Assembly (NCBI GenBank): GCA_019752595.1
Contig: JAIELV010000001.1
Span: 378,551-442,550 of the forward strand
DNA from: Patescibacteria group bacterium
GTDB taxonomy: Bacteria; Patescibacteriota; Minisyncoccia; Phycocordibacterales; Phycocordibacteraceae
Length of the DNA stretch: 64,000 nt
Direction of reading: 5' to 3'
Shown here: positions 1 to 64,000 of the stretch, piece by piece
Position numbering within the stretch: position 1 is the stretch's first letter
Layout of the letters: each line of letters begins with the position of its first letter
Notes under the pieces: model-generated
Seen by the model: only the letters and a program-made list of their open reading frames with translations
Told to the model about the DNA's origin: nothing
Database searches by the model: none
Translations under genes and position numbers: made by a program

Positions 1-1213
1 GAATATGTTCGCGGTCTTTTGCCTTAGCCAAATCAAACGCTGTTCTTTTCTTGACGACATCCTTTCTGTGCTCAATAAAGTGCGAAAGTATACCTGCGAG
101 TGAAAGCGTTTCAGGTACGCCGTCAACCAAAAGCACCATATTGTAATGGAAGGCCTCCTCAAGCTGAGTGTGTTTATAGAGGTAGTTCAAAACCGCCTGT
201 GGCTGTGCGTTGTTCTTCAGTTCAATCACGACGCGAATGTCTTTCGTTGATTCGTCTCGAATATCACGAACGCCTTCCAATTTTTTATCGCGCACCAAAT
301 CGGCAATCGCTACAATCAAATCCGATTTGTTTACACGGTACGGAATCGAGGTAATAACAATGATGTTGTTCCCTTTCTTGTCTTCAGTAATTTCGGCAAC
401 ACCGCGCACCACCACTGGACCTCTACCGTTTGCGTACGCATGCGCAATATCCTTTGCGTTGTACGCCACTCCGCCTACGGGGAAATCGGGACCTTGCACG
501 AATTCAAGCAAATCTTCAGTCGATGCGTCGGGGTTATCAATGAGGTGTACCGTTGCGTCGACCACTTCATTCAAGTTATGCGGAGGAACATTCGTCGCCA
601 TACCGACGGCGATACCTAATGTTCCGTTCAAAAGAATGTTCGGCACTCCAGCGGGAAGCACATCAGGTTCTTTCTGCGTACCGTCGTAGTTGGGGCGCCA
701 CTCTACTGTTTCTTTTTCCAAGTCCGCAAGAAGGTCTGCAGAAAGTTTCGACATTTTCGCTTCGGTATACCTCATTGCTGCTGCAGAATCGCCGTCAATT
801 GAACCAAAGTTACCTTGCCCGATTATGAGTGGGTAACGCATGGTGAAATCCTGCGCCATTTTTACAAGTGCGTCATACACCGCGGTGTCGCCGTGCGGGT
901 GGAATTTTCCCAAGACATCTCCGACTACCGCTGCAGATTTCCTTGGCTTCGAGCTTGAGGTCAAACCCATGCGGTGCATGGTGTAGAGAATTCTTCGGTG
1001 TACTGGCTTCAAACCGTCCCGCACATCAGGAAGTGCGCGTGAAGTAATAACCGACATCGCGTAATCGAGGTACGACTCGCGCATCTCGTCCGTTATCGAA
1101 CGCGAAACGACGCGAACCTGCCCGCCGGCAGACGGGGACCCATTTTTTGAACTAGAATCGGCGGGTTCTTCCCCGCCACTTCGTGCCTTTTTCGGTAGTT
1201 TATTTTTCGCCAT
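1..1213 (-). CDS. gyrA: DNA gyrase subunit A (or topo IV ParC-like), N-terminal part. Start is ATG at 1213 and the gene runs out of the window.
   Basis: My translation of the minus strand gives [13 protein letters not shown]...[19 protein letters not shown]...[70 protein letters not shown]. This is the type IIA topoisomerase A-subunit signature, including the active-site Tyr region. Confidence 0.88.
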
Positions 1214-1254
1214 TTGGTCGTTACAGTATACCCTTTACCACTTTCAAGAGAAAG

Positions 1255-1515
1255 CTACTCCGCTCTATTTTTGACTCCTGAAAAATCAGGCATTTCAGGG
1301 AACGGCGGTAATTCGGGAAGTTGTATATTCACGGGGGTTGCAGTGTTTTCCACTTCGCTATCATCTTTCAGTTTCAATGGCCCGACCGACACAAGTAACA
1401 CAAGCCATACCGCAGTCACACACGCGGTAATAATAATCGTAAAAACCGCCACAAAACGGCGTCGCTCCTCAATGGGCTTTTTTCTCATTGAAAGGAGCCA
1501 ATCGAAAAAGCTCAT
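1255..1515 (-). CDS. small single-TM hypothetical protein
   Basis: 86-aa ORF with one hydrophobic helix, co-directional between the MBL hydrolase and gyrA. Confidence 0.35.
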   Translation of the reverse strand: MSFFDWLLSMRKKPIEERRRFVAVFTIIITACVTAVWLVLLVSVGPLKLKDDSEVENTATPVNIQLPELPPFPEMPDFSGVKNRAE

Positions 1516-1522
1516 ACTCTAT

Positions 1523-2149
1523 TTATTCAAGCACCACAACGTCACCGTCCATAGCATCCAGCTCTTTTTTTCTCACCGTAAATTTATCAGTCGGTTTTAC
1601 GCCAGTCTCTCCTGCCGCTTTCAAAAACGCTGTGATGTCTTTATCGGAAGATATGGCATACGGAATAACCGCGTTCGGCTCAATCCCAGTCACCAGTTCA
1701 TGCGCCGCTTTTGGCTCGAGTGTTCCTTCACCAACAGGCACAAGCACGATGCCGACGCCGTCTAATTCAGCGCGCACATCAGCAGGAAGTTTTGACGAGG
1801 AGAGCGCGCCCAAGACCAGCACCTTCATACCGTCCATTTCAATTATATATATCGTGTTACCGACATCAGAAAGCACGTCGCCATAATCAGAGCGCGAAGA
1901 AAAACCTGTCACCCGCACATCTCCTACTTCATACGCGCCTGGACCTGAAATAACGAACGGTTCTTTTTCGCCATGCGTTGCGGTGTCAGCGCCATTCCAA
2001 TCAACATCAGGAACGGATATCAAAACAACGTCTGACCCGAATTTTGAAACTTTATGTTTTTTTGAACGCTGGGACGGCGGATTGACTGCAACCGTCACGG
2101 GCCCCGCTGAAATTTTAAACCCGTATCCTCCGACTTTCTGAATTACCAT
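1523..2149 (-). CDS. metal-dependent hydrolase, beta-lactamase-fold (UPF0173-like)
   Basis: 208 aa. The glycine-rich pattern and the GxxxLVLGAL / DxVLISVPD-type motifs are typical of MBL-fold hydrolases. Confidence 0.7.
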   Translation of the reverse strand: MVIQKVGGYGFKISAGPVTVAVNPPSQRSKKHKVSKFGSDVVLISVPDVDWNGADTATHGEKEPFVISGPGAYEVGDVRVTGFSSRSDYGDVLSDVGNTIYIIEMDGMKVLVLGALSSSKLPADVRAELDGVGIVLVPVGEGTLEPKAAHELVTGIEPNAVIPYAISSDKDITAFLKAAGETGVKPTDKFTVRKKELDAMDGDVVVLE

Positions 2150-2181
2150 TGAGCGATTATATCACTACCCCCTGCAGAAAC

Positions 2182-2496
2182 TTAATCCTTTCTCCGAGTA
2201 GCGCGCTTGCGGGAATCGGCTCGATCTCGGGCACCTTGTTCTTTTTTCAGCTGAGCGTAATCTTCCTCTACTTCAATTGCGAGAGCTTCTCCGATTACCA
2301 AAAGTGCATTTACTTCTCTTTGAGAACGTCCTTGTGTCGGAGTATTCACCAGACCGATCATAAGGCCGAGCGTTTCTTGCCGCTCTTCACGGTTTCTTCC
2401 GCTCGCTGGAACCATCCTTCCGCGGGGAGAGCAATAGAGTTTCTGACCAAAACGACCGTTTGCTTCCCGAGGTTGTTTTTCTGTCGGTGATACCAT
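2182..2496 (-). CDS. hypothetical protein
   Basis: 104-aa ORF upstream of, and co-directional with, the MBL hydrolase. No recognisable motif. Confidence 0.3.
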   Translation of the reverse strand: MVSPTEKQPREANGRFGQKLYCSPRGRMVPASGRNREERQETLGLMIGLVNTPTQGRSQREVNALLVIGEALAIEVEEDYAQLKKEQGARDRADSRKRATRRKD

Positions 2497-2572
2497 ACGT
2501 ACCTTTGTATCCCCCTACCGAGCCTTCGTCAAACGGCATGAGGCTCAAGAAAATGCGCAAGTACTAAAACCA

Positions 2573-2601
2573 AAATGTGCTATACTTAGTATAGCACATT
2601 T
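2573..2601. repeat. 29-bp perfect palindrome AAATGTGCTATACT-T-AGTATAGCACATTT. A second family member is at 25167-25193.
   Basis: Seen directly in the sequence. Both copies are followed by TGCGTG. Confidence 0.8.
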
Positions 2602-2721
2602 GCGTGTTCCACCTTCCTCTGCTATTGTTCCCCGACAAAGCCTTTAGGGGCTTTTGTCACTTCGGAGCGGCTTAACCCTTTGTACGGCAACGTACAAACA
2701 CCCGCCCTGATTACTGCAAAA

Positions 2722-3813
2722 ATGGCTAAAGCTAAAAAAGAAGTTGTTGTGTTGCCCGAAAACGAGGCAATGGAGAAACTCTTGCAAGAGAGTGCCATTC
2801 CCCCTGTCGGAGGCGACACCATTGAAGGACCAGTGGTCTACATCGGTTCAGGTAAGGTGTACATTGATCTCGCACCGTTCGGTACGGGAATTATTTACGG
2901 GCGCGAATACCTTTCGGCTCGCGACGTTCTCCGCAAAGTCGCTTTGGGCGATACCGTTTCCGCGAAAGTAATTGGTTCGTACAGCAAGGAAGGCTACATC
3001 GAGCTTTCACTCAAAGAGGCACGTCAGGCGATGATTTGGTCTGATGCTGAGCGCGCAATCGCTGGTGGCACCGTATTCGAACTCCCTGTCAAAGACGCAA
3101 ACAAAGGTGGGCTCATTATTCAGTGGCAAGGTATTCAGGGCTTTTTGCCCGCTTCTCAGTTGAAGCCTGAACACTACCCACGTGTGAAGGAAGGTGACAA
3201 ACAGCTTATTCTCGACGAGCTCAAGAAATTCATTGGACAAAATCTTTCAGTTTCAATCATTACCGCAGATCCGCGCGAAGGAAAACTCATCTTCTCTGAA
3301 CGTGGTGGCGCGAAGGAAAATAAAGGTGCACTCGCTGACCGCTATGCTGTGGGCGATGTTGTAGAAGGAATGGTAACGGGCATCGTCGACTTCGGTATCT
3401 TCGTGAAAATCGAAGAAGGTCTTGAAGGGTTGGTACACATTTCAGAAATCGACTGGGGATTGGTGGAAGACCCTCGCCTATTCGCAAAAGTAAATGAACC
3501 CATCAAGGTCCGTGTCATCGACATCAAAGACGGAAAGATTTCTCTTTCTCTCAAACAAATGTCGGAAGACCCATGGGTTTCTGCAGCAAAGAAATACAGC
3601 AAGGACGACACAGTTGAAGCTGCGGTCATCAAGTACAACAAGTACGGTGCCCTGGCATCAATTGAAGAAGGCGTTGCGGGATTGGTACACGTTTCAGAAT
3701 TTGAATCTGAAGCAAAACTCCGCGAGGCGCTGTCACTCGGCAAGACCTACAAGTTCAAAATTTCTTTGTTTGAACCAAAGGATCACCGCATGACCCTCTC
3801 GTTGAACAAATAA
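2722..3813 (+). CDS. rpsA: 30S ribosomal protein S1 (short, multi-S1-domain form)
   Basis: Repeated S1 domains (GxVxGxVxxIxDFGxFV...). ATG at 2722 (MAKAKKEVV) is preferred over the TTG at 2680. Confidence 0.88.
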   Translation: MAKAKKEVVVLPENEAMEKLLQESAIPPVGGDTIEGPVVYIGSGKVYIDLAPFGTGIIYGREYLSARDVLRKVALGDTVSAKVIGSYSKEGYIELSLKEARQAMIWSDAERAIAGGTVFELPVKDANKGGLIIQWQGIQGFLPASQLKPEHYPRVKEGDKQLILDELKKFIGQNLSVSIITADPREGKLIFSERGGAKENKGALADRYAVGDVVEGMVTGIVDFGIFVKIEEGLEGLVHISEIDWGLVEDPRLFAKVNEPIKVRVIDIKDGKISLSLKQMSEDPWVSAAKKYSKDDTVEAAVIKYNKYGALASIEEGVAGLVHVSEFESEAKLREALSLGKTYKFKISLFEPKDHRMTLSLNK

Positions 3814-3825
3814 GATCTTTACAAC

Positions 3826-3857
3826 AAAAAATCCCCGCACTCGCGGGGATTTTTTGT
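3826..3857. terminator. bidirectional rho-independent terminator
   Basis: CCCCGCACTCGCGGGG stem flanked by an A-run and a T-run, between convergent rpsA and pth. Confidence 0.6.
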
Positions 3858-4456
3858 TAATTAAATCGGTTCATCGCCACTGTGTGGCCCTCGACAGCAA
3901 TTGTCTCCACCGCTTCTATCACTTTCTTCATTACCTTTTTATATTCGGTTAAATTATCGGGTGAAAATTTGCCCAAGAGAAATTTCAACACTTTCTCCTC
4001 CCCTGTTGGCTTCTTTGCAATACCTTTTGGAGTCTTTGGAGAAACACCAACCCTGATGCGTATGAAATTTTTCGTCTTCACCGCTTTTATAACTGACTCG
4101 ACGCCGTTATGCCCCCCAGAACTCTTACCGCGCGAAATTTTGAACGTCCCCAACGGCATATCAAGCTCGTCGTGAATAACAATGAGGTTATCGACGTCCT
4201 TTTTTGACTTCACAAAGCGTAAAACCGCGACCCCAGATTTGTTCATAAAGGTATCTGGTATGAGCAAGGTTACTTTTTTGCTACTCAAAGTACCTGTTGA
4301 TGATTGAAATGGCGGTTTCTTCTCAATTTTCCATTCTGAAAAGTCATGCGTAGCGTGAATTCTCTCTACAACCATGCGTCCCGCATTGTGTCGCGTGTTT
4401 TCGTACTCACTTCCTGGGTTTCCTAGTCCAACTATCACAAACATAGGAATAAGCAT
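3857..4456 (-). CDS. pth: peptidyl-tRNA hydrolase
   Basis: GLGNPG and HNG motifs, about 199 aa. Confidence 0.9.
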   Translation of the reverse strand: MLIPMFVIVGLGNPGSEYENTRHNAGRMVVERIHATHDFSEWKIEKKPPFQSSTGTLSSKKVTLLIPDTFMNKSGVAVLRFVKSKKDVDNLIVIHDELDMPLGTFKISRGKSSGGHNGVESVIKAVKTKNFIRIRVGVSPKTPKGIAKKPTGEEKVLKFLLGKFSPDNLTEYKKVMKKVIEAVETIAVEGHTVAMNRFN

Positions 4457-4629
4457 ACACCGTATTAATCAGATTCTTAAACACCTAAGCGGAGAGAAGC
4501 GTTTTTGCAACACTAAGACTCGGGCAAACGCCCCGGAGTGGTGTTGCAAAAACGCTTCGCGGAGCGAGAAAGCATTGCGACACGTTTTGACCCTTGTGTG
4601 CAAATGAACTCAAGCGTACAATTTCACAC

Positions 4630-5193
4630 ATGACTCCCGATAAGAGTGCAATCTTGGACGACGTCATAAAATTTGCACTCATCGCACTCCTTATTGTCGT
4701 ACCGCTTCGATGGTTCGTCGCACAGCCGTTCATTGTGCGTGGCGCATCCATGGAGCCAGTATTCGAAAACGGCGAATATCTGATTGTTGACCAGCTCACC
4801 TACCGTTTCGAAGAGCCTGAACGTGGAGATGTCATTATCATGCGCTATCCGAAAGACCCTGACGTCTTCTTTATTAAGCGAATCGTAGGGCTACCAAGCG
4901 AAACGGTCGAACTCCAAGGGAAACAAGTCATCATCCGTCGCGGAGTAAATGAAGAATCAATCACGCTCGACCAATCATTCATCGAGCCAGAGCGGATGCG
5001 CGACGAATACGGAACCTATGCCTTAGGCGATGATGAATACTTTGTGATGGGCGACAACAGAAATGAAAGTTCCGATTCGCGCTCATGGGGTTCACTGCCA
5101 CGCGACAACATTATCGGCCGTCCGTTTATCCGCCTTTTCCCGCCAACACGAATTGATCTTTTCCCCGGTCACATTACAACTCAACCACAATAA
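4630..5193 (+). CDS. lepB: signal peptidase I
   Basis: N-terminal TM helix, catalytic SMEP (Ser) box, GDNRxxSxDSR box. An alternative start is at 4594. Confidence 0.85.
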   Translation: MTPDKSAILDDVIKFALIALLIVVPLRWFVAQPFIVRGASMEPVFENGEYLIVDQLTYRFEEPERGDVIIMRYPKDPDVFFIKRIVGLPSETVELQGKQVIIRRGVNEESITLDQSFIEPERMRDEYGTYALGDDEYFVMGDNRNESSDSRSWGSLPRDNIIGRPFIRLFPPTRIDLFPGHITTQPQ

Positions 5194-5202
5194 AAAAATT
5201 CT

Positions 5203-6312
5203 ATGCGTTCACTTGAGCGAGGCACACGAAGAGAGACACTTGAGAAAGCGATAGCGCGTATTGCGTTCGCCTACGGATTCACCTCGCAACCTGTTGCGAT
5301 TTCACGAAAGACTGCGAGCGCTACGCACGCCGACACAAAAACCGCTGCATCACTTTCACTTTTGAAATCTGCAACTACCACGGTGTCTGCAGGACCACTG
5401 CAACTCTGGGGCGCATTGAAAACAACACATGGCACCGCACTCTCACTCGCGGTCGTCGGCACCAAACAGGCAATCGGCAACGCACTCGTGGTGAAAACAG
5501 CGCTCTCGATTGTTGAACTTTCAGGTTTTGAAAATCCTTCGGTCATGGTGTCTTCTGTTGGTGACGCAGAATCAAAACGTCGCTTCACGCGCGAGCTAGG
5601 AAACTTCTTTAAGAAAAACGCTGAACATATACCCACTGACCTGAAAGCGAAAGTCGCGCATGATCCTGATGGTGCGTACCGCGAACTTTTGACACGAAAA
5701 GATCCAATGATGGAAAAAGCACCTCGCACTATTGATTACCTTTCTGAGAACTCAAGAAAAGCTATGCTTGAAACGCTTTCGTTCTTTGAAGCAGTTGGCA
5801 TTGGCTATACCATCGACGCACGCCTCCACGGCGAAGCAGGAGTTGCGGGCGATTTGGTATTCGCAATAGACGCGCAAGACAAATCGGGCGAACGCATCCG
5901 TATCGCAACAGGCGGACGTTTTGAAAATGAAACAAAGAAAGCGGGACTTCCTGAAGGTCGCACTGCAACCGCGCTTACCCTCTCCCTCTCAAAGGCTCTG
6001 CGATTGGACGAAATGCAACAGGCACCGAACTGTTTCGTGGTTCACGTCGGCGATGCAGCAAAATTGAAGGCATTCACTCTTCTTGAATCACTCTGGAAGG
6101 CACACGTTGCGGTGACCCAAACCCTTATGTCTGACAACTTTCGCGACCAAATAGAGAAAGGCAGGCTTTCAGGCGCAAAATATCTTGCCATCATCGGTCA
6201 ACGAGAAGCTCTCGACAGTACGATCATTGTGAGAAATGTAGCGACCCAAATGCAGACCACGCTCCCTATGGAAAAACTTGAAGGATACGTCCTTCGCGGT
6301 GCACGTGCATAG
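5203..6312 (+). CDS. histidyl-tRNA synthetase-like protein (class II aaRS fold plus anticodon-binding domain) with a degenerate motif 2
   Basis: N-terminal GTRRETLEKAIARIAFAYGF matches the HisRS N-terminus, ATGGRFE resembles motif 3 (GGRYD), and the C-terminal AKYLAIIGQREALDSTIIVRN resembles an HGTP_anticodon domain. The motif-2 arginines (FRYERPQ.GR.R.F) are replaced (LKTTHGTALSLAVV). Confidence 0.55.
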   Translation: MRSLERGTRRETLEKAIARIAFAYGFTSQPVAISRKTASATHADTKTAASLSLLKSATTTVSAGPLQLWGALKTTHGTALSLAVVGTKQAIGNALVVKTALSIVELSGFENPSVMVSSVGDAESKRRFTRELGNFFKKNAEHIPTDLKAKVAHDPDGAYRELLTRKDPMMEKAPRTIDYLSENSRKAMLETLSFFEAVGIGYTIDARLHGEAGVAGDLVFAIDAQDKSGERIRIATGGRFENETKKAGLPEGRTATALTLSLSKALRLDEMQQAPNCFVVHVGDAAKLKAFTLLESLWKAHVAVTQTLMSDNFRDQIEKGRLSGAKYLAIIGQREALDSTIIVRNVATQMQTTLPMEKLEGYVLRGARA

Positions 6313-6322
6313 AAGTTGAAAC

Positions 6323-6877
6323 ATGCCAAGACGGCAAGAACAAAAACCATACACCCCTGAAATTCTAGCGCGCGCCGAGGCACTTCATAGTTCTGGTCTT
6401 ATGTGGAAGACAGTCGCGGAGAGAATCGGACACTCGTTTGGTTCCCTCATGACAACTCGTTCTCAAATAAAAAAGAACACAACTCGTGTGACGGCTGGAG
6501 AAATGCGTGCAGAGTCTGCGCGAAAAATGGCGTACGTAGAAACATTGATTTCACTTGGAATGAAGCCGAAGGAAATGCAGCACGTCTTGAAACTATCAGG
6601 CAGCGCGTTGTCTATGCGATTTCTGAGCTGGGGCTTAGATCGCGAAGAACGCGTGGCGCTACGCCTCGCGGATGAAATATTTGCAGGCACACTACAAAAA
6701 GCGCGAGCGATTGTCCGCGAATATAGTGGCTCATCTCTACCAGCAAGGAAAAGTGCCGAGTTACGTGAACTAAAGCGAGAACTTCATCGCCGCTCTGAGC
6801 TGAGACTCGCTGAAATCGAAGCCCTTGTCCATAATTCCCAAGACGCGTCTATTTCAGAAACTCACTCGGAAGCGTGA
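6323..6877 (+). CDS. hypothetical protein, possibly HTH-containing
   Basis: 184-aa ORF in a co-directional operon-like array. No clear motif. Confidence 0.45.
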   Translation: MPRRQEQKPYTPEILARAEALHSSGLMWKTVAERIGHSFGSLMTTRSQIKKNTTRVTAGEMRAESARKMAYVETLISLGMKPKEMQHVLKLSGSALSMRFLSWGLDREERVALRLADEIFAGTLQKARAIVREYSGSSLPARKSAELRELKRELHRRSELRLAEIEALVHNSQDASISETHSEA

Positions 6878-6915
6878 ATTGCAAAAACCCCCCCTGTGTG
6901 CTTAAATAACGCGCT

Positions 6916-7164
6916 ATGGCAGTAAACGTATCAGTCGTTAAACACGGCACGGAGAACTCAATGAGCCTTATTCGAAGGTTCACGAAGCGCATGCAAGGCG
7001 CAGGTATTGTCCGCAAGGTAAAGGGTATGCGCTACAAGTTGCGCAGTCAGTCAAAAAACCGCCGCAAAACTTCAGCATTGGTACGCGTTGAAAAGCACGC
7101 AAAAAAGACCGAAATGGAGAAATTGGGTCTCCTTGAGGCTCGCCCAGAACGCCCTCGCAGATAA
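6916..7164 (+). CDS. rpsU: 30S ribosomal protein S21
   Basis: 82-aa basic protein. LIRRFTKRMQ...RKxRxxxK pattern of S21. Confidence 0.8.
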   Translation: MAVNVSVVKHGTENSMSLIRRFTKRMQGAGIVRKVKGMRYKLRSQSKNRRKTSALVRVEKHAKKTEMEKLGLLEARPERPRR

Positions 7165-7170
7165 CAGCAC

Positions 7171-7563
7171 GTGGCTTCCTTCTCTCTCGTCAATGAAACC
7201 CGAAACCCTCTCCTGAGGGTTTCTTTTCGTAAAATCGCAAAGGAAGTTATGGGCGAGAAGTATTCCCTGTCGGTTATTTTCACTACACCGAAAAAAATAG
7301 CTAAGTTGAATGGAAGCTACCGCGGGAAGCCTACTTCAACAGACATCCTTTCGTTCGGGCTCTCAAAAACAGAGGGCGAACTCTACATTTCAATGCCTGA
7401 TGTTGTAAAAAAAGCCCCACTTTTCTACCTTTCAACTAAAAAATATCTCGAGTACCTGTACATTCACGGCCTCATACACCTCAAAGGTTTTGATCACGGA
7501 CGAAAAATGGAAGCGGTAGAGAAAAAATACTGCAAACGGTTCGGGTTCACGCATCCCTCGTAA
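7171..7563 (+). CDS. ybeY: rRNA maturation endoribonuclease YbeY
   Basis: TDILSF motif and H..HxxGxDH zinc motif (HGLIHLKGFDH). Confidence 0.8.
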   Translation: MASFSLVNETRNPLLRVSFRKIAKEVMGEKYSLSVIFTTPKKIAKLNGSYRGKPTSTDILSFGLSKTEGELYISMPDVVKKAPLFYLSTKKYLEYLYIHGLIHLKGFDHGRKMEAVEKKYCKRFGFTHPS

Positions 7564-7657
7564 ATCAGCGTGATAATATAACGGAAAGGTTGGCTTTAAG
7601 GAGTGTGCTTTTTGGTTTCCCTATACCCTAAACGCTGAACCCTAACCACTTCTCACA

Positions 7658-8830
7658 ATGGCATCACGCATCGCAGTCGGCATAGATATAGGCACCTACC
7701 AGGTTCGGGTTGTTATTGCTCGCGAATCCAGTGACCGCTCTTCTTTGTACCCGAAAATTATCGGCACAGGCTACGCGGAATCAAAGGGACTTCGTCACGG
7801 CTACATCGTGAACCACGACGACGTCGCTGCTGCTATTCGCGTTGCCGCACACCAGGCGGAAAAACTGGCTGGAGTAAGAATAAAAACAGCATTCCTTTCA
7901 ATTGGCGGTATTGGTATCGATGAAGTACGCGGTGTCGGCGAAGCGGTTGTCTCGCGTGCGGACAACGAAGTTACCGACTTGGATATCGACAAAGCAATCG
8001 AAACATCGCGGGCAAACATCGCGGGCAAACTCATCAACCGCAGAGTCCTGCACACCATCCCCCTCTCCTACACGATTGACGGCGCGGAAGTTTTGGGGCG
8101 CCCTCAAGGCATGCGCGGTGCGAAAATTTCTGTTGAAACTCTTTTTGTTACCTGTCTCAAACAACACGTTGAAGATTTAATTGAATCGGTGGAAGGCGCG
8201 GAAATTGCAGTCTCCGACATCATGGCGTCGCCCTTGGCAGGTTCGCTCGTCACCGTATCGAATGCTGAAAAAAAAGCAGGATGCGTGTTAGCAAACATCG
8301 GCGCAGAAACTGTTTCGATTGTTGTCTTCGACAACGGTCTCCCGATGTCGATGAAAGTGTTCAAAATCGGCTCGATGGATATCACCAAAGACATCGCGCT
8401 CGGACTTCGCATCTCACTTGATGAGGCAGAGCAACTCAAACTTGGCGCTGTCACACACGCACAGTACTCAAAGAAAAAATTTGATGACATTCTCTCGGCG
8501 CGTCTTGCGGATATCTTTGAACTAATTGATGGACACTTAAAAAAACTCGGGAAAGACCAAATGCTTCCTGCAGGAATTATTTTGACAGGTGGTGGCTCGG
8601 GTATCGGGCCGATAAAAGAAATTGCGGAATCTTCCCTAAAGCTTCACTCAAAAATTGCACAGATTAATATTCCTGCGGATGCAAAAATAAAAGATTCAAC
8701 GTGGGCAGTTGCCTACGGCATGACCATTTGGGGCCTGACGGGCGATTCATTTGCACGTCCCGCTGCAGGAGAAGCGATTTCTGATATCGGCAAATCAATA
8801 GGGGGCTTTTTCAAACAGTTCCTCCCGTAA
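7658..8830 (+). CDS. ftsA: cell division protein FtsA
   Basis: Actin-like ATPase (GIDIGT), 390 aa, directly upstream of ftsZ. Confidence 0.88.
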   Translation: MASRIAVGIDIGTYQVRVVIARESSDRSSLYPKIIGTGYAESKGLRHGYIVNHDDVAAAIRVAAHQAEKLAGVRIKTAFLSIGGIGIDEVRGVGEAVVSRADNEVTDLDIDKAIETSRANIAGKLINRRVLHTIPLSYTIDGAEVLGRPQGMRGAKISVETLFVTCLKQHVEDLIESVEGAEIAVSDIMASPLAGSLVTVSNAEKKAGCVLANIGAETVSIVVFDNGLPMSMKVFKIGSMDITKDIALGLRISLDEAEQLKLGAVTHAQYSKKKFDDILSARLADIFELIDGHLKKLGKDQMLPAGIILTGGGSGIGPIKEIAESSLKLHSKIAQINIPADAKIKDSTWAVAYGMTIWGLTGDSFARPAAGEAISDIGKSIGGFFKQFLP

Positions 8831-8864
8831 AAAATAGCTGTCAAAAAACTCACTTTTGTTAAAA

Positions 8865-9143
8865 TTATTCTTTTCGTTTTTTTGATTTATCTTCTAAAGC
8901 CTTAGAATATAACGCGTCACAAAGTAAATACGAACCTCCAAGAGCGTTAGCGAACACGAGCCCACTGATGAGAATCAGCTCTTCTGTGGATTCTGGGTCA
9001 AAGACAAATGGTGATACCGCGGCCGCACCTAATCCGACTACGCCACACAGTGCGTTCGCTCGACGATTGTTTCGCTCGCGTAAATGGCGCGCTACGCGAT
9101 CCCCTGGTGAAGGTTTTGGAGTGTGGTCGGGAGATTCCGTCAT
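8865..9143 (-). CDS. small membrane protein (hypothetical)
   Basis: ORF antisense between ftsA and ftsZ with a Gly/Ala-rich hydrophobic segment. Weak support. Confidence 0.25.
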   Translation of the reverse strand: MTESPDHTPKPSPGDRVARHLRERNNRRANALCGVVGLGAAAVSPFVFDPESTEELILISGLVFANALGGSYLLCDALYSKALEDKSKKRKE

Positions 9144-9267
9144 AATAAGCACTTTAACTCGTGGAAAAATTAACACAATGTCAGTAAAAGTCAAACATTG
9201 CAACGGCTATGTCTTTTCACTATGATATGAACACTAATTAAAAAGCCCGCCACCCTTACAAAAACCT

Positions 9268-10437
9268 ATGCCACAAGTACATTCAGAGTTGGAGTCAGCT
9301 GCACGAATCCGCGTCATCGGCGTCGGAGGCTCAGGCAAAAACGCCTTGAACCACATGGTCACCTCAAAGGTGAAAGGGGTTGATTTCGTTGTCGTAAACA
9401 CCGATGCGCAGGACTTACAGCAGTCACTGTCACGCACGAAGATTCACATCGGCAAGAATTTGACGAGAGGTTTGGGTGCAGGAATGAATCCTGCAGTCGG
9501 TAAGCGAGCTGCAGAAGAAACACAGTCTGAAATTCAGGACGCGCTTCGCGGGAGCGACATGGTGTTTATCGCGGGAGGTATGGGCGGAGGAACATGCACG
9601 GGTGCCGCGCCGATTGTTGCGCGCATCGCAAAAGAAACAGGAGCTTTGACTGTGGCCGTTGTTACCAAACCATTCTCGTTTGAAGGTCAGCAAAGAATGC
9701 GCCTCGCAGAACAGGGCTTGGAAGATTTGAGAAAAGAAGTGGACGCACTCATTGTCATTCCGAACGATCGCTTGTTGGCAGTTGTTGACTCAAACACAAC
9801 CGTGAGAAGCGCATTCGCGATGTGTGACGAAGTGTTGCGACAAGCTGTTGAAGGCGTTTCAGATTTGATTACGACTCCAGGCAACATCAACTTGGACTTC
9901 GCAGACATCAAGGCAATCATGGAAGACGCTGGTTCAGCACTCATGGGCGTTGGTCTTGCGCAAGGCGAGAAGCGCGCGGAAGAAGCAGCGCGTGCAGCTA
10001 TCAATTCCCCACTCTTGGATATTTCAATCAATGGTGCGAAGGGCGTCTTGCTCTCAATTGCAGGTGGTGAAGACTTGGGACTTTTGGAAGTACAGGCAGC
10101 AGCGCAGATTGTTACGGAATCTATCGATAAGAACGCAAAAGTTATCTTTGGTACCTCTAAAGATGAACGCCTGAAGAAAGGCGAAGTACGCGTGACCGTT
10201 ATCGCAACGGGCTTCCCAGAAGAATTAACGGCGCGCGGTGGTACTCCTCTCTTCCAGGCAACACCGAAGAAAGAGAAGAAGGAAGACGAGGGTAAGATTT
10301 TCAACACCATCATGCCAGTAGCTAAGGATGAAGAAATCGTCGCTCCTGCTCGCAAAGAACCTGAACCAAAACCCGCTGATGACGACGATGATTGGGGTGC
10401 GGTTCCAGCGTTTCTCCGAAGAAACAAGAAAAACTAA
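9268..10437 (+). CDS. ftsZ: cell division GTPase FtsZ
   Basis: GGGTCTGAAP tubulin signature, 389 aa, acidic C-terminus. Confidence 0.95.
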   Translation: MPQVHSELESAARIRVIGVGGSGKNALNHMVTSKVKGVDFVVVNTDAQDLQQSLSRTKIHIGKNLTRGLGAGMNPAVGKRAAEETQSEIQDALRGSDMVFIAGGMGGGTCTGAAPIVARIAKETGALTVAVVTKPFSFEGQQRMRLAEQGLEDLRKEVDALIVIPNDRLLAVVDSNTTVRSAFAMCDEVLRQAVEGVSDLITTPGNINLDFADIKAIMEDAGSALMGVGLAQGEKRAEEAARAAINSPLLDISINGAKGVLLSIAGGEDLGLLEVQAAAQIVTESIDKNAKVIFGTSKDERLKKGEVRVTVIATGFPEELTARGGTPLFQATPKKEKKEDEGKIFNTIMPVAKDEEIVAPARKEPEPKPADDDDDWGAVPAFLRRNKKN

Positions 10438-10871
10438 TGACCAATCAAGAAAAACAACGCGCCCCGAACGGCCACGGCAGACGGGGTGTTGTTATGCGTA
10501 CTCGCGTAGAACATATCTTTCACGCTCTTGCAACAATTGAATCAGCTGATTCCTACACTGGAATGAGCGGACCACTTGCTGTAGCAGCATTTCGTAGATT
10601 ACAAGACAAAAGTGCCGAGGTTTCATTGGCTAGCTCCATCATAGACGGTTCGGATTTAGTTCCAGAGACACTCAAAGCGCGAGCGCGTTCGATAGCCCAC
10701 GCAATTCAGATAACAGTAGGCCGGTGCCGGACAATTGATAGACGTCGTCATGAACCGATTGAAACCGACTCGGAAGGCGTTACGCCTGGAATGAGAGACT
10801 TTCTTAAAAGAAGCGCGCAAGAGGCGGCGCGTATAGCAGCAAAAAGAATTCATATTATAAGGGGGGAGTAA
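10437..10871 (+). CDS. hypothetical protein downstream of ftsZ
   Basis: ATG overlaps the ftsZ stop (ATGA). 144 aa, no recognised domain. Confidence 0.4.
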   Translation: MTNQEKQRAPNGHGRRGVVMRTRVEHIFHALATIESADSYTGMSGPLAVAAFRRLQDKSAEVSLASSIIDGSDLVPETLKARARSIAHAIQITVGRCRTIDRRRHEPIETDSEGVTPGMRDFLKRSAQEAARIAAKRIHIIRGE

Positions 10872-10890
10872 AAAAAATTACCCATACAAC

Positions 10891-11175
10891 ATGTTAGTGG
10901 CCCGAGAACTCGTTGAACAATATCTCCGCAGTGAAGCTGAAGAGATTGCCACGATAGCCGCTCGAGAGGTGTCCAGAGCGATGCAACCAGGCTCGAATAT
11001 CGGTTTTAATCCCGAACTGCATCCTATTCAAATAGAAAACGCTACTGCGCATATTCATGCGTATCCCGCCCATCGGCAAGATTCGGAAGCATCAGACGCA
11101 ATGATGAAACGTGCACTTCACAACTGGGGCGTGATGTATCGCGCTCACGGTGCCCGCACAAGGAGATCTGACTAA
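10891..11175 (+). CDS. hypothetical protein
   Basis: 94-aa ORF with no motif. Confidence 0.3.
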   Translation: MLVARELVEQYLRSEAEEIATIAAREVSRAMQPGSNIGFNPELHPIQIENATAHIHAYPAHRQDSEASDAMMKRALHNWGVMYRAHGARTRRSD

Positions 11176-11234
11176 CACTATAACTCGTTTGTACACTTCC
11201 ATTCTTGTCTAGTCCGCTATACACTGTGTAGCTA

Positions 11235-12158
11235 ATGTACGACCTAGCGATTATCGGAGGAGGACCAGCGGCTTCAGCGGCGGCAGTCTACGCAGCACGT
11301 AAACTACTTAAAACGGTCATGGTTGCCGATTCTTTCGGTGGACAATCAGTGGTTTCGGAGGAAATTCAAAATTGGATAGGCACGGAAAAAATTTCAGGAA
11401 ACGATCTTGCAAAAAATCTTGAAGCACACGTGCGCGCATACGCGGGCGACGTTGTTGATATTAATAAGGGAGAGTGGGTAACCGCGATTACCGCAAAAGA
11501 CGGAGGCTTTTCAGTTGCAACAAAAAGCGGGAAAGCGTTTGATGCAAAGACGGTACTGGTTGCAACGGGCGGTTCACGCAGAAAACTTGAAGTGCCTGGC
11601 GCAGCTGAATTTGATAACAAAGGCCTTACCTACTGCGCATCCTGCGATGGCCCCCTATTCTCAGACATGGACGTCACGGTTGTCGGTGGCGGCAACGCGG
11701 GCTTTGAAACGGCCGCGCAGCTTCTCGCCTACTGTAAAAGCGTCACGCTTTTACACAGAAGCCCTGCATACAGCGCAGACCCAGTGACGGTTGCAAAAGT
11801 GCTCCAGCATCCAAACATGAAAGGTATTTTGAATGCGGAACCAACAGAAGTGTTTGGAGAAAAATTCGTAAAAGGCATAAAGTATAAAGACAAGACAACG
11901 GGCGAAATTCACACCCTCAACACGCCAGGCATTTTCGTTGAAATCGGATTGGTGCCATCAACAGATTTTGTAAAAGAGTTGGTTACTCTGAATAAAGTTG
12001 GAAAAATTGAAGTTGATCCGAAAACACAAATGACGAGCCGCGAAGGCGTGTGGGCTGCAGGTGACTGTACTGACGGGCTCTACCACCAAAACAACATTGC
12101 TGTCGGAGACGCAGTAAAAGCGATTGAAGACATCTACATCTTCCTCAAAACCCGTTAA
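11235..12158 (+). CDS. trxB: thioredoxin-disulfide reductase
   Basis: GGGPAASAA FAD-binding site, redox-active CASCDG motif, NAD(P)-binding GGGNAG. Confidence 0.9.
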   Translation: MYDLAIIGGGPAASAAAVYAARKLLKTVMVADSFGGQSVVSEEIQNWIGTEKISGNDLAKNLEAHVRAYAGDVVDINKGEWVTAITAKDGGFSVATKSGKAFDAKTVLVATGGSRRKLEVPGAAEFDNKGLTYCASCDGPLFSDMDVTVVGGGNAGFETAAQLLAYCKSVTLLHRSPAYSADPVTVAKVLQHPNMKGILNAEPTEVFGEKFVKGIKYKDKTTGEIHTLNTPGIFVEIGLVPSTDFVKELVTLNKVGKIEVDPKTQMTSREGVWAAGDCTDGLYHQNNIAVGDAVKAIEDIYIFLKTR

Positions 12159-12163
12159 CGCCT

Positions 12164-13093
12164 ATGTCCATTCTCATATCGGGCTCTCTTGCCTATGACC
12201 GCATACTAAATTTCGCTGGGAAATTTGCCGAACACATTCTTCCCGATAAAATTCACACACTCAATGTCAGCTTCTTCTCTCCAGAAATGGAAGAATCATT
12301 TGGCGGGACTGCGGGTAACATAGCGTACAACTTACAGCTACTCGAGGAATCCCCCATTCTTCTTGCTCGAGGAGGCAGTGATTTTCGAGATTACACTAAA
12401 TGGTTTGAGAAAAACCGCATACCGACAGAGAGTGTTGAAATTGATACCGAACTGAAAACAGCCGTCGCCACTATCATTACCGATGAGGCAAACAATCAAA
12501 TTGCTGCTTTTTACCCTGGCGCAATGCTTGAGCCATACAAAAAACCGATTCCCGAGGGACGTGTAGGAATTGTAGCTGCAGGAAATCCTGATGACATGAA
12601 ACATATGCCTAACGCTTTTAAAGAGCGTCACATTCCCTATATCTACGACCCCGCGCAGGGGATACCTATTCTTTCGGGAGAGGATTTGAAAGCGGGTATG
12701 ACAGGCGCAGAGATTGTTATTTCAAACGATTATGAGCTTTCACTCATGAAAGAAAAAACGGACTGGGATGAGGCGGAAATTCTGAAACATGCGAAAGTGC
12801 TTGTCACTACGCTTGGCGAGCAAGGTTCGCGCATTATGAGCTCCTCAGAGACACTCATAATCGCTCCCGCTGAGGCCGAGAGTGCAGAAGACCCCACAGG
12901 CGCGGGCGACGCGTACCGTGCAGGCTTTATTGCAGGGTACGTACGCGAATTTCCTCTGAAAACGTGCGGTCAGCTGGGTGCAATCGTCGCCTGTTATACT
13001 GTCGAACGGCACGGAACGCAGACGCACCGATTTACGCTTGCGGAATTGCGGGAACGCTATCATAAAAATTTTAATGAAACAGTGAATATATGA
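12164..13093 (+). CDS. PfkB-family carbohydrate/nucleoside kinase, possibly an adenosine kinase given the ahcY neighbour
   Basis: GGTAGN and DPTGAGDAY PfkB signatures. The stop overlaps the ahcY start. Confidence 0.8.
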
Positions 13094-14343
13094 GTGATGT
13101 TAAAGATGTAACCCTCGCTGCGGAAGGTAAGAAGAGAATTGAATGGGCAGAGCGTGACATGCCAGTATTGCGCTCGGTACGCGAAGAGTTTGCAAGAACA
13201 CAAATTTTTAAGGACATGAATTTTTCTGCGTGCCTCCACGTAACGGCGGAAACGGCGAACCTCATGCGCACACTAAAAGCAGGTGGCGCGAATGTACTTT
13301 TGGTTGCCTCAAATCCGCTCTCAACGCAGGACGACGTCGCTGCTTCCCTCTCTGTTGATTACGGCATCGAGGTGCATGCAATCCGCGGCGAAGACAAAGA
13401 CACATTCTTTAAACACATCGAGGCAGCACTCGCACACAAGCCCGTTATCACTATGGATGATGGTGCGGATTTGATAACAACGTTGCACCAAAAATATCCT
13501 GACCAAGTAAAGGAAATTATGGGCTCAATGGAGGAAACAACAACGGGTGTTATTCGCCTTCGTGCGATGGAAAAAGACGGCGCACTAAAGCTCCCTGTTG
13601 TTGCCGTAAACGATGCAAAAACAAAGAACCTCTTCGATAACCGCTACGGTACAGGCCAGTCCACTTTGGACGGTATTATCCGTGCAACCGACAGTTTGAT
13701 TGCAGGAAAAGTGGTTGTGGTCGGCGGCTACGGCTGGTGCGGTAAGGGTTTTGCCATGCGTGCCCGCGGTATGGGTGCCCACGTTATCGTGACCGAAATC
13801 GACTCTATAAAGGCCTTAGAAGCCGTTATGGACGGCTTTGAAGTCATGCCTATGGAAGCGGCGGCTAAGAAAGGAGACATATTTTGCACTCTTACGGGCG
13901 ACATAAACGTTATAGATAAGGACGATTTCCCACTTATGAAAGACGGGGCAATTCTCTGCAATTCAGGCCATTTTGACGTCGAAATTAACCTCAAGGCGCT
14001 CGAGGCAATGGCTGAGAAAGTCACGAAAAATGTGCGTAAAAACGTTGATGAATTCTTGGTCAAAGGGAAAAGAATTTACGTTATCGGCGAAGGACGCTTG
14101 GTAAACCTTGCCGCGGCAGAAGGTCACCCTGCATCCGTTATGGATATGAGCTTTGCCACGCAAGCCCTCGCCTCTTCATGGGTTGTTGAGAACCGCGGGA
14201 AACTTTCCGCACGCGTATACGACATCGACGAAGCAATTGAGAAGCGTGTCGCTGACTTCAAACTCAACTCCATGGGCGTTTCAATCGACACACTTACAGA
14301 AGAGCAAAAACACTACCTCGACAGCTGGCAACACGGCACATAA
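13090..14343 (+). CDS. ahcY: adenosylhomocysteinase
   Basis: 417 aa. NAD-binding GYGWCGKG and the conserved SAHH core. Confidence 0.93.
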
Positions 14344-14373
14344 ACAAAAACGCCCCATTCGGGGCGTTTTTTA
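14344..14373. terminator. bidirectional rho-independent terminator
   Basis: CGCCCCATTCGGGGCG hairpin with an A-run upstream and a T-run downstream, between convergent ahcY and fba. Confidence 0.6.
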
Positions 14374-15321
14374 TTTCTTAAGAAGTTCCTTTACTGCGTC
14401 TATTTGATTCGCTGAGCCGAAGACTTCGTTTTTGTGCGCGATGAAGTTCGCATACTCTTCCATGTACTGTTTGCCCGGGTCTCGCAAATCGATACCAGCA
14501 GGTTTATCGCGTAAATATTCGCGGTGAACAGAGGTCCAGATTAATCGCCCGTCGGTATCAATGTTAATTTTTACAACGCCGTACTTATGCACGTCACGCA
14601 AATCATTTTCATTAACACCTTTTGCTCCCGACAATTTTCCTCCCGCCGCTTCAATGCGTTGCACCTCCTCCTGCGGAACTGACGACGAACCGTGCATGAC
14701 CATTGGCAATCCAGGCAATGCTTTATTCAACTCTTGCAGGCGGTCAAAATGAATCTTCTGGGAGCCAGAGAATTTGTACGCGCCGTGGCTGGTGCCGACC
14801 GCAACGGCAAGGCTGTCGCATCCCGTCATTTCCACAAACTTCTTTGCTTCTTCAACATCAGTCAGGTGTGCGTTCGCTTCATCGACGGCAATATGTTCCT
14901 CAACTCCTCCCAATTGCCCTATTTCCGCTTCCACACGAATTCCCTTTTCGTGCGCATGGTCTACGACACGTTTAGTGATTTCAACATTCTTTTCAAACGA
15001 CTCCATCGAGGCATCAATCATGATGCTCGAATAAAAGCCTGAATCAATTGAATCATGCGCTGAATCCTCATCACCATGGTCCAGGTGCACCGCAAAAATC
15101 ACATCAGGGAACATTTTGTCGCATTCCCGAATCAGCGCTTCCAAGATTTGTTTTCCTGCGTATTTTCTTGCGCCTCGCGATATCTGGAGTATGAATGGAG
15201 CTTTTGACTGCTGATTCCCGCGGAACAGACCGAGAATCTGCTCCATGTTGTTGATGTTATACGCACCGATTGAAAACTTTCCGTATGCCGCTGCAAACAA
15301 TTCTTTTGTGGTAACAATCAT
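14371..15321 (-). CDS. fba: fructose-bisphosphate aldolase, class II
   Basis: Class II FBA motifs (HLDHG, GTSHG). Confidence 0.88.
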   Translation of the reverse strand: MIVTTKELFAAAYGKFSIGAYNINNMEQILGLFRGNQQSKAPFILQISRGARKYAGKQILEALIRECDKMFPDVIFAVHLDHGDEDSAHDSIDSGFYSSIMIDASMESFEKNVEITKRVVDHAHEKGIRVEAEIGQLGGVEEHIAVDEANAHLTDVEEAKKFVEMTGCDSLAVAVGTSHGAYKFSGSQKIHFDRLQELNKALPGLPMVMHGSSSVPQEEVQRIEAAGGKLSGAKGVNENDLRDVHKYGVVKINIDTDGRLIWTSVHREYLRDKPAGIDLRDPGKQYMEEYANFIAHKNEVFGSANQIDAVKELLKK

Positions 15322-15339
15322 AAATAGTCTTTAATGTTA

Positions 15340-16122
15340 TTAAGATTTCACGGGCGACACCTTATTTAAAAGTGCCATAATCTCGCCATGAAGAACAGTG
15401 CTTGAACATAACTGCCCTTCCTGATCGCGGTCAAAGCGTTCAGGCACGTTTCCGAAAAGATCGGTCGCCTTTCCTCCCGCCTCTTCAACCAGCAATTTCG
15501 ACGGGGTCATGTCATACACGGAGCGACCACCAAAGAGAGACGCAGAAAATTCCCCCGCCGCAACCAAGGCACTCATGTAATGAATAGAAAGACCGACAAT
15601 TGAAGTTCCGCCGTGCGCTTTTATTGCTTCCAAAAGCGGGTGCAAATTCCTAACCTCTTTCAGTTTCCCCATACCAACCACCGTCCGCTGAAGGGTCGCG
15701 GATTCCGTTACGTGTATCTTCTTTCCGTTCATGAAGGCCCCCTTGCCTTTTTCTGCCGTAAACATACGGTCAAGAAACGGATCGTATACAACACTAAGTA
15801 TAGGTGTACCTGATTGTGTCAATGCAAGCGCAAACGTTGCAGTGGGAATACCGTGTGAGAAATTGTGTGTGCCGTCGACAGGATCGCAAATCCATACATA
15901 TTCGCTTTTTTCAGAGAAATCATCGCCTTCTTCGGAAAGAACGCTGTGCTCAGGGTAGGCATCCTTGAGTGCCTTGAGTACCAAATCATTAATAGCGAGG
16001 TCGGTTGCGGTAACAGGCGTGTTGTTATCTTTCCACTCCTGGTTGCAGTTCAGAGTGAAATTCTTCTTTATTATCTCGCCAGCCTGTTTTGCTAAATCTT
16101 TCGCTACATCACTATGCGCCAT
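15340..16122 (-). CDS. inositol monophosphatase / FBPase-family phosphatase
   Basis: DPVDGT and EEG motifs of the IMPase superfamily. Confidence 0.8.
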   Translation of the reverse strand: MAHSDVAKDLAKQAGEIIKKNFTLNCNQEWKDNNTPVTATDLAINDLVLKALKDAYPEHSVLSEEGDDFSEKSEYVWICDPVDGTHNFSHGIPTATFALALTQSGTPILSVVYDPFLDRMFTAEKGKGAFMNGKKIHVTESATLQRTVVGMGKLKEVRNLHPLLEAIKAHGGTSIVGLSIHYMSALVAAGEFSASLFGGRSVYDMTPSKLLVEEAGGKATDLFGNVPERFDRDQEGQLCSSTVLHGEIMALLNKVSPVKS

Positions 16123-16161
16123 ATATGTATCTGAATGCGCCTAGTATACCCTTCAGGACTG

Positions 16162-17508
16162 TTACTTGGCTAGCGGAAGGGTAACAATGAAATGCGAACC
16201 AACGCCCTGAATTGATTCTACGGAAACCGTACCTTTCATTGCTTCCACAATCTGTTTGGTGATCCATAAACCTAAGCCCGTGCCCACCTCTTTTCTTACG
16301 CGGTCGCCTGGCACACGGTAAAACTTTCCGAAAAGTTTTTTCACATCTTCCGCACTCATACCAATACCCGTGTCGGATACACGCAAGACAAAATTCTTGC
16401 CATCACTCTTCCCACTGATAGTTATTTCTCCTTTGTCGGAATACTTTACGGCGTTTGAAACAAAGTTCGTCACTACCTGACGCAATCGTCCCTCATCCGC
16501 CGTAATCAGAACGCCTGACGGCACCTGAACCGCTACGGCAAGCCCTTTCGCGCTTGCAGCAGGAGTCAGGCCTTCGGCTACGGACTGTATAACTGATGCG
16601 GGATCAAAATCTTTTATTGCGTACTCCAGTCTTCCCTGCTCAATGCGTGCGACGTCTAGAATGTCTGCAATCAGCATGTTTTGCGCCTGCGCAGCGTCGT
16701 CAATGCGTTTCAAGAGCTCAGGTGCATTTTCTGCATGGACACCTTTTTCTTTTAGTTCCGCTACATACCCACGAATAATTGTGAGCGGAGAACGAAGCTC
16801 ATGCGACACCATACCAACGAAATCGTCTTTCAATTGGTCAACTTCTTTCAAACGGCGATAGAGCTCTGTGTAGTCAATAATGCGTGCGTGATGAAAAAAG
16901 AGAAACAGGAGCAATAAGAGAATTCCAAATAAAATGAAAAAGCTCGTTTGAATATTGCCTGCTATCTGTCGGTCGGCCTCAGAGAGGCTTTGGCGTGTGA
17001 GAAGGACCCCGAGCGTCTGTTTATCTTCAGAAAGAATGGCGCGCGCGGTTCTAAAAAAACGCTTTCCACCAAGAACCTCTTCAACGGTAAACGATTGCTC
17101 TGGCTCGGCAACCGCAAGCGAAAGTACGAAGTCATATCCCACTAAATTAGTCCCTCGCTGAGCCTCATTCAGTGCCGATGTAATTATCCATGCGTCCCCT
17201 ATTTTTTCGACTGCAAGAAATTCGACGATGGTGGGATTTCTATCCGCCATGTCGCGCATGTAGAGAGAAAGTTTCTCAGGGTCGCGTATGTAGAGGGCCG
17301 ACAGCGGTGCGAATGCATCTTGCAGAGATCCCACGCGCACATTTACCAGCCTGTCCTGCGCATCTTGTGCAATCGTTGAAAAACGATTTGCAATATATAT
17401 AAATGAAACAAAAATCGCTACTGCGACAAAAACGGTGAGCCACAGTTGTGGATTTGCAAATATTTTTGCTAAACCGCGCGAAAGTGTTCGGGTATCAAAA
17501 AGAGACAT
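16162..17508 (-). CDS. sensor histidine kinase (2 TM helices, HisKA plus HATPase_c)
   Basis: H-box HELRSPLT, and N, G1 and G2 boxes (GTGLGL). No response regulator nearby. Confidence 0.85.
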   Translation of the reverse strand: MSLFDTRTLSRGLAKIFANPQLWLTVFVAVAIFVSFIYIANRFSTIAQDAQDRLVNVRVGSLQDAFAPLSALYIRDPEKLSLYMRDMADRNPTIVEFLAVEKIGDAWIITSALNEAQRGTNLVGYDFVLSLAVAEPEQSFTVEEVLGGKRFFRTARAILSEDKQTLGVLLTRQSLSEADRQIAGNIQTSFFILFGILLLLLFLFFHHARIIDYTELYRRLKEVDQLKDDFVGMVSHELRSPLTIIRGYVAELKEKGVHAENAPELLKRIDDAAQAQNMLIADILDVARIEQGRLEYAIKDFDPASVIQSVAEGLTPAASAKGLAVAVQVPSGVLITADEGRLRQVVTNFVSNAVKYSDKGEITISGKSDGKNFVLRVSDTGIGMSAEDVKKLFGKFYRVPGDRVRKEVGTGLGLWITKQIVEAMKGTVSVESIQGVGSHFIVTLPLAK

Positions 17509-17512
17509 TCCG

Positions 17513-19162
17513 TTATACAGCTACAGTCGGATCTTTGGGACCTGCACGAAGCACTCCGAGAATAATGAGGGCAATCAAGGCAAATACGACAAACGCCACG
17601 ACACCGACAAGGGTTAAGTTACTTTGCAAAAGCGAAAGCGGAGTGACTTCAGGAGTTTCGGGTATCAAAAGCGGAGTAAATTCGGCAGCTTCCGCACGCT
17701 TTACGAACGGCACTGCAGGGCTTTTTGCCAAAATACGTCCACCTGCGTCAACGGTGGCAACATACAACTCGTGATTGCCATCCTCAAGCTCGGTGTCTAA
17801 GGTGTAACTCCATGCACCACTTGCATCTGCTTTCACTGTAACAACTACGGGCGTTGAAAACACATACAATGTGACGAAACTGTTTGGAAGCGCGCGTCCT
17901 GAAAACGTAACTTCTTCCTTAAACGCAGGTAACGAGGATATGTCGGATTTTACAGCCCCACTCGTGTCAGGTTCAGAATCAAAAGGTTTCAATGTGACAT
18001 TAATCGTGTGAACCTCGAACACATTTTCTGCTACTTCCCCTGCAACTTTTGGAGATTCAACAGGAACCTGTATAACATCCGTCGTAAGCACGTTAAAGCC
18101 AAGAAGCACGCGTTCGCCGTCCGTCAGGAAACTTCCTGAAGTATACGCATTCTGGGGATCCGTGTTGTATATGTTTTGCTCGTCGTAATTTGAAATACCG
18201 TCCCTGTCTACGTCTTCGTACAAACCAAGACCGCCACGACCCAAAAGTTCTTCCCGTGCCTTTGACACTTGCTCGGTGTTTTCCGAAACCACCTCCAGGA
18301 CCGTGCGTGCGGACGGTGAGAGGTCCACATCAACACCCGTGTCAGCTTTAATGAGCAAGCGGAGCTCATCAAGTGACGACTTCAACACTGGTTGCAGTTC
18401 GTTTGCTCCTACACGTTCGTCGCCTGAAGCGATGGTGGAGCGTACATCTTGAGAAAGTTTTGCAGTCAGCGTTTCAATACGCCTCCGACGCTCGTCCACA
18501 TCAAACGCGCGCGTTGATGGTTCTTTTGGCTCTCGAGTAGAAAGTTGCGCTTTGTCGAATGCGTTTTCTACTTCTCGCGTCACACGGTCGCGTACGGCAT
18601 TTTCTACTCTTCTCACCTCGCGCTGGAATTGTCGAAGTGATGCACCGATATCACTTATCATCTCCTGCGCGCCTGTATTCTCTGGAGTACGCTCTACACC
18701 AGGGAGTGCTCCCGTACTCGTTGCGGGAGTATCCCGTGGCACAGGAACAGGCGTGGGCACAGGAACAGGCTGCGTAATCAAAACGCGTGGCGCGGAGTCG
18801 TTTGGCTGAACGGGTGGTTGCACGACCGTAGTTCCAGTTGGTGGTGTCGACGTTGGAATAACTATCGGAACATACCAATCAGGAAGCTGAATCTGAATGT
18901 TACTAAGGTCTATGGTTGTCGTGGCAACGTCTTCGTCATCAGTGTCAGAACCCATCGGTTCATTCGTCCTCTCACCACCGTCTTCACCTACTTGCCGACT
19001 CGGATCCCATCCTGCAGGTCGAGTTGACGAGGAAACACCAAGCGCACCGACAGTGTTTGCGGTTAACGCATCTCCTGAGGTCAGGGCGTTCATACCACCT
19101 ATAAGGCCGACACAGAGGAGTGCGAACAACGAAAGCATGCCCAAAAGCGGTGCGGGCTTCAT
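17513..19162 (-). CDS. secreted/surface protein with Pro-rich linker, coiled coil, Ig-like domain and C-terminal TM anchor
   Basis: Signal peptide, PVPVPTPVPVP tract, Asp-rich calcium-binding-like DVDRDGISNYDE, C-terminal hydrophobic anchor. Confidence 0.6.
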   Translation of the reverse strand: MKPAPLLGMLSLFALLCVGLIGGMNALTSGDALTANTVGALGVSSSTRPAGWDPSRQVGEDGGERTNEPMGSDTDDEDVATTTIDLSNIQIQLPDWYVPIVIPTSTPPTGTTVVQPPVQPNDSAPRVLITQPVPVPTPVPVPRDTPATSTGALPGVERTPENTGAQEMISDIGASLRQFQREVRRVENAVRDRVTREVENAFDKAQLSTREPKEPSTRAFDVDERRRRIETLTAKLSQDVRSTIASGDERVGANELQPVLKSSLDELRLLIKADTGVDVDLSPSARTVLEVVSENTEQVSKAREELLGRGGLGLYEDVDRDGISNYDEQNIYNTDPQNAYTSGSFLTDGERVLLGFNVLTTDVIQVPVESPKVAGEVAENVFEVHTINVTLKPFDSEPDTSGAVKSDISSLPAFKEEVTFSGRALPNSFVTLYVFSTPVVVTVKADASGAWSYTLDTELEDGNHELYVATVDAGGRILAKSPAVPFVKRAEAAEFTPLLIPETPEVTPLSLLQSNLTLVGVVAFVVFALIALIILGVLRAGPKDPTVAV

Positions 19163-19222
19163 TAGGAGTATCGTACCACCACACTACAGCACCCTTAGGT
19201 CGCCCGAACGTTCGTGTGGAAA

Positions 19223-19894
19223 TCAGTTCTTATGGAAAAAACTGAACTTCGTATCGTGGTCGTAATGGTCAACTCCTTCTTTGTTTTTCAGAAACGCGAC
19301 GGCTTGATACGTAACTGGAGTGGCAAGAATTTCAATTGCCAACTTGAAGACGTAGTTTGAAACTGCGATAGAGATCAGGAGTTCGTTCGGCAAAATACCC
19401 CAAAACGCAATTGCAACGAACAAGGTTGTATCAAGAGCCTGCGCTACCACAGATGAACCAATGGTGCGCGCCCACAGATGTCTTCCTGAGGTCATTACTT
19501 TCATTTTTGCCAGTATGATCGCGTTCACGAAGGAGCCAAGAAAATATGCGACAAGACTTGCAAGAACAATACGAGGTGTCATGCCAAGAATTGCTTCATA
19601 TGCCGCTTGATGCGCCCAATCAGCTGCTGGCGGGAGCACACCAACAATTGACGTCATTAGCGCGAGGAGGAACGTTGAGAAAAAGCCCATCCAGATAACC
19701 GCACGCGCTTTTTTGAATCCATAGACCTCGGTCAGCACGTCTCCGAGGATGTACGCCAACGGAAACAGAAGAGTGCCCGCATCAAATACAAACCAGGTGA
19801 GGTCGGTAATTTTTGTCGAAACAATATTTGATATCAAAAGGACCGTAACAAAAAATACGGAAATGACTGTGAAGTATTTGTACGAGTGCGACAT
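19223..19894 (-). CDS. queuosine-precursor transporter family (YhhQ/DUF165-like) membrane protein
   Basis: Polytopic membrane protein with a YhhQ-like conserved pattern (SNI...K.....DxG......YxLxDVLTEVYG). Confidence 0.65.
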   Translation of the reverse strand: MSHSYKYFTVISVFFVTVLLISNIVSTKITDLTWFVFDAGTLLFPLAYILGDVLTEVYGFKKARAVIWMGFFSTFLLALMTSIVGVLPPAADWAHQAAYEAILGMTPRIVLASLVAYFLGSFVNAIILAKMKVMTSGRHLWARTIGSSVVAQALDTTLFVAIAFWGILPNELLISIAVSNYVFKLAIEILATPVTYQAVAFLKNKEGVDHYDHDTKFSFFHKN

Positions 19895-19899
19895 AATTT

Positions 19900-20718
19900 T
19901 TAAAGTTTATGAGTAAGATCTCCAACTGGAACGAGTGTAATACGATTTAGATTAGGGCTAAGTACTTTTACTAATCTGTGAAGACGTGCCATTTCGACAT
20001 CTAACTCTTCCTTGGATCTAATTCTTTGCTCCGAAAAGACGAAAAGCTTGCTTTCGACAAGCTCTATATCATGCCTCCATTCGTCCACATCTAATACTGC
20101 AAGCACATCTGGGGTCAGAATTTCAAATGCTTCTCGTTCGTACCCTTTTGGAGCATATAATCTGAATTTTTGATTGAATCCTGGGGGTGGTGAAACACGA
20201 GGAAGGAAAAACTCTTTTATTCCCGAAAGGCTTTTGTTGTGCGTGTTATTAAGATAGAAGTGTGGGAAGGTACCCGAAAACACTACTTCGAACACGGAGT
20301 AGAACCTATATTCGGCAGATTTACCAAAACCGTTTTGGTAGCTGTATTGAAAAAATCGAAAAGCGCGGTCCTCAATCGTTCCCATAAGTCCGTGTGTGGT
20401 TGATTTATTGTGACCTTCACGGAACATCAATGCATCATTTTGAAAGTACGGCTTCCAAACATACGTGTACCCGTATTCAGCTGCCAACTCTTTCCAAAAA
20501 CGTTCAGCGAGCTTTGAGAGATGAGAAACGTACAGCACCACGACTACCGACGCCAAAAATGCCGCGAGGACAAACACTCCTGCTACCACCTCTACGGGAA
20601 TGAGGGAAAAATAAATACTCGTAACGCCGAAAATTATAAGTAATACGTCAAGCAACGCAAAACCTAAGAGTATATACACGAATTGCTGTTCCGATACTTT
20701 TTGTTCGTTTTGAATCAT
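19900..20718 (-). CDS. membrane protein, hypothetical
   Basis: Two N-terminal TM helices. The longer ORF (to 20769) would overlap tRNA-Ser, so I chose the ATG at 20718. Confidence 0.5.
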   Translation of the reverse strand: MIQNEQKVSEQQFVYILLGFALLDVLLIIFGVTSIYFSLIPVEVVAGVFVLAAFLASVVVVLYVSHLSKLAERFWKELAAEYGYTYVWKPYFQNDALMFREGHNKSTTHGLMGTIEDRAFRFFQYSYQNGFGKSAEYRFYSVFEVVFSGTFPHFYLNNTHNKSLSGIKEFFLPRVSPPPGFNQKFRLYAPKGYEREAFEILTPDVLAVLDVDEWRHDIELVESKLFVFSEQRIRSKEELDVEMARLHRLVKVLSPNLNRITLVPVGDLTHKL

Positions 20719-20722
20719 AGAG

Positions 20723-20809
20723 CGGAGAGGGAGGGATTCGAACCCTCGGTACAGTTTCCCATACGCCACATTTCGAGTGTGGTGCCTTCGACCACTCAGC
20801 CACCTCTCC
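20723..20809 (-). tRNA. tRNA-Ser (anticodon CGA)
   Basis: Manual fold: acceptor GGAGAGG/CCTCTCC, anticodon loop CUCGAAA, long variable arm, T-loop GGTTCGAAT. No CCA encoded. Confidence 0.9.
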
Positions 20810-20929
20810 TTGGATGCAACTTCGCGATTCTAGCATTTTTCAATCAAAATGCTATATTTCAAGCCACGGCTTCATGCAATGAAGCCGCTCGGCTCATAAA
20901 GAGCGCCTTCTGCGATAGCAGAAGGATCG

Positions 20930-20969
20930 GCCCGCCAAACGTGCAGCTCTGCTCACGTTTGAGTGGCCT
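20930..20969. repeat. 40-bp direct repeat, copy 1, containing the hairpin AAACGTG...CACGTTT
   Basis: Identical to 21041-21080. Confidence 0.85.
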
Positions 20970-21040
20970 TCTTGAAACAGTTTTGCTCACGCAAAACCTC
21001 GGCTTAGAAAAAGCCCTTATCTGCTAAAGCAGATAACTCA

Positions 21041-21080
21041 GCCCGCCAAACGTGCAGCTCTGCTCACGTTTGAGTGGCCT
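21041..21080. repeat. 40-bp direct repeat, copy 2
   Basis: Identical to 20930-20969. Confidence 0.85.
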
Positions 21081-21127
21081 CGCTCGAAGAAAATGAATTC
21101 GTACACGATTCATTTTCCTTCTCGCTC

Positions 21128-21199
21128 GGCCCCATCGTCTAACGGCTAGGACGCATCCCTTTCACGGATGAAATCGGAGTTCGATTCTCCGTGGGGTCA
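21128..21199 (+). tRNA. tRNA-Glu (anticodon TTC)
   Basis: Manual fold: acceptor GGCCCCA/TGGGGTC, anticodon loop CTTTCAC, T-arm CGGAG-TTCGATT-CTCCG. Confidence 0.88.
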
Positions 21200-21204
21200 T
21201 GATT

Positions 21205-21232
21205 CATAAAACCGCCTTGTGGCGGTTTTTGT
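21205..21232 (+). terminator. rho-independent terminator after tRNA-Glu
   Basis: AACCGCCTTGTGGCGGTT followed by a T-run. Confidence 0.6.
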
Positions 21233-21348
21233 ATACATGAACTCAAGCGAGCAAACTGCTTTGCTCGCGTCTGGAGAATCGAAGGTGGTTGAGCATATGA
21301 GTGAGCAATACGAATGCGAAACCCGTACTGCTTCTGTAAGAAGCGATT

Positions 21349-21366
21349 CTCCGTGGGGTCACAAAG
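21349..21366 (+). repeat. 18-bp duplicate of the tRNA-Glu 3' end (CGATTCTCCGTGGGGTCA)
   Basis: Exact copy of tRNA-Glu 3' end 21182-21199, about 150 bp downstream. Followed by a long hairpin at 21363-21409. Confidence 0.8.
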
Positions 21367-21570
21367 TACAAAAAGCCGCCAAGCAGTTGGCGGCTTTTTG
21401 TACTTTGTGACGGACGGAGGCATGTTTTGTCAGCAGACAAAACAGCTGAGGCGGGGCAGAGAACACTTAGTATTTTACTCCCCCTGGGAGTAGAATACTT
21501 AGTGATTCGTGACCACTTTTTCTGCAATTGAAGAATGAAAACCGCCTCAAAAAACCATCGAATCTACACA

Positions 21571-21894
21571 ATGAGCGTCGCGCGCGTATACCCTTTGTAC
21601 ATTACAAAAGTAAAGAAAAAAGGACGCACAAAAGCTGAAGTTGATGAAGTCACTCGCTGGCTTACGGGGTATACGCAAAAACAACTCGAGGTGCATTTAA
21701 AAAAACAAACTGATTTCAAAACCTTCTTTGCGAAAGCGAAAATAAACCCCTCGCGAAAATTAATTAACGGCGTTGTGTGCGGCGTTCGCGTCGAAGACAT
21801 CAAAGAGCCCACTATGCAGGCTATACGCTATTTGGATAAACTTGTCGACGAACTAGCCAAAGGCAGACCGATAGAAAAAATCCTTCGAAAGTAA
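21571..21894 (+). CDS. small conserved hypothetical protein (DUF2200-like)
   Basis: About 108 aa starting [21 protein letters not shown]. The N-terminal pattern recalls the DUF2200 family. Family assignment is from memory. Confidence 0.45.
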
Positions 21895-21998
21895 ACTTTA
21901 CACTTTGAGCTAAGGGTATCCGAAAACACTCGAACGTAATTGCCAATTAGTTATTTACACCTTATCAAAGAAAAGAAAAGAAAAGAAATAATTTTAGC

Positions 21999-22214
21999 CT
22001 ACTGTTCAGAGCGGGCAGATTGAAGCCATGTGCGGAACAAATCAATCTTTCCCTGCTCTAGAGATAACACCTTCCCTGGCGTAAACGATTTTGCATATAC
22101 AACATCTTGTGAGGCGCCTACAAACACCCCCTGGACGGCATCAAATATATGTTTGCCGAATTGAAAGGCACGTATTCCTTGAATATCAGACACTCGAATA
22201 TACTCACCCGCCAT
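21999..22214 (-). CDS. hypothetical small protein
   Basis: 71-aa ORF with no motif. Confidence 0.25.
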   Translation of the reverse strand: MAGEYIRVSDIQGIRAFQFGKHIFDAVQGVFVGASQDVVYAKSFTPGKVLSLEQGKIDLFRTWLQSARSEQ

Positions 22215-22320
22215 ACACCCATTTAACTACTTTTCGGCAATCACGCAACAATTTCAGTAGTATTACAAACCGACGATTTTAACACTAGAAGAAATTTGCC
22301 TGCCCATAAGTGATACCATA

Positions 22321-22767
22321 ATGCATATGAACGAGACCGACTGGCAGACCCCTGATTTTATGAAGAAAAAGAATATCCCTCACTATTATGGTGATTCGGT
22401 GCGCAACATGTTTATTGCGTCCGCCGTAATCTACGCAATCGCGCTTCCCCTGTTTGGCAGCCTCTTACCCCTTAGTGTGTACGTCGGTATCGGTATCGTG
22501 CTTCTTCTGGTATTCCTTGCGGGTATCACGAACCCACACTCGCAGATACTCATGTTCATAAACGCGGGCGTTGCAGGGATTGGAGTCTATCTCATGCAGA
22601 CTGCCGCAATTTCTGGGTTCGGAGTAGATTCCACTGCTCTTTTCGTACTTCGCCAAATGGTCGTTATTCTATTATTGATAGCTTTCTACGACGCCGTCAA
22701 AACCGCTCGAAACATGCTCATAGGAAAAATCGGAACCGCCCCACAACCAGGAGAGTTCAGTAAATAA
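22321..22767 (+). CDS. membrane protein (3-4 TM), hypothetical
   Basis: Hydrophobic helices. Alternative starts are at 22327 and 22360. Confidence 0.5.
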   Translation: MHMNETDWQTPDFMKKKNIPHYYGDSVRNMFIASAVIYAIALPLFGSLLPLSVYVGIGIVLLLVFLAGITNPHSQILMFINAGVAGIGVYLMQTAAISGFGVDSTALFVLRQMVVILLLIAFYDAVKTARNMLIGKIGTAPQPGEFSK

Positions 22768-22793
22768 AACGCGAAACGCGCGCGTTACTCTAT

Positions 22794-22883
22794 TTAGAAA
22801 ACCTGTCTTTTACGTACTGAAGAATTTGCTGTTTTGCATAGTCGCGAACCAATCCTGCAAGCTCTGCGCTGTCTATCATCTTT
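22794..22883 (-). CDS. 29-aa small ORF (MIDSAELAGLVRDYAKQQILQYVKDRFSK) with a strong SD
   Basis: GGAGGAAAG-ATG is the only strong Shine-Dalgarno I noticed in the window. It lies downstream of a near-consensus sigma70-like promoter at about 23075-23103 on the minus strand. Confidence 0.3.
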   Translation of the reverse strand, partial: KDDRQRRACRIGSRLCKTANSSVRKRQVF

Positions 22884-23074
22884 CCTCCGTCGTTTCGACG
22901 TAGTCGTAAATTACCTCGGGACCAGGATTCTATTACAAAACGAAACGTTATGTATTTTTGTTTATAGACAAACGTGACTACACACGCAATTTCGCTTGCG
23001 TCGTGTTCAATATGACTTTCTTACACGTTCAAAACTGGTGTTGGGCGTCGGCGCTCCCTTCTTTCTGCCATTTA

Positions 23075-23103
23075 TATATTATAGCAGAAAAAGTATAATT
23101 GTC
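23075..23103 (-). promoter_or_regulatory. near-consensus sigma70-type promoter (TTGACA-16 nt-TATAAT) reading leftward
   Basis: The minus strand reads TTGACAATTATACTTTTTCTGCTATAAT. Confidence 0.45.
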
Positions 23104-23653
23104 AAAGATTCCCTAGTACGGCTTCGGCGGGCACTGCTCCTTCTCTTAGAATAATAGGTTGAATTCCGCGCGCATCAACAACTGTTGAGGGTAGAGAGTC
23201 GGGCAACACACCCTCATCGATTACCTCCGTAATCATCCCCGCGCGCTCTGCAAATTGCGCACGTATTTCTTTCGGTGACGAAAGTGTCGGTTGGTCTGCA
23301 ACATTTGCTGAAGTTGCTGTTATCGGCTTCCCCAACTCACGCACGAGGCGCAGCGGCACGGGATGATTCGGAATACGAACACCCACAGTCCCCGTCCCCG
23401 CAGTCAGATTGTCAGGAAGATTTTTTGCTTTCAAAACAATAGTGAGTCTCCCAGGAAGAAATTTCACCGTAAGCTTCTCAGCAAGAGGTGTAACTTCAGC
23501 GTACTGACGCATCATTTCTATACCAGAAACAACAATAGAAATTGGCTTGTTCTCATTGCGTCCCTTTAATTCAAAAAGACGCGAAACAGCCTCGGCGTCG
23601 GTTGCATCAACACCAAGACCGTAGATCGTGTCGGTTGGATAAAGAACAATCAC
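23102..23653 (-). CDS. tsaC: L-threonylcarbamoyladenylate synthase (TsaC/YrdC)
   Basis: PTDTIYGLG and KGRxxxKP motifs, 183 aa. Confidence 0.85.
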   Translation of the reverse strand: MIVLYPTDTIYGLGVDATDAEAVSRLFELKGRNENKPISIVVSGIEMMRQYAEVTPLAEKLTVKFLPGRLTIVLKAKNLPDNLTAGTGTVGVRIPNHPVPLRLVRELGKPITATSANVADQPTLSSPKEIRAQFAERAGMITEVIDEGVLPDSLPSTVVDARGIQPIILREGAVPAEAVLGNL

Positions 23654-23658
23654 TGAAG

Positions 23659-23991
23659 TTAGTGCTTACGCGGTTCGTTGGGTGTGAATGACGCTGGAAT
23701 TGCGTGTGTTCCAGATTTCCATGTTTTCACTATTTCCCGCATCCTGGCATTCCACACACCGCGTCCACCTTTTCTGTGGCTTATGCCCTTTTGCTCCCCA
23801 TGGTCAGTCCTCAAATAACTTCCACCCTGCCGTTCTTTTCCGATAGAGGAAGCTGTTGCCATACCTCTATAAAGTGTACGCCCATCATTTGGGACGTCAA
23901 GAAAGGCGCAGTAGAACTGTGGGTTAATCTTCAGAAAGCCCATCTGACCAGATGTACGCAGGGTCCTTGCCCTCTCGGGGACCGAGTTCAC
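23659..23991 (-). CDS. hypothetical protein
   Basis: 110-aa ORF, basic and Gly-rich, no clear motif. Confidence 0.3.
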   Translation of the reverse strand: MNSVPERARTLRTSGQMGFLKINPQFYCAFLDVPNDGRTLYRGMATASSIGKERQGGSYLRTDHGEQKGISHRKGGRGVWNARMREIVKTWKSGTHAIPASFTPNEPRKH

Positions 23992-24221
23992 GCGGCGTAC
24001 ACCTAGGGAAGGAAAAAGCGTCTGTGATTGGAATTTGAAATGCAGCTTCTTCGATTAGAATTTTTGAAGCTGCCACGGGAGTGATTTTCGGCTCTCTTTG
24101 ATCAGCAGTTTTCCTCGTGCGTGTTCTTTTTCTATCGCGCTCTGTAGACATAAGTTTCGAATTCTAACCAAATACCACTGGGGTTGCAAGGAATTTTGTT
24201 GCACGATATTGTACAAACTTC

Positions 24222-24294
24222 GGGCGGTTAGCTCAGTTGGTAGAGCATTCCCTTGACGTGGGAAGGGTCACAGGTTCGAATCCTGTATCGCCCA
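24222..24294 (+). tRNA. tRNA-Val (anticodon GAC)
   Basis: Manual fold: GGGCGGT acceptor, D-arm GCTCAGTTGGTAGAGC, anticodon loop TTGACGT, T-arm ACAGGTTCGAATCCTGT. Confidence 0.9.
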
Positions 24295-24300
24295 CTCGAT

Positions 24301-24567
24301 ATGAATCTTGAAGAAATTGAAAAAGAGATCTCGGCAATTCAAGAACGTAATAAAAAAGTCGAGACTGATAAAGCGTGGGAGGTGAGCCTAGCACGCAAGA
24401 TCCTTATTGCGGTCATGACGTACGTAGTCGTGCTTCTCGCACTATTTGTAGTAGAGGCACCGAATCCTTACTTGAATGCGTTTGTGCCGAGCACGGGTTT
24501 TCTTCTTTCAACGCTTTCGCTACCCTGGTTTAAAAAGAAGTGGATAGAATCGCGTAAACAAAAATAG
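24301..24567 (+). CDS. small membrane protein, hypothetical
   Basis: ATG immediately after tRNA-Val. Coiled N-terminus plus TM helices. Confidence 0.4.
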   Translation: MNLEEIEKEISAIQERNKKVETDKAWEVSLARKILIAVMTYVVVLLALFVVEAPNPYLNAFVPSTGFLLSTLSLPWFKKKWIESRKQK

Positions 24568-24592
24568 CGGGTGTAGGATTTCTCCTATACCT

Positions 24593-25168
24593 GTGGATCT
24601 CGAAAAACAAAAACTCCTGGTTCCACGCGTCCCACGAAGAGCAGTACTTGCAGGTCTGTTATTGCCGCTTGTGAAAACGGTTCCTGCGACGCGTGAAGAA
24701 CGACAACGACTTGCTGAGCAAAATATTTCACACCTTCCTGAAATAGTGCTTGCCGATTTGCGCGCGCGAACTTCGGGGGTCGGAGAAACCCATTTCGGCG
24801 ACGAGCTTGCTGCAGGCAGATTCCTGGCGAGTGAAAACGAGCTCGGGAGAGAAGTGAGCGCTGCCATACTTGAGCTCCAGGGCGAGGGCGACCAAAAGAT
24901 AGCCCCTGATCTTGCAGAAGCACAGGTGTATTGGCTACTCAGAAATTCTGGGCATGGTCAAAGGCTGTCGCGTACAGAACGTGAAGCTATTGTTGCTCTT
25001 TCAAATTGGTGGCCTGAGATCTTTGAGCCGTATTACGACGACGGAGATGGTTCGCGCCGCACGCTTGTTGAAGAAATGCGAAACTACCCCTCGCTTCAAA
25101 GAGCTTTTGAAAGAAGCGGGCGTCAAGACATAGAAGTTGCCGACGCGAAATCCCGCTCATCCGACTAA
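24593..25168 (+). CDS. hypothetical protein (GTG start)
   Basis: 191-aa ORF with no motif. Confidence 0.45.
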   Translation: MDLEKQKLLVPRVPRRAVLAGLLLPLVKTVPATREERQRLAEQNISHLPEIVLADLRARTSGVGETHFGDELAAGRFLASENELGREVSAAILELQGEGDQKIAPDLAEAQVYWLLRNSGHGQRLSRTEREAIVALSNWWPEIFEPYYDDGDGSRRTLVEEMRNYPSLQRAFERSGRQDIEVADAKSRSSD

Positions 25169-25193
25169 AGTGCTATACTAAGTATAGCACTTT
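25167..25193. repeat. 27-bp perfect palindrome AAAGTGCTATACT-A-AGTATAGCACTTT, a family member of 2573-2601
   Basis: Sits between the convergent 3' ends of the 24593 ORF and orn. Confidence 0.8.
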
Positions 25194-25203
25194 GCGTGGG
25201 CAC

Positions 25204-25767
25204 TTAGAGGGAAAGGAGTTTGGTGCGGTAGTATTTCAACTCCTCAATAGAGCGAAGAATATCTTCTTTCGCGCGATGCGCTTTCTCCCCTTTCATGTTT
25301 TGCCACTCGTCATACAGCTCAGGTTTCCACCTGCGTGCAAGTTCTTTCAGAGTTGAAACATCAATGTTTCTATAAAACAGGTGGTCATACACCGTCGGCA
25401 TTTGTGCTTTCAAAAACATTCTATCCATGTGTACAGAATTTCCGCACAGTGGGGCTGTTCCTGCTTCTGCGTGTTCAGAAATGAATGAGAACAATTCTTT
25501 TTCTGCTTCAGCGAGGGTCACGACGCTTGCAACAGACGCTTCTAAAACTCCGCTCTTTTCATGAAGCGCTTTCACTTCGGGAGTGATACGGTCAAATGCG
25601 CTTCTGTCCGCGTGGATTGTAATTTCAGGGCCTTCAGCAACAATGTTCAATTCTTTGTCGGTAATCACCGTTGCAACCTGAATAATTTGATCCGTATTCA
25701 CATCTGCCAAGGACGTCATTTCAACATCCATCCATACCCACAGGTCGCTTCGTGTATGCATATTCAT
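25204..25767 (-). CDS. orn: oligoribonuclease (DEDDh 3'-5' exonuclease)
   Basis: WMDVEMTSL exo I motif and H-x4-D exo III motif, about 187 aa. Confidence 0.85.
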   Translation of the reverse strand: MNMHTRSDLWVWMDVEMTSLADVNTDQIIQVATVITDKELNIVAEGPEITIHADRSAFDRITPEVKALHEKSGVLEASVASVVTLAEAEKELFSFISEHAEAGTAPLCGNSVHMDRMFLKAQMPTVYDHLFYRNIDVSTLKELARRWKPELYDEWQNMKGEKAHRAKEDILRSIEELKYYRTKLLSL

Positions 25768-25833
25768 ATCAGGAAACAGTGTAGCGTACCTCGCCGTTTT
25801 TTACACAACAACTACCAATACCATATCACACCT

Positions 25834-25867
25834 ATGTCACTATGTTACCATGGTAACATAGTGACAT
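25834..25867. promoter_or_regulatory. 34-bp perfect palindrome ATGTCACTATGTTACCATGGTAACATAGTGACAT upstream of orn
   Basis: Seen in sequence in the orn 5' region. Confidence 0.6.
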
Positions 25868-25923
25868 ATATACACGCCACACATTCCGCATGTAAATACT
25901 AGACAATTTAAATACTGTGTAAT

Positions 25924-26577
25924 TTAAATAATATGCAAAAGCTCGGGAAGCACACTCACCTGCTTCCATGCAGCCCCCCTCAATTCCTCTGTGCCATTAC
26001 CAACAAGCACCCCGCGTCCCGTATACCGAAAACCCTCAATATCATTAATTGAATCTCCTACAAACAGTATTTCTTCTGGCTTCGCACCCACTTTATCGCC
26101 GAAGTCCTTGAGAGCTCTTACTTTCGCCTGAAGCTCGTCAGAATCTTCGTTATACGCAATTCCAGAAAACACACCGTCCGTATACACAAACGATGTGTAT
26201 GAATACGCATGCTGTATGCCAAGCGCTTCGGCTACAGAACGTACGTAATCTGTGAGTCCTGAAGAAATGACGGCGAGAGGGTATTTTTTTAGAAGAACAT
26301 CGGCGACCTCTTTCGCACCTGGAAGCAGTCGGAAGTTTTTAAAAACACTGTCTGCCTGCTCTTTCGTAATGCCTGGTGTTTTTTTAAGATACAAATCCGC
26401 CATCATGTCGGTTACTGCACGAAAAGAAAGTGCGCCATCGACATACAGTCTGTGCAACCGCACATTGTCTTCGCGGGACAAACCGAAAAGCACGTGCAAT
26501 TCCTCCCACACATAAGAATCAATAAGAGTGCCGTCAACGTCAAACGCGACGGCTTTGATAGCAGGCATTTCTCCCAT
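25924..26577 (-). CDS. HAD-superfamily hydrolase
   Basis: FDVDGTL motif I, and motif IV GDSxND. Confidence 0.8.
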   Translation of the reverse strand: MGEMPAIKAVAFDVDGTLIDSYVWEELHVLFGLSREDNVRLHRLYVDGALSFRAVTDMMADLYLKKTPGITKEQADSVFKNFRLLPGAKEVADVLLKKYPLAVISSGLTDYVRSVAEALGIQHAYSYTSFVYTDGVFSGIAYNEDSDELQAKVRALKDFGDKVGAKPEEILFVGDSINDIEGFRYTGRGVLVGNGTEELRGAAWKQVSVLPELLHII

Positions 26578-26582
26578 AAAAA

Positions 26583-26792
26583 TTAATCGTCCTCTTCTTC
26601 AGCGTAACGTCCTCGCAATACATCGTGTGCAGTAGCGCGCCATGCTTGCCTTCCAGCCCTTGTCGCAGCACGACCGTCAGCAGCTTTCCACTTTGCTTCC
26701 GCTTTCTTCCCTATCTTCCTTTTTCGCGGACTCACCTCTCCATCCTTCGGTGCCTCGCCTTCCCCTGCCTCTAAATGCGTGAAGTCTGCCAT
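26583..26792 (-). CDS. small basic protein, hypothetical
   Basis: 69 aa, Lys/Arg-rich, operonic with the HAD hydrolase. Confidence 0.35.
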   Translation of the reverse strand: MADFTHLEAGEGEAPKDGEVSPRKRKIGKKAEAKWKAADGRAATRAGRQAWRATAHDVLRGRYAEEEDD

Positions 26793-26845
26793 GATGATTC
26801 AAAAGTTACTGAATGATATAGTACCCACTGAAACCACTGATTGCA

Positions 26846-28006
26846 ATGAAAATCCTAGCTATAGAAACCAGCTGCGACGAAACTGCAGCAACCATCCTTG
26901 AAGGCTCGGGGGACGTCAAAAACGCACACTTTAAAATCCTCGGAAATGCTCTTCTCTCACAGGCTGATCTTCACGCTGCATACGGGGGCGTATACCCTAA
27001 CCTCGCGAAACGCGAGCATCAGTTAAACCTTGTTCCGCTCACACTTCGCGCGCTCACTGAAGCGGGGTTGTACGAAAAAGAAGAAGGCATTACCCCGTCG
27101 CAAGAAGAAGCGTTGAATGAAGTGCGCGAACAAGGTTTTAAAGATGCAATAAAAAACTTCCTGTACGAAGTAAAAACCCCTGAGATAGATTTAATTGCGG
27201 TTACACATGGTCCAGGCCTTGAGCCTGCGTTGTGGACAGGTATCAGTTTCGCATCAGCTATCGGGAAAGCGTGGAACATTCCTGTGATGGGAATCGACCA
27301 CATGGAAGGACATATTGTTTCTGCGCTTTTAGAACCCGTCGACAAAGGTTATTCGCTTCGCCCACCGAAATTGCCTCTCCTCTCGCTTTTGATTTCAGGC
27401 GGACACACTGAATTCGTCCTTATGGAAGAGTGGTTTGTGTATGAAAGAATTGGCGAAACCAAAGACGACGCTGTGGGCGAAGCATTTGATAAAGTCGCTC
27501 GCCTCTTGAATCTTGCCTATCCAGGCGGGCCGCAAATCGCGGCGCTTGCGGCCCGCTCGCGAGCACGCGACAAAAACGACATTATTTTTCCTCGCCCCAT
27601 GGCGACTGACGCGACCTGTGATTTTTCTTTCTCTGGGTTGAAAACAGCAGTGATGTACAAACTTCAAAAGATGGACAAAATTAGCGAAGAAGACAAAGAG
27701 CACATCGCGCACGCATTTGAAGACGCGGTGCGCGATGTGCTCGTCATCAAAACCCGCCGTGCACTCACCGAAAAAATGCCTGGCTCATTCCTAATCGGTG
27801 GCGGTGTGTCGGCAAACGACCTCGTTCGTCGTGGACTGGTGGATTTAGTACAAAAGGATTTCACGGACACCGAAGTATTTCTCCCTGAAAAAGAATTGAC
27901 GGGCGACAACGCCATTATGATAGGTGTAGCTGCATACCTCCGCGCCTCTTCAGGCAGGAAACCACAAGGACCGCTTTTTGCATCGGGCTCCCTGCGACTC
28001 TCTTAA
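26846..28006 (+). CDS. tsaD: tRNA N6-adenosine threonylcarbamoyltransferase TsaD/Kae1 family
   Basis: MKILAIETSCDETAA start, HxEGH metal motif (HMEGHIVS), 386 aa with an insert. Confidence 0.88.
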   Translation: MKILAIETSCDETAATILEGSGDVKNAHFKILGNALLSQADLHAAYGGVYPNLAKREHQLNLVPLTLRALTEAGLYEKEEGITPSQEEALNEVREQGFKDAIKNFLYEVKTPEIDLIAVTHGPGLEPALWTGISFASAIGKAWNIPVMGIDHMEGHIVSALLEPVDKGYSLRPPKLPLLSLLISGGHTEFVLMEEWFVYERIGETKDDAVGEAFDKVARLLNLAYPGGPQIAALAARSRARDKNDIIFPRPMATDATCDFSFSGLKTAVMYKLQKMDKISEEDKEHIAHAFEDAVRDVLVIKTRRALTEKMPGSFLIGGGVSANDLVRRGLVDLVQKDFTDTEVFLPEKELTGDNAIMIGVAAYLRASSGRKPQGPLFASGSLRLS

Positions 28007-28009
28007 AAT

Positions 28010-29113
28010 TTATACAACCAAAAGTGCTCCTGGGAACAGCATTTGCCCGAGCGCTAAAACGCCGACCATCAAAAAGAGTAAAAGAAAACCAAGCGCTACA
28101 TTTGCAGGGTGCTGGCGTTTCATTTCTATAAAAATCATCAACACGAGCCCAATCGCAATAATCGTTGCAAGTACTATGTACACCGACTGCGCCACAGATT
28201 TAGGCGACGTAACAAGCTTCTGAATAAAAGGCATACCTGCGTCCGTTGTAGCAAGAGCAATCAAATCTGAAGTCGTCGCTGCTTCAGCTCTCACGGCTAT
28301 GAACGTGTCGTCATTTAACACAATAGACGGTTCTTCTTGTTCAATGTGATCATGGTCAACGCCGTGTTTTTCTTCACCAGCGACTTCTGCACCATGTGCG
28401 TCTTCAACTGTAGCCCCCTTCACAGCAACAGGCGCGCTCGGAAGCGTGCTTGATGCAGTTTTTGGCAGGGTTGGAGTTGGTTTCGGAATCGTGGTCGCCT
28501 TCGTTACGCTCGTCGGAAATGTACTGAAAGTAGATGCGGGTGAGCCGAACATTTGCACCACGAAAACAGTTGGACGCCCTTCAAACACTCCCTCGGCAAC
28601 GCCGATACCGATTTCGGTAAAGTGCGAGTTCAGAATGTTTGCGCGATGCCCTGGCGAATCCATCCATGCCTTAACGACGTCCACGGAATCGTAGAAACGA
28701 ACTGCAAGATTTTCACCTGCATACACAAAGTTGTAGCCCGCGGTTTTAAACCAGTGCCAGGGCGTAAGTCCTTCGGGTGAATTGTGTGCAAAATACCCTT
28801 TCGACGCCATGTCTTCTGCTTTCAGTTGTGCTGCGCGCTCCAACACAGGATTTACTCTCAAAGAAAGGAGTTCGTTTTGTGCACGGTCAATGTTCGTCAA
28901 TTCAACCACTGCGGAAGAAATAACTGCCGCTAGGTAATCAGTATTTTCAAGAATCGCGCGTTGCAAAAGCAGCGTTCCTAAACCGACGATTGCAATGAGT
29001 GCGCCGACCGCGAGAACCGCTTTCACGCGGAAAAAATGCGGCTTGTATTCGTTATCCGAATGCGGGATGAAAGAATCGCGTATTTCGCTGACTATTCTTT
29101 CTAAAAAGTTCAT
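28010..29113 (-). CDS. membrane-anchored CAP/SCP (PR-1-like) domain protein
   Basis: N-terminal TM helix, CAP-domain motifs (GYFAHNSPEG...GENLA...WMDSPGHRANIL), Thr/Pro-rich linker, C-terminal TM helices. Confidence 0.7.
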   Translation of the reverse strand: MNFLERIVSEIRDSFIPHSDNEYKPHFFRVKAVLAVGALIAIVGLGTLLLQRAILENTDYLAAVISSAVVELTNIDRAQNELLSLRVNPVLERAAQLKAEDMASKGYFAHNSPEGLTPWHWFKTAGYNFVYAGENLAVRFYDSVDVVKAWMDSPGHRANILNSHFTEIGIGVAEGVFEGRPTVFVVQMFGSPASTFSTFPTSVTKATTIPKPTPTLPKTASSTLPSAPVAVKGATVEDAHGAEVAGEEKHGVDHDHIEQEEPSIVLNDDTFIAVRAEAATTSDLIALATTDAGMPFIQKLVTSPKSVAQSVYIVLATIIAIGLVLMIFIEMKRQHPANVALGFLLLFLMVGVLALGQMLFPGALLVV

Positions 29114-29221
29114 ACTTTATTATACCACGGGAAAATCTATTTTGCAAGTGCTCCCACTACTTCTAGGGTATCACGAAAAAAACCGCCTAGAATGGCGGTT
29201 TTTCTGTCATCTGGAAGATAT

Positions 29222-29755
29222 TTATTCGCCTCTCTCTCCAAGGAGGTCAACCTGTGCGCCTTCTAGTGGTGCCGTGGAAACAGTAGTCACTTCAACGCGG
29301 CGCGGACGTGCAGGGAGCCTGAATTCACCGACAACACGTCTGCGAGAAACTCCATCACCACCTACTACGTTTTCGTAACGCGCAGTAACGGAACGTGGAA
29401 GTGTTGCAAAGGGGTCTGAAGAGTGGACAGGGTTTGCAGCAAGAGCACGTGCCTCGGCGTCGCGTTCAGCCTGCATTTCTACAAAACCCTGAATAATTCG
29501 CGCGTCAACTTGAGCTGCGGTTTCGACAGGAATTGCTGGCGTTACTTCGCGAATAATACCTGCTTTCTCTCGTGGTGCGCGCGCTGCATCAACCATCCGA
29601 GATACTGAAAAACCTTCTACAAAATTGCGATATATAGGATTCTGCTGAATTGCATATCCGGTCGCCAACAGCAAGAGCGCTGACGCAGTAAGCATGCTTC
29701 TCGAGTGTGGACGTGAAGCGGTGACGATAGTTGCTTCCATCATGTTTTTTGACAT
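29222..29755 (-). CDS. secreted hypothetical protein
   Basis: Signal-peptide-like N-terminus. Intrinsic terminator downstream at 29175-29206. Confidence 0.45.
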   Translation of the reverse strand: MSKNMMEATIVTASRPHSRSMLTASALLLLATGYAIQQNPIYRNFVEGFSVSRMVDAARAPREKAGIIREVTPAIPVETAAQVDARIIQGFVEMQAERDAEARALAANPVHSSDPFATLPRSVTARYENVVGGDGVSRRRVVGEFRLPARPRRVEVTTVSTAPLEGAQVDLLGERGE

Positions 29756-29861
29756 GCTTCGTATTATAACCCCTTTTTTAGAATATGCAAGCCCTCGGAT
29801 ATTCCAACAAAAAACCGCCCTTCGACAAGCTCAGGGCGGTTTTTGAATCGAGTGGAATCGA

Positions 29862-30311
29862 TTAACGAGTGACCTGGATGTCTGCTCCGCCGAGTTCAGT
29901 CTCGGTAGCAACTACAGTTACGCGATTATTTCCATCTTTCACTATTGAGTAAAGCGTCGTGTACGCTGAACTACAATCTGAAACAGCGCCCGCCGTAACG
30001 GTCGGATCAACAGGGAGAGAAGGGAGATAAGTCGGGACCAATGTTGCACAGAGGTCAATACCACCAGTCTTTGCAATAGTTGTCGTAGAAGTGGTTATTA
30101 CAGACGGTAGTGCACCTTTATTGTCTGCAATGTACTGACCCACGGCATTCAATATCGCATTCACATTTGAAGTTCTCTGACTGTTATTTGCCTGTGCAAA
30201 CTGGCGAGCCGGGTTGATAGCAACCAAAACGACACCTGCGAGAATCGCGATAATACCGATAACGATGAGGATTTCAATCAAAGTGAAACCTCGAACAGTT
30301 TTTTTCTTCAT
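29862..30311 (-). CDS. type IV pilin (prepilin-type N-terminal methylation motif), probable major pilin
   Basis: MKKKTVRGFTLIEILIVIGIIAILAG is the class III signal. Strong terminator downstream (29808-29845). Confidence 0.85.
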   Translation of the reverse strand: MKKKTVRGFTLIEILIVIGIIAILAGVVLVAINPARQFAQANNSQRTSNVNAILNAVGQYIADNKGALPSVITTSTTTIAKTGGIDLCATLVPTYLPSLPVDPTVTAGAVSDCSSAYTTLYSIVKDGNNRVTVVATETELGGADIQVTR

Positions 30312-30416
30312 AAATACATATTATAAATAACTAAATAATGGCTTATCTAAAGAGCTTTTCTCGGAATACCATAGCATGCCCTGCTACTTGAAATCAATCA
30401 ACTTTTGTTTTCTAAT

Positions 30417-30839
30417 TTAAAGAGCATAGAGCTCCTCCCAAGCGGTTACGTCGCCCGTATCAGAGTCAATAATCGCTTCAATATTCGTCGTGGCACCGTT
30501 TACTACCCCTTGCGCACGCACTCTACTCTCCCCTGACGCTGGAGTATTGGGTGTAAGAGAAACGACCGTGCAGGTTTGTGTCCCGACCGCAACCGAAAGG
30601 TTACTGATTGCACGCTGAGGATCATTCACGGTCGCAATCCGCGACGCCTGCACGCAAGCTTCCGCCAGACCTTCGCTTTTCAGTTTATTTTCTACATCAA
30701 GAAGCATGAACCTGCCCATAATTCCCTGCTGTGCGAGCGTCAACACCGCAAAAAGAAACACCAAGCCGAGAATGGTGATGGTGATAAGAGCGAAAAACCC
30801 ACGCTCTGTTCTGTTTTTCTGCATCTTAGTTTTTGACAT
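30417..30839 (-). CDS. pilus-associated minor pseudopilin-like protein (PilX-like)
   Basis: Basic N-terminus plus a hydrophobic helix (RGFFALITITILGLV). Start chosen at MSKTKM. Confidence 0.5.
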   Translation of the reverse strand: MSKTKMQKNRTERGFFALITITILGLVFLFAVLTLAQQGIMGRFMLLDVENKLKSEGLAEACVQASRIATVNDPQRAISNLSVAVGTQTCTVVSLTPNTPASGESRVRAQGVVNGATTNIEAIIDSDTGDVTAWEELYAL

Positions 30840-31311
30840 AACGGGTAACAGCAGATATCGGAACTCCGTTTGCGGAAAAGACAAAAACCAGAGAGTCGGG
30901 TTCACCTACACCTCCTGCAATGCGCGAAAAATTCAGTCCTGTCATTGCGACGCGGTCGGAATGCACTGGAATCGCTCCCGAACCACGGTTTACTGTTATT
31001 TCATTCCCTGTATTGGTAACCGTTACTGTCCCCAACGGGGTAACGGTGGTGAGCGAGGATCCCTGAGCGCCGACAACTGGAGCACTGATTGAAGTGGCGG
31101 AATTTAAAATGTTCAGAATTTTCTGCGTCACGTTTGCTGCCTCCATTTCTTGGACAGTAGATTTACTCTGTCGTTCAGTATTCGTGAACAGCGGGTAGCT
31201 GGCAACAACCACTCCCGTCACCAAAAATGTCGCCAACGCGAGATATACAACCGCTTCAATGAGCGAAATTCCGCGGAGCGACTTATGGCGTGCAGGCTGA
31301 AGGTAAATCAT
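30826..31311 (-). CDS. minor type IV pilin / pseudopilin
   Basis: RGISLIEAVVYLALA prepilin motif. Confidence 0.7.
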   Translation of the reverse strand: MIYLQPARHKSLRGISLIEAVVYLALATFLVTGVVVASYPLFTNTERQSKSTVQEMEAANVTQKILNILNSATSISAPVVGAQGSSLTTVTPLGTVTVTNTGNEITVNRGSGAIPVHSDRVAMTGLNFSRIAGGVGEPDSLVFVFSANGVPISAVTRYVKN

Positions 31312-32782
31312 AAATGATACGCAATATATCGTTTGAGCGGTTTACCGCAAACACGTAGTTGTCGAGGTACGCAAGACCGCGAGTTACCTGCGAGAAATTC
31401 AGGCCGCAGGTGCTCTGCACAACAGGATTTGCGGAATCTTCGATATTCAGCACGAAAAACGGTTCGTTACTATCGGTAGTTGAAAGATAGGCAAAGCGAC
31501 CACGAACCTTGGTATCCGAAACTTCACTGTTCGGCCCAAGTCCCATCTTCAAAGAGCCCAGCAGTGCGACGGATGAGGGGGTAGAAACATCAAGGACGTA
31601 GTAGTCCCTCTCTGTTGAACCGTTTACCCGTGCCCGACCCAAATACGCAATCCCACCAGCAACATCAACCGACCACCCGTCTTCAGTGCTCTCTGCAGGA
31701 GTCGCAGCGTGTGTGCGAGCATTAAATTTCATATTCATCGTTCCTGGGGTCGAAAAATTAGGCGGGAGGGATAGTGAAGCGGGATTAGAAATATCGATGA
31801 TAACTAATTCGCCGTAATCTGCAGAGGTCGCGAGGTACGCGTAATTACCCGATACAACAATGTCGTTAATGTTATGCGTAACTTCAAGAGACCCGAGCTG
31901 AACTGGCACCTGAGGATTTGAAACATCGATAACATGAAACTCGGGACCTGCAGTTTCTCTGAGCCCGATGTACACGCGCTCGTCGTAGTAAGCAATACTC
32001 CAACCTTCGGGATATGAGCCTGAGCCATCGACACCTGCAAGTGTCAGCTCGGCCGCTACGCTAGGATTCGCAGGATCGGAAATATCGATGACCTGTAGCT
32101 GGTCTTCGTTGTCGTTTTGAATGACGTACGCATACTGCCCAGCAACATCAATGCCATAGAGGCCGTTCCCCGTGTTCAACTCTCCCACAGCAGGATCAGT
32201 CGGATTTTCAGGGTCGTCAACGCCGAACACATAAAAGTCTTCATTTCCTCCTGAAGAAGGGTCTGCTGTTACAAACGCGTAGCGATGGCCGTTAAACCAT
32301 TGCGCGTCGACACCGGTGCCGTCTGCGCCGGAAACATCAACAGAGCCCAAAGAATCAGGGTTATCCCATTCCGTGCTCGGAGGAAACGGGTCGCACCCGC
32401 CCCCCAAGGCAAGTGCGTTTTGAATGCTAGCCACTGCCGACACTATCCCCGCGGAAAGCGCTCTGTTTTTTTCCGTAGATGTGCTGAAGGAAGTGTCGGT
32501 GATTTTCAGACACGGGGAAGAATTGGTTACCGTACGCGTATAGCCTGCGTTTACGTTCACCGTCGAGGAAAGTGCATTGAACCCTGTAGCAACGGAAGCA
32601 AGCTGGAGATCAGTTTGGGACGATGATTGTGCTTGGTATACGGTTTCCTTCGTGAGTTCAGTATCCAAACCAGCAGTCTGACCGTTAAACGAAAGCAAAA
32701 CGGCGCTCGACATAATAATCGTAAAAACCGCAAGGGCGATGACGACTTCGACTGTAAGAAATCCTCTTTTCATAATTACCAC
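31283..32782 (-). CDS. pseudopilin with a C-terminal LVIVD-repeat beta-propeller domain
   Basis: KRGFLTVEVVIALAV prepilin-like N-terminus. Repeated xYAYVxxxxxxLxVIDISNPxxP units are typical of LVIVD repeats. Confidence 0.7.
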   Translation of the reverse strand: MVIMKRGFLTVEVVIALAVFTIIMSSAVLLSFNGQTAGLDTELTKETVYQAQSSSQTDLQLASVATGFNALSSTVNVNAGYTRTVTNSSPCLKITDTSFSTSTEKNRALSAGIVSAVASIQNALALGGGCDPFPPSTEWDNPDSLGSVDVSGADGTGVDAQWFNGHRYAFVTADPSSGGNEDFYVFGVDDPENPTDPAVGELNTGNGLYGIDVAGQYAYVIQNDNEDQLQVIDISDPANPSVAAELTLAGVDGSGSYPEGWSIAYYDERVYIGLRETAGPEFHVIDVSNPQVPVQLGSLEVTHNINDIVVSGNYAYLATSADYGELVIIDISNPASLSLPPNFSTPGTMNMKFNARTHAATPAESTEDGWSVDVAGGIAYLGRARVNGSTERDYYVLDVSTPSSVALLGSLKMGLGPNSEVSDTKVRGRFAYLSTTDSNEPFFVLNIEDSANPVVQSTCGLNFSQVTRGLAYLDNYVFAVNRSNDILRIIYDLPSACTP

Positions 32783-33222
32783 TCTACTCTTCCTTCGGTA
32801 TTAACTGAAATCGTCGCGGTCTTTGCACCATCAGTCACAGCCATGGCTGCCGCGGTTGATGTGCCAGAAAGCTGTCCAAATACAAACTCGGTGTCACCGC
32901 CAGTCGTCACTCCCGCGCCTTTTGCTATCGAACGCTTATTCGTCCCCGCAACAAAAGAAACCCCCTCAAACAAGGTGTACTGAGCTGCTTCAACCTTTAG
33001 GCCATGCGAAGTCTGATTAATATTTGAAAGCGCTTTCGTACGCTGCCCCATCAGCAGAGTTGCTATCAGGTTCTGCTCATTGAGCGCCACGGAACGGCCA
33101 ATCGCGTCCGTCATAAAAACCGCTCCGGTACCTAGAATGACCGAAAGAATCCCAATGACGACAATCACTTCGATCATCGAAAATGCGCGTACCGTGTTAC
33201 CGCTGGAGGCTTTGTGTAATTT
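32776..33222 (-). CDS. pseudopilin (GspH/FimT-like)
   Basis: RAFSMIEVIVVIGIL class III signal. Start chosen at MKLHKASS. Confidence 0.7.
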   Translation of the reverse strand, partial: KLHKASSGNTVRAFSMIEVIVVIGILSVILGTGAVFMTDAIGRSVALNEQNLIATLLMGQRTKALSNINQTSHGLKVEAAQYTLFEGVSFVAGTNKRSIAKGAGVTTGGDTEFVFGQLSGTSTAAAMAVTDGAKTATISVNTEGRVEW

Positions 33223-34348
33223 CATATATAGGAGCAATAACGGAAACGGCAACAAATCCCACAACGAGACCCATAACAAGCATCAAAATAGGCTCGAGAA
33301 TCGAAGAAAGATTTTTCGTCAAATCGTTCAGCTCGGCTTCATACATATCAGAAAGATACAAAAGCGTGTCAGACAACGACCCTGTTTTCTCGCCGATTGC
33401 TATCATGTGTGTCGTCATCGCGGGGAAGAACGGTGCGCGCTTTGAAAGCGTTTTAGAAATCTGCTCCCCTCGCTCAGCAGATTTTGCAAGTGCCAGATAT
33501 TCTTTTCGGTACACAAGATTCTCTGTCGTTTCCGCGACAATCAAGAGTGCGTCGGTAATTTTCAAACCGCTTTTCAGGAGAAGTCCGAGCGTGCGGTTAA
33601 AGTTCGACATGTTGTATGCGGCCATGATGGTGCCGACAATCGGCATTTTCAGAAACGCGTAGTCGAATACAAAACGGACCTTCTCGCTTGCACGGATGAT
33701 CATCGCCAGAGCGAACCAGCACGCAGCAAGGACGAAGAACGTTAGGATGCCATGTTTCTGCAAGAACGTACTCATCGCCAAAAGCATCTTCGTGGTGAAC
33801 GGGAGTTCAACTGCAAGAGATGCAAAAATCGGCATTATTTTTGGGAATATAAACACCGTCAAAAGCCCAGTGATTCCCAAGGTCGCAAGCGTAATAACGA
33901 TAGGATACACGAGAGCGCCAGTAATACGTCGCTTCAACTCATACCGCTTTTCAAGCTCATTCGCGAGATATATAAGGTTCTGAGAAAGAATGCCTGACAG
34001 TTCCCCAACCTTGATGATGTTCAAAGCAAAGTGGCCGAATGTATTCCCAAAACGCTTCATTGAAACGTGCAAATACTGCCCGCTTGAAATGTCGGTTATA
34101 AGGCGTTCATACACGCGCTGGGCGCCTCCCCCTTTCGACTGCTCTTTCAATATGTGGAGACTTTCAAGAATTGGTACGTTTGACTTGATAAGAAACGAAA
34201 GGCGCTTCGCAAAAAGCATTTGGTCTTTCACTGAAAAACGTACTGACATAGAAAACAGCGGTGCCGTCTTTTTTTTCGGAGAAGCGTTCACTGTGGCTTT
34301 TATTTTTTCACGCGCAAAATACGCTTTAACTGATTCAAGAAATTTATT
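33197..34348 (-). CDS. pilC: type IV pilus assembly platform protein PilC (T2SS F-domain)
   Basis: Two GspF-type domains and polytopic membrane segments. Start chosen at MNKFLESVKAYF. Confidence 0.85.
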   Translation of the reverse strand, partial: NKFLESVKAYFAREKIKATVNASPKKKTAPLFSMSVRFSVKDQMLFAKRLSFLIKSNVPILESLHILKEQSKGGGAQRVYERLITDISSGQYLHVSMKRFGNTFGHFALNIIKVGELSGILSQNLIYLANELEKRYELKRRITGALVYPIVITLATLGITGLLTVFIFPKIMPIFASLAVELPFTTKMLLAMSTFLQKHGILTFFVLAACWFALAMIIRASEKVRFVFDYAFLKMPIVGTIMAAYNMSNFNRTLGLLLKSGLKITDALLIVAETTENLVYRKEYLALAKSAERGEQISKTLSKRAPFFPAMTTHMIAIGEKTGSLSDTLLYLSDMYEAELNDLTKNLSSILEPILMLVMGLVVGFVAVSVIAPIYEITQSLQR

Positions 34349-35558
34349 CATGGATGACACGAAGTATTTCTGCAACAGTCGTCTGCCCCTGTAGAGCCTT
34401 GGCAAGCCCGTCCTCAAACATCGTCGTCATGCCGTTTTTCACGCCGATTGCACGAATGTCGGTAGAAGATGCTTTTCTTAAAATCGCATCTCGAACTTCG
34501 GGATCCATGACCAGCACTTCGTTGACACCAATTCTTCCTGAAAATCCCGTCATATTGCACTTCTCGCATCCTTTGTGACGGTAGAGCGTGCCTAATTTCC
34601 CTTTCAGATGCTCAGGGAGAATCGAAAGCAAGTTTTCTTTCTCCGCCTCCGTTGGTTTATACGCTTCACGACAGGTGTGACAAATACGGCGCACCAGACG
34701 CTGACCGATAGCGATCGAAACGGTAGAGGCCACAAGGTATGGCTCGATTTTCATATCCAGAAGGCGTGGGAGTGTCGTCGCCGCATCATTCGTGTGAAGT
34801 GTGGAAAGTACCAAGTGTCCCGTGAGTGCGGTATTCACCGCAATCGCTGCAGTTTCTACGTCACGAATTTCACCGACCATGATGATGTCAGGGTCCTGAC
34901 GGAGCATGGAGCGCAAACCGTTTGCAAACGTCAAATCACTCCTCGGATTGACCTGTATCTGCTCGATACCCTCAATCGCATACTCAATAGGGTCTTCAAG
35001 TGTGACAATTGAAACTTCTTTTGAATTCAACATTTTAATGAGCGTGTACAGGGTTGTTGTTTTTCCACTTCCGGTCGGACCTGTAGAAAGAATCATACCG
35101 CTCGGTTTTTTCGCCGCTTTTACAATCTTCGCCGCATCGGACTCAGAAAATCCGAGCATCTCCAATGTGTAATTCGCTGCCTTGTCTGACAAAAGACGCA
35201 TAACGACATTTTCTCCGTGATACGTGGGCGCGATTGAGACGCGCACATCAACAAATTCCTCCATGTTCGGAAATACAAGGCGGAATCGACCGTCCTGCGT
35301 TGCCTGATGCTCGTCAGTGCGGAGTCCTGAAATAATTTTAATTCTCGAAACCACTTCTCCGTGAATTTCTTTTGGAAATATATATACCTCCTGCAAAACA
35401 CCGTCGATACGAAATCGGATTTTTACCCCAGAAGGGGTTGGGTCGACATGTATGTCAGAGGCTCGACTTTCCTGCGCTTTTTCAATAAGCGCGTCAACAA
35501 GGGAAATAATTGAAAGATGAGCCCCCTTTGCAAGTTCCTGTTCTACTGAGGTCGGCAT
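34344..35558 (-). CDS. pilB: type IV pilus assembly ATPase PilB/GspE family
   Basis: Walker A GPTGSGKTT, Asp box, His box, and CxxC...CxxC zinc motif. Start chosen at MPTSVEQ so the terminator at 35638-35668 stays intergenic. Confidence 0.88.
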   Translation of the reverse strand: MPTSVEQELAKGAHLSIISLVDALIEKAQESRASDIHVDPTPSGVKIRFRIDGVLQEVYIFPKEIHGEVVSRIKIISGLRTDEHQATQDGRFRLVFPNMEEFVDVRVSIAPTYHGENVVMRLLSDKAANYTLEMLGFSESDAAKIVKAAKKPSGMILSTGPTGSGKTTTLYTLIKMLNSKEVSIVTLEDPIEYAIEGIEQIQVNPRSDLTFANGLRSMLRQDPDIIMVGEIRDVETAAIAVNTALTGHLVLSTLHTNDAATTLPRLLDMKIEPYLVASTVSIAIGQRLVRRICHTCREAYKPTEAEKENLLSILPEHLKGKLGTLYRHKGCEKCNMTGFSGRIGVNEVLVMDPEVRDAILRKASSTDIRAIGVKNGMTTMFEDGLAKALQGQTTVAEILRVIHE

Positions 35559-35637
35559 AGAAAATAAGCCACTCGAATTCCCTGCGGGAAAAGAGCGGCT
35601 TACGCCACTATACGCCTGTTTTGCCAAGGGGGCAAGA

Positions 35638-35668
35638 CAAAAAAACCGCCCAACTGGGCGGTTTTTTA
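35638..35668 (-). terminator. rho-independent terminator
   Basis: ACCGCCCAACTGGGCGGT plus a T-run on the minus strand. Confidence 0.6.
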
Positions 35669-35683
35669 CCAAATTTGTAACCA

Positions 35684-36514
35684 TTATTCGTGGTCTTCTC
35701 CTTCCCCAGGAAGCCAAAAGACGTGTGTGATAAGGGTCAAATCGCCGTCCTTTTTTGCAAACTCGTTTGCGCGCCCCTGTGCGTCGCGCCCGATAGCGAC
35801 ACCGAATTCAGGATGCTCCGCATTCCCTGCCTGAAGAGCAGCGTGTGCCGCGCCCAAGGCTTTGCCTGCCAACTGCCCTACCGTAGTGGAAGAATCCGTA
35901 TGCGCGTACATTAATTCAAGCTGAGCGAAGTCGTGCGCATTCGGATGTTCGTTTGCAGGATCGGTTGCGCTTGCCCCACCCGCTCCGCCGTCAGGGTCGT
36001 TCGTGTAATCCACACAGGAGCCGAGGTTCGCGTTGTTGAATGCCTCATCCTGGTGCGCGAGTCCGAATGCGTGCGCAACTTCCTGACACATCACCAGACG
36101 GCGCCATGCAGGAGCATTATAGGAAGCAGTATTGAAGTACGAATCATTCATCTTCGCAGTTCCTTTGGTGATATGACCGTTACTGTCCGCCCAGATTGAG
36201 GCAATGCCAAGCCAGCCGTTGTTTCCATACGCAGCATTGCAGACCTCAATTCTTCCCGTTGTTCCTTTGCACTGTCGCGGACTCACGAGCCCCGCAACAA
36301 TAGTGGTGTCCAATACTGATGATGCGCTCCAATCGGAAGATGCTTCCGCAAGATACGCATCCCAGACACTTGTTACGTTGTCGCCTAATTTCAGCGTGAA
36401 CGGATTTGAGGTCCGCGCCCAATGATAATTCCCCCATGAGTGGGAAGCGTATGCCACTCCCGCAACAGAGAACGCGAGAAGAAGTGCGAACGCAAGCAAT
36501 GATTTTCTAAGCAT
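35684..36514 (-). CDS. secreted protein with a metzincin-like motif (putative metalloprotease-like)
   Basis: Signal peptide MLRKSLLAFALLLAFSVAGVAYA. CQEVAHAFGLAHQDE resembles HxxGxxH zinc motifs but lacks a canonical HExxH. Confidence 0.4.
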   Translation of the reverse strand: MLRKSLLAFALLLAFSVAGVAYASHSWGNYHWARTSNPFTLKLGDNVTSVWDAYLAEASSDWSASSVLDTTIVAGLVSPRQCKGTTGRIEVCNAAYGNNGWLGIASIWADSNGHITKGTAKMNDSYFNTASYNAPAWRRLVMCQEVAHAFGLAHQDEAFNNANLGSCVDYTNDPDGGAGGASATDPANEHPNAHDFAQLELMYAHTDSSTTVGQLAGKALGAAHAALQAGNAEHPEFGVAIGRDAQGRANEFAKKDGDLTLITHVFWLPGEGEDHE

Positions 36515-36589
36515 CTTTGTATAGTTAGTAGAATGAGTAAATCTGTATACAGCGTACACCTTTCTCTTCTAGCGTCTACTACATATAAA

Positions 36590-36628
36590 GGAAAACCCCG
36601 CCCTTTTATTTTAGGGCGGGGTTTTCGT
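36590..36628. terminator. bidirectional rho-independent terminator
   Basis: AACCCCGCCC...GGGCGGGGTT hairpin flanked by A-runs and T-runs. Confidence 0.6.
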
Positions 36629-36639
36629 AGGAAGACTGT

Positions 36640-39600
36640 TTAGTTATCAGTCCAAGGTACAAGTGTCGGTAATTCGAGGCTCAAAGCAGGACACTCAATA
36701 AGATTCATCTGGCGCAGAGTGGTGATGTACACCAAGCCTGTTGCCGACGTCAAATTCCACGGCTTCAAGATTGAATCAGGGTTTGATGCCTGGAATGCCT
36801 TCACTGCCTCTTCGGTCATCGGACCAAAGAAACCTGTAATCGGAAGGTTTGCACCAACCCATTTGTTGAGGAATGCCTGAAGTTTCTTCACTTGTTCAAG
36901 GTCGTTCTTTGACCAAGCGCGCTTCAAGAATTTATCCATGTACAAACCGCAGGTTTCTCCAAGCACTCCCCCTGCACCGTCGGTGTTGCTGGGGCCGATT
37001 GAAGCACCGAGAACGAACGGACCGTTACTGCCGTTCGAGAACAACTGAGGGTCTGCGCCACCTGAACCGCCGCCTCCGCCACCGCCGTTACCTGGATTAT
37101 TTACTTCAGTTAACGATGTTGGTGAATACGAATTCGGATTGTTTGGGTCATTGTCCAAGTGACAGCCTGGGTCGCCAGCGTCTGAAAGACCGTCGCCGTC
37201 GTTATCCAAACCGTCTGAACAATCGAAGTCAGGATTCCAGACGTTTGTGAAGGTACAAGTGACTACATCACCTGCATCAACAAGTATCTGATGACCATTT
37301 GTGATTGATTCGCCTGCTGATTGACCGTCATAGAGGCAGGACACGGAACCGAAATCCCAGTTTGACGGAATTCCCGTTTCAACAATCGTGTGCGTTCCTT
37401 CCGTGTTCAGAGTGAGTGTGTTCATTCCGTCTTCGGAATCAAAGTTTTGGGCTTCGCCTCCGTTAAGAGAGAAGCTGAACTGATTGAAGAAGGTCGGAGG
37501 AATTTCCCCATCGTACGAAAGTACTTTCTTCACAATCAAGACAGGCTTGAAAGGTGCGCAATCAGGGTCCGCAAGGTCTATAAGGTTGTCACCGTCGTTG
37601 TCTGATTCATCAGTACACATAGCGAGCGTAGTTTCATTTCCTTCGCTCTGTCCGTTTGGATCATATACCGTACCGCCGTCACCGTTATCGACGAAACAAC
37701 CTGGATCATTTTGGTCAATCAAACCATCTGACGGGACATCGTTTTCAATACCGTCTGCACACGCTGGCTTATCATTGTTTGTGATTGTACAGGTTGCAGT
37801 TTGTCCGAGAAGCAAACTTCCTGAGCATGACTCAGAGTGCGTAACGGTGTAACCAGCGTTCGTGCTCGAATCTTCAAGTACAGAGTAACTTCCAGGAAGG
37901 ATTGAGAGGAGCACTTCTCCAACCGTGTCGAAGAAGTATGAAGAGCCTGTATTGTTCAACTTGAATGAGAACGTCGAGGTTGCATTCGTCTTGCCGTTGT
38001 CATTCACGAGTACTTTCTTCACCAAGACCGTCGTTGCTTGATCGTTATTCGCGAAGTAACACTGCTTCGTCTCGCCGATTGCAATAGAACCGCTGCATGC
38101 ACCTGTCATCGTTGCTGTGTATCCCTGTACAGGATCTTCAGTAACAGTGAATGTGCCAGGGAGAACAAAAATCGTGTTTTGCCCTGTACCTGAACTGATT
38201 GGCGTAAACGCGGTGTCGAGGAACGAAGTCGTTCCGCTGTTTGTCGTGTATGAGAGGTCGAATGTAAAGTCTGCAGGACCTTTCGTGCCACCAAGGTTGT
38301 CATTAATTACCGTTTTGTGAACAATTACTTTCGGAATGTATCCACTGCAACCAGAATCATTCAGGTCAACAAATGTATCTCCATCGTTATCCTGTCCGTC
38401 AGAGCAGGTAGCGAGCGTTGATTCGTTTCCTTCTGAAGTTGCATTGGCGTTGTATGAATCAGGATTATTTGCCTGAAGGTCAGTGTGACAACCAGGGTCT
38501 GCTGAATCCGTCAAACCGTCGCCATCATCGTCTGTACCGTTTGAGCATGCAGGGAGCGGAATATCGTTGTTCGTAATTGTACAGATAACATTCTGACCCA
38601 GGCCGACAGTAACGGTGTCAGCGTCTACCTGCGTTCCGCCTGTACATACCCATGCGGATGCCGCATATCCTGCAGGTCCTGATTCAGAAAGATTGTAATC
38701 ACCTGCGTCGAATGAAACAACGCCTGAGCTGTTGACTGAAGGACCTACACCTGAAAATCCTGTTGCACCAGTTGCTGTAAGAGTAAACGCTGAAGCGGGA
38801 GTGGTGCCGTTGTTGTCGTTGTCATCAATCACTACCTTATTAAGCGTGAGTGAAGAAGTGTTGTCATCGTTTACAATCGTACAATTTTTGTTTTCACCGA
38901 TAGCAAGCGTGATTGTGCCGTTTGAAGCACAGTCACCGCCGATGGTACCTGTGTATCCCGCTGCCGCTTCTTCGCTCACCGTGTACGTGCCTGCGTTCAA
39001 TGTGTTCGCAACACCCGATGTAACAATTGAGCTTGCAATCTTCAAGATAAAGTCAGCGATAACCTTCACGCCGCCGTTGTCGTTCGTTACAGTCTTTGTG
39101 ACGCTAAGGGTCGGTGCAATATCATTGTTTACAATCGTACAGGTCTTGTTCTGACCTGCAGACAAAGTGACGGTGCCGTTTGCTGCACAATCGCCACCAA
39201 ACGTTGCCGCGTATCCTGCTACATTCGTTTCGGAAACTGTGTGCGCACCGATAGAAACTGTAGCGGGAGTTCCTGATGTCGTAGGATTGCCGTCGATAAA
39301 GAGTGGGAAATCGCCAACACCAAGCGTTCCGCCGTTGTCGTTCGTAACCGTCTTCACCACAGTCAATTTCGGAGCAGGAAGCGCGTTGAATGCGACGCAG
39401 TGATAAGTTGTCGCAAATGCTGGAGAAGAAATGCTGTCGTAGTTGTCGTAGTTTTCTACGTCAGAGGAGCAGTAAATTTCTGCTGATACGTTTCCACCAG
39501 AAACTCCCGTGAACGGAACATAGTTAGCCTGCATCTGCTCGCGAACCCAAACGGATGAACCTGCTGGTACTTGTGCAGTTGCTACACCACTTCCATTTGT

Positions 39601-40689
39601 TGCAGGGAACGGCGTCCATGAGCCACCAGCTGCACCGACGTTGTCTCCTGGGTTTGCTGCTGCACTTGGTGCCCATTCAAAATTCCATCCTGATTGAAGG
39701 CGGCAGTTCGGATGTGTGCTGAGGAATGTAGAAGCGGTTGACGCGGTAATGTTTGCTCCACCGCTCATGTTCGGAAGGTCTGCTTCTGAATCACAGACAA
39801 TCTTCGTTGCTGAAATAGTTGCTGGAACTGGGTCATCGTTGTTCGTAATCGTACAGGTTGAAGTACCACCTGCAGTCACAGTCAAAACACAGCTGTTAGA
39901 TGTGTTTGGAGAATAGCTGACCGCGTACCCAACAGGAGTAACTTCAGTAATCGTGTACGTACCAGGAGCTACTGAAAGTGAGTTTGAACCGTCTGCCTCA
40001 AACTGAATCGGGGAACCGTTGTTTACCTTGAATGAGAAGTTAGAAGCCGTTGCTGTTCCTCCGCTGTTGTTGGTAACAGTCTTATTTACGACAATCGTTC
40101 CTGGCATTGCGTCTCCCGTAAGGAGAACGTCATCAAGTCGGAATTTATCACTTGAAGAGAGGCTGGAGCCGTAAAATCTGATTCTGAAGTTCGCATTGTT
40201 ATTTGCACCTGAAGGAAGCGAGTGGGAAGCCTGAAGCCAGTTTGATTGTGTGGGTGAATCATCGTAGTTAACGATAGTGGTCCACGTACTCCCCCCGTTT
40301 GACGACCACTGAACCTCAAGTTCGTCGTCGGCAGAAAGACCGCCAGGAATTTTATACCAATACGAGAGCACAATATTTTGAGAACCGACAGTCGATATAT
40401 TTTTCCTCAACTCGTCACCATTCGCATCCTTTACTTCGGCTGCGCTAGAACCGCCGTGTGTATCGTTGATGATGTCCCAATCGTTATCAGCAGCCGACCA
40501 CTGAGAAAAATTTCCTGTTTCAAATCCATCTGAAAAAAGCGTCGCTGCCTGCGCATTCTGCGGAAACGCGAGAAGCGCACCTGCCGATGTAATAAGGAGA
40601 GCCAAAATCGTAAGAGAGCTTACGAGGTTTTTTGCCCAGCCCGAAATCCCATAAAACTTAGTAATGTTGATCATAAAATAAATACTCAA
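36640..40689 (-). CDS. giant cell-surface repeat protein (1349 aa) with a C-terminal peptidoglycan-binding-like domain
   Basis: Signal peptide. More than 8 repeated units of about 100 aa (KTVTNDNGGT...TCTITNNDI), Asp-rich DGxDNDGDGxxD calcium-binding-like inserts, and a C-terminal KKLQAFLNKW...GFFGPMTEEAVKAFQ PG_binding_1-like motif. Confidence 0.75.
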   Translation of the reverse strand: MSIYFMINITKFYGISGWAKNLVSSLTILALLITSAGALLAFPQNAQAATLFSDGFETGNFSQWSAADNDWDIINDTHGGSSAAEVKDANGDELRKNISTVGSQNIVLSYWYKIPGGLSADDELEVQWSSNGGSTWTTIVNYDDSPTQSNWLQASHSLPSGANNNANFRIRFYGSSLSSSDKFRLDDVLLTGDAMPGTIVVNKTVTNNSGGTATASNFSFKVNNGSPIQFEADGSNSLSVAPGTYTITEVTPVGYAVSYSPNTSNSCVLTVTAGGTSTCTITNNDDPVPATISATKIVCDSEADLPNMSGGANITASTASTFLSTHPNCRLQSGWNFEWAPSAAANPGDNVGAAGGSWTPFPATNGSGVATAQVPAGSSVWVREQMQANYVPFTGVSGGNVSAEIYCSSDVENYDNYDSISSPAFATTYHCVAFNALPAPKLTVVKTVTNDNGGTLGVGDFPLFIDGNPTTSGTPATVSIGAHTVSETNVAGYAATFGGDCAANGTVTLSAGQNKTCTIVNNDIAPTLSVTKTVTNDNGGVKVIADFILKIASSIVTSGVANTLNAGTYTVSEEAAAGYTGTIGGDCASNGTITLAIGENKNCTIVNDDNTSSLTLNKVVIDDNDNNGTTPASAFTLTATGATGFSGVGPSVNSSGVVSFDAGDYNLSESGPAGYAASAWVCTGGTQVDADTVTVGLGQNVICTITNNDIPLPACSNGTDDDGDGLTDSADPGCHTDLQANNPDSYNANATSEGNESTLATCSDGQDNDGDTFVDLNDSGCSGYIPKVIVHKTVINDNLGGTKGPADFTFDLSYTTNSGTTSFLDTAFTPISSGTGQNTIFVLPGTFTVTEDPVQGYTATMTGACSGSIAIGETKQCYFANNDQATTVLVKKVLVNDNGKTNATSTFSFKLNNTGSSYFFDTVGEVLLSILPGSYSVLEDSSTNAGYTVTHSESCSGSLLLGQTATCTITNNDKPACADGIENDVPSDGLIDQNDPGCFVDNGDGGTVYDPNGQSEGNETTLAMCTDESDNDGDNLIDLADPDCAPFKPVLIVKKVLSYDGEIPPTFFNQFSFSLNGGEAQNFDSEDGMNTLTLNTEGTHTIVETGIPSNWDFGSVSCLYDGQSAGESITNGHQILVDAGDVVTCTFTNVWNPDFDCSDGLDNDGDGLSDAGDPGCHLDNDPNNPNSYSPTSLTEVNNPGNGGGGGGGSGGADPQLFSNGSNGPFVLGASIGPSNTDGAGGVLGETCGLYMDKFLKRAWSKNDLEQVKKLQAFLNKWVGANLPITGFFGPMTEEAVKAFQASNPDSILKPWNLTSATGLVYITTLRQMNLIECPALSLELPTLVPWTDN

Positions 40690-40893
40690 TTTATTAATTA
40701 TTGATATATAAAGCCAGAGATACTAAGGGCGGAAAAGAGCGGGCCAGAAGACATTTCTTCCAGATTAGTCTTCCCTTGTAATACATCAAATGCCCCTGTG
40801 GGTCAATACTTGACTCGTGTTGTAACAATGAGTATTTCTCTTCGCAAGAGGCAAGAAAACAAAGGTGTCTTTTGCATACCCACAAGTGTCTTA

Positions 40894-40941
40894 TTGTCCT
40901 TTAAAAAGGACACTACATTTGACTGTCCTTTATAAAGGACA
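40894..40941. promoter_or_regulatory. two 18-bp palindromes, TGTCCTTTAAAAAGGACA and TGTCCTTTATAAAGGACA, 30 bp apart
   Basis: In the divergent intergenic region between the giant surface-protein gene and valS. Confidence 0.55.
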
Positions 40942-41035
40942 TAGGTAAAAGACAGCAGGAAGTACTGTAAATAAACGGCTAATCTAAAGAATGTTTCCCA
41001 GAAAAGATATCCACCTGTGATAGTATTCAAAAATC

Positions 41036-43285
41036 ATGCACGACAAGTTTCTTAAGCCCTACGATTTCAAAGGAACTGAAACTGAAATCTATAAACGATG
41101 GGAAGAAGCGGGCTACTTCAATCCCGACAAACTCCCCCTTCGGCTAAACGCTCAGGGCAAGCTGGAAGACCGCAAAGAGCCGTTCACGATTGTCCTCCCT
41201 CCTCCGAATGTAACAGGCACCCTTCACATGGGTCACGCGGCAATGCTCGCGGTTGAGGATATTTTGGTCCGTACCGCCCGCATGCAGGGCAAGCGGGCGC
41301 TCTGGATTCCAGGCACCGATTCCGCAGCTATCGCCACACAATCAAAGGTTGAGGGTGAGATATATAAGAAGGAGAAGAAAACTCGCTACGACATCGGCCG
41401 CGAAGAGCTTCTAAAACGAATTGACGCATTCACCAAGGAAAGCGAATCAACCATCATTAGTCAGGTAAAGCGCATGGGCTCATCTTTGGATTGGAGCAGA
41501 TACGCATACACGTTGGACTCCAAACGCTACAGCGCCGTGATGACAGCATTCGTTCGCATGTTTGATGCAGGGCTGATCTACCGTGGAGATAGAATTGTGA
41601 ATTGGGATCCGAAACTCCAAACAACTGTGTCTGACGACGAAATTGAATACGTCGAAGAATCAGTTCCCTTCTACTATTTCAAATACGGCCCGTTCACTAT
41701 CGGTACCGTACGCCCCGAAACAAAGTTCGGCGACAAATACGTCGTTATGCATCCAGACGATGCGCGATATAGGGAATGGAAGCACGGCCAGCAAATAGAG
41801 GTGGAGTGGATTAATGGACCGATAACCGCAACGGTGATTAAAGATGAAGCAGCAGACATGGAGGTGGGTTCGGGTGTCATGACCATCACTCCCGCACACT
41901 CCGTCATAGACTTTGAAATAGCCAAGCGCCACAACCTAGACATTGAGCGTGTTATCGACGACCGCGGAATACTTTTGGACATCGCAGGTGAATTCAAAGG
42001 TCAGCACATCAAGAAAGCTCGACCAATGATTGTGGAAAAACTTCAGGCAAAAGGTCTGATTGAGAAAGTTGACGAGAAATACGTTCACAACATTGCCACC
42101 AACAGCCGAGGCGGCGGAATTATCGAGCCACAGATAAAACTTCAGTGGTTTATTGCGGTTAATAAAGAATTCGTCATCCCCCATTCTGAAATCCCTGGAA
42201 TCGCTTCGGGCTCAACGACTACACTGAAGGCGCTCATGCGAGCTGCAGTTGAAAGTCACGCGACCACGATTCTGCCCGAGCGTTTCGAACGCGTGTACAT
42301 GCACTGGATTGATAACTTGCGCGACTGGTGTATCTCGCGCCAGATTTGGTTCGGACACCGTATTCCTGCTTGGTACCGTTCGACTGACGCTCACGGCAAG
42401 TCGAACGGTACCCCGAGCGAAAGTCGAGGGGTAGAAATAAAAGTGTCAGTTGATTCCCCTGGCGCAGGCTGGGAACAGGACCCCGACACTTTGGACACGT
42501 GGTTCTCTTCGGGTTTGTGGACATTCTCAACGTTGGGCTGGCCTGAAAAAACTGAAGACTTGAAACGCTTTCACCCGACGTCAGTTCTTGAAACGGGATA
42601 CGACATTATTTTCTTCTGGGTTGCCCGCATGGTGTTGATGAGTGCATTCCACTTAGGGCAAGTGCCATTCAAAACAGTGTACCTCCACGGCTTGGTGCGC
42701 GATGCGAAAGGAAAGAAAATGTCTAAATCCCTCGGGAACATCATCGACCCCGTCGATATGATTGAAAAATACGGCGCCGACGCCGCTCGCCTCTCCCTCA
42801 TCATAGGCGCGGCACCTGGAAACGATATCAAGCTTTCTGAAGACCGCGTGCGCGGATACAAAAACTTTGCCAACAAAATCTGGAATATTGCGCGTTTCGT
42901 TCTCGAAAGCACTGAGGGGCTTGATGTAACTACGAAGCCGACACTCAGTGTCGAAGACACAGCTGACATTGAAGAATTGAATAAAACAATCGCCGAAGTC
43001 ACCAAGCAAATGAACGATTACCGTTTGGATTTAGCCGCGGACGCTACGTACCACTACATCTGGCACACATTCGCTGACGTCGTGATTGAAAAGAGTAAAG
43101 CAGCTCTCAAAGGCGACGACCTCGCAGCAAAACAGAGAACCGCGTGGAAGTTGTACACAATTCTCACCACATCATTGAAACTCATCCATCCGTTCATGCC
43201 GTTTGTGACGGAAGAAATTTGGACACACCTTCCAAAGAAAGATTCAGACATGCTGATCGTGGCCCCCTGGCCCACCATCTCCTAA
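41036..43285 (+). CDS. valS: valyl-tRNA synthetase (short form, no C-terminal coiled coil)
   Basis: HMGHA (HIGH) and KMSKS motifs, with editing-domain insertion. Confidence 0.9.
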   Translation: MHDKFLKPYDFKGTETEIYKRWEEAGYFNPDKLPLRLNAQGKLEDRKEPFTIVLPPPNVTGTLHMGHAAMLAVEDILVRTARMQGKRALWIPGTDSAAIATQSKVEGEIYKKEKKTRYDIGREELLKRIDAFTKESESTIISQVKRMGSSLDWSRYAYTLDSKRYSAVMTAFVRMFDAGLIYRGDRIVNWDPKLQTTVSDDEIEYVEESVPFYYFKYGPFTIGTVRPETKFGDKYVVMHPDDARYREWKHGQQIEVEWINGPITATVIKDEAADMEVGSGVMTITPAHSVIDFEIAKRHNLDIERVIDDRGILLDIAGEFKGQHIKKARPMIVEKLQAKGLIEKVDEKYVHNIATNSRGGGIIEPQIKLQWFIAVNKEFVIPHSEIPGIASGSTTTLKALMRAAVESHATTILPERFERVYMHWIDNLRDWCISRQIWFGHRIPAWYRSTDAHGKSNGTPSESRGVEIKVSVDSPGAGWEQDPDTLDTWFSSGLWTFSTLGWPEKTEDLKRFHPTSVLETGYDIIFFWVARMVLMSAFHLGQVPFKTVYLHGLVRDAKGKKMSKSLGNIIDPVDMIEKYGADAARLSLIIGAAPGNDIKLSEDRVRGYKNFANKIWNIARFVLESTEGLDVTTKPTLSVEDTADIEELNKTIAEVTKQMNDYRLDLAADATYHYIWHTFADVVIEKSKAALKGDDLAAKQRTAWKLYTILTTSLKLIHPFMPFVTEEIWTHLPKKDSDMLIVAPWPTIS

Positions 43286-43340
43286 ACCCACGCTGCCACC
43301 CTTACCCGTTGGCGTCCCTGTCCTCTGTTGCCCACCTCCA

Positions 43341-43364
43341 AATCTTCCCATATATGGGAAGATT
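43341..43364. promoter_or_regulatory. 24-bp perfect palindrome AATCTTCCCATATATGGGAAGATT, copy 1
   Basis: Overlaps the first ATG of the TrpR-like gene. Identical to 43831-43854. Confidence 0.7.
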
Positions 43365-43821
43365 TTCTCGAGAAATGGAGTACACTTATAACAATATGAA
43401 AATCCGCCCTGGAAAACTGACGAGGCAACAAACCATAGAGACACTCGACGCGCTTTACACTGCAGCGAGTGCAATCAAGGGTAGGGATGCTGTAAAAATG
43501 TTTCTTCGTGATCTACTCACAAAAAGCGAGCGCGTTATGCTCGGTAGAAGAATACTTATCGCGCAAAAGCTTTTAGCAGGAGAAACTCAAACAGCCATTA
43601 AACAGTCTCTCGGGGTTGGAAACGACACAATTGCCAGAGTTGAACAGTGGCTTCAAGACCAAATTCCAGGATACGAACAAGCGCTGAAGAAAATGGAAGA
43701 AGTGTACGACGCGCGCGCGATGCGGAGAGCTCCGCTTGGTACGTTTGGATATTTAAAAAGAAAATACCCTCTCCACTTCCTATTCTTTCCTATTCCGAAA
43801 CGACCCACGAGTAGAAAATAG
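43354..43821 (+). CDS. TrpR-related YerC/YecD-family DNA-binding protein
   Basis: ERVMLGRRILIAQKLLAGETQTAIKQSLGVGNDTIARV is a Trp-repressor-like HTH. Start is uncertain (43354, 43375 or 43396). Confidence 0.65.
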   Translation: MGRFSREMEYTYNNMKIRPGKLTRQQTIETLDALYTAASAIKGRDAVKMFLRDLLTKSERVMLGRRILIAQKLLAGETQTAIKQSLGVGNDTIARVEQWLQDQIPGYEQALKKMEEVYDARAMRRAPLGTFGYLKRKYPLHFLFFPIPKRPTSRK

Positions 43822-43830
43822 TTTTCAACC

Positions 43831-43854
43831 AATCTTCCCATATATGGGAAGATT
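43831..43854. promoter_or_regulatory. 24-bp perfect palindrome AATCTTCCCATATATGGGAAGATT, copy 2
   Basis: Downstream of the TrpR-like gene and upstream of prsW. Confidence 0.7.
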
Positions 43855-43933
43855 GCACATTACGTTACTCACGAAATCACCCCAAGAATACTTAATGGAT
43901 TGGGTATGAAATTTTATACGTTAGAATAAAGCA

Positions 43934-44668
43934 ATGTTTTCCCTCTTCGGTATAGAGGCTTCTGCTGCATTGATTGCACTTGCTGCAGGATTTATACCTG
44001 CACTCATTTGGATGGTTTTCTGGATGTACGAGGACAAGCGCCGTCCTGAACCGCGCCACATGGTGATTCGCACCTTCCTTCTCGGCATGCTGTGCGTGAT
44101 TCTGGTTTTGCCGTTGGAGAAAATGGCGGTTGATGCGGGTATCCCCGTGTCGTTCTTTCTCTTTTTTGTGTGGGCAGGCATAGAAGAAATAGTGAAATTC
44201 GCGCTTGCGCTTTTGTTTGTGCTTCGCAATTCTGCCGTTGATGAACCGATTGATATTCCGATTTATATGATTTCAATCGCTCTTGGCTTTGCAGCGCTCG
44301 AAAACACACTTTTCCTTTTAACACCGATTACAGACGGAAAACTTTTGGAGAGCATCGTCACGGGAAATTTGCGCTTCGTGGGTGCGTCACTGATTCACGT
44401 GCTTTCATCGGCGGTTATCGGTGGTGCGCTTGCATTCGCCTTCTATCGCGATTTTTGGGACAAAGTGTGGTATGCCGTCGTGGGAGTTATCCTCGCAATT
44501 TCATTGCATGCAGTGTTTAACTTCCTTATAATCACTACAGGCGCAGGCAACATACTGACCGTTTTCTTGGGCGTGTGGGTCGGCATCATTTTCCTTCTCC
44601 TCACACTTGAACGAGTCAAAGCGCTCCGACGTCCAGCCTGGTGGCAAAAAACATTTATGAAACGCTAA
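43934..44668 (+). CDS. PrsW-family intramembrane metalloprotease
   Basis: Polytopic. EExxK (IEEIVKF), FAALEN and HxxxxxxxG motifs typical of PrsW/DUF818. Confidence 0.7.
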   Translation: MFSLFGIEASAALIALAAGFIPALIWMVFWMYEDKRRPEPRHMVIRTFLLGMLCVILVLPLEKMAVDAGIPVSFFLFFVWAGIEEIVKFALALLFVLRNSAVDEPIDIPIYMISIALGFAALENTLFLLTPITDGKLLESIVTGNLRFVGASLIHVLSSAVIGGALAFAFYRDFWDKVWYAVVGVILAISLHAVFNFLIITTGAGNILTVFLGVWVGIIFLLLTLERVKALRRPAWWQKTFMKR

Positions 44669-44678
44669 TCATTCTCAT

Positions 44679-45164
44679 ATGGCAAAAAAACCATCTTTCT
44701 TCGACAGACTGACAGGCGCTTCAAACTACGAAACCGATTTCGATTCTTTTGAGGATGAAGCTCCGCAGGCAAAACCCGTGCGTGGCCAGCAAGCACAAAC
44801 AGCGCAACCAGTTGCAATGCAAAGCGAAGAGGTAGGCGTAGCGCAGTTGACTGTTGATGTATATCAGACGGATGCCGACATTATCATTCGCGCATTGGTT
44901 GCAGGTGTACGCCCTGAAGATTTGGATATCGCTATTACGCGCGACATGGTGACTATCAAAGGAAAGCGCGTGGAGCAGAAAGAAGTACAGGAAAACAATT
45001 ACGTGTATCAGGAATTGTATTGGGGTGCATTTGAAAGAACCGTAGTCCTTCCTGCCGAGGTAGATGTTGATATGGCTGAAGCTTCAGAAAAGCATGGACT
45101 TTTGACCGTACGACTTCCAAAGATAAACAAAGACCGTCAAACGAAACTTAAAGTCCGCGGGTAA
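44679..45164 (+). CDS. Hsp20/alpha-crystallin small heat-shock protein
   Basis: Alpha-crystallin domain pattern (DVYQTDADIIIRAxVAGV...LPAEVD...GLLTVRLPK). Confidence 0.8.
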   Translation: MAKKPSFFDRLTGASNYETDFDSFEDEAPQAKPVRGQQAQTAQPVAMQSEEVGVAQLTVDVYQTDADIIIRALVAGVRPEDLDIAITRDMVTIKGKRVEQKEVQENNYVYQELYWGAFERTVVLPAEVDVDMAEASEKHGLLTVRLPKINKDRQTKLKVRG

Positions 45165-45237
45165 AGGTACCTCAGGAACAAGCCTCACGGCTTTCACCTT
45201 TCTGGCTCCTCGGCTCGGAAATAAAAAGCGGAGCTTT

Positions 45238-45633
45238 TCATTTCTCTCGCTCTACGTCACCAGTGATTGCCTGAACTTCCGTCCAGCCAATACTTTTCCC
45301 CCATACGCCGTTCTCTTTTCGCACTGGCCACCTACCTTCACGCACAATACGTAATCCAATCGGATTTCGATTTGGTGTGTGCTCTACTTCCTGAATTGAA
45401 TTAATCGTGAGTGGAAACCTGAGTGGAACCTGAACACCATCAAGGTACAAGCCTGCATCTCCACCATCAGCAACAACTTTTTCAAAAAGACCCACTGCAC
45501 TCAAAGCGCTTCCCTCTTCGGACACCTGAAGTATTTTTGGTTCAACTGTTTCCATCGCGGAATTCATGACGCCTTGCATCCGAAGATGCGCAAGCGCGTA
45601 CATGGGAGAAGGACAGTACAACTCTTTCGACAT
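45238..45633 (-). CDS. hypothetical protein
   Basis: 131-aa ORF with no motif. Confidence 0.35.
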   Translation of the reverse strand: MSKELYCPSPMYALAHLRMQGVMNSAMETVEPKILQVSEEGSALSAVGLFEKVVADGGDAGLYLDGVQVPLRFPLTINSIQEVEHTPNRNPIGLRIVREGRWPVRKENGVWGKSIGWTEVQAITGDVEREK

Positions 45634-45639
45634 ATAGCG

Positions 45640-46242
45640 CTAGTTACTAACGGGAAGTCCACCAAGATCTTCGCTCTGAATTTCTTTGTAGAGTGGGTTT
45701 TTCTTAAGTGCTGGTTTGCCATCTTTCTCCACTACGTAGTATGCAAAACCGCGCATGCGCTTTACTGGCTCATAGTCAGCGTGCCCAGGCATCGATACAG
45801 GGTTTGCTTCATCAAAATTCACAGGGCTATCGTCTGCCGTTACGAAATATGTGTTCCCCGTGTTAACCACCAAATGCCCTTCTTCAGGAGGCATGTAGAC
45901 GTGATCTCCTGCCTTTACGGGGATTGCTTTGAACGATTCAATAACGTCGTCCAATGGTTCTCCATTCGCATCCTTTGCACGCTTCTGTAAAAGCGCTACA
46001 CCTTCACCGAGAAGAATGTAATAGTTTTCATCCAGCTGACCTACGTGATAATGGCCGTACGTTTTTATGTATTCGCCTGAGATCATCCCTGGCTCCCACA
46101 CAGTGACGTTCCGCTGGTCTTTGCCTCCGCGAATCATGTAGTAGTGGATAGACGGCCCGCCCGCGTTTGGGTCCATCAAAACCTCCTGCATCTTTTCGTG
46201 CGTGCGTGCTGCGTAGTGTTTTCCGACAAATTGAAAGTCCAT
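45640..46242 (-). CDS. cupin-type (archaeal-type) glucose-6-phosphate isomerase
   Basis: About 200 aa cupin. TYGHYH metal motif and YMIRGGKD-like block resemble the cPGI family (Pyrococcus-type). Confidence 0.6.
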   Translation of the reverse strand: MDFQFVGKHYAARTHEKMQEVLMDPNAGGPSIHYYMIRGGKDQRNVTVWEPGMISGEYIKTYGHYHVGQLDENYYILLGEGVALLQKRAKDANGEPLDDVIESFKAIPVKAGDHVYMPPEEGHLVVNTGNTYFVTADDSPVNFDEANPVSMPGHADYEPVKRMRGFAYYVVEKDGKPALKKNPLYKEIQSEDLGGLPVSN

Positions 46243-46284
46243 ATGTATTTACAGGGTAGCAAAAAATAGTACCACAAAAACTTT

Positions 46285-47424
46285 CTAGAGGTTTCTCTCA
46301 GGGTAAAGACTCCTATTTAGAAATTCGATATACGAATCCCAATCACGCGAAACGGTGTGCCCTCCTACTCGATGTGTTTTGAATTCGAGAGTTGGAACCT
46401 GACCTCTCCTCATTCGAATCTTATTTGCGGATGCGACTGTTTTTTCCTGTAACTCAGGTGCTGACCACCAATCAGTTTCATCAACAGAAACGAGGACGGG
46501 CACATCCGACATCGCTAAGAGATGTTTTTGGCCGTACGGTATTTTTCTAACCTGAGCAATGAGATTCAAAAATCCGGGACGATACCAATGCGAAAAAAGA
46601 TACGCCATCAACGCGGAAGGCTCGCCTGCTCCGCTTTTGAGTGGTGTTGCTCCCGCTTTACCCGAGGCAACAGCAATGCCTGCCTTAAATGGGTGTTCGT
46701 GCGCTAACGCAACATGAACCGATTTTCCAAGGCGTGAAAAACCCATGACCGCCATGCGTGCAGCGTCTATCATCGGTTCATCTTGGATAGCGTGTGCAAT
46801 GTGCGACATACTCCACGCCCACATTGCAATAGCGCCAGGCCTTTGGTGTGCTTCTAAAAGTTCGGGATATAAACCGTATCCACCGATATCAGACGGTTTC
46901 GGATGCGTGTCGGGAACGATGTCATCATATGAATACGTAACTGCAGCATAGCCTCGCGATATAATTTCGTTTACATCAAAACGATCTTTTTTCGATCCAC
47001 GGTGTTCCTCTCTGAAAGCAATTTCGTACCGAGGACTTATGGAATGCACGGTTCTGGACAGGACATTCGGATCTGAAGTTACGGAATGATTACCGTATAT
47101 ATTTGGAGATACCAAGACTGGAAAGTTTCCTTCCTTTGCAGGAGTATTAAGCAACACAATCACCTTGATTGATTTCCCCGCTCTCGATAATGTCACTGCA
47201 AATTGTTTTCTATATCCTATTTCATTCCCTGTAGTGGAATCAAAAATAGGACCTTCTTCAAGGAGTTCTTTTTCAAGATGGGGCGATTCCTTTGGTACCT
47301 TCCCGTACACTTTGTCGGTAAAAAAGTGACGTGCTCCCGATATCCTTTCAGGGTAAATTTCTTCGTCGCGAAACTCACCGTCCGCGTATCTAAATGCCCG
47401 AATATCGGACTCCAAAGAACTCAT
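46285..47424 (-). CDS. alpha/beta-hydrolase, glucuronoyl-esterase (CE15)-like
   Basis: GFSRLGKS nucleophile elbow resembles the CE15 G-C-S-R-x-G motif, 379 aa. Confidence 0.45.
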   Translation of the reverse strand: MSSLESDIRAFRYADGEFRDEEIYPERISGARHFFTDKVYGKVPKESPHLEKELLEEGPIFDSTTGNEIGYRKQFAVTLSRAGKSIKVIVLLNTPAKEGNFPVLVSPNIYGNHSVTSDPNVLSRTVHSISPRYEIAFREEHRGSKKDRFDVNEIISRGYAAVTYSYDDIVPDTHPKPSDIGGYGLYPELLEAHQRPGAIAMWAWSMSHIAHAIQDEPMIDAARMAVMGFSRLGKSVHVALAHEHPFKAGIAVASGKAGATPLKSGAGEPSALMAYLFSHWYRPGFLNLIAQVRKIPYGQKHLLAMSDVPVLVSVDETDWWSAPELQEKTVASANKIRMRRGQVPTLEFKTHRVGGHTVSRDWDSYIEFLNRSLYPERNL

Positions 47425-47503
47425 GATGCTTGGGGTATGAATACATACTCAAGCACCTCATTCAACAATGCCGAAGCGAGCTTTGTCGTTGTATTCATTT
47501 CGG

Positions 47504-47577
47504 TGCTTGGGGTGAGATTCGAACTCACGACCCCTCCCTCTTCAGGGGAGTGCTCTAACCAACTGAGCTACCCAAGC
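47504..47577 (-). tRNA. tRNA-Phe (anticodon GAA)
   Basis: Manual fold: GCTTGGG acceptor, anticodon loop CTGAAGA, T-arm GTGAGTTCGAATCTCAC. Confidence 0.9.
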
Positions 47578-47787
47578 GAACGAGAAGGAAAATAAGGAAC
47601 TTGTTCACTTATTTTCTTCGAGTGAGCTTGGGAAAGCTTGGCTTACCCATAGCAAACTCGCTTAGGATAATAGCGCGAAGTGCGTCTTTTTGCGAGTGAA
47701 AGAAAAAAGAAAGCTCACTCTCTTTTTTCGCGAACCGAGCAAAAAGAATCCTAAGCGAATTAGCTTAGGAAGCTTGGACAAGGCTTC

Positions 47788-48192
47788 CTAATCTACCCTT
47801 CCTGTGCGCGATACCAACCCCGTCGTAGGAGTAGCTCTGGGAGTAACGTCCTTCAGAACAACCTCCCGAGCACTGTCCTCACTCATAACGTCTACTATTC
47901 GGTATAACTGAGCGTAATCAGCAAGCGTTTTTCTTTCAAGCCAGTTCGCAAGTTTACTAGCACCCAAACAAATTCCATACGAAATTGGCACACTGCCCAA
48001 AACGCTGGAAACCGCTAACTCGGGAGAGCGCGTTAAAATACCAATAAAAAGAGGCGCGGCAGCGGGTATGTAGGAAGCGAATTGAATTGGTACTTCGTTA
48101 TTTCTTAAAAAATTTACTGCGGGGAAACGCCATTCCAATTCATCAAAACGTCCACGCACCCCCTCTACCGTCAAAGCCTCACTTTTTTGCAT
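47788..48192 (-). CDS. hypothetical protein
   Basis: 134-aa ORF. Confidence 0.35.
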   Translation of the reverse strand: MQKSEALTVEGVRGRFDELEWRFPAVNFLRNNEVPIQFASYIPAAAPLFIGILTRSPELAVSSVLGSVPISYGICLGASKLANWLERKTLADYAQLYRIVDVMSEDSAREVVLKDVTPRATPTTGLVSRTGRVD

Positions 48193-48227
48193 AGCGAGTA
48201 AAAACTAGCACAAAACGATTTTTGGGT

Positions 48228-48551
48228 CTACTGCCCCACCGCCGCCTTTGCTTGCTCTATGAGTTTTGCAAAGTCAAAACCTGCGCCTGCCTCCTGAAGC
48301 TTGCTGAGCGCGTCAGACATCTGTGCAGACTGCCCTTGTGCGGTTTGGTAGGCAGTCATAATTCCCTCGAGGTACGGTTGAAGGTAGAGCCACGTGAGGT
48401 ATGGCAGTACAACTACGAGAACGACCCACCAGACGAAGTGAATGATGCCGCCAATCATGGCGTCGCGTCGCATGTCTTTCAGCATGCGGTTATTCTCTTT
48501 GGTGAGAGCGTATAAGTCTTTCAACTGATCTTCAGGAATGATGACTCCCAT
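48228..48551 (-). CDS. small membrane protein, hypothetical
   Basis: 107 aa, central TM helix (WWVVLVVVLPYLTWLYL). Confidence 0.4.
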   Translation of the reverse strand: MGVIIPEDQLKDLYALTKENNRMLKDMRRDAMIGGIIHFVWWVVLVVVLPYLTWLYLQPYLEGIMTAYQTAQGQSAQMSDALSKLQEAGAGFDFAKLIEQAKAAVGQ

Positions 48552-48576
48552 ATTGAAAAAGTATACATCAAATTTT

Positions 48577-48648
48577 GTGCCATCGTCAGGAGTCGAACCT
48601 GAATCAGCTCGTTAGGAGTGAGCCGTTCTATCCATTGAACTACGACGG
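48577..48648 (-). tRNA. tRNA-Arg (anticodon CCT)
   Basis: Manual fold: GCCGTCG acceptor with a G-T wobble, anticodon loop CTCCTAA, T-arm TCAGGTTCGACTCCTGA. Confidence 0.85.
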
Positions 48649-48663
48649 CGAGTGAGAAAGAAC

Positions 48664-48685
48664 ATAGAAATGCTAGCATTTCTAT
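48664..48685. promoter_or_regulatory. 22-bp perfect palindrome ATAGAAATGCTAGCATTTCTAT just upstream of the tRNA-Arg 5' end
   Basis: Seen in sequence. Confidence 0.5.
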
Positions 48686-48836
48686 ACTTTTCGAACGAGC
48701 CGTCGAAAGCTTTTGTTTCAAAAGCTTACTGCGGGGCGTTCTCGACTTCAACCCTTGCAAGACTTACACGCGAGGCCGTGCAAAGAGCTTATCACGCTCA
48801 GTATGACGAAAAAACCGCCCTTTCGGGCGGCTTTGC

Positions 48837-49094
48837 TTAAGCCTTGAGGCCTAGAAGTTCTGCAATTTTCTCGCGGTCAAAGCCAATAATGACGTCGTCA
48901 CCAATAACAATAACTGGTACGCCCATTTGGCTGGTGATATCAAACATTTCCTGACGGCGTTCCAAATCTTTTGAAACGTCGTAATTTACGAACTGAATGT
49001 TGTTTTCAGCAAAATACTCCTTTGCCATCTGGCAGAAGTGGCAGGTGGGGGTCGAATAAATCGCTACTGTTTTTTGCTGTGTGGTTGATTCCAT
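48837..49094 (-). CDS. glutaredoxin-like protein (CxxC thioredoxin fold)
   Basis: VAIYSTPTCHFCQMAKEYF active site, about 85 aa. Terminator downstream at 48808-48836. Confidence 0.75.
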   Translation of the reverse strand: MESTTQQKTVAIYSTPTCHFCQMAKEYFAENNIQFVNYDVSKDLERRQEMFDITSQMGVPVIVIGDDVIIGFDREKIAELLGLKA

Positions 49095-49183
49095 ATATCT
49101 TTTAGTTAACTTGGATGACAAGTGTACCATACTTGTCTTTTGGGTGTGGAAAAGAGTATTTTCTCTCGCTCACATATAGATTT

Positions 49184-49534
49184 TTATTCCCCCCTTTGTT
49201 CTTTAAAGAAGGCTGTGCGTCTCTCCATGCACCCGTATCCTCCCTCAGGAAAACCGCCGCTACACACGAGAGGCTGATCGGTACCATGGATGCCGCATTT
49301 CAACATCCCTGTTGCAGGGTCTTTTTCTAAATGCCCGCATTTCCCCTCCATTTTGTAATACCCTCGTACATCCCGCCCTGTATCTGGTCGCCCCACAAAT
49401 TTCAATACCGTTCCAGCAGTCTTGAGAATACTCACCTCATCATCATTCAAAGGTAGGATGATGTTTTGACAGCACGCTGCCTCGCAGTTCGCGCAATTTG
49501 GCCTCGACAACAGTTTAGGTGCTTCTTTGTTCAT
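49184..49534 (-). CDS. YkgJ/UPF0153-family CxxCxxCC metal-binding protein
   Basis: CANCEAACCQ motif plus additional conserved Cys. Confidence 0.6.
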   Translation of the reverse strand: MNKEAPKLLSRPNCANCEAACCQNIILPLNDDEVSILKTAGTVLKFVGRPDTGRDVRGYYKMEGKCGHLEKDPATGMLKCGIHGTDQPLVCSGGFPEGGYGCMERRTAFFKEQRGE

Positions 49535-49536
49535 AT

Positions 49537-49923
49537 TTATTCTTCCCCGCGCAAGAAAGCGTCTTTATCAAATCCTGATGGTGCAACACCCTGCATCTCA
49601 CGCTGAAGCCTGCAACTCAACGATCCTGGTACAAAAGTTTTGCATGCATGAGGTCTGTCTGGATTCTCGTGTTGCGTACATATTGAATTCCCTGTGAGAG
49701 GGTCTTTTCCTATGTGTCCACAATCGCTGCGAAATTCATACAACGCTATTGCATGCATAACGTCTAAGTCTCTCAGCGGAGCTAAGTCTGTGCCACCACG
49801 CCTCAGAAACGCTGCTTCTTTCGGAGTAAATACACCTTCAATCCCTGCCTTACAACACGCCGAACAATTTGCGCAGGTTATCTCTCCGCGATTTTCTATA
49901 CTCATCAAAATACTAAACAACAA
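49537..49923 (-). CDS. YkgJ/UPF0153-family CxxCxxCC metal-binding protein (tandem paralog)
   Basis: CANCSACCK motif. Confidence 0.6.
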   Translation of the reverse strand: MLFSILMSIENRGEITCANCSACCKAGIEGVFTPKEAAFLRRGGTDLAPLRDLDVMHAIALYEFRSDCGHIGKDPLTGNSICTQHENPDRPHACKTFVPGSLSCRLQREMQGVAPSGFDKDAFLRGEE

Positions 49924-49941
49924 TTTAGAACAAAAAACAAG

Positions 49942-50319
49942 TTATCGCCCAAACCAACTCATAACTGTTTCCCAAAAACTTTTTTTCTCAGGAGTTACAT
50001 CTTGTGCGTTTTGCACCTGACTTGCCACAAGCACGATCTGTTCTTCTCCAGGTTTTGCTAGCTGATACCGAAGCCGTATCTCCTCTTCAATCCCCCGTTC
50101 GGTTCCCAGCTTCGAAAGCGAGCTCTCCACGGCAGATTTCCTTGAACGAAGCTCTTCAAGTGCCTGTGCAGCCCCCTGGTGCGTCAGGCGTGCTTCCTCT
50201 GCCTTTCCGTACAATCGCCACGCCGCAGCCCCTAGTGTTGCTATAAGGAGTGCGAGGACAACCAAAGCCACCCAGCCGATAGCCCGTATAAAAAACCTTT
50301 TCCATTGGAGGGGCGTCAT
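49942..50319 (-). CDS. FtsB/DivIC-like septum formation initiator (TM plus coiled coil)
   Basis: N-terminal TM helix followed by a predicted coiled coil, about 125 aa. Confidence 0.45.
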   Translation of the reverse strand: MTPLQWKRFFIRAIGWVALVVLALLIATLGAAAWRLYGKAEEARLTHQGAAQALEELRSRKSAVESSLSKLGTERGIEEEIRLRYQLAKPGEEQIVLVASQVQNAQDVTPEKKSFWETVMSWFGR

Positions 50320-50473
50320 ACTTACGTTATACTAACCTGAAATAAACAAACCGTATGTTGTTTCATAAAAAGACCAAAGGGATTATCAAGATTGTGTGGA
50401 TTGTACTCGCAGTACTCATCATACTGAGTATGATTCTCCTTTCCTTCCCTATTTTTAACGCTTAAAAGGCTTT

Positions 50474-52273
50474 TTATCGGCCTTCGTCGGGTTTGACCAT
50501 TTTGAGGAATACATCTGGGGGGATGTGCATTTTCTTATGCTCGCCACGACGTTCTTTTCCTTTCTTCTGCTTCTCTAGAAGCTTTTTCTTTCGGGAAACG
50601 TCTCCTCCGTATAGGTATCCCGTTACGTCTTTGCGCATCGCCGATATTGATTCCGACGCCACAATGCGCCCGCCTGCCTTCGCCTGAATTTTGACCACGA
50701 ACATTTGGCGCGGGAGTGTTTTCTTCAGCTTCTCAACAGTCGCGCGGGCTTCTTCGTCAATACGCCGAGTAGAAACAACTCGTGAAAAGGCTGGTATGAG
50801 TTCATCCGCAACGAGAACGTCCATTCGCATGACGTCCGCCACGCGCATATCACCGAATTCATACGACAAAGATGCGAAACCTGAAGAAACACTTTTCAGC
50901 TTATCGAAAAAGCCTCGCATCAACTCTCGAAGTGGCATCTCGGCCTCTATCACCATACGGTCATCGGCAAACAAATTCGCAGCACCCACAATTGATTCGT
51001 GTTCGTACAGAAGTTGTGTGATGGGCGAAAGAAATCGTGGTGGCGTAATGATGTTCAAAGAAACCCACTGCTCTTTTATCTGCTGAATCATGCCGTATTC
51101 GGGAAATTGTACGGGAGTAAAGACAGAGACTTCGTTCCCTTTTGTATCAACAATCTGGTACAGAATGGACGGCGTTGTAATAACGGGTTCAAGATTAAAC
51201 TCACGCCGTAGTCTTTCGGTGACAATCTCGAGGTGAAGCATGCCCAAAAATCCACAGCGGAATCCTTTACCTAAAATAGAAGAACCGTCTTCTTCAAAGG
51301 AAAGTGCCGCATCCGACAGCCTGAGCCTCGTCAGCGCCTGCTTTAAAAGAACAAACTCATCCTGTGTCTCTGGGTACAGGGATGCCCACACCACTGGCCG
51401 TGGCGTTGCGTACCCTGAAAACGCAGGTAATGAGCACGTGCTGGTTTTTAACGTGTCACCGACTATCGCAACACCAGGCTCCTTGATTCCCGTTACTACA
51501 TAGCCAATCTCGCCAGCCTTCAATGAATCCGCTGATTTTTCGGCGGGAATAAACCACCCTGTTTCTAGAGCAATCATTTTCTTTCCAACTGCAGAGAAAA
51601 GTATCGTGTCTTTTGCGCGTATCTCCCCGTCTAACACTCGAACGAATGCCACTACGCCTCTATGTTCCGAATAAGAAAAATCAAACACTAACGCCCTCCC
51701 GCCCTGTCCCGTATATTCTGTTTTTGGTGCGGGAACCCTGACAACGATTGCCTCCAAAAGTTCCTGCACCCCCTCGCCTGTTTTTCCCGAAACACTCAAG
51801 ATTGATTCGGGGTCAACTGAAAGGTTTTTTGAAAGTTCTTCACGAATTTCAGGAACGCGCGCCGCAGGCGCATCTATTTTTGAAATGACAGGAATAATAG
51901 TGCATCCTGCTGCTTTTGCCATACCCAATGTTGCCAATGTCTGCGCCTGTATGCCCTGTGTTGCATCGACCAAAAGAATGACACCTTCAACTGCGGTGAG
52001 CGCACGTGAGACTTCGTACCCGAAATCGATGTGACCAGGAGTGTCGATAAGATTCAAAATGTACTCCTGCCCTTTATCTCTAAATGACATCCTGACGGGC
52101 TGCATTTTTATCGTGATCCCGCGCTCGCGCTCTAAGTCCATTGCGTCCAGCACCTGCTCACGCATCTTGCGTACCTCGATAGTCTTGGTGACCTCAAGCA
52201 TGCGGTCGGCCAACGTGCTTTTGCCGTGGTCAATGTGAGCTATGATGCTGAAATTTCTTATATGAGAAAGCAT
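50474..52273 (-). CDS. lepA: elongation factor 4 (LepA)
   Basis: NFSIIAHIDHGKST G-domain start and the LepA-specific C-terminal domain, 599 aa. Confidence 0.93.
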   Translation of the reverse strand: MLSHIRNFSIIAHIDHGKSTLADRMLEVTKTIEVRKMREQVLDAMDLERERGITIKMQPVRMSFRDKGQEYILNLIDTPGHIDFGYEVSRALTAVEGVILLVDATQGIQAQTLATLGMAKAAGCTIIPVISKIDAPAARVPEIREELSKNLSVDPESILSVSGKTGEGVQELLEAIVVRVPAPKTEYTGQGGRALVFDFSYSEHRGVVAFVRVLDGEIRAKDTILFSAVGKKMIALETGWFIPAEKSADSLKAGEIGYVVTGIKEPGVAIVGDTLKTSTCSLPAFSGYATPRPVVWASLYPETQDEFVLLKQALTRLRLSDAALSFEEDGSSILGKGFRCGFLGMLHLEIVTERLRREFNLEPVITTPSILYQIVDTKGNEVSVFTPVQFPEYGMIQQIKEQWVSLNIITPPRFLSPITQLLYEHESIVGAANLFADDRMVIEAEMPLRELMRGFFDKLKSVSSGFASLSYEFGDMRVADVMRMDVLVADELIPAFSRVVSTRRIDEEARATVEKLKKTLPRQMFVVKIQAKAGGRIVASESISAMRKDVTGYLYGGDVSRKKKLLEKQKKGKERRGEHKKMHIPPDVFLKMVKPDEGR

Positions 52274-53920
52274 TTATGCGTTCGGTCTTCCCTTCAGTTT
52301 CTGCGAAACAATCGCCACGACCTCTTTGAACTCCCGACTCTCTAGAAGATACAGAGTAGCAGCCCATGCCGCAAGCCCTGCAACAAAGGCAGAGACCGCC
52401 TGAGTCAAAACCCCCATGAACGTTGAGAGTGGTACGCCAGGGCCAATTAGGGTAAGTGTTGCATACGCTGCCGCCCCGCCGATAACAGACGCAGAAAACG
52501 ATGTCATGAGCGTATCAACAGTGCGTCCTTCCCAACCGAAACGACGAGCAAACAAATACCCAAAGAGAAGTGCGGCGAGCATAATCGTGATGGAGTATGA
52601 AAGCGGAATCATCAAAACTTCTGTACCAGGGACATTCTCGACACGAAACAGTGACTCAAGAAAATTTCGAGCAAAATCTGCCTGCGTCAGCCACCACACG
52701 CCATACGAAGCGGAAGCTGCAGCCACAAATGTACCGCCGACGTTGACGATAATAGGAACAAGAGACGACTGCGCAGCATAGTACGCACGAGAGAAAATAA
52801 GAATCACTGATTGCGCAATTAAGGAAAGTGCAAACAGTGCAAGTATGGCGGCAGTAAGCCGTGTGTCAGACCAAGAAAACTCTCCCGACCCGAGAATGAT
52901 ACGAACTATATGTGCACGCAAGACAATCATCAGCGTAATCGCGGGCATCGTCCAGAAAATGATATGCCGTACTGACGCCCATACTTCTTTTGTAAATCCC
53001 ACGATATCCTTTTTTGCCATCATCGCGGCCAAAGCGGGGAAAAGCGCTGCAGCGTATGAAATGCCAATCACCGTAAGCGGTACCGACTGTAAGTTGGAGG
53101 CAAATGAAAGTGCGGAAATAGTGCCCGCAACGGTCATCGAGGCAATCGATGCAAATACCAAGAGAAGTACTTGTTGGGAAGAAAGAGCAAGAGCGCGAGG
53201 CACTGAGGGAAGCGCAACTTCAATAACTGATTCACGCAGCGACGTAAGCGTCGGTAGTTGGATGTGTTTTGCGTGGCCGATAATCGGAATCACCTGCGCA
53301 AGAAGGTGTAGTACAGCCCCGAAAACCACTCCCCACCCCAACCCCGCAACACCCATTTCAGGTACAAGAAATATCGCGCCGAAAATAATCCCACAGTTGT
53401 AGAGAACTGGTGCGAGTGCGTAAATAACAAAGCGTCGCATGACCTGAATCACCGACGTCGCGATTGATGAAAGTCCGAGAAGAATTGGTTGCACGAGCAT
53501 TATTTGCGACAAGAGAATAGTGTCTGCTTGTGCGGAAAGCGTAAACCCAGGAAACATAAAAGGTACGAGTGTGGGAATGAAAAACCACAAAATTGCCGAA
53601 GCGAGAACAGAAACGACACCGAATGCAAAAAGCACATTCCCTACGAGTGCCCCCTGCGCTTTTTCTTCCCGCGCAGACAAAAGCGGAACAAGCGCAAACG
53701 AAGAAACAAAGAGAGTGAGGAACGCAAATATCAAATCGGGAATACGGAACGCGGCAAAATATGCGTCGAGTGTTGGGCCTGCACCATAGAGATGCGCAAA
53801 CGTTCTATCGCGGACTAGAGCTAGTACTTGCGAAAGTACAGAAAAACCCGCAAGCACGTATGCAGCTTCGTGGAGGCCCCGAATGGGACGGGTCATCGCC
53901 TCAAGTACCCTACCGACCAT
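52274..53920 (-). CDS. murJ: lipid II flippase MurJ/MviN
   Basis: 548 aa, polytopic. Conserved MurJ N-terminal pattern (…LSQVLALVRDRTFAHLYGAGPTLDAYFAAFRIPD). Confidence 0.85.
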   Translation of the reverse strand: MVGRVLEAMTRPIRGLHEAAYVLAGFSVLSQVLALVRDRTFAHLYGAGPTLDAYFAAFRIPDLIFAFLTLFVSSFALVPLLSAREEKAQGALVGNVLFAFGVVSVLASAILWFFIPTLVPFMFPGFTLSAQADTILLSQIMLVQPILLGLSSIATSVIQVMRRFVIYALAPVLYNCGIIFGAIFLVPEMGVAGLGWGVVFGAVLHLLAQVIPIIGHAKHIQLPTLTSLRESVIEVALPSVPRALALSSQQVLLLVFASIASMTVAGTISALSFASNLQSVPLTVIGISYAAALFPALAAMMAKKDIVGFTKEVWASVRHIIFWTMPAITLMIVLRAHIVRIILGSGEFSWSDTRLTAAILALFALSLIAQSVILIFSRAYYAAQSSLVPIIVNVGGTFVAAASASYGVWWLTQADFARNFLESLFRVENVPGTEVLMIPLSYSITIMLAALLFGYLFARRFGWEGRTVDTLMTSFSASVIGGAAAYATLTLIGPGVPLSTFMGVLTQAVSAFVAGLAAWAATLYLLESREFKEVVAIVSQKLKGRPNA

Positions 53921-53926
53921 ATTCTT

Positions 53927-56260
53927 CTAGTTCGTCGGTGTTTTTACGTCGTCTGGCGACTCAACCGGAACATCAAAAGGATTCTCGCCTGCTTCAAGCG
54001 CCGAAATAACGCTCGTCAGTGTTGTGTTGTCTGGATTTTCTTCCTGTAAAGATTTGAACTGTATGAGGGCGTCCGTGAGGCGATTCAAAAATACATATGC
54101 CTGCCCCAAAAAGAACGAGGCATTCGCGTACTCAGGATTTATAGCAAGCGCTTGCTCAAACGAAGTCTTTGCATCTGTGTATCGTTTTGCCTGAAGTTGA
54201 AGAAGACCAAGCTGGTAGATAAGTTGCGCATTGTTTGGCTCCAGTACGACAGCGGAAGTGACTGAGTCGATAGCATCTGAAAGCCTTCCTTCGTTAAAGG
54301 ATACCTGTGCCAAAAGAAGAATTGCGGGAGTGTAATCTGCCTTTTTCTTGAGTGCTGCTTGCGCAAAATCGGTCGCGCCGTCTGCGTCATTTATGGCAAG
54401 TCGTATCTGCGCCATTCGGTAATCAACTTCTGGTGTTTGTGGATTGTACTTCCGCGCCTCTTTGAGTGCCTCTTCTGCGGTTTCGCCAGAGCCTTCAATC
54501 CCCAACGGAACGACAGAGGCGTAGACTGACGCGCGTGAAAGCCAGTTTTGGTAATTTTTCGAATCTAAATCTGTAGCACGCTGTCCTGCGTTTATTGCAT
54601 TGCTTAGAAGTTCGCGGAACTTCACCTGCGCTACTTCGTCGGACGATCCCTCCGTAACAAGCGCACTCAAGCGAGACAATTCGATGGCAACGAGTGTGCG
54701 ATAGTACCTATCCTGTTCTGAAAGGCTGAGCGCCGAAAGTATTGATGTGCGAGCACCTTCAAAATCTCCTTGTAATGAACGGTTCACTGCGTCTTGACTG
54801 CGCATTGTTGATGCAAAAACTGTAGAGCCACCATAGAGCGACACCAGTGAAGCAACTGAGAGAAGCAGTATGACCAAAACGGCAAAGAAGCCAGCGCGGG
54901 GGCTTTTAGCAAACGTTATGTGTAGCTCGTTTGAAAGACGAGTGCCACGCAAAGACGCAAGGAAAAGACCGATAAAGAGATACATCAGGAGTGTGAGGCC
55001 TTGATCGGGCACATAGAACAGATGAACCAAAAGCAGATAGAGTGTTCCAACTGCGGTCGTTACGATTACAAAATACGCCTGTTCATTGCCTTCGGGTGCT
55101 GAAAGAAGTGCTTTCGTGACGAGTGATAGTAAGGTGCCGATAACCAAAAGCCACATCAACGCGAGCACTGCTCCCCCTGTTGCTACTGATGACGGAATTG
55201 CACCAAAGCCTGCTGAGAAGGCTATATCCCAAAACGGTGTAGCAACGATTGATTCAGGGCGCGACTCAAACCATTCAAAGGCGAATGTATTTGGTCCAGT
55301 GCCAAAAACAGGGCTTTTTGCAAATACACTTTGCATAACAGCCACTGTTCCCTCTACTGAAGGGCGAACTTCAAGCGATTGAATATTGAGAGCGTTCTGC
55401 AACGAAAGTGCTACTCCGTTTCCTGCAAAAAGGAAAAAAAGTGAAATGATGACCACTAATCCCGCTGCTGCACCTTTCATGCCGATGTCCGCTCCGTGCC
55501 CACCTCGCCCAAACGAGCGAGTGAGTGCGTGAACAAAAACCGCAAATGAAATCAAGGCAACTAGCGACCACACAACGTTAAAGTTGATGATCGCAAGCAT
55601 ACCTATTGAGATTGCGAGAGCCGCATTCACCACAAATCCGCTTACTCTTGTGAAAGAAAGTGACTCGAGGGAAACGAGTGCAAGTGTTGCGAGAAGCCCG
55701 AAAAAGACCGCGAGCCCATTCCATCCGCCAATGAGGTTCGAGATTGGAGAGTCAAAATATGCAACGGGTACGCCACCAAAGAAAAACTGTACTGCCTGGA
55801 AGAGGATAACCACCACGCCCGCCGCAAGAACGCCTAAGAGCACGGCAAACACTTGCTTTGCATGCTGTATCGAAAGAAGTACAACGACGGTGAGTGAAAC
55901 ACAGAGTGCAATAAAACCAAATGTATCTGAATCAATCTGGTAGCCAAACAGTGACGCCTGCGGATGCCCTGAAAAAAATGCAGAGGCCAGAAACGCAAAC
56001 GGGAGTGCAAGGAGCGTAAAGAGTGTGAACGAAACAGGAATCGAAAGGGAGCGCGTTTTAAATGTGTTGAGTGCGAAAAGGATAAAAAGAACAGTGACGG
56101 CAAGTAAGGCGAGCATGACTTTCGAGAACTGGAACACTGCCCCATCAATGGGGAGGAAGAAAATCGGAATTAAAAATGCGAGGCCAGCAACCAAAAGTGC
56201 AGGAAAGCCTGCCGATCGTTTTTTCGACGAAAGCTCTTCGCTAAATGTAGGTTCTTCCAT
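53927..56260 (-). CDS. O-antigen ligase (Wzy_C)-like polytopic membrane protein with C-terminal TPR repeats
   Basis: More than 10 TM helices with a large periplasmic loop typical of O-antigen ligase-like proteins. The C-terminal 250 aa contain TPR repeats. Confidence 0.7.
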   Translation of the reverse strand: MEEPTFSEELSSKKRSAGFPALLVAGLAFLIPIFFLPIDGAVFQFSKVMLALLAVTVLFILFALNTFKTRSLSIPVSFTLFTLLALPFAFLASAFFSGHPQASLFGYQIDSDTFGFIALCVSLTVVVLLSIQHAKQVFAVLLGVLAAGVVVILFQAVQFFFGGVPVAYFDSPISNLIGGWNGLAVFFGLLATLALVSLESLSFTRVSGFVVNAALAISIGMLAIINFNVVWSLVALISFAVFVHALTRSFGRGGHGADIGMKGAAAGLVVIISLFFLFAGNGVALSLQNALNIQSLEVRPSVEGTVAVMQSVFAKSPVFGTGPNTFAFEWFESRPESIVATPFWDIAFSAGFGAIPSSVATGGAVLALMWLLVIGTLLSLVTKALLSAPEGNEQAYFVIVTTAVGTLYLLLVHLFYVPDQGLTLLMYLFIGLFLASLRGTRLSNELHITFAKSPRAGFFAVLVILLLSVASLVSLYGGSTVFASTMRSQDAVNRSLQGDFEGARTSILSALSLSEQDRYYRTLVAIELSRLSALVTEGSSDEVAQVKFRELLSNAINAGQRATDLDSKNYQNWLSRASVYASVVPLGIEGSGETAEEALKEARKYNPQTPEVDYRMAQIRLAINDADGATDFAQAALKKKADYTPAILLLAQVSFNEGRLSDAIDSVTSAVVLEPNNAQLIYQLGLLQLQAKRYTDAKTSFEQALAINPEYANASFFLGQAYVFLNRLTDALIQFKSLQEENPDNTTLTSVISALEAGENPFDVPVESPDDVKTPTN

Positions 56261-56321
56261 ACGTTATATACGTCTTACTATGAGTACGAGTATACCACGC
56301 ACCACGTAATAGAATTTTTAA

Positions 56322-56366
56322 GAGTTGGTGAAAAAAGAAACACCCCTCGATTTTATTCGAGGGGTG
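56322..56366 (-). terminator. rho-independent terminator (3' of rnpB)
   Basis: CACCCCTCGAATAAAATCGAGGGGTG hairpin followed by a T-run on the minus strand. Confidence 0.55.
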
Positions 56367-56377
56367 AATCATATTTT

Positions 56378-56866
56378 TACGCGTCGCACCGATAAGCCGA
56401 GTTCTGTCTTCGTTTTGGAAACCAAAACGGAGGCAATCATGTATCTGGGATTTTCGTTACCGAAAACCTCGAGCGGCACTCCCGCACACCAACTTTGCCA
56501 TCGTCGTTCTTGTGCCAACCATGGCTCACTGAACTGGCGATATTCACTGTTCTGGCGTTTACCCGAGGTATATTTTCTCGGAACGACAGAGGCACAATGA
56601 CAAAGTTGGTGTGCGGGCACGGCCTTGCACTCAGGTATGTATTTAGCCGTTTCATTCTTACCTTTCAGTAAGACTCGCCCCGCCGTCACCGAAGTGACAT
56701 CGGGGCGTCCTCGGCCTTTCGGCCTCGGACGTTTCTGCTCGCAACACGCGCTCGGGCGTAACCGAGCGGACGGGCGTTACCCGCTACCTTGCTCCGTATC
56801 ATTTCTGATGCGGGAGTGTTCGGACTTTCCTCTCCTTTGAAAGAGCGACTGCCTGGTGCTCGCTTA
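56378..56866 (-). ncRNA. rnpB: RNase P RNA (bacterial type)
   Basis: Minus strand carries the P4 strands GGAGAGGAAAGTCCGAAC (5') and GACAGAACTCGGCTTATCGGTG (3'). The ends can pair as P1 (GCGAGCACC/GGTGCGACGC). No credible ORF. Confidence 0.75.
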
Positions 56867-56948
56867 ATTATACCACGTTTTCAACTATTTTGCAGCTCGC
56901 CTCGCGACTACACTTTGATTTTCTACTGCAGAGTACCGCAAAGAAAAT

Positions 56949-57281
56949 CTAGGCGGAAATTATCAGCACCGAACGCTTGATAGCAACAAACGCGTACCCC
57001 CACAAAATCGGGAGCCAAATCGGCATAAGCCCTAGAAGAGTTCTTGAGGTGAATGTTTCGACACCAGTTGAAACAAATAGTGATTCCCCTATCGTGAGCA
57101 CCACGAGACCAAACACAAATACTAGGAAATCTTTTTCTTCTTTTCTAATTAAAAAAGAAATAAGGATGATAAAGAGGTACGTTGTCGCCAAAAGGTAATC
57201 ATTTTTCACAATCGGAATTAACCCAATCATGATAAGAATTGGTATCGCGTTCAGAAATATGCTTCTGACTTTTTTATGCAT
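56949..57281 (-). CDS. small polytopic membrane protein, hypothetical
   Basis: 110 aa, 3 TM helices. Confidence 0.4.
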   Translation of the reverse strand: MHKKVRSIFLNAIPILIMIGLIPIVKNDYLLATTYLFIILISFLIRKEEKDFLVFVFGLVVLTIGESLFVSTGVETFTSRTLLGLMPIWLPILWGYAFVAIKRSVLIISA

Positions 57282-57297
57282 ACTGCCCGAAGGGTGC

Positions 57298-58314
57298 TTA
57301 CTGCCGAGAACACAAACTATTTTGATTTGTCATTTTTCCGTAAAAACCTGAGGCATTCGCAAGATACGCTAGCGGGCACGCTGCGAAATTTGTTTTTACG
57401 GGATATGAGGAAGCGTTAGATAGACCGCGGTTCGTTCGAAGATCAATGACGCCAAAGCCAAAAGAACCTTCAATTCTCCCCACGCGCCCGAGAAGTGTCC
57501 CACGCGCTATAAGTTCAAGTTTTTTGATAAGGCACGCATTCTCTCCCACATGCGGTTTCCCGAGACACACAGAATCTGTAACCATTTTGTATATCGAATT
57601 TGAAAGTTCTTTCACGTGCGTTACATACCCAATGACGTCCTTGCAGAGCGCGAAATAAATTGTGTTGTCTTCGGGATCCGCGGAGAGCCCGTATTCCTGA
57701 GTGATGTGCGTAATGTACACATCACCTGGTGCGACAATATCGTACTTATTCAATTCCCCACTTCCGACAACTTTCACAACCGCATAGTCAGGCACACCAC
57801 TTGCGTTCATGCTTCCCGTTGGAGCTATAGAAGTGACAATTGAAAGTTGAACGGGATCAATCGTAAACGTTTTTCCTTCGCAGGACGGAAGCGTAGCGCG
57901 TTCATTCTCGCTTGGAATTTCAGGAGTGATCCTTTCAGAAGCCAGAAAACCAGGGTCGTAGGGCTTTGAAACAATAACGTCGGGCTTCGGTTCACTCTGA
58001 GGCGTCGTGGGCTGTGCCGATTCCGTTTGGTTTCCTAAAGCATTTGTCTTTGGTGGTACGGGTTTAGATTCTGGCGCTGACGAAGGTTTCGAAACAATAG
58101 GCGTTGCAGGTATCTCGTCCGACACCACGTCACTTTGCGCTTGCTCAACCACGGGCAACATCTGTACCTCATTCTCAGTCGAACTTCCAGGATTCATGTA
58201 TAACCCGTAGGCAAACGCACCAACAAGAAATATTCCTACGACACTTAATACGAGCGTTTGAGGTTTTATACCTAGCATATGGTTAATATGGTACCGCACT
58301 AAATGTACGCGCAT
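57298..58314 (-). CDS. membrane-anchored extracytoplasmic protein (TM, Pro/Ser-rich linker, C-terminal domain)
   Basis: N-terminal TM helix, PxxP-rich low-complexity linker, Cys-containing C-terminal domain. Confidence 0.5.
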   Translation of the reverse strand: MRVHLVRYHINHMLGIKPQTLVLSVVGIFLVGAFAYGLYMNPGSSTENEVQMLPVVEQAQSDVVSDEIPATPIVSKPSSAPESKPVPPKTNALGNQTESAQPTTPQSEPKPDVIVSKPYDPGFLASERITPEIPSENERATLPSCEGKTFTIDPVQLSIVTSIAPTGSMNASGVPDYAVVKVVGSGELNKYDIVAPGDVYITHITQEYGLSADPEDNTIYFALCKDVIGYVTHVKELSNSIYKMVTDSVCLGKPHVGENACLIKKLELIARGTLLGRVGRIEGSFGFGVIDLRTNRGLSNASSYPVKTNFAACPLAYLANASGFYGKMTNQNSLCSRQ

Positions 58315-58326
58315 GCCATACCTGGT

Positions 58327-59406
58327 CTATGGAGTGAACTTTTTTGTTCGGTACAAAGCTCCGCCGTTTACCTCGAGTGTTTTTTTCAGTTCCGCCGTCT
58401 TTAGTTTCACATCGTCAAACCCTATATTTTCAACATTCACGACGGTAATGACCACACTTCCGCCTTGAAGAAAAATGAGAGTGTCCGTATAGCCTGGAAA
58501 TTCGACCCCTTTAAATATGTCGTACATGTTCATATCGCCCACGAGATTAATAGTGTCTTCTCCGCCAGCCCCATCAAAAAACACACCTTTTCCAGTCCAA
58601 TACGAACGAGCAAGCGGGGTGTTGGCTGCGTACTTCGTTGTATCGGACGTATACGTGGAACCCGAACCAATACGAAATAATTTGGTAAGCCCGCTCACGC
58701 GGCCCGTCGCTACGTCAACAACTGCAATCTGGTAGTGTCCTTCTCTCAGTCGGACGACTGCCTCTGTACCCGCCTCAGTAATATATTTCTCCTCCAAGTA
58801 CCATTCAAATACTTTTGCATCTGCACGCGGAGAGGTTTCTGCGGTTATACGTGCTTCATGTATACCGTTTATGCGCCCCAATAAATCCTTGTGAATAACA
58901 AACATACGGTACTGTGGCGTCACCGCAGTGGGATCACGCACCTCAATGTGATATTGCAAACCGAAAGTAAGCGGACCTTCGTCGGGCGAGAGTGAAACTG
59001 AAAAAGCGCCAGCGGCAACCTTCTCTTCAAGAGAAGAACTTTGCGTTACTATCTCGCCCCCCCATGCGCACGTCCCTGCGCCTGCCGAAATCGCACACAC
59101 GTCGCGCGCGGATGCTTTGGTCACATTCGGAAACATCGCGACGACTTTCAATTCATAGCTCACCGTTAGGTCGCGTCTTTCGTTTGAAGTACCCGCATCA
59201 GTTTTTGGATCGTATGCAGTTGCGCCTGATACATCGGAAGCAGTAGGAACAACATCAACAACTGTTTCACTTTCAGATATAGGTTTAGTCTGCTTGATGT
59301 ATTGCGATGTAAAAAAGACGTACGCCAACCCTCCTAACATTCCAAGCGCTAACGCAACAATGGCTATTTTGACCATAGGATGCGTACAGTGTACGACAAT
59401 CTGCAC
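58327..59406 (-). CDS. membrane-anchored extracytoplasmic protein, hypothetical
   Basis: N-terminal TM helix (IAIVALALGMLGGLAYVFF) and a C-terminal beta-rich domain. Confidence 0.5.
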   Translation of the reverse strand: MQIVVHCTHPMVKIAIVALALGMLGGLAYVFFTSQYIKQTKPISESETVVDVVPTASDVSGATAYDPKTDAGTSNERRDLTVSYELKVVAMFPNVTKASARDVCAISAGAGTCAWGGEIVTQSSSLEEKVAAGAFSVSLSPDEGPLTFGLQYHIEVRDPTAVTPQYRMFVIHKDLLGRINGIHEARITAETSPRADAKVFEWYLEEKYITEAGTEAVVRLREGHYQIAVVDVATGRVSGLTKLFRIGSGSTYTSDTTKYAANTPLARSYWTGKGVFFDGAGGEDTINLVGDMNMYDIFKGVEFPGYTDTLIFLQGGSVVITVVNVENIGFDDVKLKTAELKKTLEVNGGALYRTKKFTP

Positions 59407-59410
59407 ATCA

Positions 59411-59588
59411 TTGCGGTGAAATTATATCCTTTGCGCGAACCCATTTCGAGCAGAACCCCTGACCTATCGCGCCTCGCGGACTCGGCGCTCCCCGCGCGAG
59501 GACGCGCGGGCGACCGAAGCCCTGCCGCTTCCTATGCATTTCTGTTTTGGCGGGGGAAGTGCATTGAAGAATTGGAATGGAGCGGCAG
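59411..59588. repeat. IR1-L: 178-bp inverted repeat, perfect reverse complement of 61554-61731
   Basis: Direct base-by-base comparison. GC-rich with internal hairpins (CCGCGCG-AGGA-CGCGCGG). Confidence 0.9.
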
Positions 59589-59689
59589 GGCTTCGGTCGA
59601 AATGCATTGTGCTTGCCCCTCCCTCCCAGTGCGCGCACATCAGTTTTGCCGTTTTTAGGAAAAATTATAAAACGGCAAAACTGACTCCC

Positions 59690-61249
59690 TTAAATGCTAC
59701 CGGAAAATCCAAGCGGAATTTCTTTCGCGAGACTTTCCAAATGTTCGGTCATAAATTGGTCTTTTTCATAATACGGGACAATTTTCCGAACCATTTCGTA
59801 CAAACTCTTTGTCTTGGAACTAAGTTGTTCTTTGCCACGAATTTCTGCAGCTTGACACGCGCACATCAATTCAAAGGCAATAATATATTTTGCGTTTTCA
59901 AAAATAGTTTTTGCTCGTCGCGCCGCGATTAGTCCCATAGAAACTATGTCTTGAAAATCCTCGGTTGAGGTTAGTGTTTGAATGGAAAGCGGAACACAAA
60001 GCGACCTATTCTCGGCAGTAAGAGAGGTTGCCATAAATTGACCTCCCATCAAACCAAACTGCAATCCGGGTACAGGAGAAAGAAAAGGCGGCAATCCATT
60101 GCTGTGATGGCTGTCCAAAAATCTATCTATTCGTCTGTCGGACAAATTTGAAAGCGTCGTGAGACTTATGGCGAGTTGGTCCATCGCCATCGCAATATAT
60201 TGGCCGTGAAAATGCCCATTGTGAAAGACATCTTGCTCGCTTTCTATAACTAATGGATTATCGTTAGAAGAATTTAATTCGTCCTCTACTACCTGACTAA
60301 TAACTTCTAGATTGTCGCGAATTGGTCCGATAATTTGCGGAGTGCATCGCAAAGAATATGCGTCTTCAATTTGAATGGGATTTCCTTGCGGATTATCCTT
60401 TCTATTTTTTTGTAATGTACTGCCGACCGAATCTTCATCGGCAATCATTTTACTATCAGCGAGAATGGCAAAAATATTTTCTGCTGTGATTTGCTGCCCT
60501 TTGTGAGGTTTAAGAGCGTGGACTCTGGGGTCAAATGGTTTTCGAGTTGCTTTCAGTGTTTCAAGTGTAATAGCCGAGACGACATCGTAAGTCGCGAGCA
60601 AACTTTTTACTTCGTCAATCAAAACAGAAGCCATACCAACCATCGCTGAAGTTCCGTTTATCATTGCCAAACCCTCTTTAAAACCAAGTGTCATTGGCTC
60701 AATTTTTGCCGCCTTTAGTGCGTCCGCACCCGATATAATTTTTCCATCAAATTTTGCTTTCCATTGGCCGATTCCGACCAACGCAATGCAAGCAAGCGGC
60801 GCAAGGTCGCCACTTGCGCCCAACGAACCCTTTTCAGGAATACAAGGAATAATCCCTGCGTTGAAAATCGCAATAAACTTTCTGAAATTTTCTTCGGAAA
60901 TTGCAGAATTACCTCTCGCTAAAGAGTGTATGCGAGCGAGCATAGTTGCCCGCACGATTTCATCGGGCAGAAAATTTCCTACATTGGTCGCGACACCATT
61001 GAGCAAATTTACTTGCAACTCACCGAGTTTGTTTTCCGGAATAAGCCAACTCACAAAACCTCCCATTCCGGTATTTACTCCGTAAATAGTTCTTCCGTCT
61101 TTTACAAGTTTTTCGAGTGTTTGGCGGCACTTGGCAACTCGCTCGAAAACCTCATTATCAAAATCAATAGTCGCCTTTGGATTACGCGCAACCGCAACAA
61201 GCCCTGCGAGGGTAAGTTGTTCCGAATCCATTTTAAATACGGTTTCCAT
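59690..61249 (-). CDS. histidine/aromatic amino-acid ammonia-lyase (MIO-dependent HAL/PAL/TAL family)
   Basis: 519 aa. GSLGASGDLAPLA carries the Ala-Ser-Gly MIO-forming triad. Hairpin terminator at 59641-59685. Confidence 0.85.
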   Translation of the reverse strand: METVFKMDSEQLTLAGLVAVARNPKATIDFDNEVFERVAKCRQTLEKLVKDGRTIYGVNTGMGGFVSWLIPENKLGELQVNLLNGVATNVGNFLPDEIVRATMLARIHSLARGNSAISEENFRKFIAIFNAGIIPCIPEKGSLGASGDLAPLACIALVGIGQWKAKFDGKIISGADALKAAKIEPMTLGFKEGLAMINGTSAMVGMASVLIDEVKSLLATYDVVSAITLETLKATRKPFDPRVHALKPHKGQQITAENIFAILADSKMIADEDSVGSTLQKNRKDNPQGNPIQIEDAYSLRCTPQIIGPIRDNLEVISQVVEDELNSSNDNPLVIESEQDVFHNGHFHGQYIAMAMDQLAISLTTLSNLSDRRIDRFLDSHHSNGLPPFLSPVPGLQFGLMGGQFMATSLTAENRSLCVPLSIQTLTSTEDFQDIVSMGLIAARRAKTIFENAKYIIAFELMCACQAAEIRGKEQLSSKTKSLYEMVRKIVPYYEKDQFMTEHLESLAKEIPLGFSGSI

Positions 61250-61254
61250 AGGTC

Positions 61255-61476
61255 TTAGTTGATAAAGTAGTTTAAAGGTTTTTTATAGATTTTCGCCAAC
61301 TCTGCTAATTCTACCGCGTCCACACTACGCTCGCCTCGTTCTATTTTGGACAAGTACGCCTGTGGCTTCTTCAGCTTTTTACCTGCCTCCACCTGCGTCA
61401 AATTTGCCGCTAGGCGAGCGGAACGGAGTTTTGCTGCAAATTTTCTATATTGAGCCGAATATTTCTTCCTCGTCAT
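61255..61476 (-). CDS. XRE-family helix-turn-helix transcriptional regulator
   Basis: 74 aa. LTQVEAGKKLKKPQAYLSKIERGER HTH_3 signature. The longer ORF to 61608 runs into IR1-R and was not used. Confidence 0.75.
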   Translation of the reverse strand: MTRKKYSAQYRKFAAKLRSARLAANLTQVEAGKKLKKPQAYLSKIERGERSVDAVELAELAKIYKKPLNYFIN

Positions 61477-61553
61477 TATTTTAACATGGTATAACCCATT
61501 GTGGAATATACCAGTTTGGTATATTCTTTTGTGAGAGCGGAACGCCCTCACTT

Positions 61554-61731
61554 CTGCCGCTCCATTCCAATTCTTCAATGCACTTCCCCCGCCAAAACAG
61601 AAATGCATAGGAAGCGGCAGGGCTTCGGTCGCCCGCGCGTCCTCGCGCGGGGAGCGCCGAGTCCGCGAGGCGCGATAGGTCAGGGGTTCTGCTCGAAATG
61701 GGTTCGCGCAAAGGATATAATTTCACCGCAA
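61554..61731. repeat. IR1-R: 178-bp inverted repeat (partner of 59411-59588)
   Basis: Perfect reverse complement of IR1-L. Overlaps IR2-L by about 6 bp. Confidence 0.9.
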
Positions 61732-61857
61732 CTTGATACTTCCATCGGATTTAATTCCGAATCTGCGCCCGAGGCGGGCGGGCGCAGATGCATTTTCGCG
61801 CGCAGACGCGCGGTATTCTCTGACGGCGGGGAGAATCCGAAATGCGGGGATTTGCCC
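61726..61857. repeat. IR2-L: about 132-bp inverted repeat, perfect reverse complement of 63272-63405
   Basis: Direct comparison. Contains internal hairpins (TCTGCGCCCG-AGGC-GGGCGGGCGCAGA). Confidence 0.9.
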
Positions 61858-61879
61858 TTGTTTCAATCCAAAACCACTT

Positions 61880-63532
61880 ATGGATAACAAACCAAAATAT
61901 TTTCTATACGCGCGTAAGTCGTCAGAGGATGATGACCGCCAAGTGATGAGCATTGAGGCGCAACTGTTTGAACTGCGTGAATACGCGTGTAAAGAAAACC
62001 TTGAAATTCTTGAGGAATTTCAAGAGTCGAAAAGCGCAAAGACACCCGGCCGTGATATTTTCGGCCTCCTCATGGCGAAAATTGAGCGTATGGACGGCGT
62101 AGGCATACTCGCGTGGCATCCCGATAGGTTGGCGCGTAATAGCGTGGACGGAGGCAGAGTTATTTATGCCGTAGACACGCGCAAACTGGTGTCTATGCGC
62201 TTTCCGACATTTTGGTTTGAACCCACCCCGCAGGGGCTGTTTATGTTGCAAGTGGCGTTCGGCCAATCGAAATATTATTCCGATAATTTGAGTGAGAATA
62301 TCAAACGGGGTATCCGCCAAAAATTGCGACGAGGCGAGTGGTTGAACTGCGCTCCCTTTGGCTATCAGAATAATTTGCGTATCAGGAATATCGAACCGCA
62401 CCTAACCGAAGCGCGTATCGTGAAATTAGCGTACGAAGAATACGCCAAAGGGTCGCACACTCTCGTTTCGCTCGCGCAATTTTTGGCGGAGCTGGGCGTA
62501 CTTACGAAAAACCGAACGCCACTTGCCAAAGTTTCCATCAAACGGCTTCTAACGCACCGCGTCTATATCGGCTTTGTGAAGCACGCAGGCGAATGGTTTG
62601 ACGGAAACTTTGAGCCAATTCTTTCACCGCAATTATTTGAAGCCGTACAGAAAATCGTCGTGAGCAAGGAACGGCCGCGCAAAAGGAAAATCAAGCACGA
62701 TTTTCCTTTTACCGGACTTTTTCGATGTGGCGAGTGCGGAAGCATGATTAGCGCACAATGGGCAACTGGAAAATCCGGCGGTCGCTACCGCTATTATCGG
62801 TGTTCGAAAAAGCGCGGCCGTTGCTCTCAACCGTATGTGCAGGAAAGTGAGTTAGCGGACAAAATCACGGCACGGCTTCAAACAATCTCACTCCCCGATA
62901 GGTATACCGGCTGGATGCTGAACAAAGTGGACGAATGGGAGCGCGAAGAAACCGCCTCAACGGGGAGCGAGGTTCAAAATCTTTCCGAGCAAATCAAAGC
63001 GAACGAGGCACGCATGGAGAAACTCGTTTCTGCGTACTTAGATAACGATGTACCGAAAGAAATGTACTTGAAGCGAAAAGACGCGCTCATGCGTGTCCTC
63101 GCCGCTTTGAAAGTCGAAAAGAAAAATTTTGAACGCGGAAGAAAGAATTGGGTCGAACCCCTGCAGAAGTGGATTTTGGATATGAAACAAGCCGATTTTT
63201 TGTCCTCATCCAGCAATTTCGGAGAAATTGCCTCCTTCGTCAAAAAAGTCGGAACGAACCCTATGGTTCGTGGCAAATCCCCGCATTTCGGATTCTCCCC
63301 GCCGTCAGAGAATACCGCGCGTCTGCGCGCGAAAATGCATCTGCGCCCGCCCGCCTCGGGCGCAGATTCGGAATTAAATCCGATGGAAGTATCAAGTTGC
63401 GGAGACGGCGAGATTCGAACTCGCGGAGGTTTGACCCTCACTCGCTTTCCAAGCGAGCGCACTAGACCACTATGCGACGTCTCCGTTGCCTTCTTGTATA
63501 CCATATATGTAACCTCCCTACAGCTTCCGTAG
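61880..63532 (+). CDS. large serine recombinase (resolvase domain, recombinase domain, zinc ribbon)
   Basis: YARKSSEDDDRQVMSIEAQ catalytic Ser motif near the N-terminus and a CGECG...YYRC zinc-ribbon. The C-terminal reading frame continues through IR2-R and the antisense of tRNA-Ser, so the true stop is uncertain. Confidence 0.8.
   Translation: MDNKPKYFLYARKSSEDDDRQVMSIEAQLFELREYACKENLEILEEFQESKSAKTPGRDIFGLLMAKIERMDGVGILAWHPDRLARNSVDGGRVIYAVDTRKLVSMRFPTFWFEPTPQGLFMLQVAFGQSKYYSDNLSENIKRGIRQKLRRGEWLNCAPFGYQNNLRIRNIEPHLTEARIVKLAYEEYAKGSHTLVSLAQFLAELGVLTKNRTPLAKVSIKRLLTHRVYIGFVKHAGEWFDGNFEPILSPQLFEAVQKIVVSKERPRKRKIKHDFPFTGLFRCGECGSMISAQWATGKSGGRYRYYRCSKKRGRCSQPYVQESELADKITARLQTISLPDRYTGWMLNKVDEWEREETASTGSEVQNLSEQIKANEARMEKLVSAYLDNDVPKEMYLKRKDALMRVLAALKVEKKNFERGRKNWVEPLQKWILDMKQADFLSSSSNFGEIASFVKKVGTNPMVRGKSPHFGFSPPSENTARLRAKMHLRPPASGADSELNPMEVSSCGDGEIRTRGGLTLTRFPSERTRPLCDVSVAFLYTIYVTSLQLP
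63272..63405. repeat. IR2-R: inverted repeat (partner of 61726-61857)
   Basis: Perfect reverse complement of IR2-L. Abuts the 3' end of tRNA-Ser(GGA). Confidence 0.9.
63400..63484 (-). tRNA. tRNA-Ser (anticodon GGA)
   Basis: Manual fold: GGAGACG acceptor, anticodon loop TTGGAAA, long variable arm, T-arm GCGAGTTCGAATCTCGC. No CCA encoded. Confidence 0.85.
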
Positions 63533-63551
63533 TACTACATACAGACATATC

Positions 63552-63586
63552 GGAGCGCGGCCACAAGCCGCGCTTTTGGTTTTCTA
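63552..63586 (+). terminator. rho-independent terminator (plus-strand orientation)
   Basis: AGCGCGGCCACAAGCCGCGCT followed by TTTTGGTTTT. Confidence 0.55.
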
Positions 63587-63597
63587 CTTAAACAAAA

Positions 63598-63924
63598 TCA
63601 CCAGCTACCGCTTGCACCCCCGCCACCCGAAGAACCACCTCCGAACCCGCCGAAACTTCCTCCACTCGAACCACCCCATGTACTTCCCCCTGTCCACCAC
63701 GGCGGAGTCGAACCTGAAGAGCGCGCTTCACGGTATGCGCTTGAAACCGCGAAATCAACAATCAGCCCGATAACAATCAGCGGGATCGCGCTTATCAAAG
63801 CCACGCTTACACCTGCAAAAAGTGCAACCACACCTGCTCCTACTGCACCAAAAACACCTCCCAACCACCAGTCCTTTGTACGCGACATAATCGACACAAC
63901 CCATGCGCCGACAAAGAAAATCAT
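63598..63924 (-). CDS. membrane protein with a Gly/Ser-rich C-terminal tail, hypothetical
   Basis: 2-3 TM helices followed by GGSSGGSFGGFGGGSSGGGG. Confidence 0.4.
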   Translation of the reverse strand: MIFFVGAWVVSIMSRTKDWWLGGVFGAVGAGVVALFAGVSVALISAIPLIVIGLIVDFAVSSAYREARSSGSTPPWWTGGSTWGGSSGGSFGGFGGGSSGGGGASGSW

Positions 63925-64000
63925 GTAGCCGATAAATCCGATATCTTCAAAAGAAAAATTCGCGCTTTCTTCAATCGGCGGAACCGCGCTCGGATCGCGA

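Follow-up and report, generated by a model that had tools for sequence, protein, structure and literature searches.

An AdmH/EncP-type aminomutase/ammonia-lyase as probable cargo of a recombinase-served cassette in a Patescibacteria genome

AdmH (PaPAM) of Pantoea agglomerans (PDB 3UNV, EC 5.4.3.11), EncP of Streptomyces maritimus and the histidine ammonia-lyase (HAL) HutH (PpHAL, PDB 1GKM/1B8F) are the described enzymes with which the gene analysed here is best compared. AdmH forms β-phenylalanine for andrimid, HutH normally heads the hut pathway, and EncP is a phenylalanine ammonia-lyase that provides cinnamate for enterocin. EncP is a physiological lyase with the same active-site architecture as AdmH and catalyzes both the lyase and the mutase reaction (PMC6413883, PMC5651878). 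The gene studied here lies in a stretch of 64,000 nucleotides from a Patescibacteria group bacterium (the window), where it stands alone behind an XRE regulator, whereas the EncP gene is located within a polyketide cluster.

The cassette that holds the gene invites comparison with four described kinds of system. SCC elements of staphylococci and enterococci resemble it in having a large serine recombinase (Ccr), tandem cassettes, one chromosomal anchor and varied accessory cargo. However, SCC is anchored at rlmH and the system described here at the 3' end of a tRNA gene; moreover, the cassettes here are bounded by near-perfect inverted repeats of 130-290 bp and in most cases headed by an XRE gene, and the recombinase gene has an apparently invertible, repeat-bounded cassette of its own. 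Shufflons and other multiple inversion systems (R64 Rci; Gin/Pin/Min; PinQ) likewise have one site that alternates between segments, an adjacent recombinase gene and segments seen in both orientations (here the recombinase cassette, between related loci), but shufflons use a tyrosine recombinase and ~19 bp sites and shuffle the 3' ends of one gene, while the window system combines a large serine recombinase and long repeats with complete, self-regulated operons of unrelated cargo. The tycheposons of Prochlorococcus (bioRxiv 10.1101/2020.12.28.424599) also carry tRNA-anchored niche-adaptation cargo in streamlined genomes, sometimes in tandem; they have tyrosine recombinases, and direct repeats of partial tRNA sequence border each element, in contrast to the serine recombinase, the inverted repeats and the tRNA overlap of only about 1-7 nt found here. 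Integrons, too, are a recombinase-served platform that accumulates cargo, but with IntI and attC sites, promoterless cassettes and a single orientation. Neither tycheposons nor integrons contain long inverted repeats or XRE-led cassettes.

Identity, relatives and likely reaction of the lyase

The gene is located as follows:

59690..61249, minus strand: cargo gene, probable AdmH/EncP-type MIO aminomutase/ammonia-lyase, 519 aa with an ATG start (Pfam, NCBIfam, structure match, residues and tree)

The Pfam domain Lyase_aromatic (PF00221) spans the protein (561.6 bits, E = 1.7e-168, profile positions 1-466 of 466), and the MIO triad Ala145-Ser146-Gly147 is located in GSLGASGDLAPL. The marks of the MIO superfamily, namely the full-length domain, the triad and Tyr56 of the catalytic loop, are all present, and the alignment shows that Asn198, Tyr298, Arg301 and Phe347 are retained as well. 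The first-pass annotation, which had described an MIO-type enzyme with an Ala-Ser-Gly triad, was correct in this respect. Among solved structures AdmH gave the best match (3unv, 597 bits), followed by SgTAM (347) and PpHAL (298), and the corresponding identities are 55% (over the full length), 40% and 36%. With AdmH the enzyme has in common the MIO triad region, the catalytic Tyr and a Tyr-x-x-Arg carboxylate clamp, together with Val at the position of HAL His83, Glu at that of HAL Gln277 and Phe-Gln-Asp-Ile at that of HAL Glu414. Position 85 is Gly and differs from AdmH and most relatives, which have Ala. Likeness to EncP is at the level of the active-site architecture, which is that of the '(S)-selective' phenylalanine 2,3-aminomutases/ammonia-lyases. 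The dN/dS ratio, measured against a 90%-identical homolog, is 0.069, a sign of strong purifying selection, and the gene is intact.

The first-pass annotation had framed the enzyme by the HAL that heads the hut pathway and had pointed to the substrate-selectivity residues. That frame has to be given up. The protein scores below both curated HAL cut-offs (494.1 against 539.15 for hutH, TIGR01225; 511.2 against 524 for PRK09367/NF006871), and His83, Gln277 and Glu414 (PpHAL numbering) are replaced by Val86, Glu295 and Gln433, as in AdmH, while both genuine HALs aligned contain His83 and Glu414. A genuine HutH that releases urocanate and ammonia, with the rest of the hut pathway elsewhere or lost, would agree with the shared fold, the MIO cofactor and every MIO catalytic residue (Tyr, Asn, Tyr, Arg and Phe), with a hutH match that still reaches 494 bits, and with the label 'histidine ammonia-lyase' that JGI gives to several relatives. 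We nevertheless consider a HutH highly improbable: in addition to the cut-offs and the residues, the PpHAL score is half that of AdmH and the tree separates the family of the window lyase from HAL. A Pfam scan of the 26 ORFs of at least 300 aa in the 64-kb window detected neither urocanase nor imidazolonepropionase nor any further Hut domain, in agreement with the first-pass annotation, and hutU, hutI and hutG were not found adjoining any close relative. Missing hut genes are expected, since the enzyme appears to belong to the AdmH/EncP family and not to HAL.

In the tree the AdmH-type family, the window lyase included, splits from SgTAM and HAL with 100% bootstrap support. The window lyase falls outside the clade of AdmH, Photorhabdus and actinomycete enzymes (98% bootstrap) and into an environmental sister clade without a characterized member; its own Patescibacteria-associated clade of eight sequences has 97% support. 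One homologous locus (L005) keeps the XRE-lyase pair at 84% nucleotide identity, and no database record identical to the lyase protein was found. The first-pass annotation had set a recent acquisition against nesting among vertically inherited enzymes of the same lineage, and the nesting is borne out only in part. The gene looks acquired, as the island that carries it is missing in a syntenic relative (see below) and its GC3 of 0.37 is the lowest among 13 window genes sampled (others 0.43-0.57). The enzyme does nest in a Patescibacteria clade, yet members of this clade are found in at least five unrelated genomic contexts, which argues that transfer most likely took place within the phylum and not from outside. 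A literature search, whose coverage left out most subscription journals, returned no paper tying an AdmH-type enzyme to CPR or Chlamydiae.

The enzyme would bind L-phenylalanine, and the MIO electrophile would eliminate ammonia; trans-cinnamate and NH4+ would then be released, or the amine would be re-added at C3 to give (S)-β-phenylalanine. The likely chemistry, as judged from sequence, is the conversion of L-phenylalanine to trans-cinnamate and ammonia and/or (S)-β-phenylalanine. To our knowledge no sequence rule tells mutase from lyase in the AdmH-type family, so the dominant product is not predictable. The first-pass annotation had proposed urocanate or a cinnamate-type acid; the latter is plausible, but urocanate is not a likely product of an enzyme that does not appear to be a HAL.

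A dedicated aminomutase that feeds β-phenylalanine into a secondary metabolite, like AdmH for andrimid, would fit the AdmH signature residues and the match to TIGR04475 (D-β-phenylalanine-forming aminomutase), in which the equivalog cut-off of 800 is passed at 800.3, a margin of only 0.3 bits. It would also fit the relatives from Photorhabdus, Nocardia and Salinispora, which adjoin several AMP-binding genes, and those of the Chlamydiota type, which are accompanied by a methyltransferase, an MFS transporter and an AMP-binding enzyme. However, neither the cassette nor the window nor the neighborhood of the seven closest relatives showed an AMP-binding, NRPS, PKS, methyltransferase or transporter partner, and the scan of the 26 window ORFs of at least 300 aa likewise detected no NRPS or PKS, in contrast to the NRPS/PKS and adenylation context of AdmH. 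Moreover, the genome is only ~0.8 Mb, the enzyme lies outside the AdmH clade, and EncP shows that the same architecture is able to work as a lyase. We therefore regard a dedicated β-phenylalanine supply as unlikely. Because no adenylating or NRPS partner is present in any Patescibacteria context, we infer that a net output of cinnamate and ammonia is somewhat more likely than supply of β-phenylalanine, and EncP is the best precedent for such a stand-alone cinnamate-forming role. Taken together, the window lyase is probably an AdmH/EncP-type phenylalanine aminomutase/ammonia-lyase and the cargo of an exchangeable cassette served by a recombinase.

Cassettes, recombinase and island at the locus

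The elements around the lyase are arranged as follows:

56877..63395: genomic island of ~6.5 kb with rnpB on one side and tRNA-Ser(GGA) on the other, missing from a syntenic relative
56949..59406, minus strand: three island genes of 110 aa (56949..57281), 338 aa (57298..58314) and 359 aa (58327..59406)
59411..59588: left arm of IR1 (X-type cassette end), 178 nt, 100% complementary to 61554-61731
59421..59449, minus strand: outward-facing promoter-like site TCGAAA-17-TATAAT at the outer end of the left IR1 arm, toward the 359-aa gene, 10/12 matches
59608..59685, minus strand: post-cargo block directly 3' of the lyase stop, with a hairpin of 15-bp stem (59641-59655 / 59669-59683)
61255..61476, minus strand: XRE-family HTH regulator, leader gene, 73 aa (HTH_3, E = 3.8e-12)
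61478..61524, minus strand: promoter-like site of the XRE gene, TCCACA-16-TAAAAT with an extended -10 TG, overlapping the palindrome TGGTATA-N13-TATACCA (61487-61513)
61554..61731: right arm of IR1, whose outer end GGGTTCGCGCAAAGG-TATAAT-TTCACCGCAA forms, with the start of IR2, a conserved junction site
61693..61721, plus strand: promoter-like site facing outward, toward IR2 and the recombinase gene, 10/12 matches
61723..61856: left arm of IR2 (Y-type element), 134 nt, with 99% complementarity to 63272-63405; it doubles as a structured 5' leader for the recombinase gene
61880..63532, plus strand: large serine recombinase (Resolvase PF00239, Recombinase PF07508, Zn_ribbon_recom PF13408), ATG at 61880
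63272..63405: right arm of IR2, ending within the last nucleotides of tRNA-Ser
63399..63484, minus strand: tRNA-Ser(GGA), the island anchor (ARAGORN; Rfam RF00005, 58.4 bits)

The lyase cassette measures 2.3 kb and contains only the XRE gene and the lyase between the IR1 arms, whose perfect match over 178 nt is not plausibly of chance origin. The first-pass annotation had described such an inverted-repeat-bounded cassette with only an XRE regulator (the 73-aa HTH_3 gene) beside an isolated lyase, and both points are borne out: the cassette is recombinase-associated and repeat-bounded, and no pathway partners lie nearby. Its reference to a reduced genome is likewise apt, as the genome is ~0.83 Mb and the window carries the kinds of genes usual in CPR bacteria; its LepA is 100% identical to a Patescibacteria protein on a contig of 831,433 nt.

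Only 5 nt separate the stop codon of the XRE gene from the start codon of the lyase. Comparison with the L005 homolog sets the XRE start at ATG 61476, and a 117-aa ORF running into the repeat arm was rejected as the XRE gene on this basis. The promoter and palindrome region is partly conserved in L005, and the palindrome at 61487-61513 is likely an autoregulatory operator. The 47 nt of flank visible in L005 did not contain the IR1 sequence.

Other parts of the cassette recur at further loci. XRE homologs of 44-77% identity head cassettes in L031, L038, L060, L076 and L084, and IR1-like arms are present in L031 (83-87% identity) and L084 (about 82%). The post-cargo block is kept over 59608-59676 in L031, L084 and L038 (79-84% identity) with a different cargo in each, and L060, which also has a cargo other than the lyase, matches 59601-59639 at 92%; its hairpin is likely a cassette terminator. 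L031 differs from the window in its cargo but matches it in the repeat arms, in the terminator block and all the way from the XRE gene through the recombinase.

The -10-like box of the outward-facing promoter-like sites is conserved at an equivalent position across loci, and the site at 59421..59449 may function as an outward promoter. The three island genes lie 3' of this site and outside any repeat-bounded cassette; they gave no significant match to a Pfam or NCBIfam family, only weak sub-threshold matches. Cassette inversion as an expression switch for the lyase was considered and dropped: with identical arms and a promoter inside the cassette, inversion would give no simple on/off logic.

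The lyase cassette adjoins the recombinase cassette. All three recombinase domains exceed the Pfam cut-offs, and a YARKSS motif is found near the N-terminus. Conservation covers residues 1-464, whereas the C-terminal tail is read from the right IR2 arm and from tRNA-Ser in antisense. At E <= 1e-20 there are more than 5,700 homologs, and the best 120 listed share 66-83% identity and come from many Patescibacteria lineages. Assignment to the SCC Ccr recombinases was rejected, with scores far below every equivalog cut-off (CcrB 82.6, cut-off 900; CcrC 59.2, cut-off 900; CcrA 55.5, cut-off 700), CcrB still being the best curated match. A search of viral contigs with the recombinase found nothing, and a phage origin is therefore not supported.

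Homologs of the IR2 arm are present at 18-23 loci; their ends are conserved, and two hairpins show compensatory changes. In the junction region, this cross-locus covariation in IR2 was the only informative fold evidence; when the IR1-IR2 junction was folded as a single sequence, its stability did not significantly exceed that of shuffled sequence (z = -1.8), and neither repeat element matched a known RNA family in Rfam at the gathering threshold or in sensitive mode. The repeat ends share 7-9 nt with the 3' end of tRNA-Ser, but only 1-4 nt at tRNA-Leu-linked loci, and the idea that the cassette carries a copy of the tRNA end that repairs the tRNA in either orientation was dropped for this reason.

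Both cassettes lie inside the 6.5-kb island. In the syntenic relative (L029; 90% LepA), positions 4588-5120, which contain the C-terminus of a TPM-phosphatase and tRNA-Ser, align with window positions 63921->63396, and positions 5554-12340 align with 56876->49932. Between the aligned blocks there are 433 nt in the relative as compared to 6519 nt in the window, and tRNA-Ser(GGA) is also present at this empty site. The difference could reflect loss in the relative instead of gain here. The flanking rnpB was missed at the Rfam gathering threshold and found in sensitive mode.

Related recombinase loci and the working of the cassettes

We surveyed 80 metagenomic loci that contain the recombinase, drawn from many JGI, ENA and NCBI assemblies. 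Inverted repeats bracket the recombinase in 63 of 69 loci and are at least 100 nt long in 40 of the 44 with full flanks (median 133 nt, 99.3% identity). The hallmark of an invertible segment, inverted repeats with an adjacent site-specific recombinase, is thereby seen family-wide. A convergent tRNA was present in 41 of 54 loci (35 Ser, 4 Leu, 1 Ile and 1 Glu), the same fraction of assessable loci in which the IR2 arm runs into the tRNA; in four loci, as against these 41 standard ones, the tRNA is upstream and co-oriented (flipped). A second cassette abuts the recombinase cassette in 11/32 loci, and a small XRE gene heads at least 17 of ~27 cassettes, whose cargo is diverse. Every junction contains a conserved composite site of ~45-60 bp that alternates in orientation; its motif occurs at only two places in the window, with 0 matches expected by chance. 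At the IR1-IR2 junction the site corresponds to ~60 bp at 61695-61755. The recombinase lies within 500 nt of a contig end in 61 of the 80 loci.

Based on this anatomy, we infer a recombination site at the junctions and a role for the recombinase in acting there to invert cassettes. Comparison of related loci shows inversion of the recombinase cassette, which has opposite orientations in L080 and L095 and in L079 and L095 at 93-97% identity; cargo cassettes, the lyase cassette included, may invert as well. The recombinase may also excise and integrate cassettes, and the predicted empty junction would consist of tRNA-Ser...CTCCGCAAC joined to the sequence left of 59411 or 56877. Because the same chassis holds different cargo in L031 and L084, a conserved chassis of repeat arms, XRE gene and terminator would let lineages exchange cargo. 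We know of no serine-recombinase mechanism that accounts for the long perfect repeats.

We tentatively favor, at a little short of an even chance, a phylum-wide cassette platform, new to the literature, in which a tRNA-anchored invertible recombinase cassette serves XRE-led cargo arrays and features of shufflons, integrons and SCC are combined. Much of the same anatomy would also suit mobile elements that are independent of one another, end in long inverted repeats and, like SCC, undergo excision and tandem integration at the tRNA through the recombinase acting in trans, the orientations then being separate insertions. Tandem arrays do abut at one chromosomal anchor, homologous chassis carry differing cargo, the two-cassette unit has a short shared core (TTGCGGTGA / TTGCGGAGA), directly oriented, at either outer end (59411 and 63397), and CcrB, though far below its cut-off, is the best curated match of the recombinase. 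Against separate insertions, neighboring junction sites are inverted relative to each other, an arrangement that favors serine-recombinase inversion, the orientation of the recombinase cassette is the only difference among L080, L079 and L095, and no circular or empty-junction sequence was recovered. Such independent elements therefore seem to us rather unlikely as the whole account. The inversion and mobile-element readings are compatible with each other.

Repeats of 100% and 99% identity could in principle be assembly artefacts, fold-back or chimeric joins that would make the cassette itself non-biological, and L067 and L075, in which the whole recombinase cassette is found inverted at both contig ends with 100% identity, could be products of a graph walk. 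An origin of this kind is barely credible for the system as a whole, given that the same geometry recurs in the 63 of 69 loci from the many assemblies of three archives, that the repeats are homologous yet diverged between loci with compensatory changes, that the inner segments are not palindromic, and that the window apparently comes from a single 831-kb contig. Returning to the platform of invertible, exchangeable cassettes, the recombinase and its repeat-bounded cassettes apparently form a system that is widespread in Patescibacteria and undescribed; no published description was found in the literature searched, a search that did not extend to most subscription journals.

Meaning for Patescibacteria

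The assignment would place an AdmH/EncP-type enzyme in ultra-small, fermentative, host-dependent bacteria without natural-product machinery. It also reveals a large uncharacterized environmental clade with members in Chlamydiota, Aerophobetes, Halobacteriovoraceae and Patescibacteria, which annotation now divides arbitrarily into 'HAL' and 'aminomutase'. Little is understood of how CPR bacteria acquire accessory genes and control them, and cassettes that combine a recombinase, its site, a tRNA anchor and an XRE gene would offer a tractable mechanism. Such a system would explain the assembly breaks at recombinase loci, and a recombinase with defined sites could be a candidate genetic tool for a phylum that has almost none. 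If our reading is true, the platform would enable minimal genomes to invert, insulate and swap accessory functions, and the lyase cargo would provide a route from scavenged phenylalanine to cinnamate, ammonia or β-phenylalanine.

The lyase gene and its repeat-bounded cassette

The 519-aa open reading frame is a real gene, with the Pfam model Lyase_aromatic matched over its whole length (561.6 bits) and the Ala-Ser-Gly triad at residues 145–147. It is flanked by the arms of a perfect inverted repeat (IR1), and the only other gene between them encodes an XRE-type HTH protein whose stop lies 5 nt ahead of the lyase start. The first-pass placement of the lyase in an inverted repeat-bounded cassette with only an XRE gene is therefore borne out.

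Features of the lyase cassette and the surrounding island, in window coordinates
56376–56864, minus: RNase P RNA (RF00010), full-length, 95.4 bits, E = 1e-28; the gathering score is 100, so a standard scan passes over it
56949–59406, minus: three genes of 110, 338 and 359 aa
59411–59588 and 61554–61731: IR1 arms, 178 nt, 100% complementary
59690–61249, minus: 519-aa MIO enzyme
61476: ATG start of the XRE gene, 73 aa, set by comparison with the homolog in L005, a second XRE-enzyme locus
61723–61856 and 63272–63405: arms of the second repeat (IR2), 134 nt, 99%
61880: ATG start of the recombinase
63399–63484, minus: tRNA-Ser(GGA)

Pfam scans of the 26 window ORFs of at least 300 aa revealed FtsA/FtsZ, type IV pilus proteins, giant SpaA-type surface proteins, MurJ, LepA, aaRS, aldolase and similar genes. 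Domains of Hut, NRPS or PKS type were absent from these ORFs, in agreement with the earlier claim that hut genes are absent nearby. The window LepA has a 100%-identical counterpart, labelled 'Patescibacteria group bacterium', on an 831,433-nt contig, and the host is thus, as had been proposed, a reduced CPR genome. Among 13 genes sampled, GC3 is lowest in the lyase gene (0.37; others 0.43–0.57), whose dN/dS of 0.069 against a 90%-identical homolog indicates that it is functional.

A tRNA-anchored recombinase cassette and its island

Directly to the right of IR1 lies a large serine recombinase gene enclosed by IR2; the protein has Resolvase, Recombinase and Zn-ribbon domains. The right IR2 arm runs into the 3′ end of tRNA-Ser(GGA), stopping within its last nucleotides. 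The recombinase ORF stays open through the right repeat arm and the antisense strand of the tRNA (63272–63532, plus strand), so its last ~86 residues are encoded by repeat and flank; the tail beyond the repeat would be altered if the cassette flipped. Recombinase homologs range from 483 to 693 aa, a 432-aa truncated match aside, which is consistent with a repeat- and flank-encoded tail.

L029, a syntenic relative without the island (90% LepA identity), is collinear with the window on both flanks. The alignment ends at window position 63396, the tRNA 3′ end, and restarts at 56876; between these points lie 433 nt in L029 versus 6519 nt in the window. The left island border is the RNase P RNA gene, which is preceded by a GTGGTATAAT promoter box, and both gene and box are conserved in L029 (5554–5800). 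The 110-, 338- and 359-aa genes have predicted membrane or secreted features and no assigned family. They lie in the segment missing from L029 but in no repeat-bounded cassette, and the outward promoter-like site in the left IR1 arm is immediately upstream of them; an older cassette may have left them behind as a remnant. Elsewhere in the window, the tRNA-Ser(CGA)/tRNA-Glu(TTC) pair at 20722–21199, a recombinase-cassette site in other genomes (L030, L033, L046, L048, L060 and L105), is apparently unoccupied.

Recombinase loci, with evidence for inversion and cargo exchange

Searches returned >5,700 recombinase homologs at E ≤ 1e-20. The best 120 listed, at 66–83% identity, represent Kaiser-, Yanofsky-, Harrison-, Lloyd- and Yonathbacteria, Paceibacterota and further lineages; no close relative was found on viral contigs. 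We surveyed 80 metagenomic recombinase loci. Repeats bracket the recombinase in 63 of the 69 loci with sequence on both sides and measure at least 100 nt in 40 of 44 full-flank loci (median 133 nt, 99.3% identity), and this architecture is a family trait. A convergent tRNA lies within 300 nt in 41/54 loci (35 Ser, 4 Leu, 1 Ile, 1 Glu). The recombinase is <500 nt from a contig end in 61 of the 80, as expected if assemblies break at repeats. A further repeat-bounded cassette abuts in 11/32 loci, with five in series in L099. Small XRE genes lead at least 17 of ~27 cassettes, one cluster of them 44–77% identical to the window XRE. The cargo is diverse, including a type III restriction-modification pair, MFS transporters, PKD and beta-helix surface proteins, DinB, NUDIX, methyltransferase, aminotransferase plus DHDPS, homoserine dehydrogenase, PRAI plus CYTH, a second recombinase and many proteins of unknown function.

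In L046 and L048, diverged recombinase paralogs (68% nucleotide identity, 875 nt) face each other across tRNA-Ser(CGA)/tRNA-Glu(TTC), and two cassettes can therefore occupy both tRNAs of one locus. In L067 and L075, the whole recombinase cassette (~1.8 kb, 100% identical) stands in inverted orientation at the two contig ends around 2.6–3.7 kb of cargo. This could be a real composite, or it could be what the assembly graph leaves when a segment occurs in both orientations in one population.

At every boundary an X-type end, in which a -10-like box stands between GGGTTCGCGCAAAGG and TCACCGCA, meets a Y-type start (...GAAACTTC) to form one composite site. The site alternates orientation from boundary to boundary, which by itself gives alternating X- and Y-type repeat-bounded segments. 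In the window, the junction motif occurs only at the two outer ends of IR1, where the best promoter-like matches also sit, pointing outward. The Y element, the recombinase repeat, was aligned across 18 loci (alignment A1; window parts 61723–61879 and 63272–63405). Changes on both sides keep 9 of its 17 predicted pairs, and the element, which evolves like a structured one, is closed by a GAAAC/GTTTC pairing that hardly varies. Its two GC-rich hairpins show compensatory substitutions and have UUCG-like loops; no Rfam family was matched. It may act in RNA, as a leader or as a terminator of the tRNA transcript, or in DNA, as a cruciform or a scaffold that the recombinase binds.

Comparisons between loci support inversion of the recombinase cassette: L080 and L079 are each 93–97% identical to L095 with the cassette opposite relative to the neighbouring segment, and in four loci the tRNA is upstream of and co-oriented with the recombinase. 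Cargo exchange is likewise supported, since the window and L031, a related cassette, share a homologous chassis (repeat arms, 83–87% identity; a 70-nt terminator block; XRE gene through recombinase, 80% over 2 kb) and carry unrelated cargo between terminator and XRE stop. Replacement could proceed by site-specific or homologous recombination. The repeats are long and near-perfect within a locus and diverged between loci; gene conversion during flipping might produce this, as might capture by the splitting of a long palindromic site.

The vehicle resembles SCC in its large serine recombinase and tandem cargo at one anchor, but its recombinase scores below the Ccr cut-offs. Alternating sites and segments with inversions recall a shufflon, and as a cargo platform it is akin to tycheposons and integrons. 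Judged by Ccr cut-offs, recombinase class, repeat type and cassette structure, it matches the definition of none of these, and no description of it turned up in the literature searched.

Identity and settings of the enzyme

The lyase scores 800.3 bits against TIGR04475 (D-beta-Phe-forming phenylalanine aminomutase; cut-off 800), and falls below the cut-offs of hutH (TIGR01225; 494 versus 539), PRK09367 (511 versus 524) and the tyrosine aminomutase model (471 versus 501). Among solved structures, AdmH of Pantoea agglomerans (3unv) is closest at 597 bits, ahead of SgTAM (347 bits) and Pseudomonas putida HAL (PpHAL; 298 bits). These three sequences were rebuilt from alignment output and aligned with 132 others; identity to the lyase is 55%, 40% and 36%, respectively. 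The catalytic set is intact (Tyr56, MIO triad, Asn198, Tyr298, Arg301, Phe347). HAL-specific His83, Gln277 and Glu414 are replaced by Val86, Glu295 and Gln433, as in AdmH, and the His of tyrosine-specific enzymes at position 83 is also missing. The sole clade-specific difference from AdmH is Gly85, an Ala there. Together with the two HAL models, these replacements set the enzyme apart from HAL. The first-pass observation of lyase cargo is confirmed, and its interpretation is partly supported.

In a neighbour-joining tree (136 sequences, 100 bootstraps), the AdmH-type family splits from SgTAM and HAL with 100% support, and support for a 'natural-product' clade of AdmH, Photorhabdus, Nocardia and Salinispora is 98%. 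The lyase falls in an eight-member clade (97%), two of whose members carry Patescibacteria or Paceibacterota labels; its sister is a large environmental group dominated by Chlamydiota. Chlamydiota-type homologs occupy a conserved mini-cluster with a SAM methyltransferase, an MFS transporter and often an AMP-binding enzyme (L006–L012, L014, L022), a pattern suggesting that Chlamydiota and similar host-associated bacteria export a small, methylated metabolite derived from Phe. In L014, enzyme and methyltransferase are apparently fused in an 804-aa ORF. None of these partners lies beside the Patescibacteria-clade genes, which occur in five unrelated settings.

Settings of the Patescibacteria-clade enzyme genes
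PPDK, enzyme, enolase, 2-hydroxyacid dehydrogenase: L001/L002
enolase, enzyme, 2-hydroxyacid dehydrogenase: L026
TrmB, then U32 peptidase, enzyme, EEP phosphatase: L028, L110–L112
PIN, enzyme: L004
XRE, enzyme: window, L005

In L001/L002 and L026, the enzyme gene lies between lower-glycolysis genes (PPDK, enolase) and a D-2-hydroxyacid dehydrogenase gene, with stops and starts overlapping or nearly abutting, unexpected operon partners for an aromatic amino-acid lyase/mutase.

EncP is a physiological lyase with '(S)-PAM' active-site architecture that carries out both reactions (PMC6413883, PMC5651878). With this precedent, the curated models and the residues make phenylalanine a well-supported predicted substrate; whether beta-Phe or cinnamate is the product is not predictable from sequence. 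The lack of partner genes in the five settings indicates that the enzyme works alone in Patescibacteria, and we therefore lean toward net lyase output. With the lyase, the AdmH/EncP kind gains a member from a host group and a setting that are both new to it.
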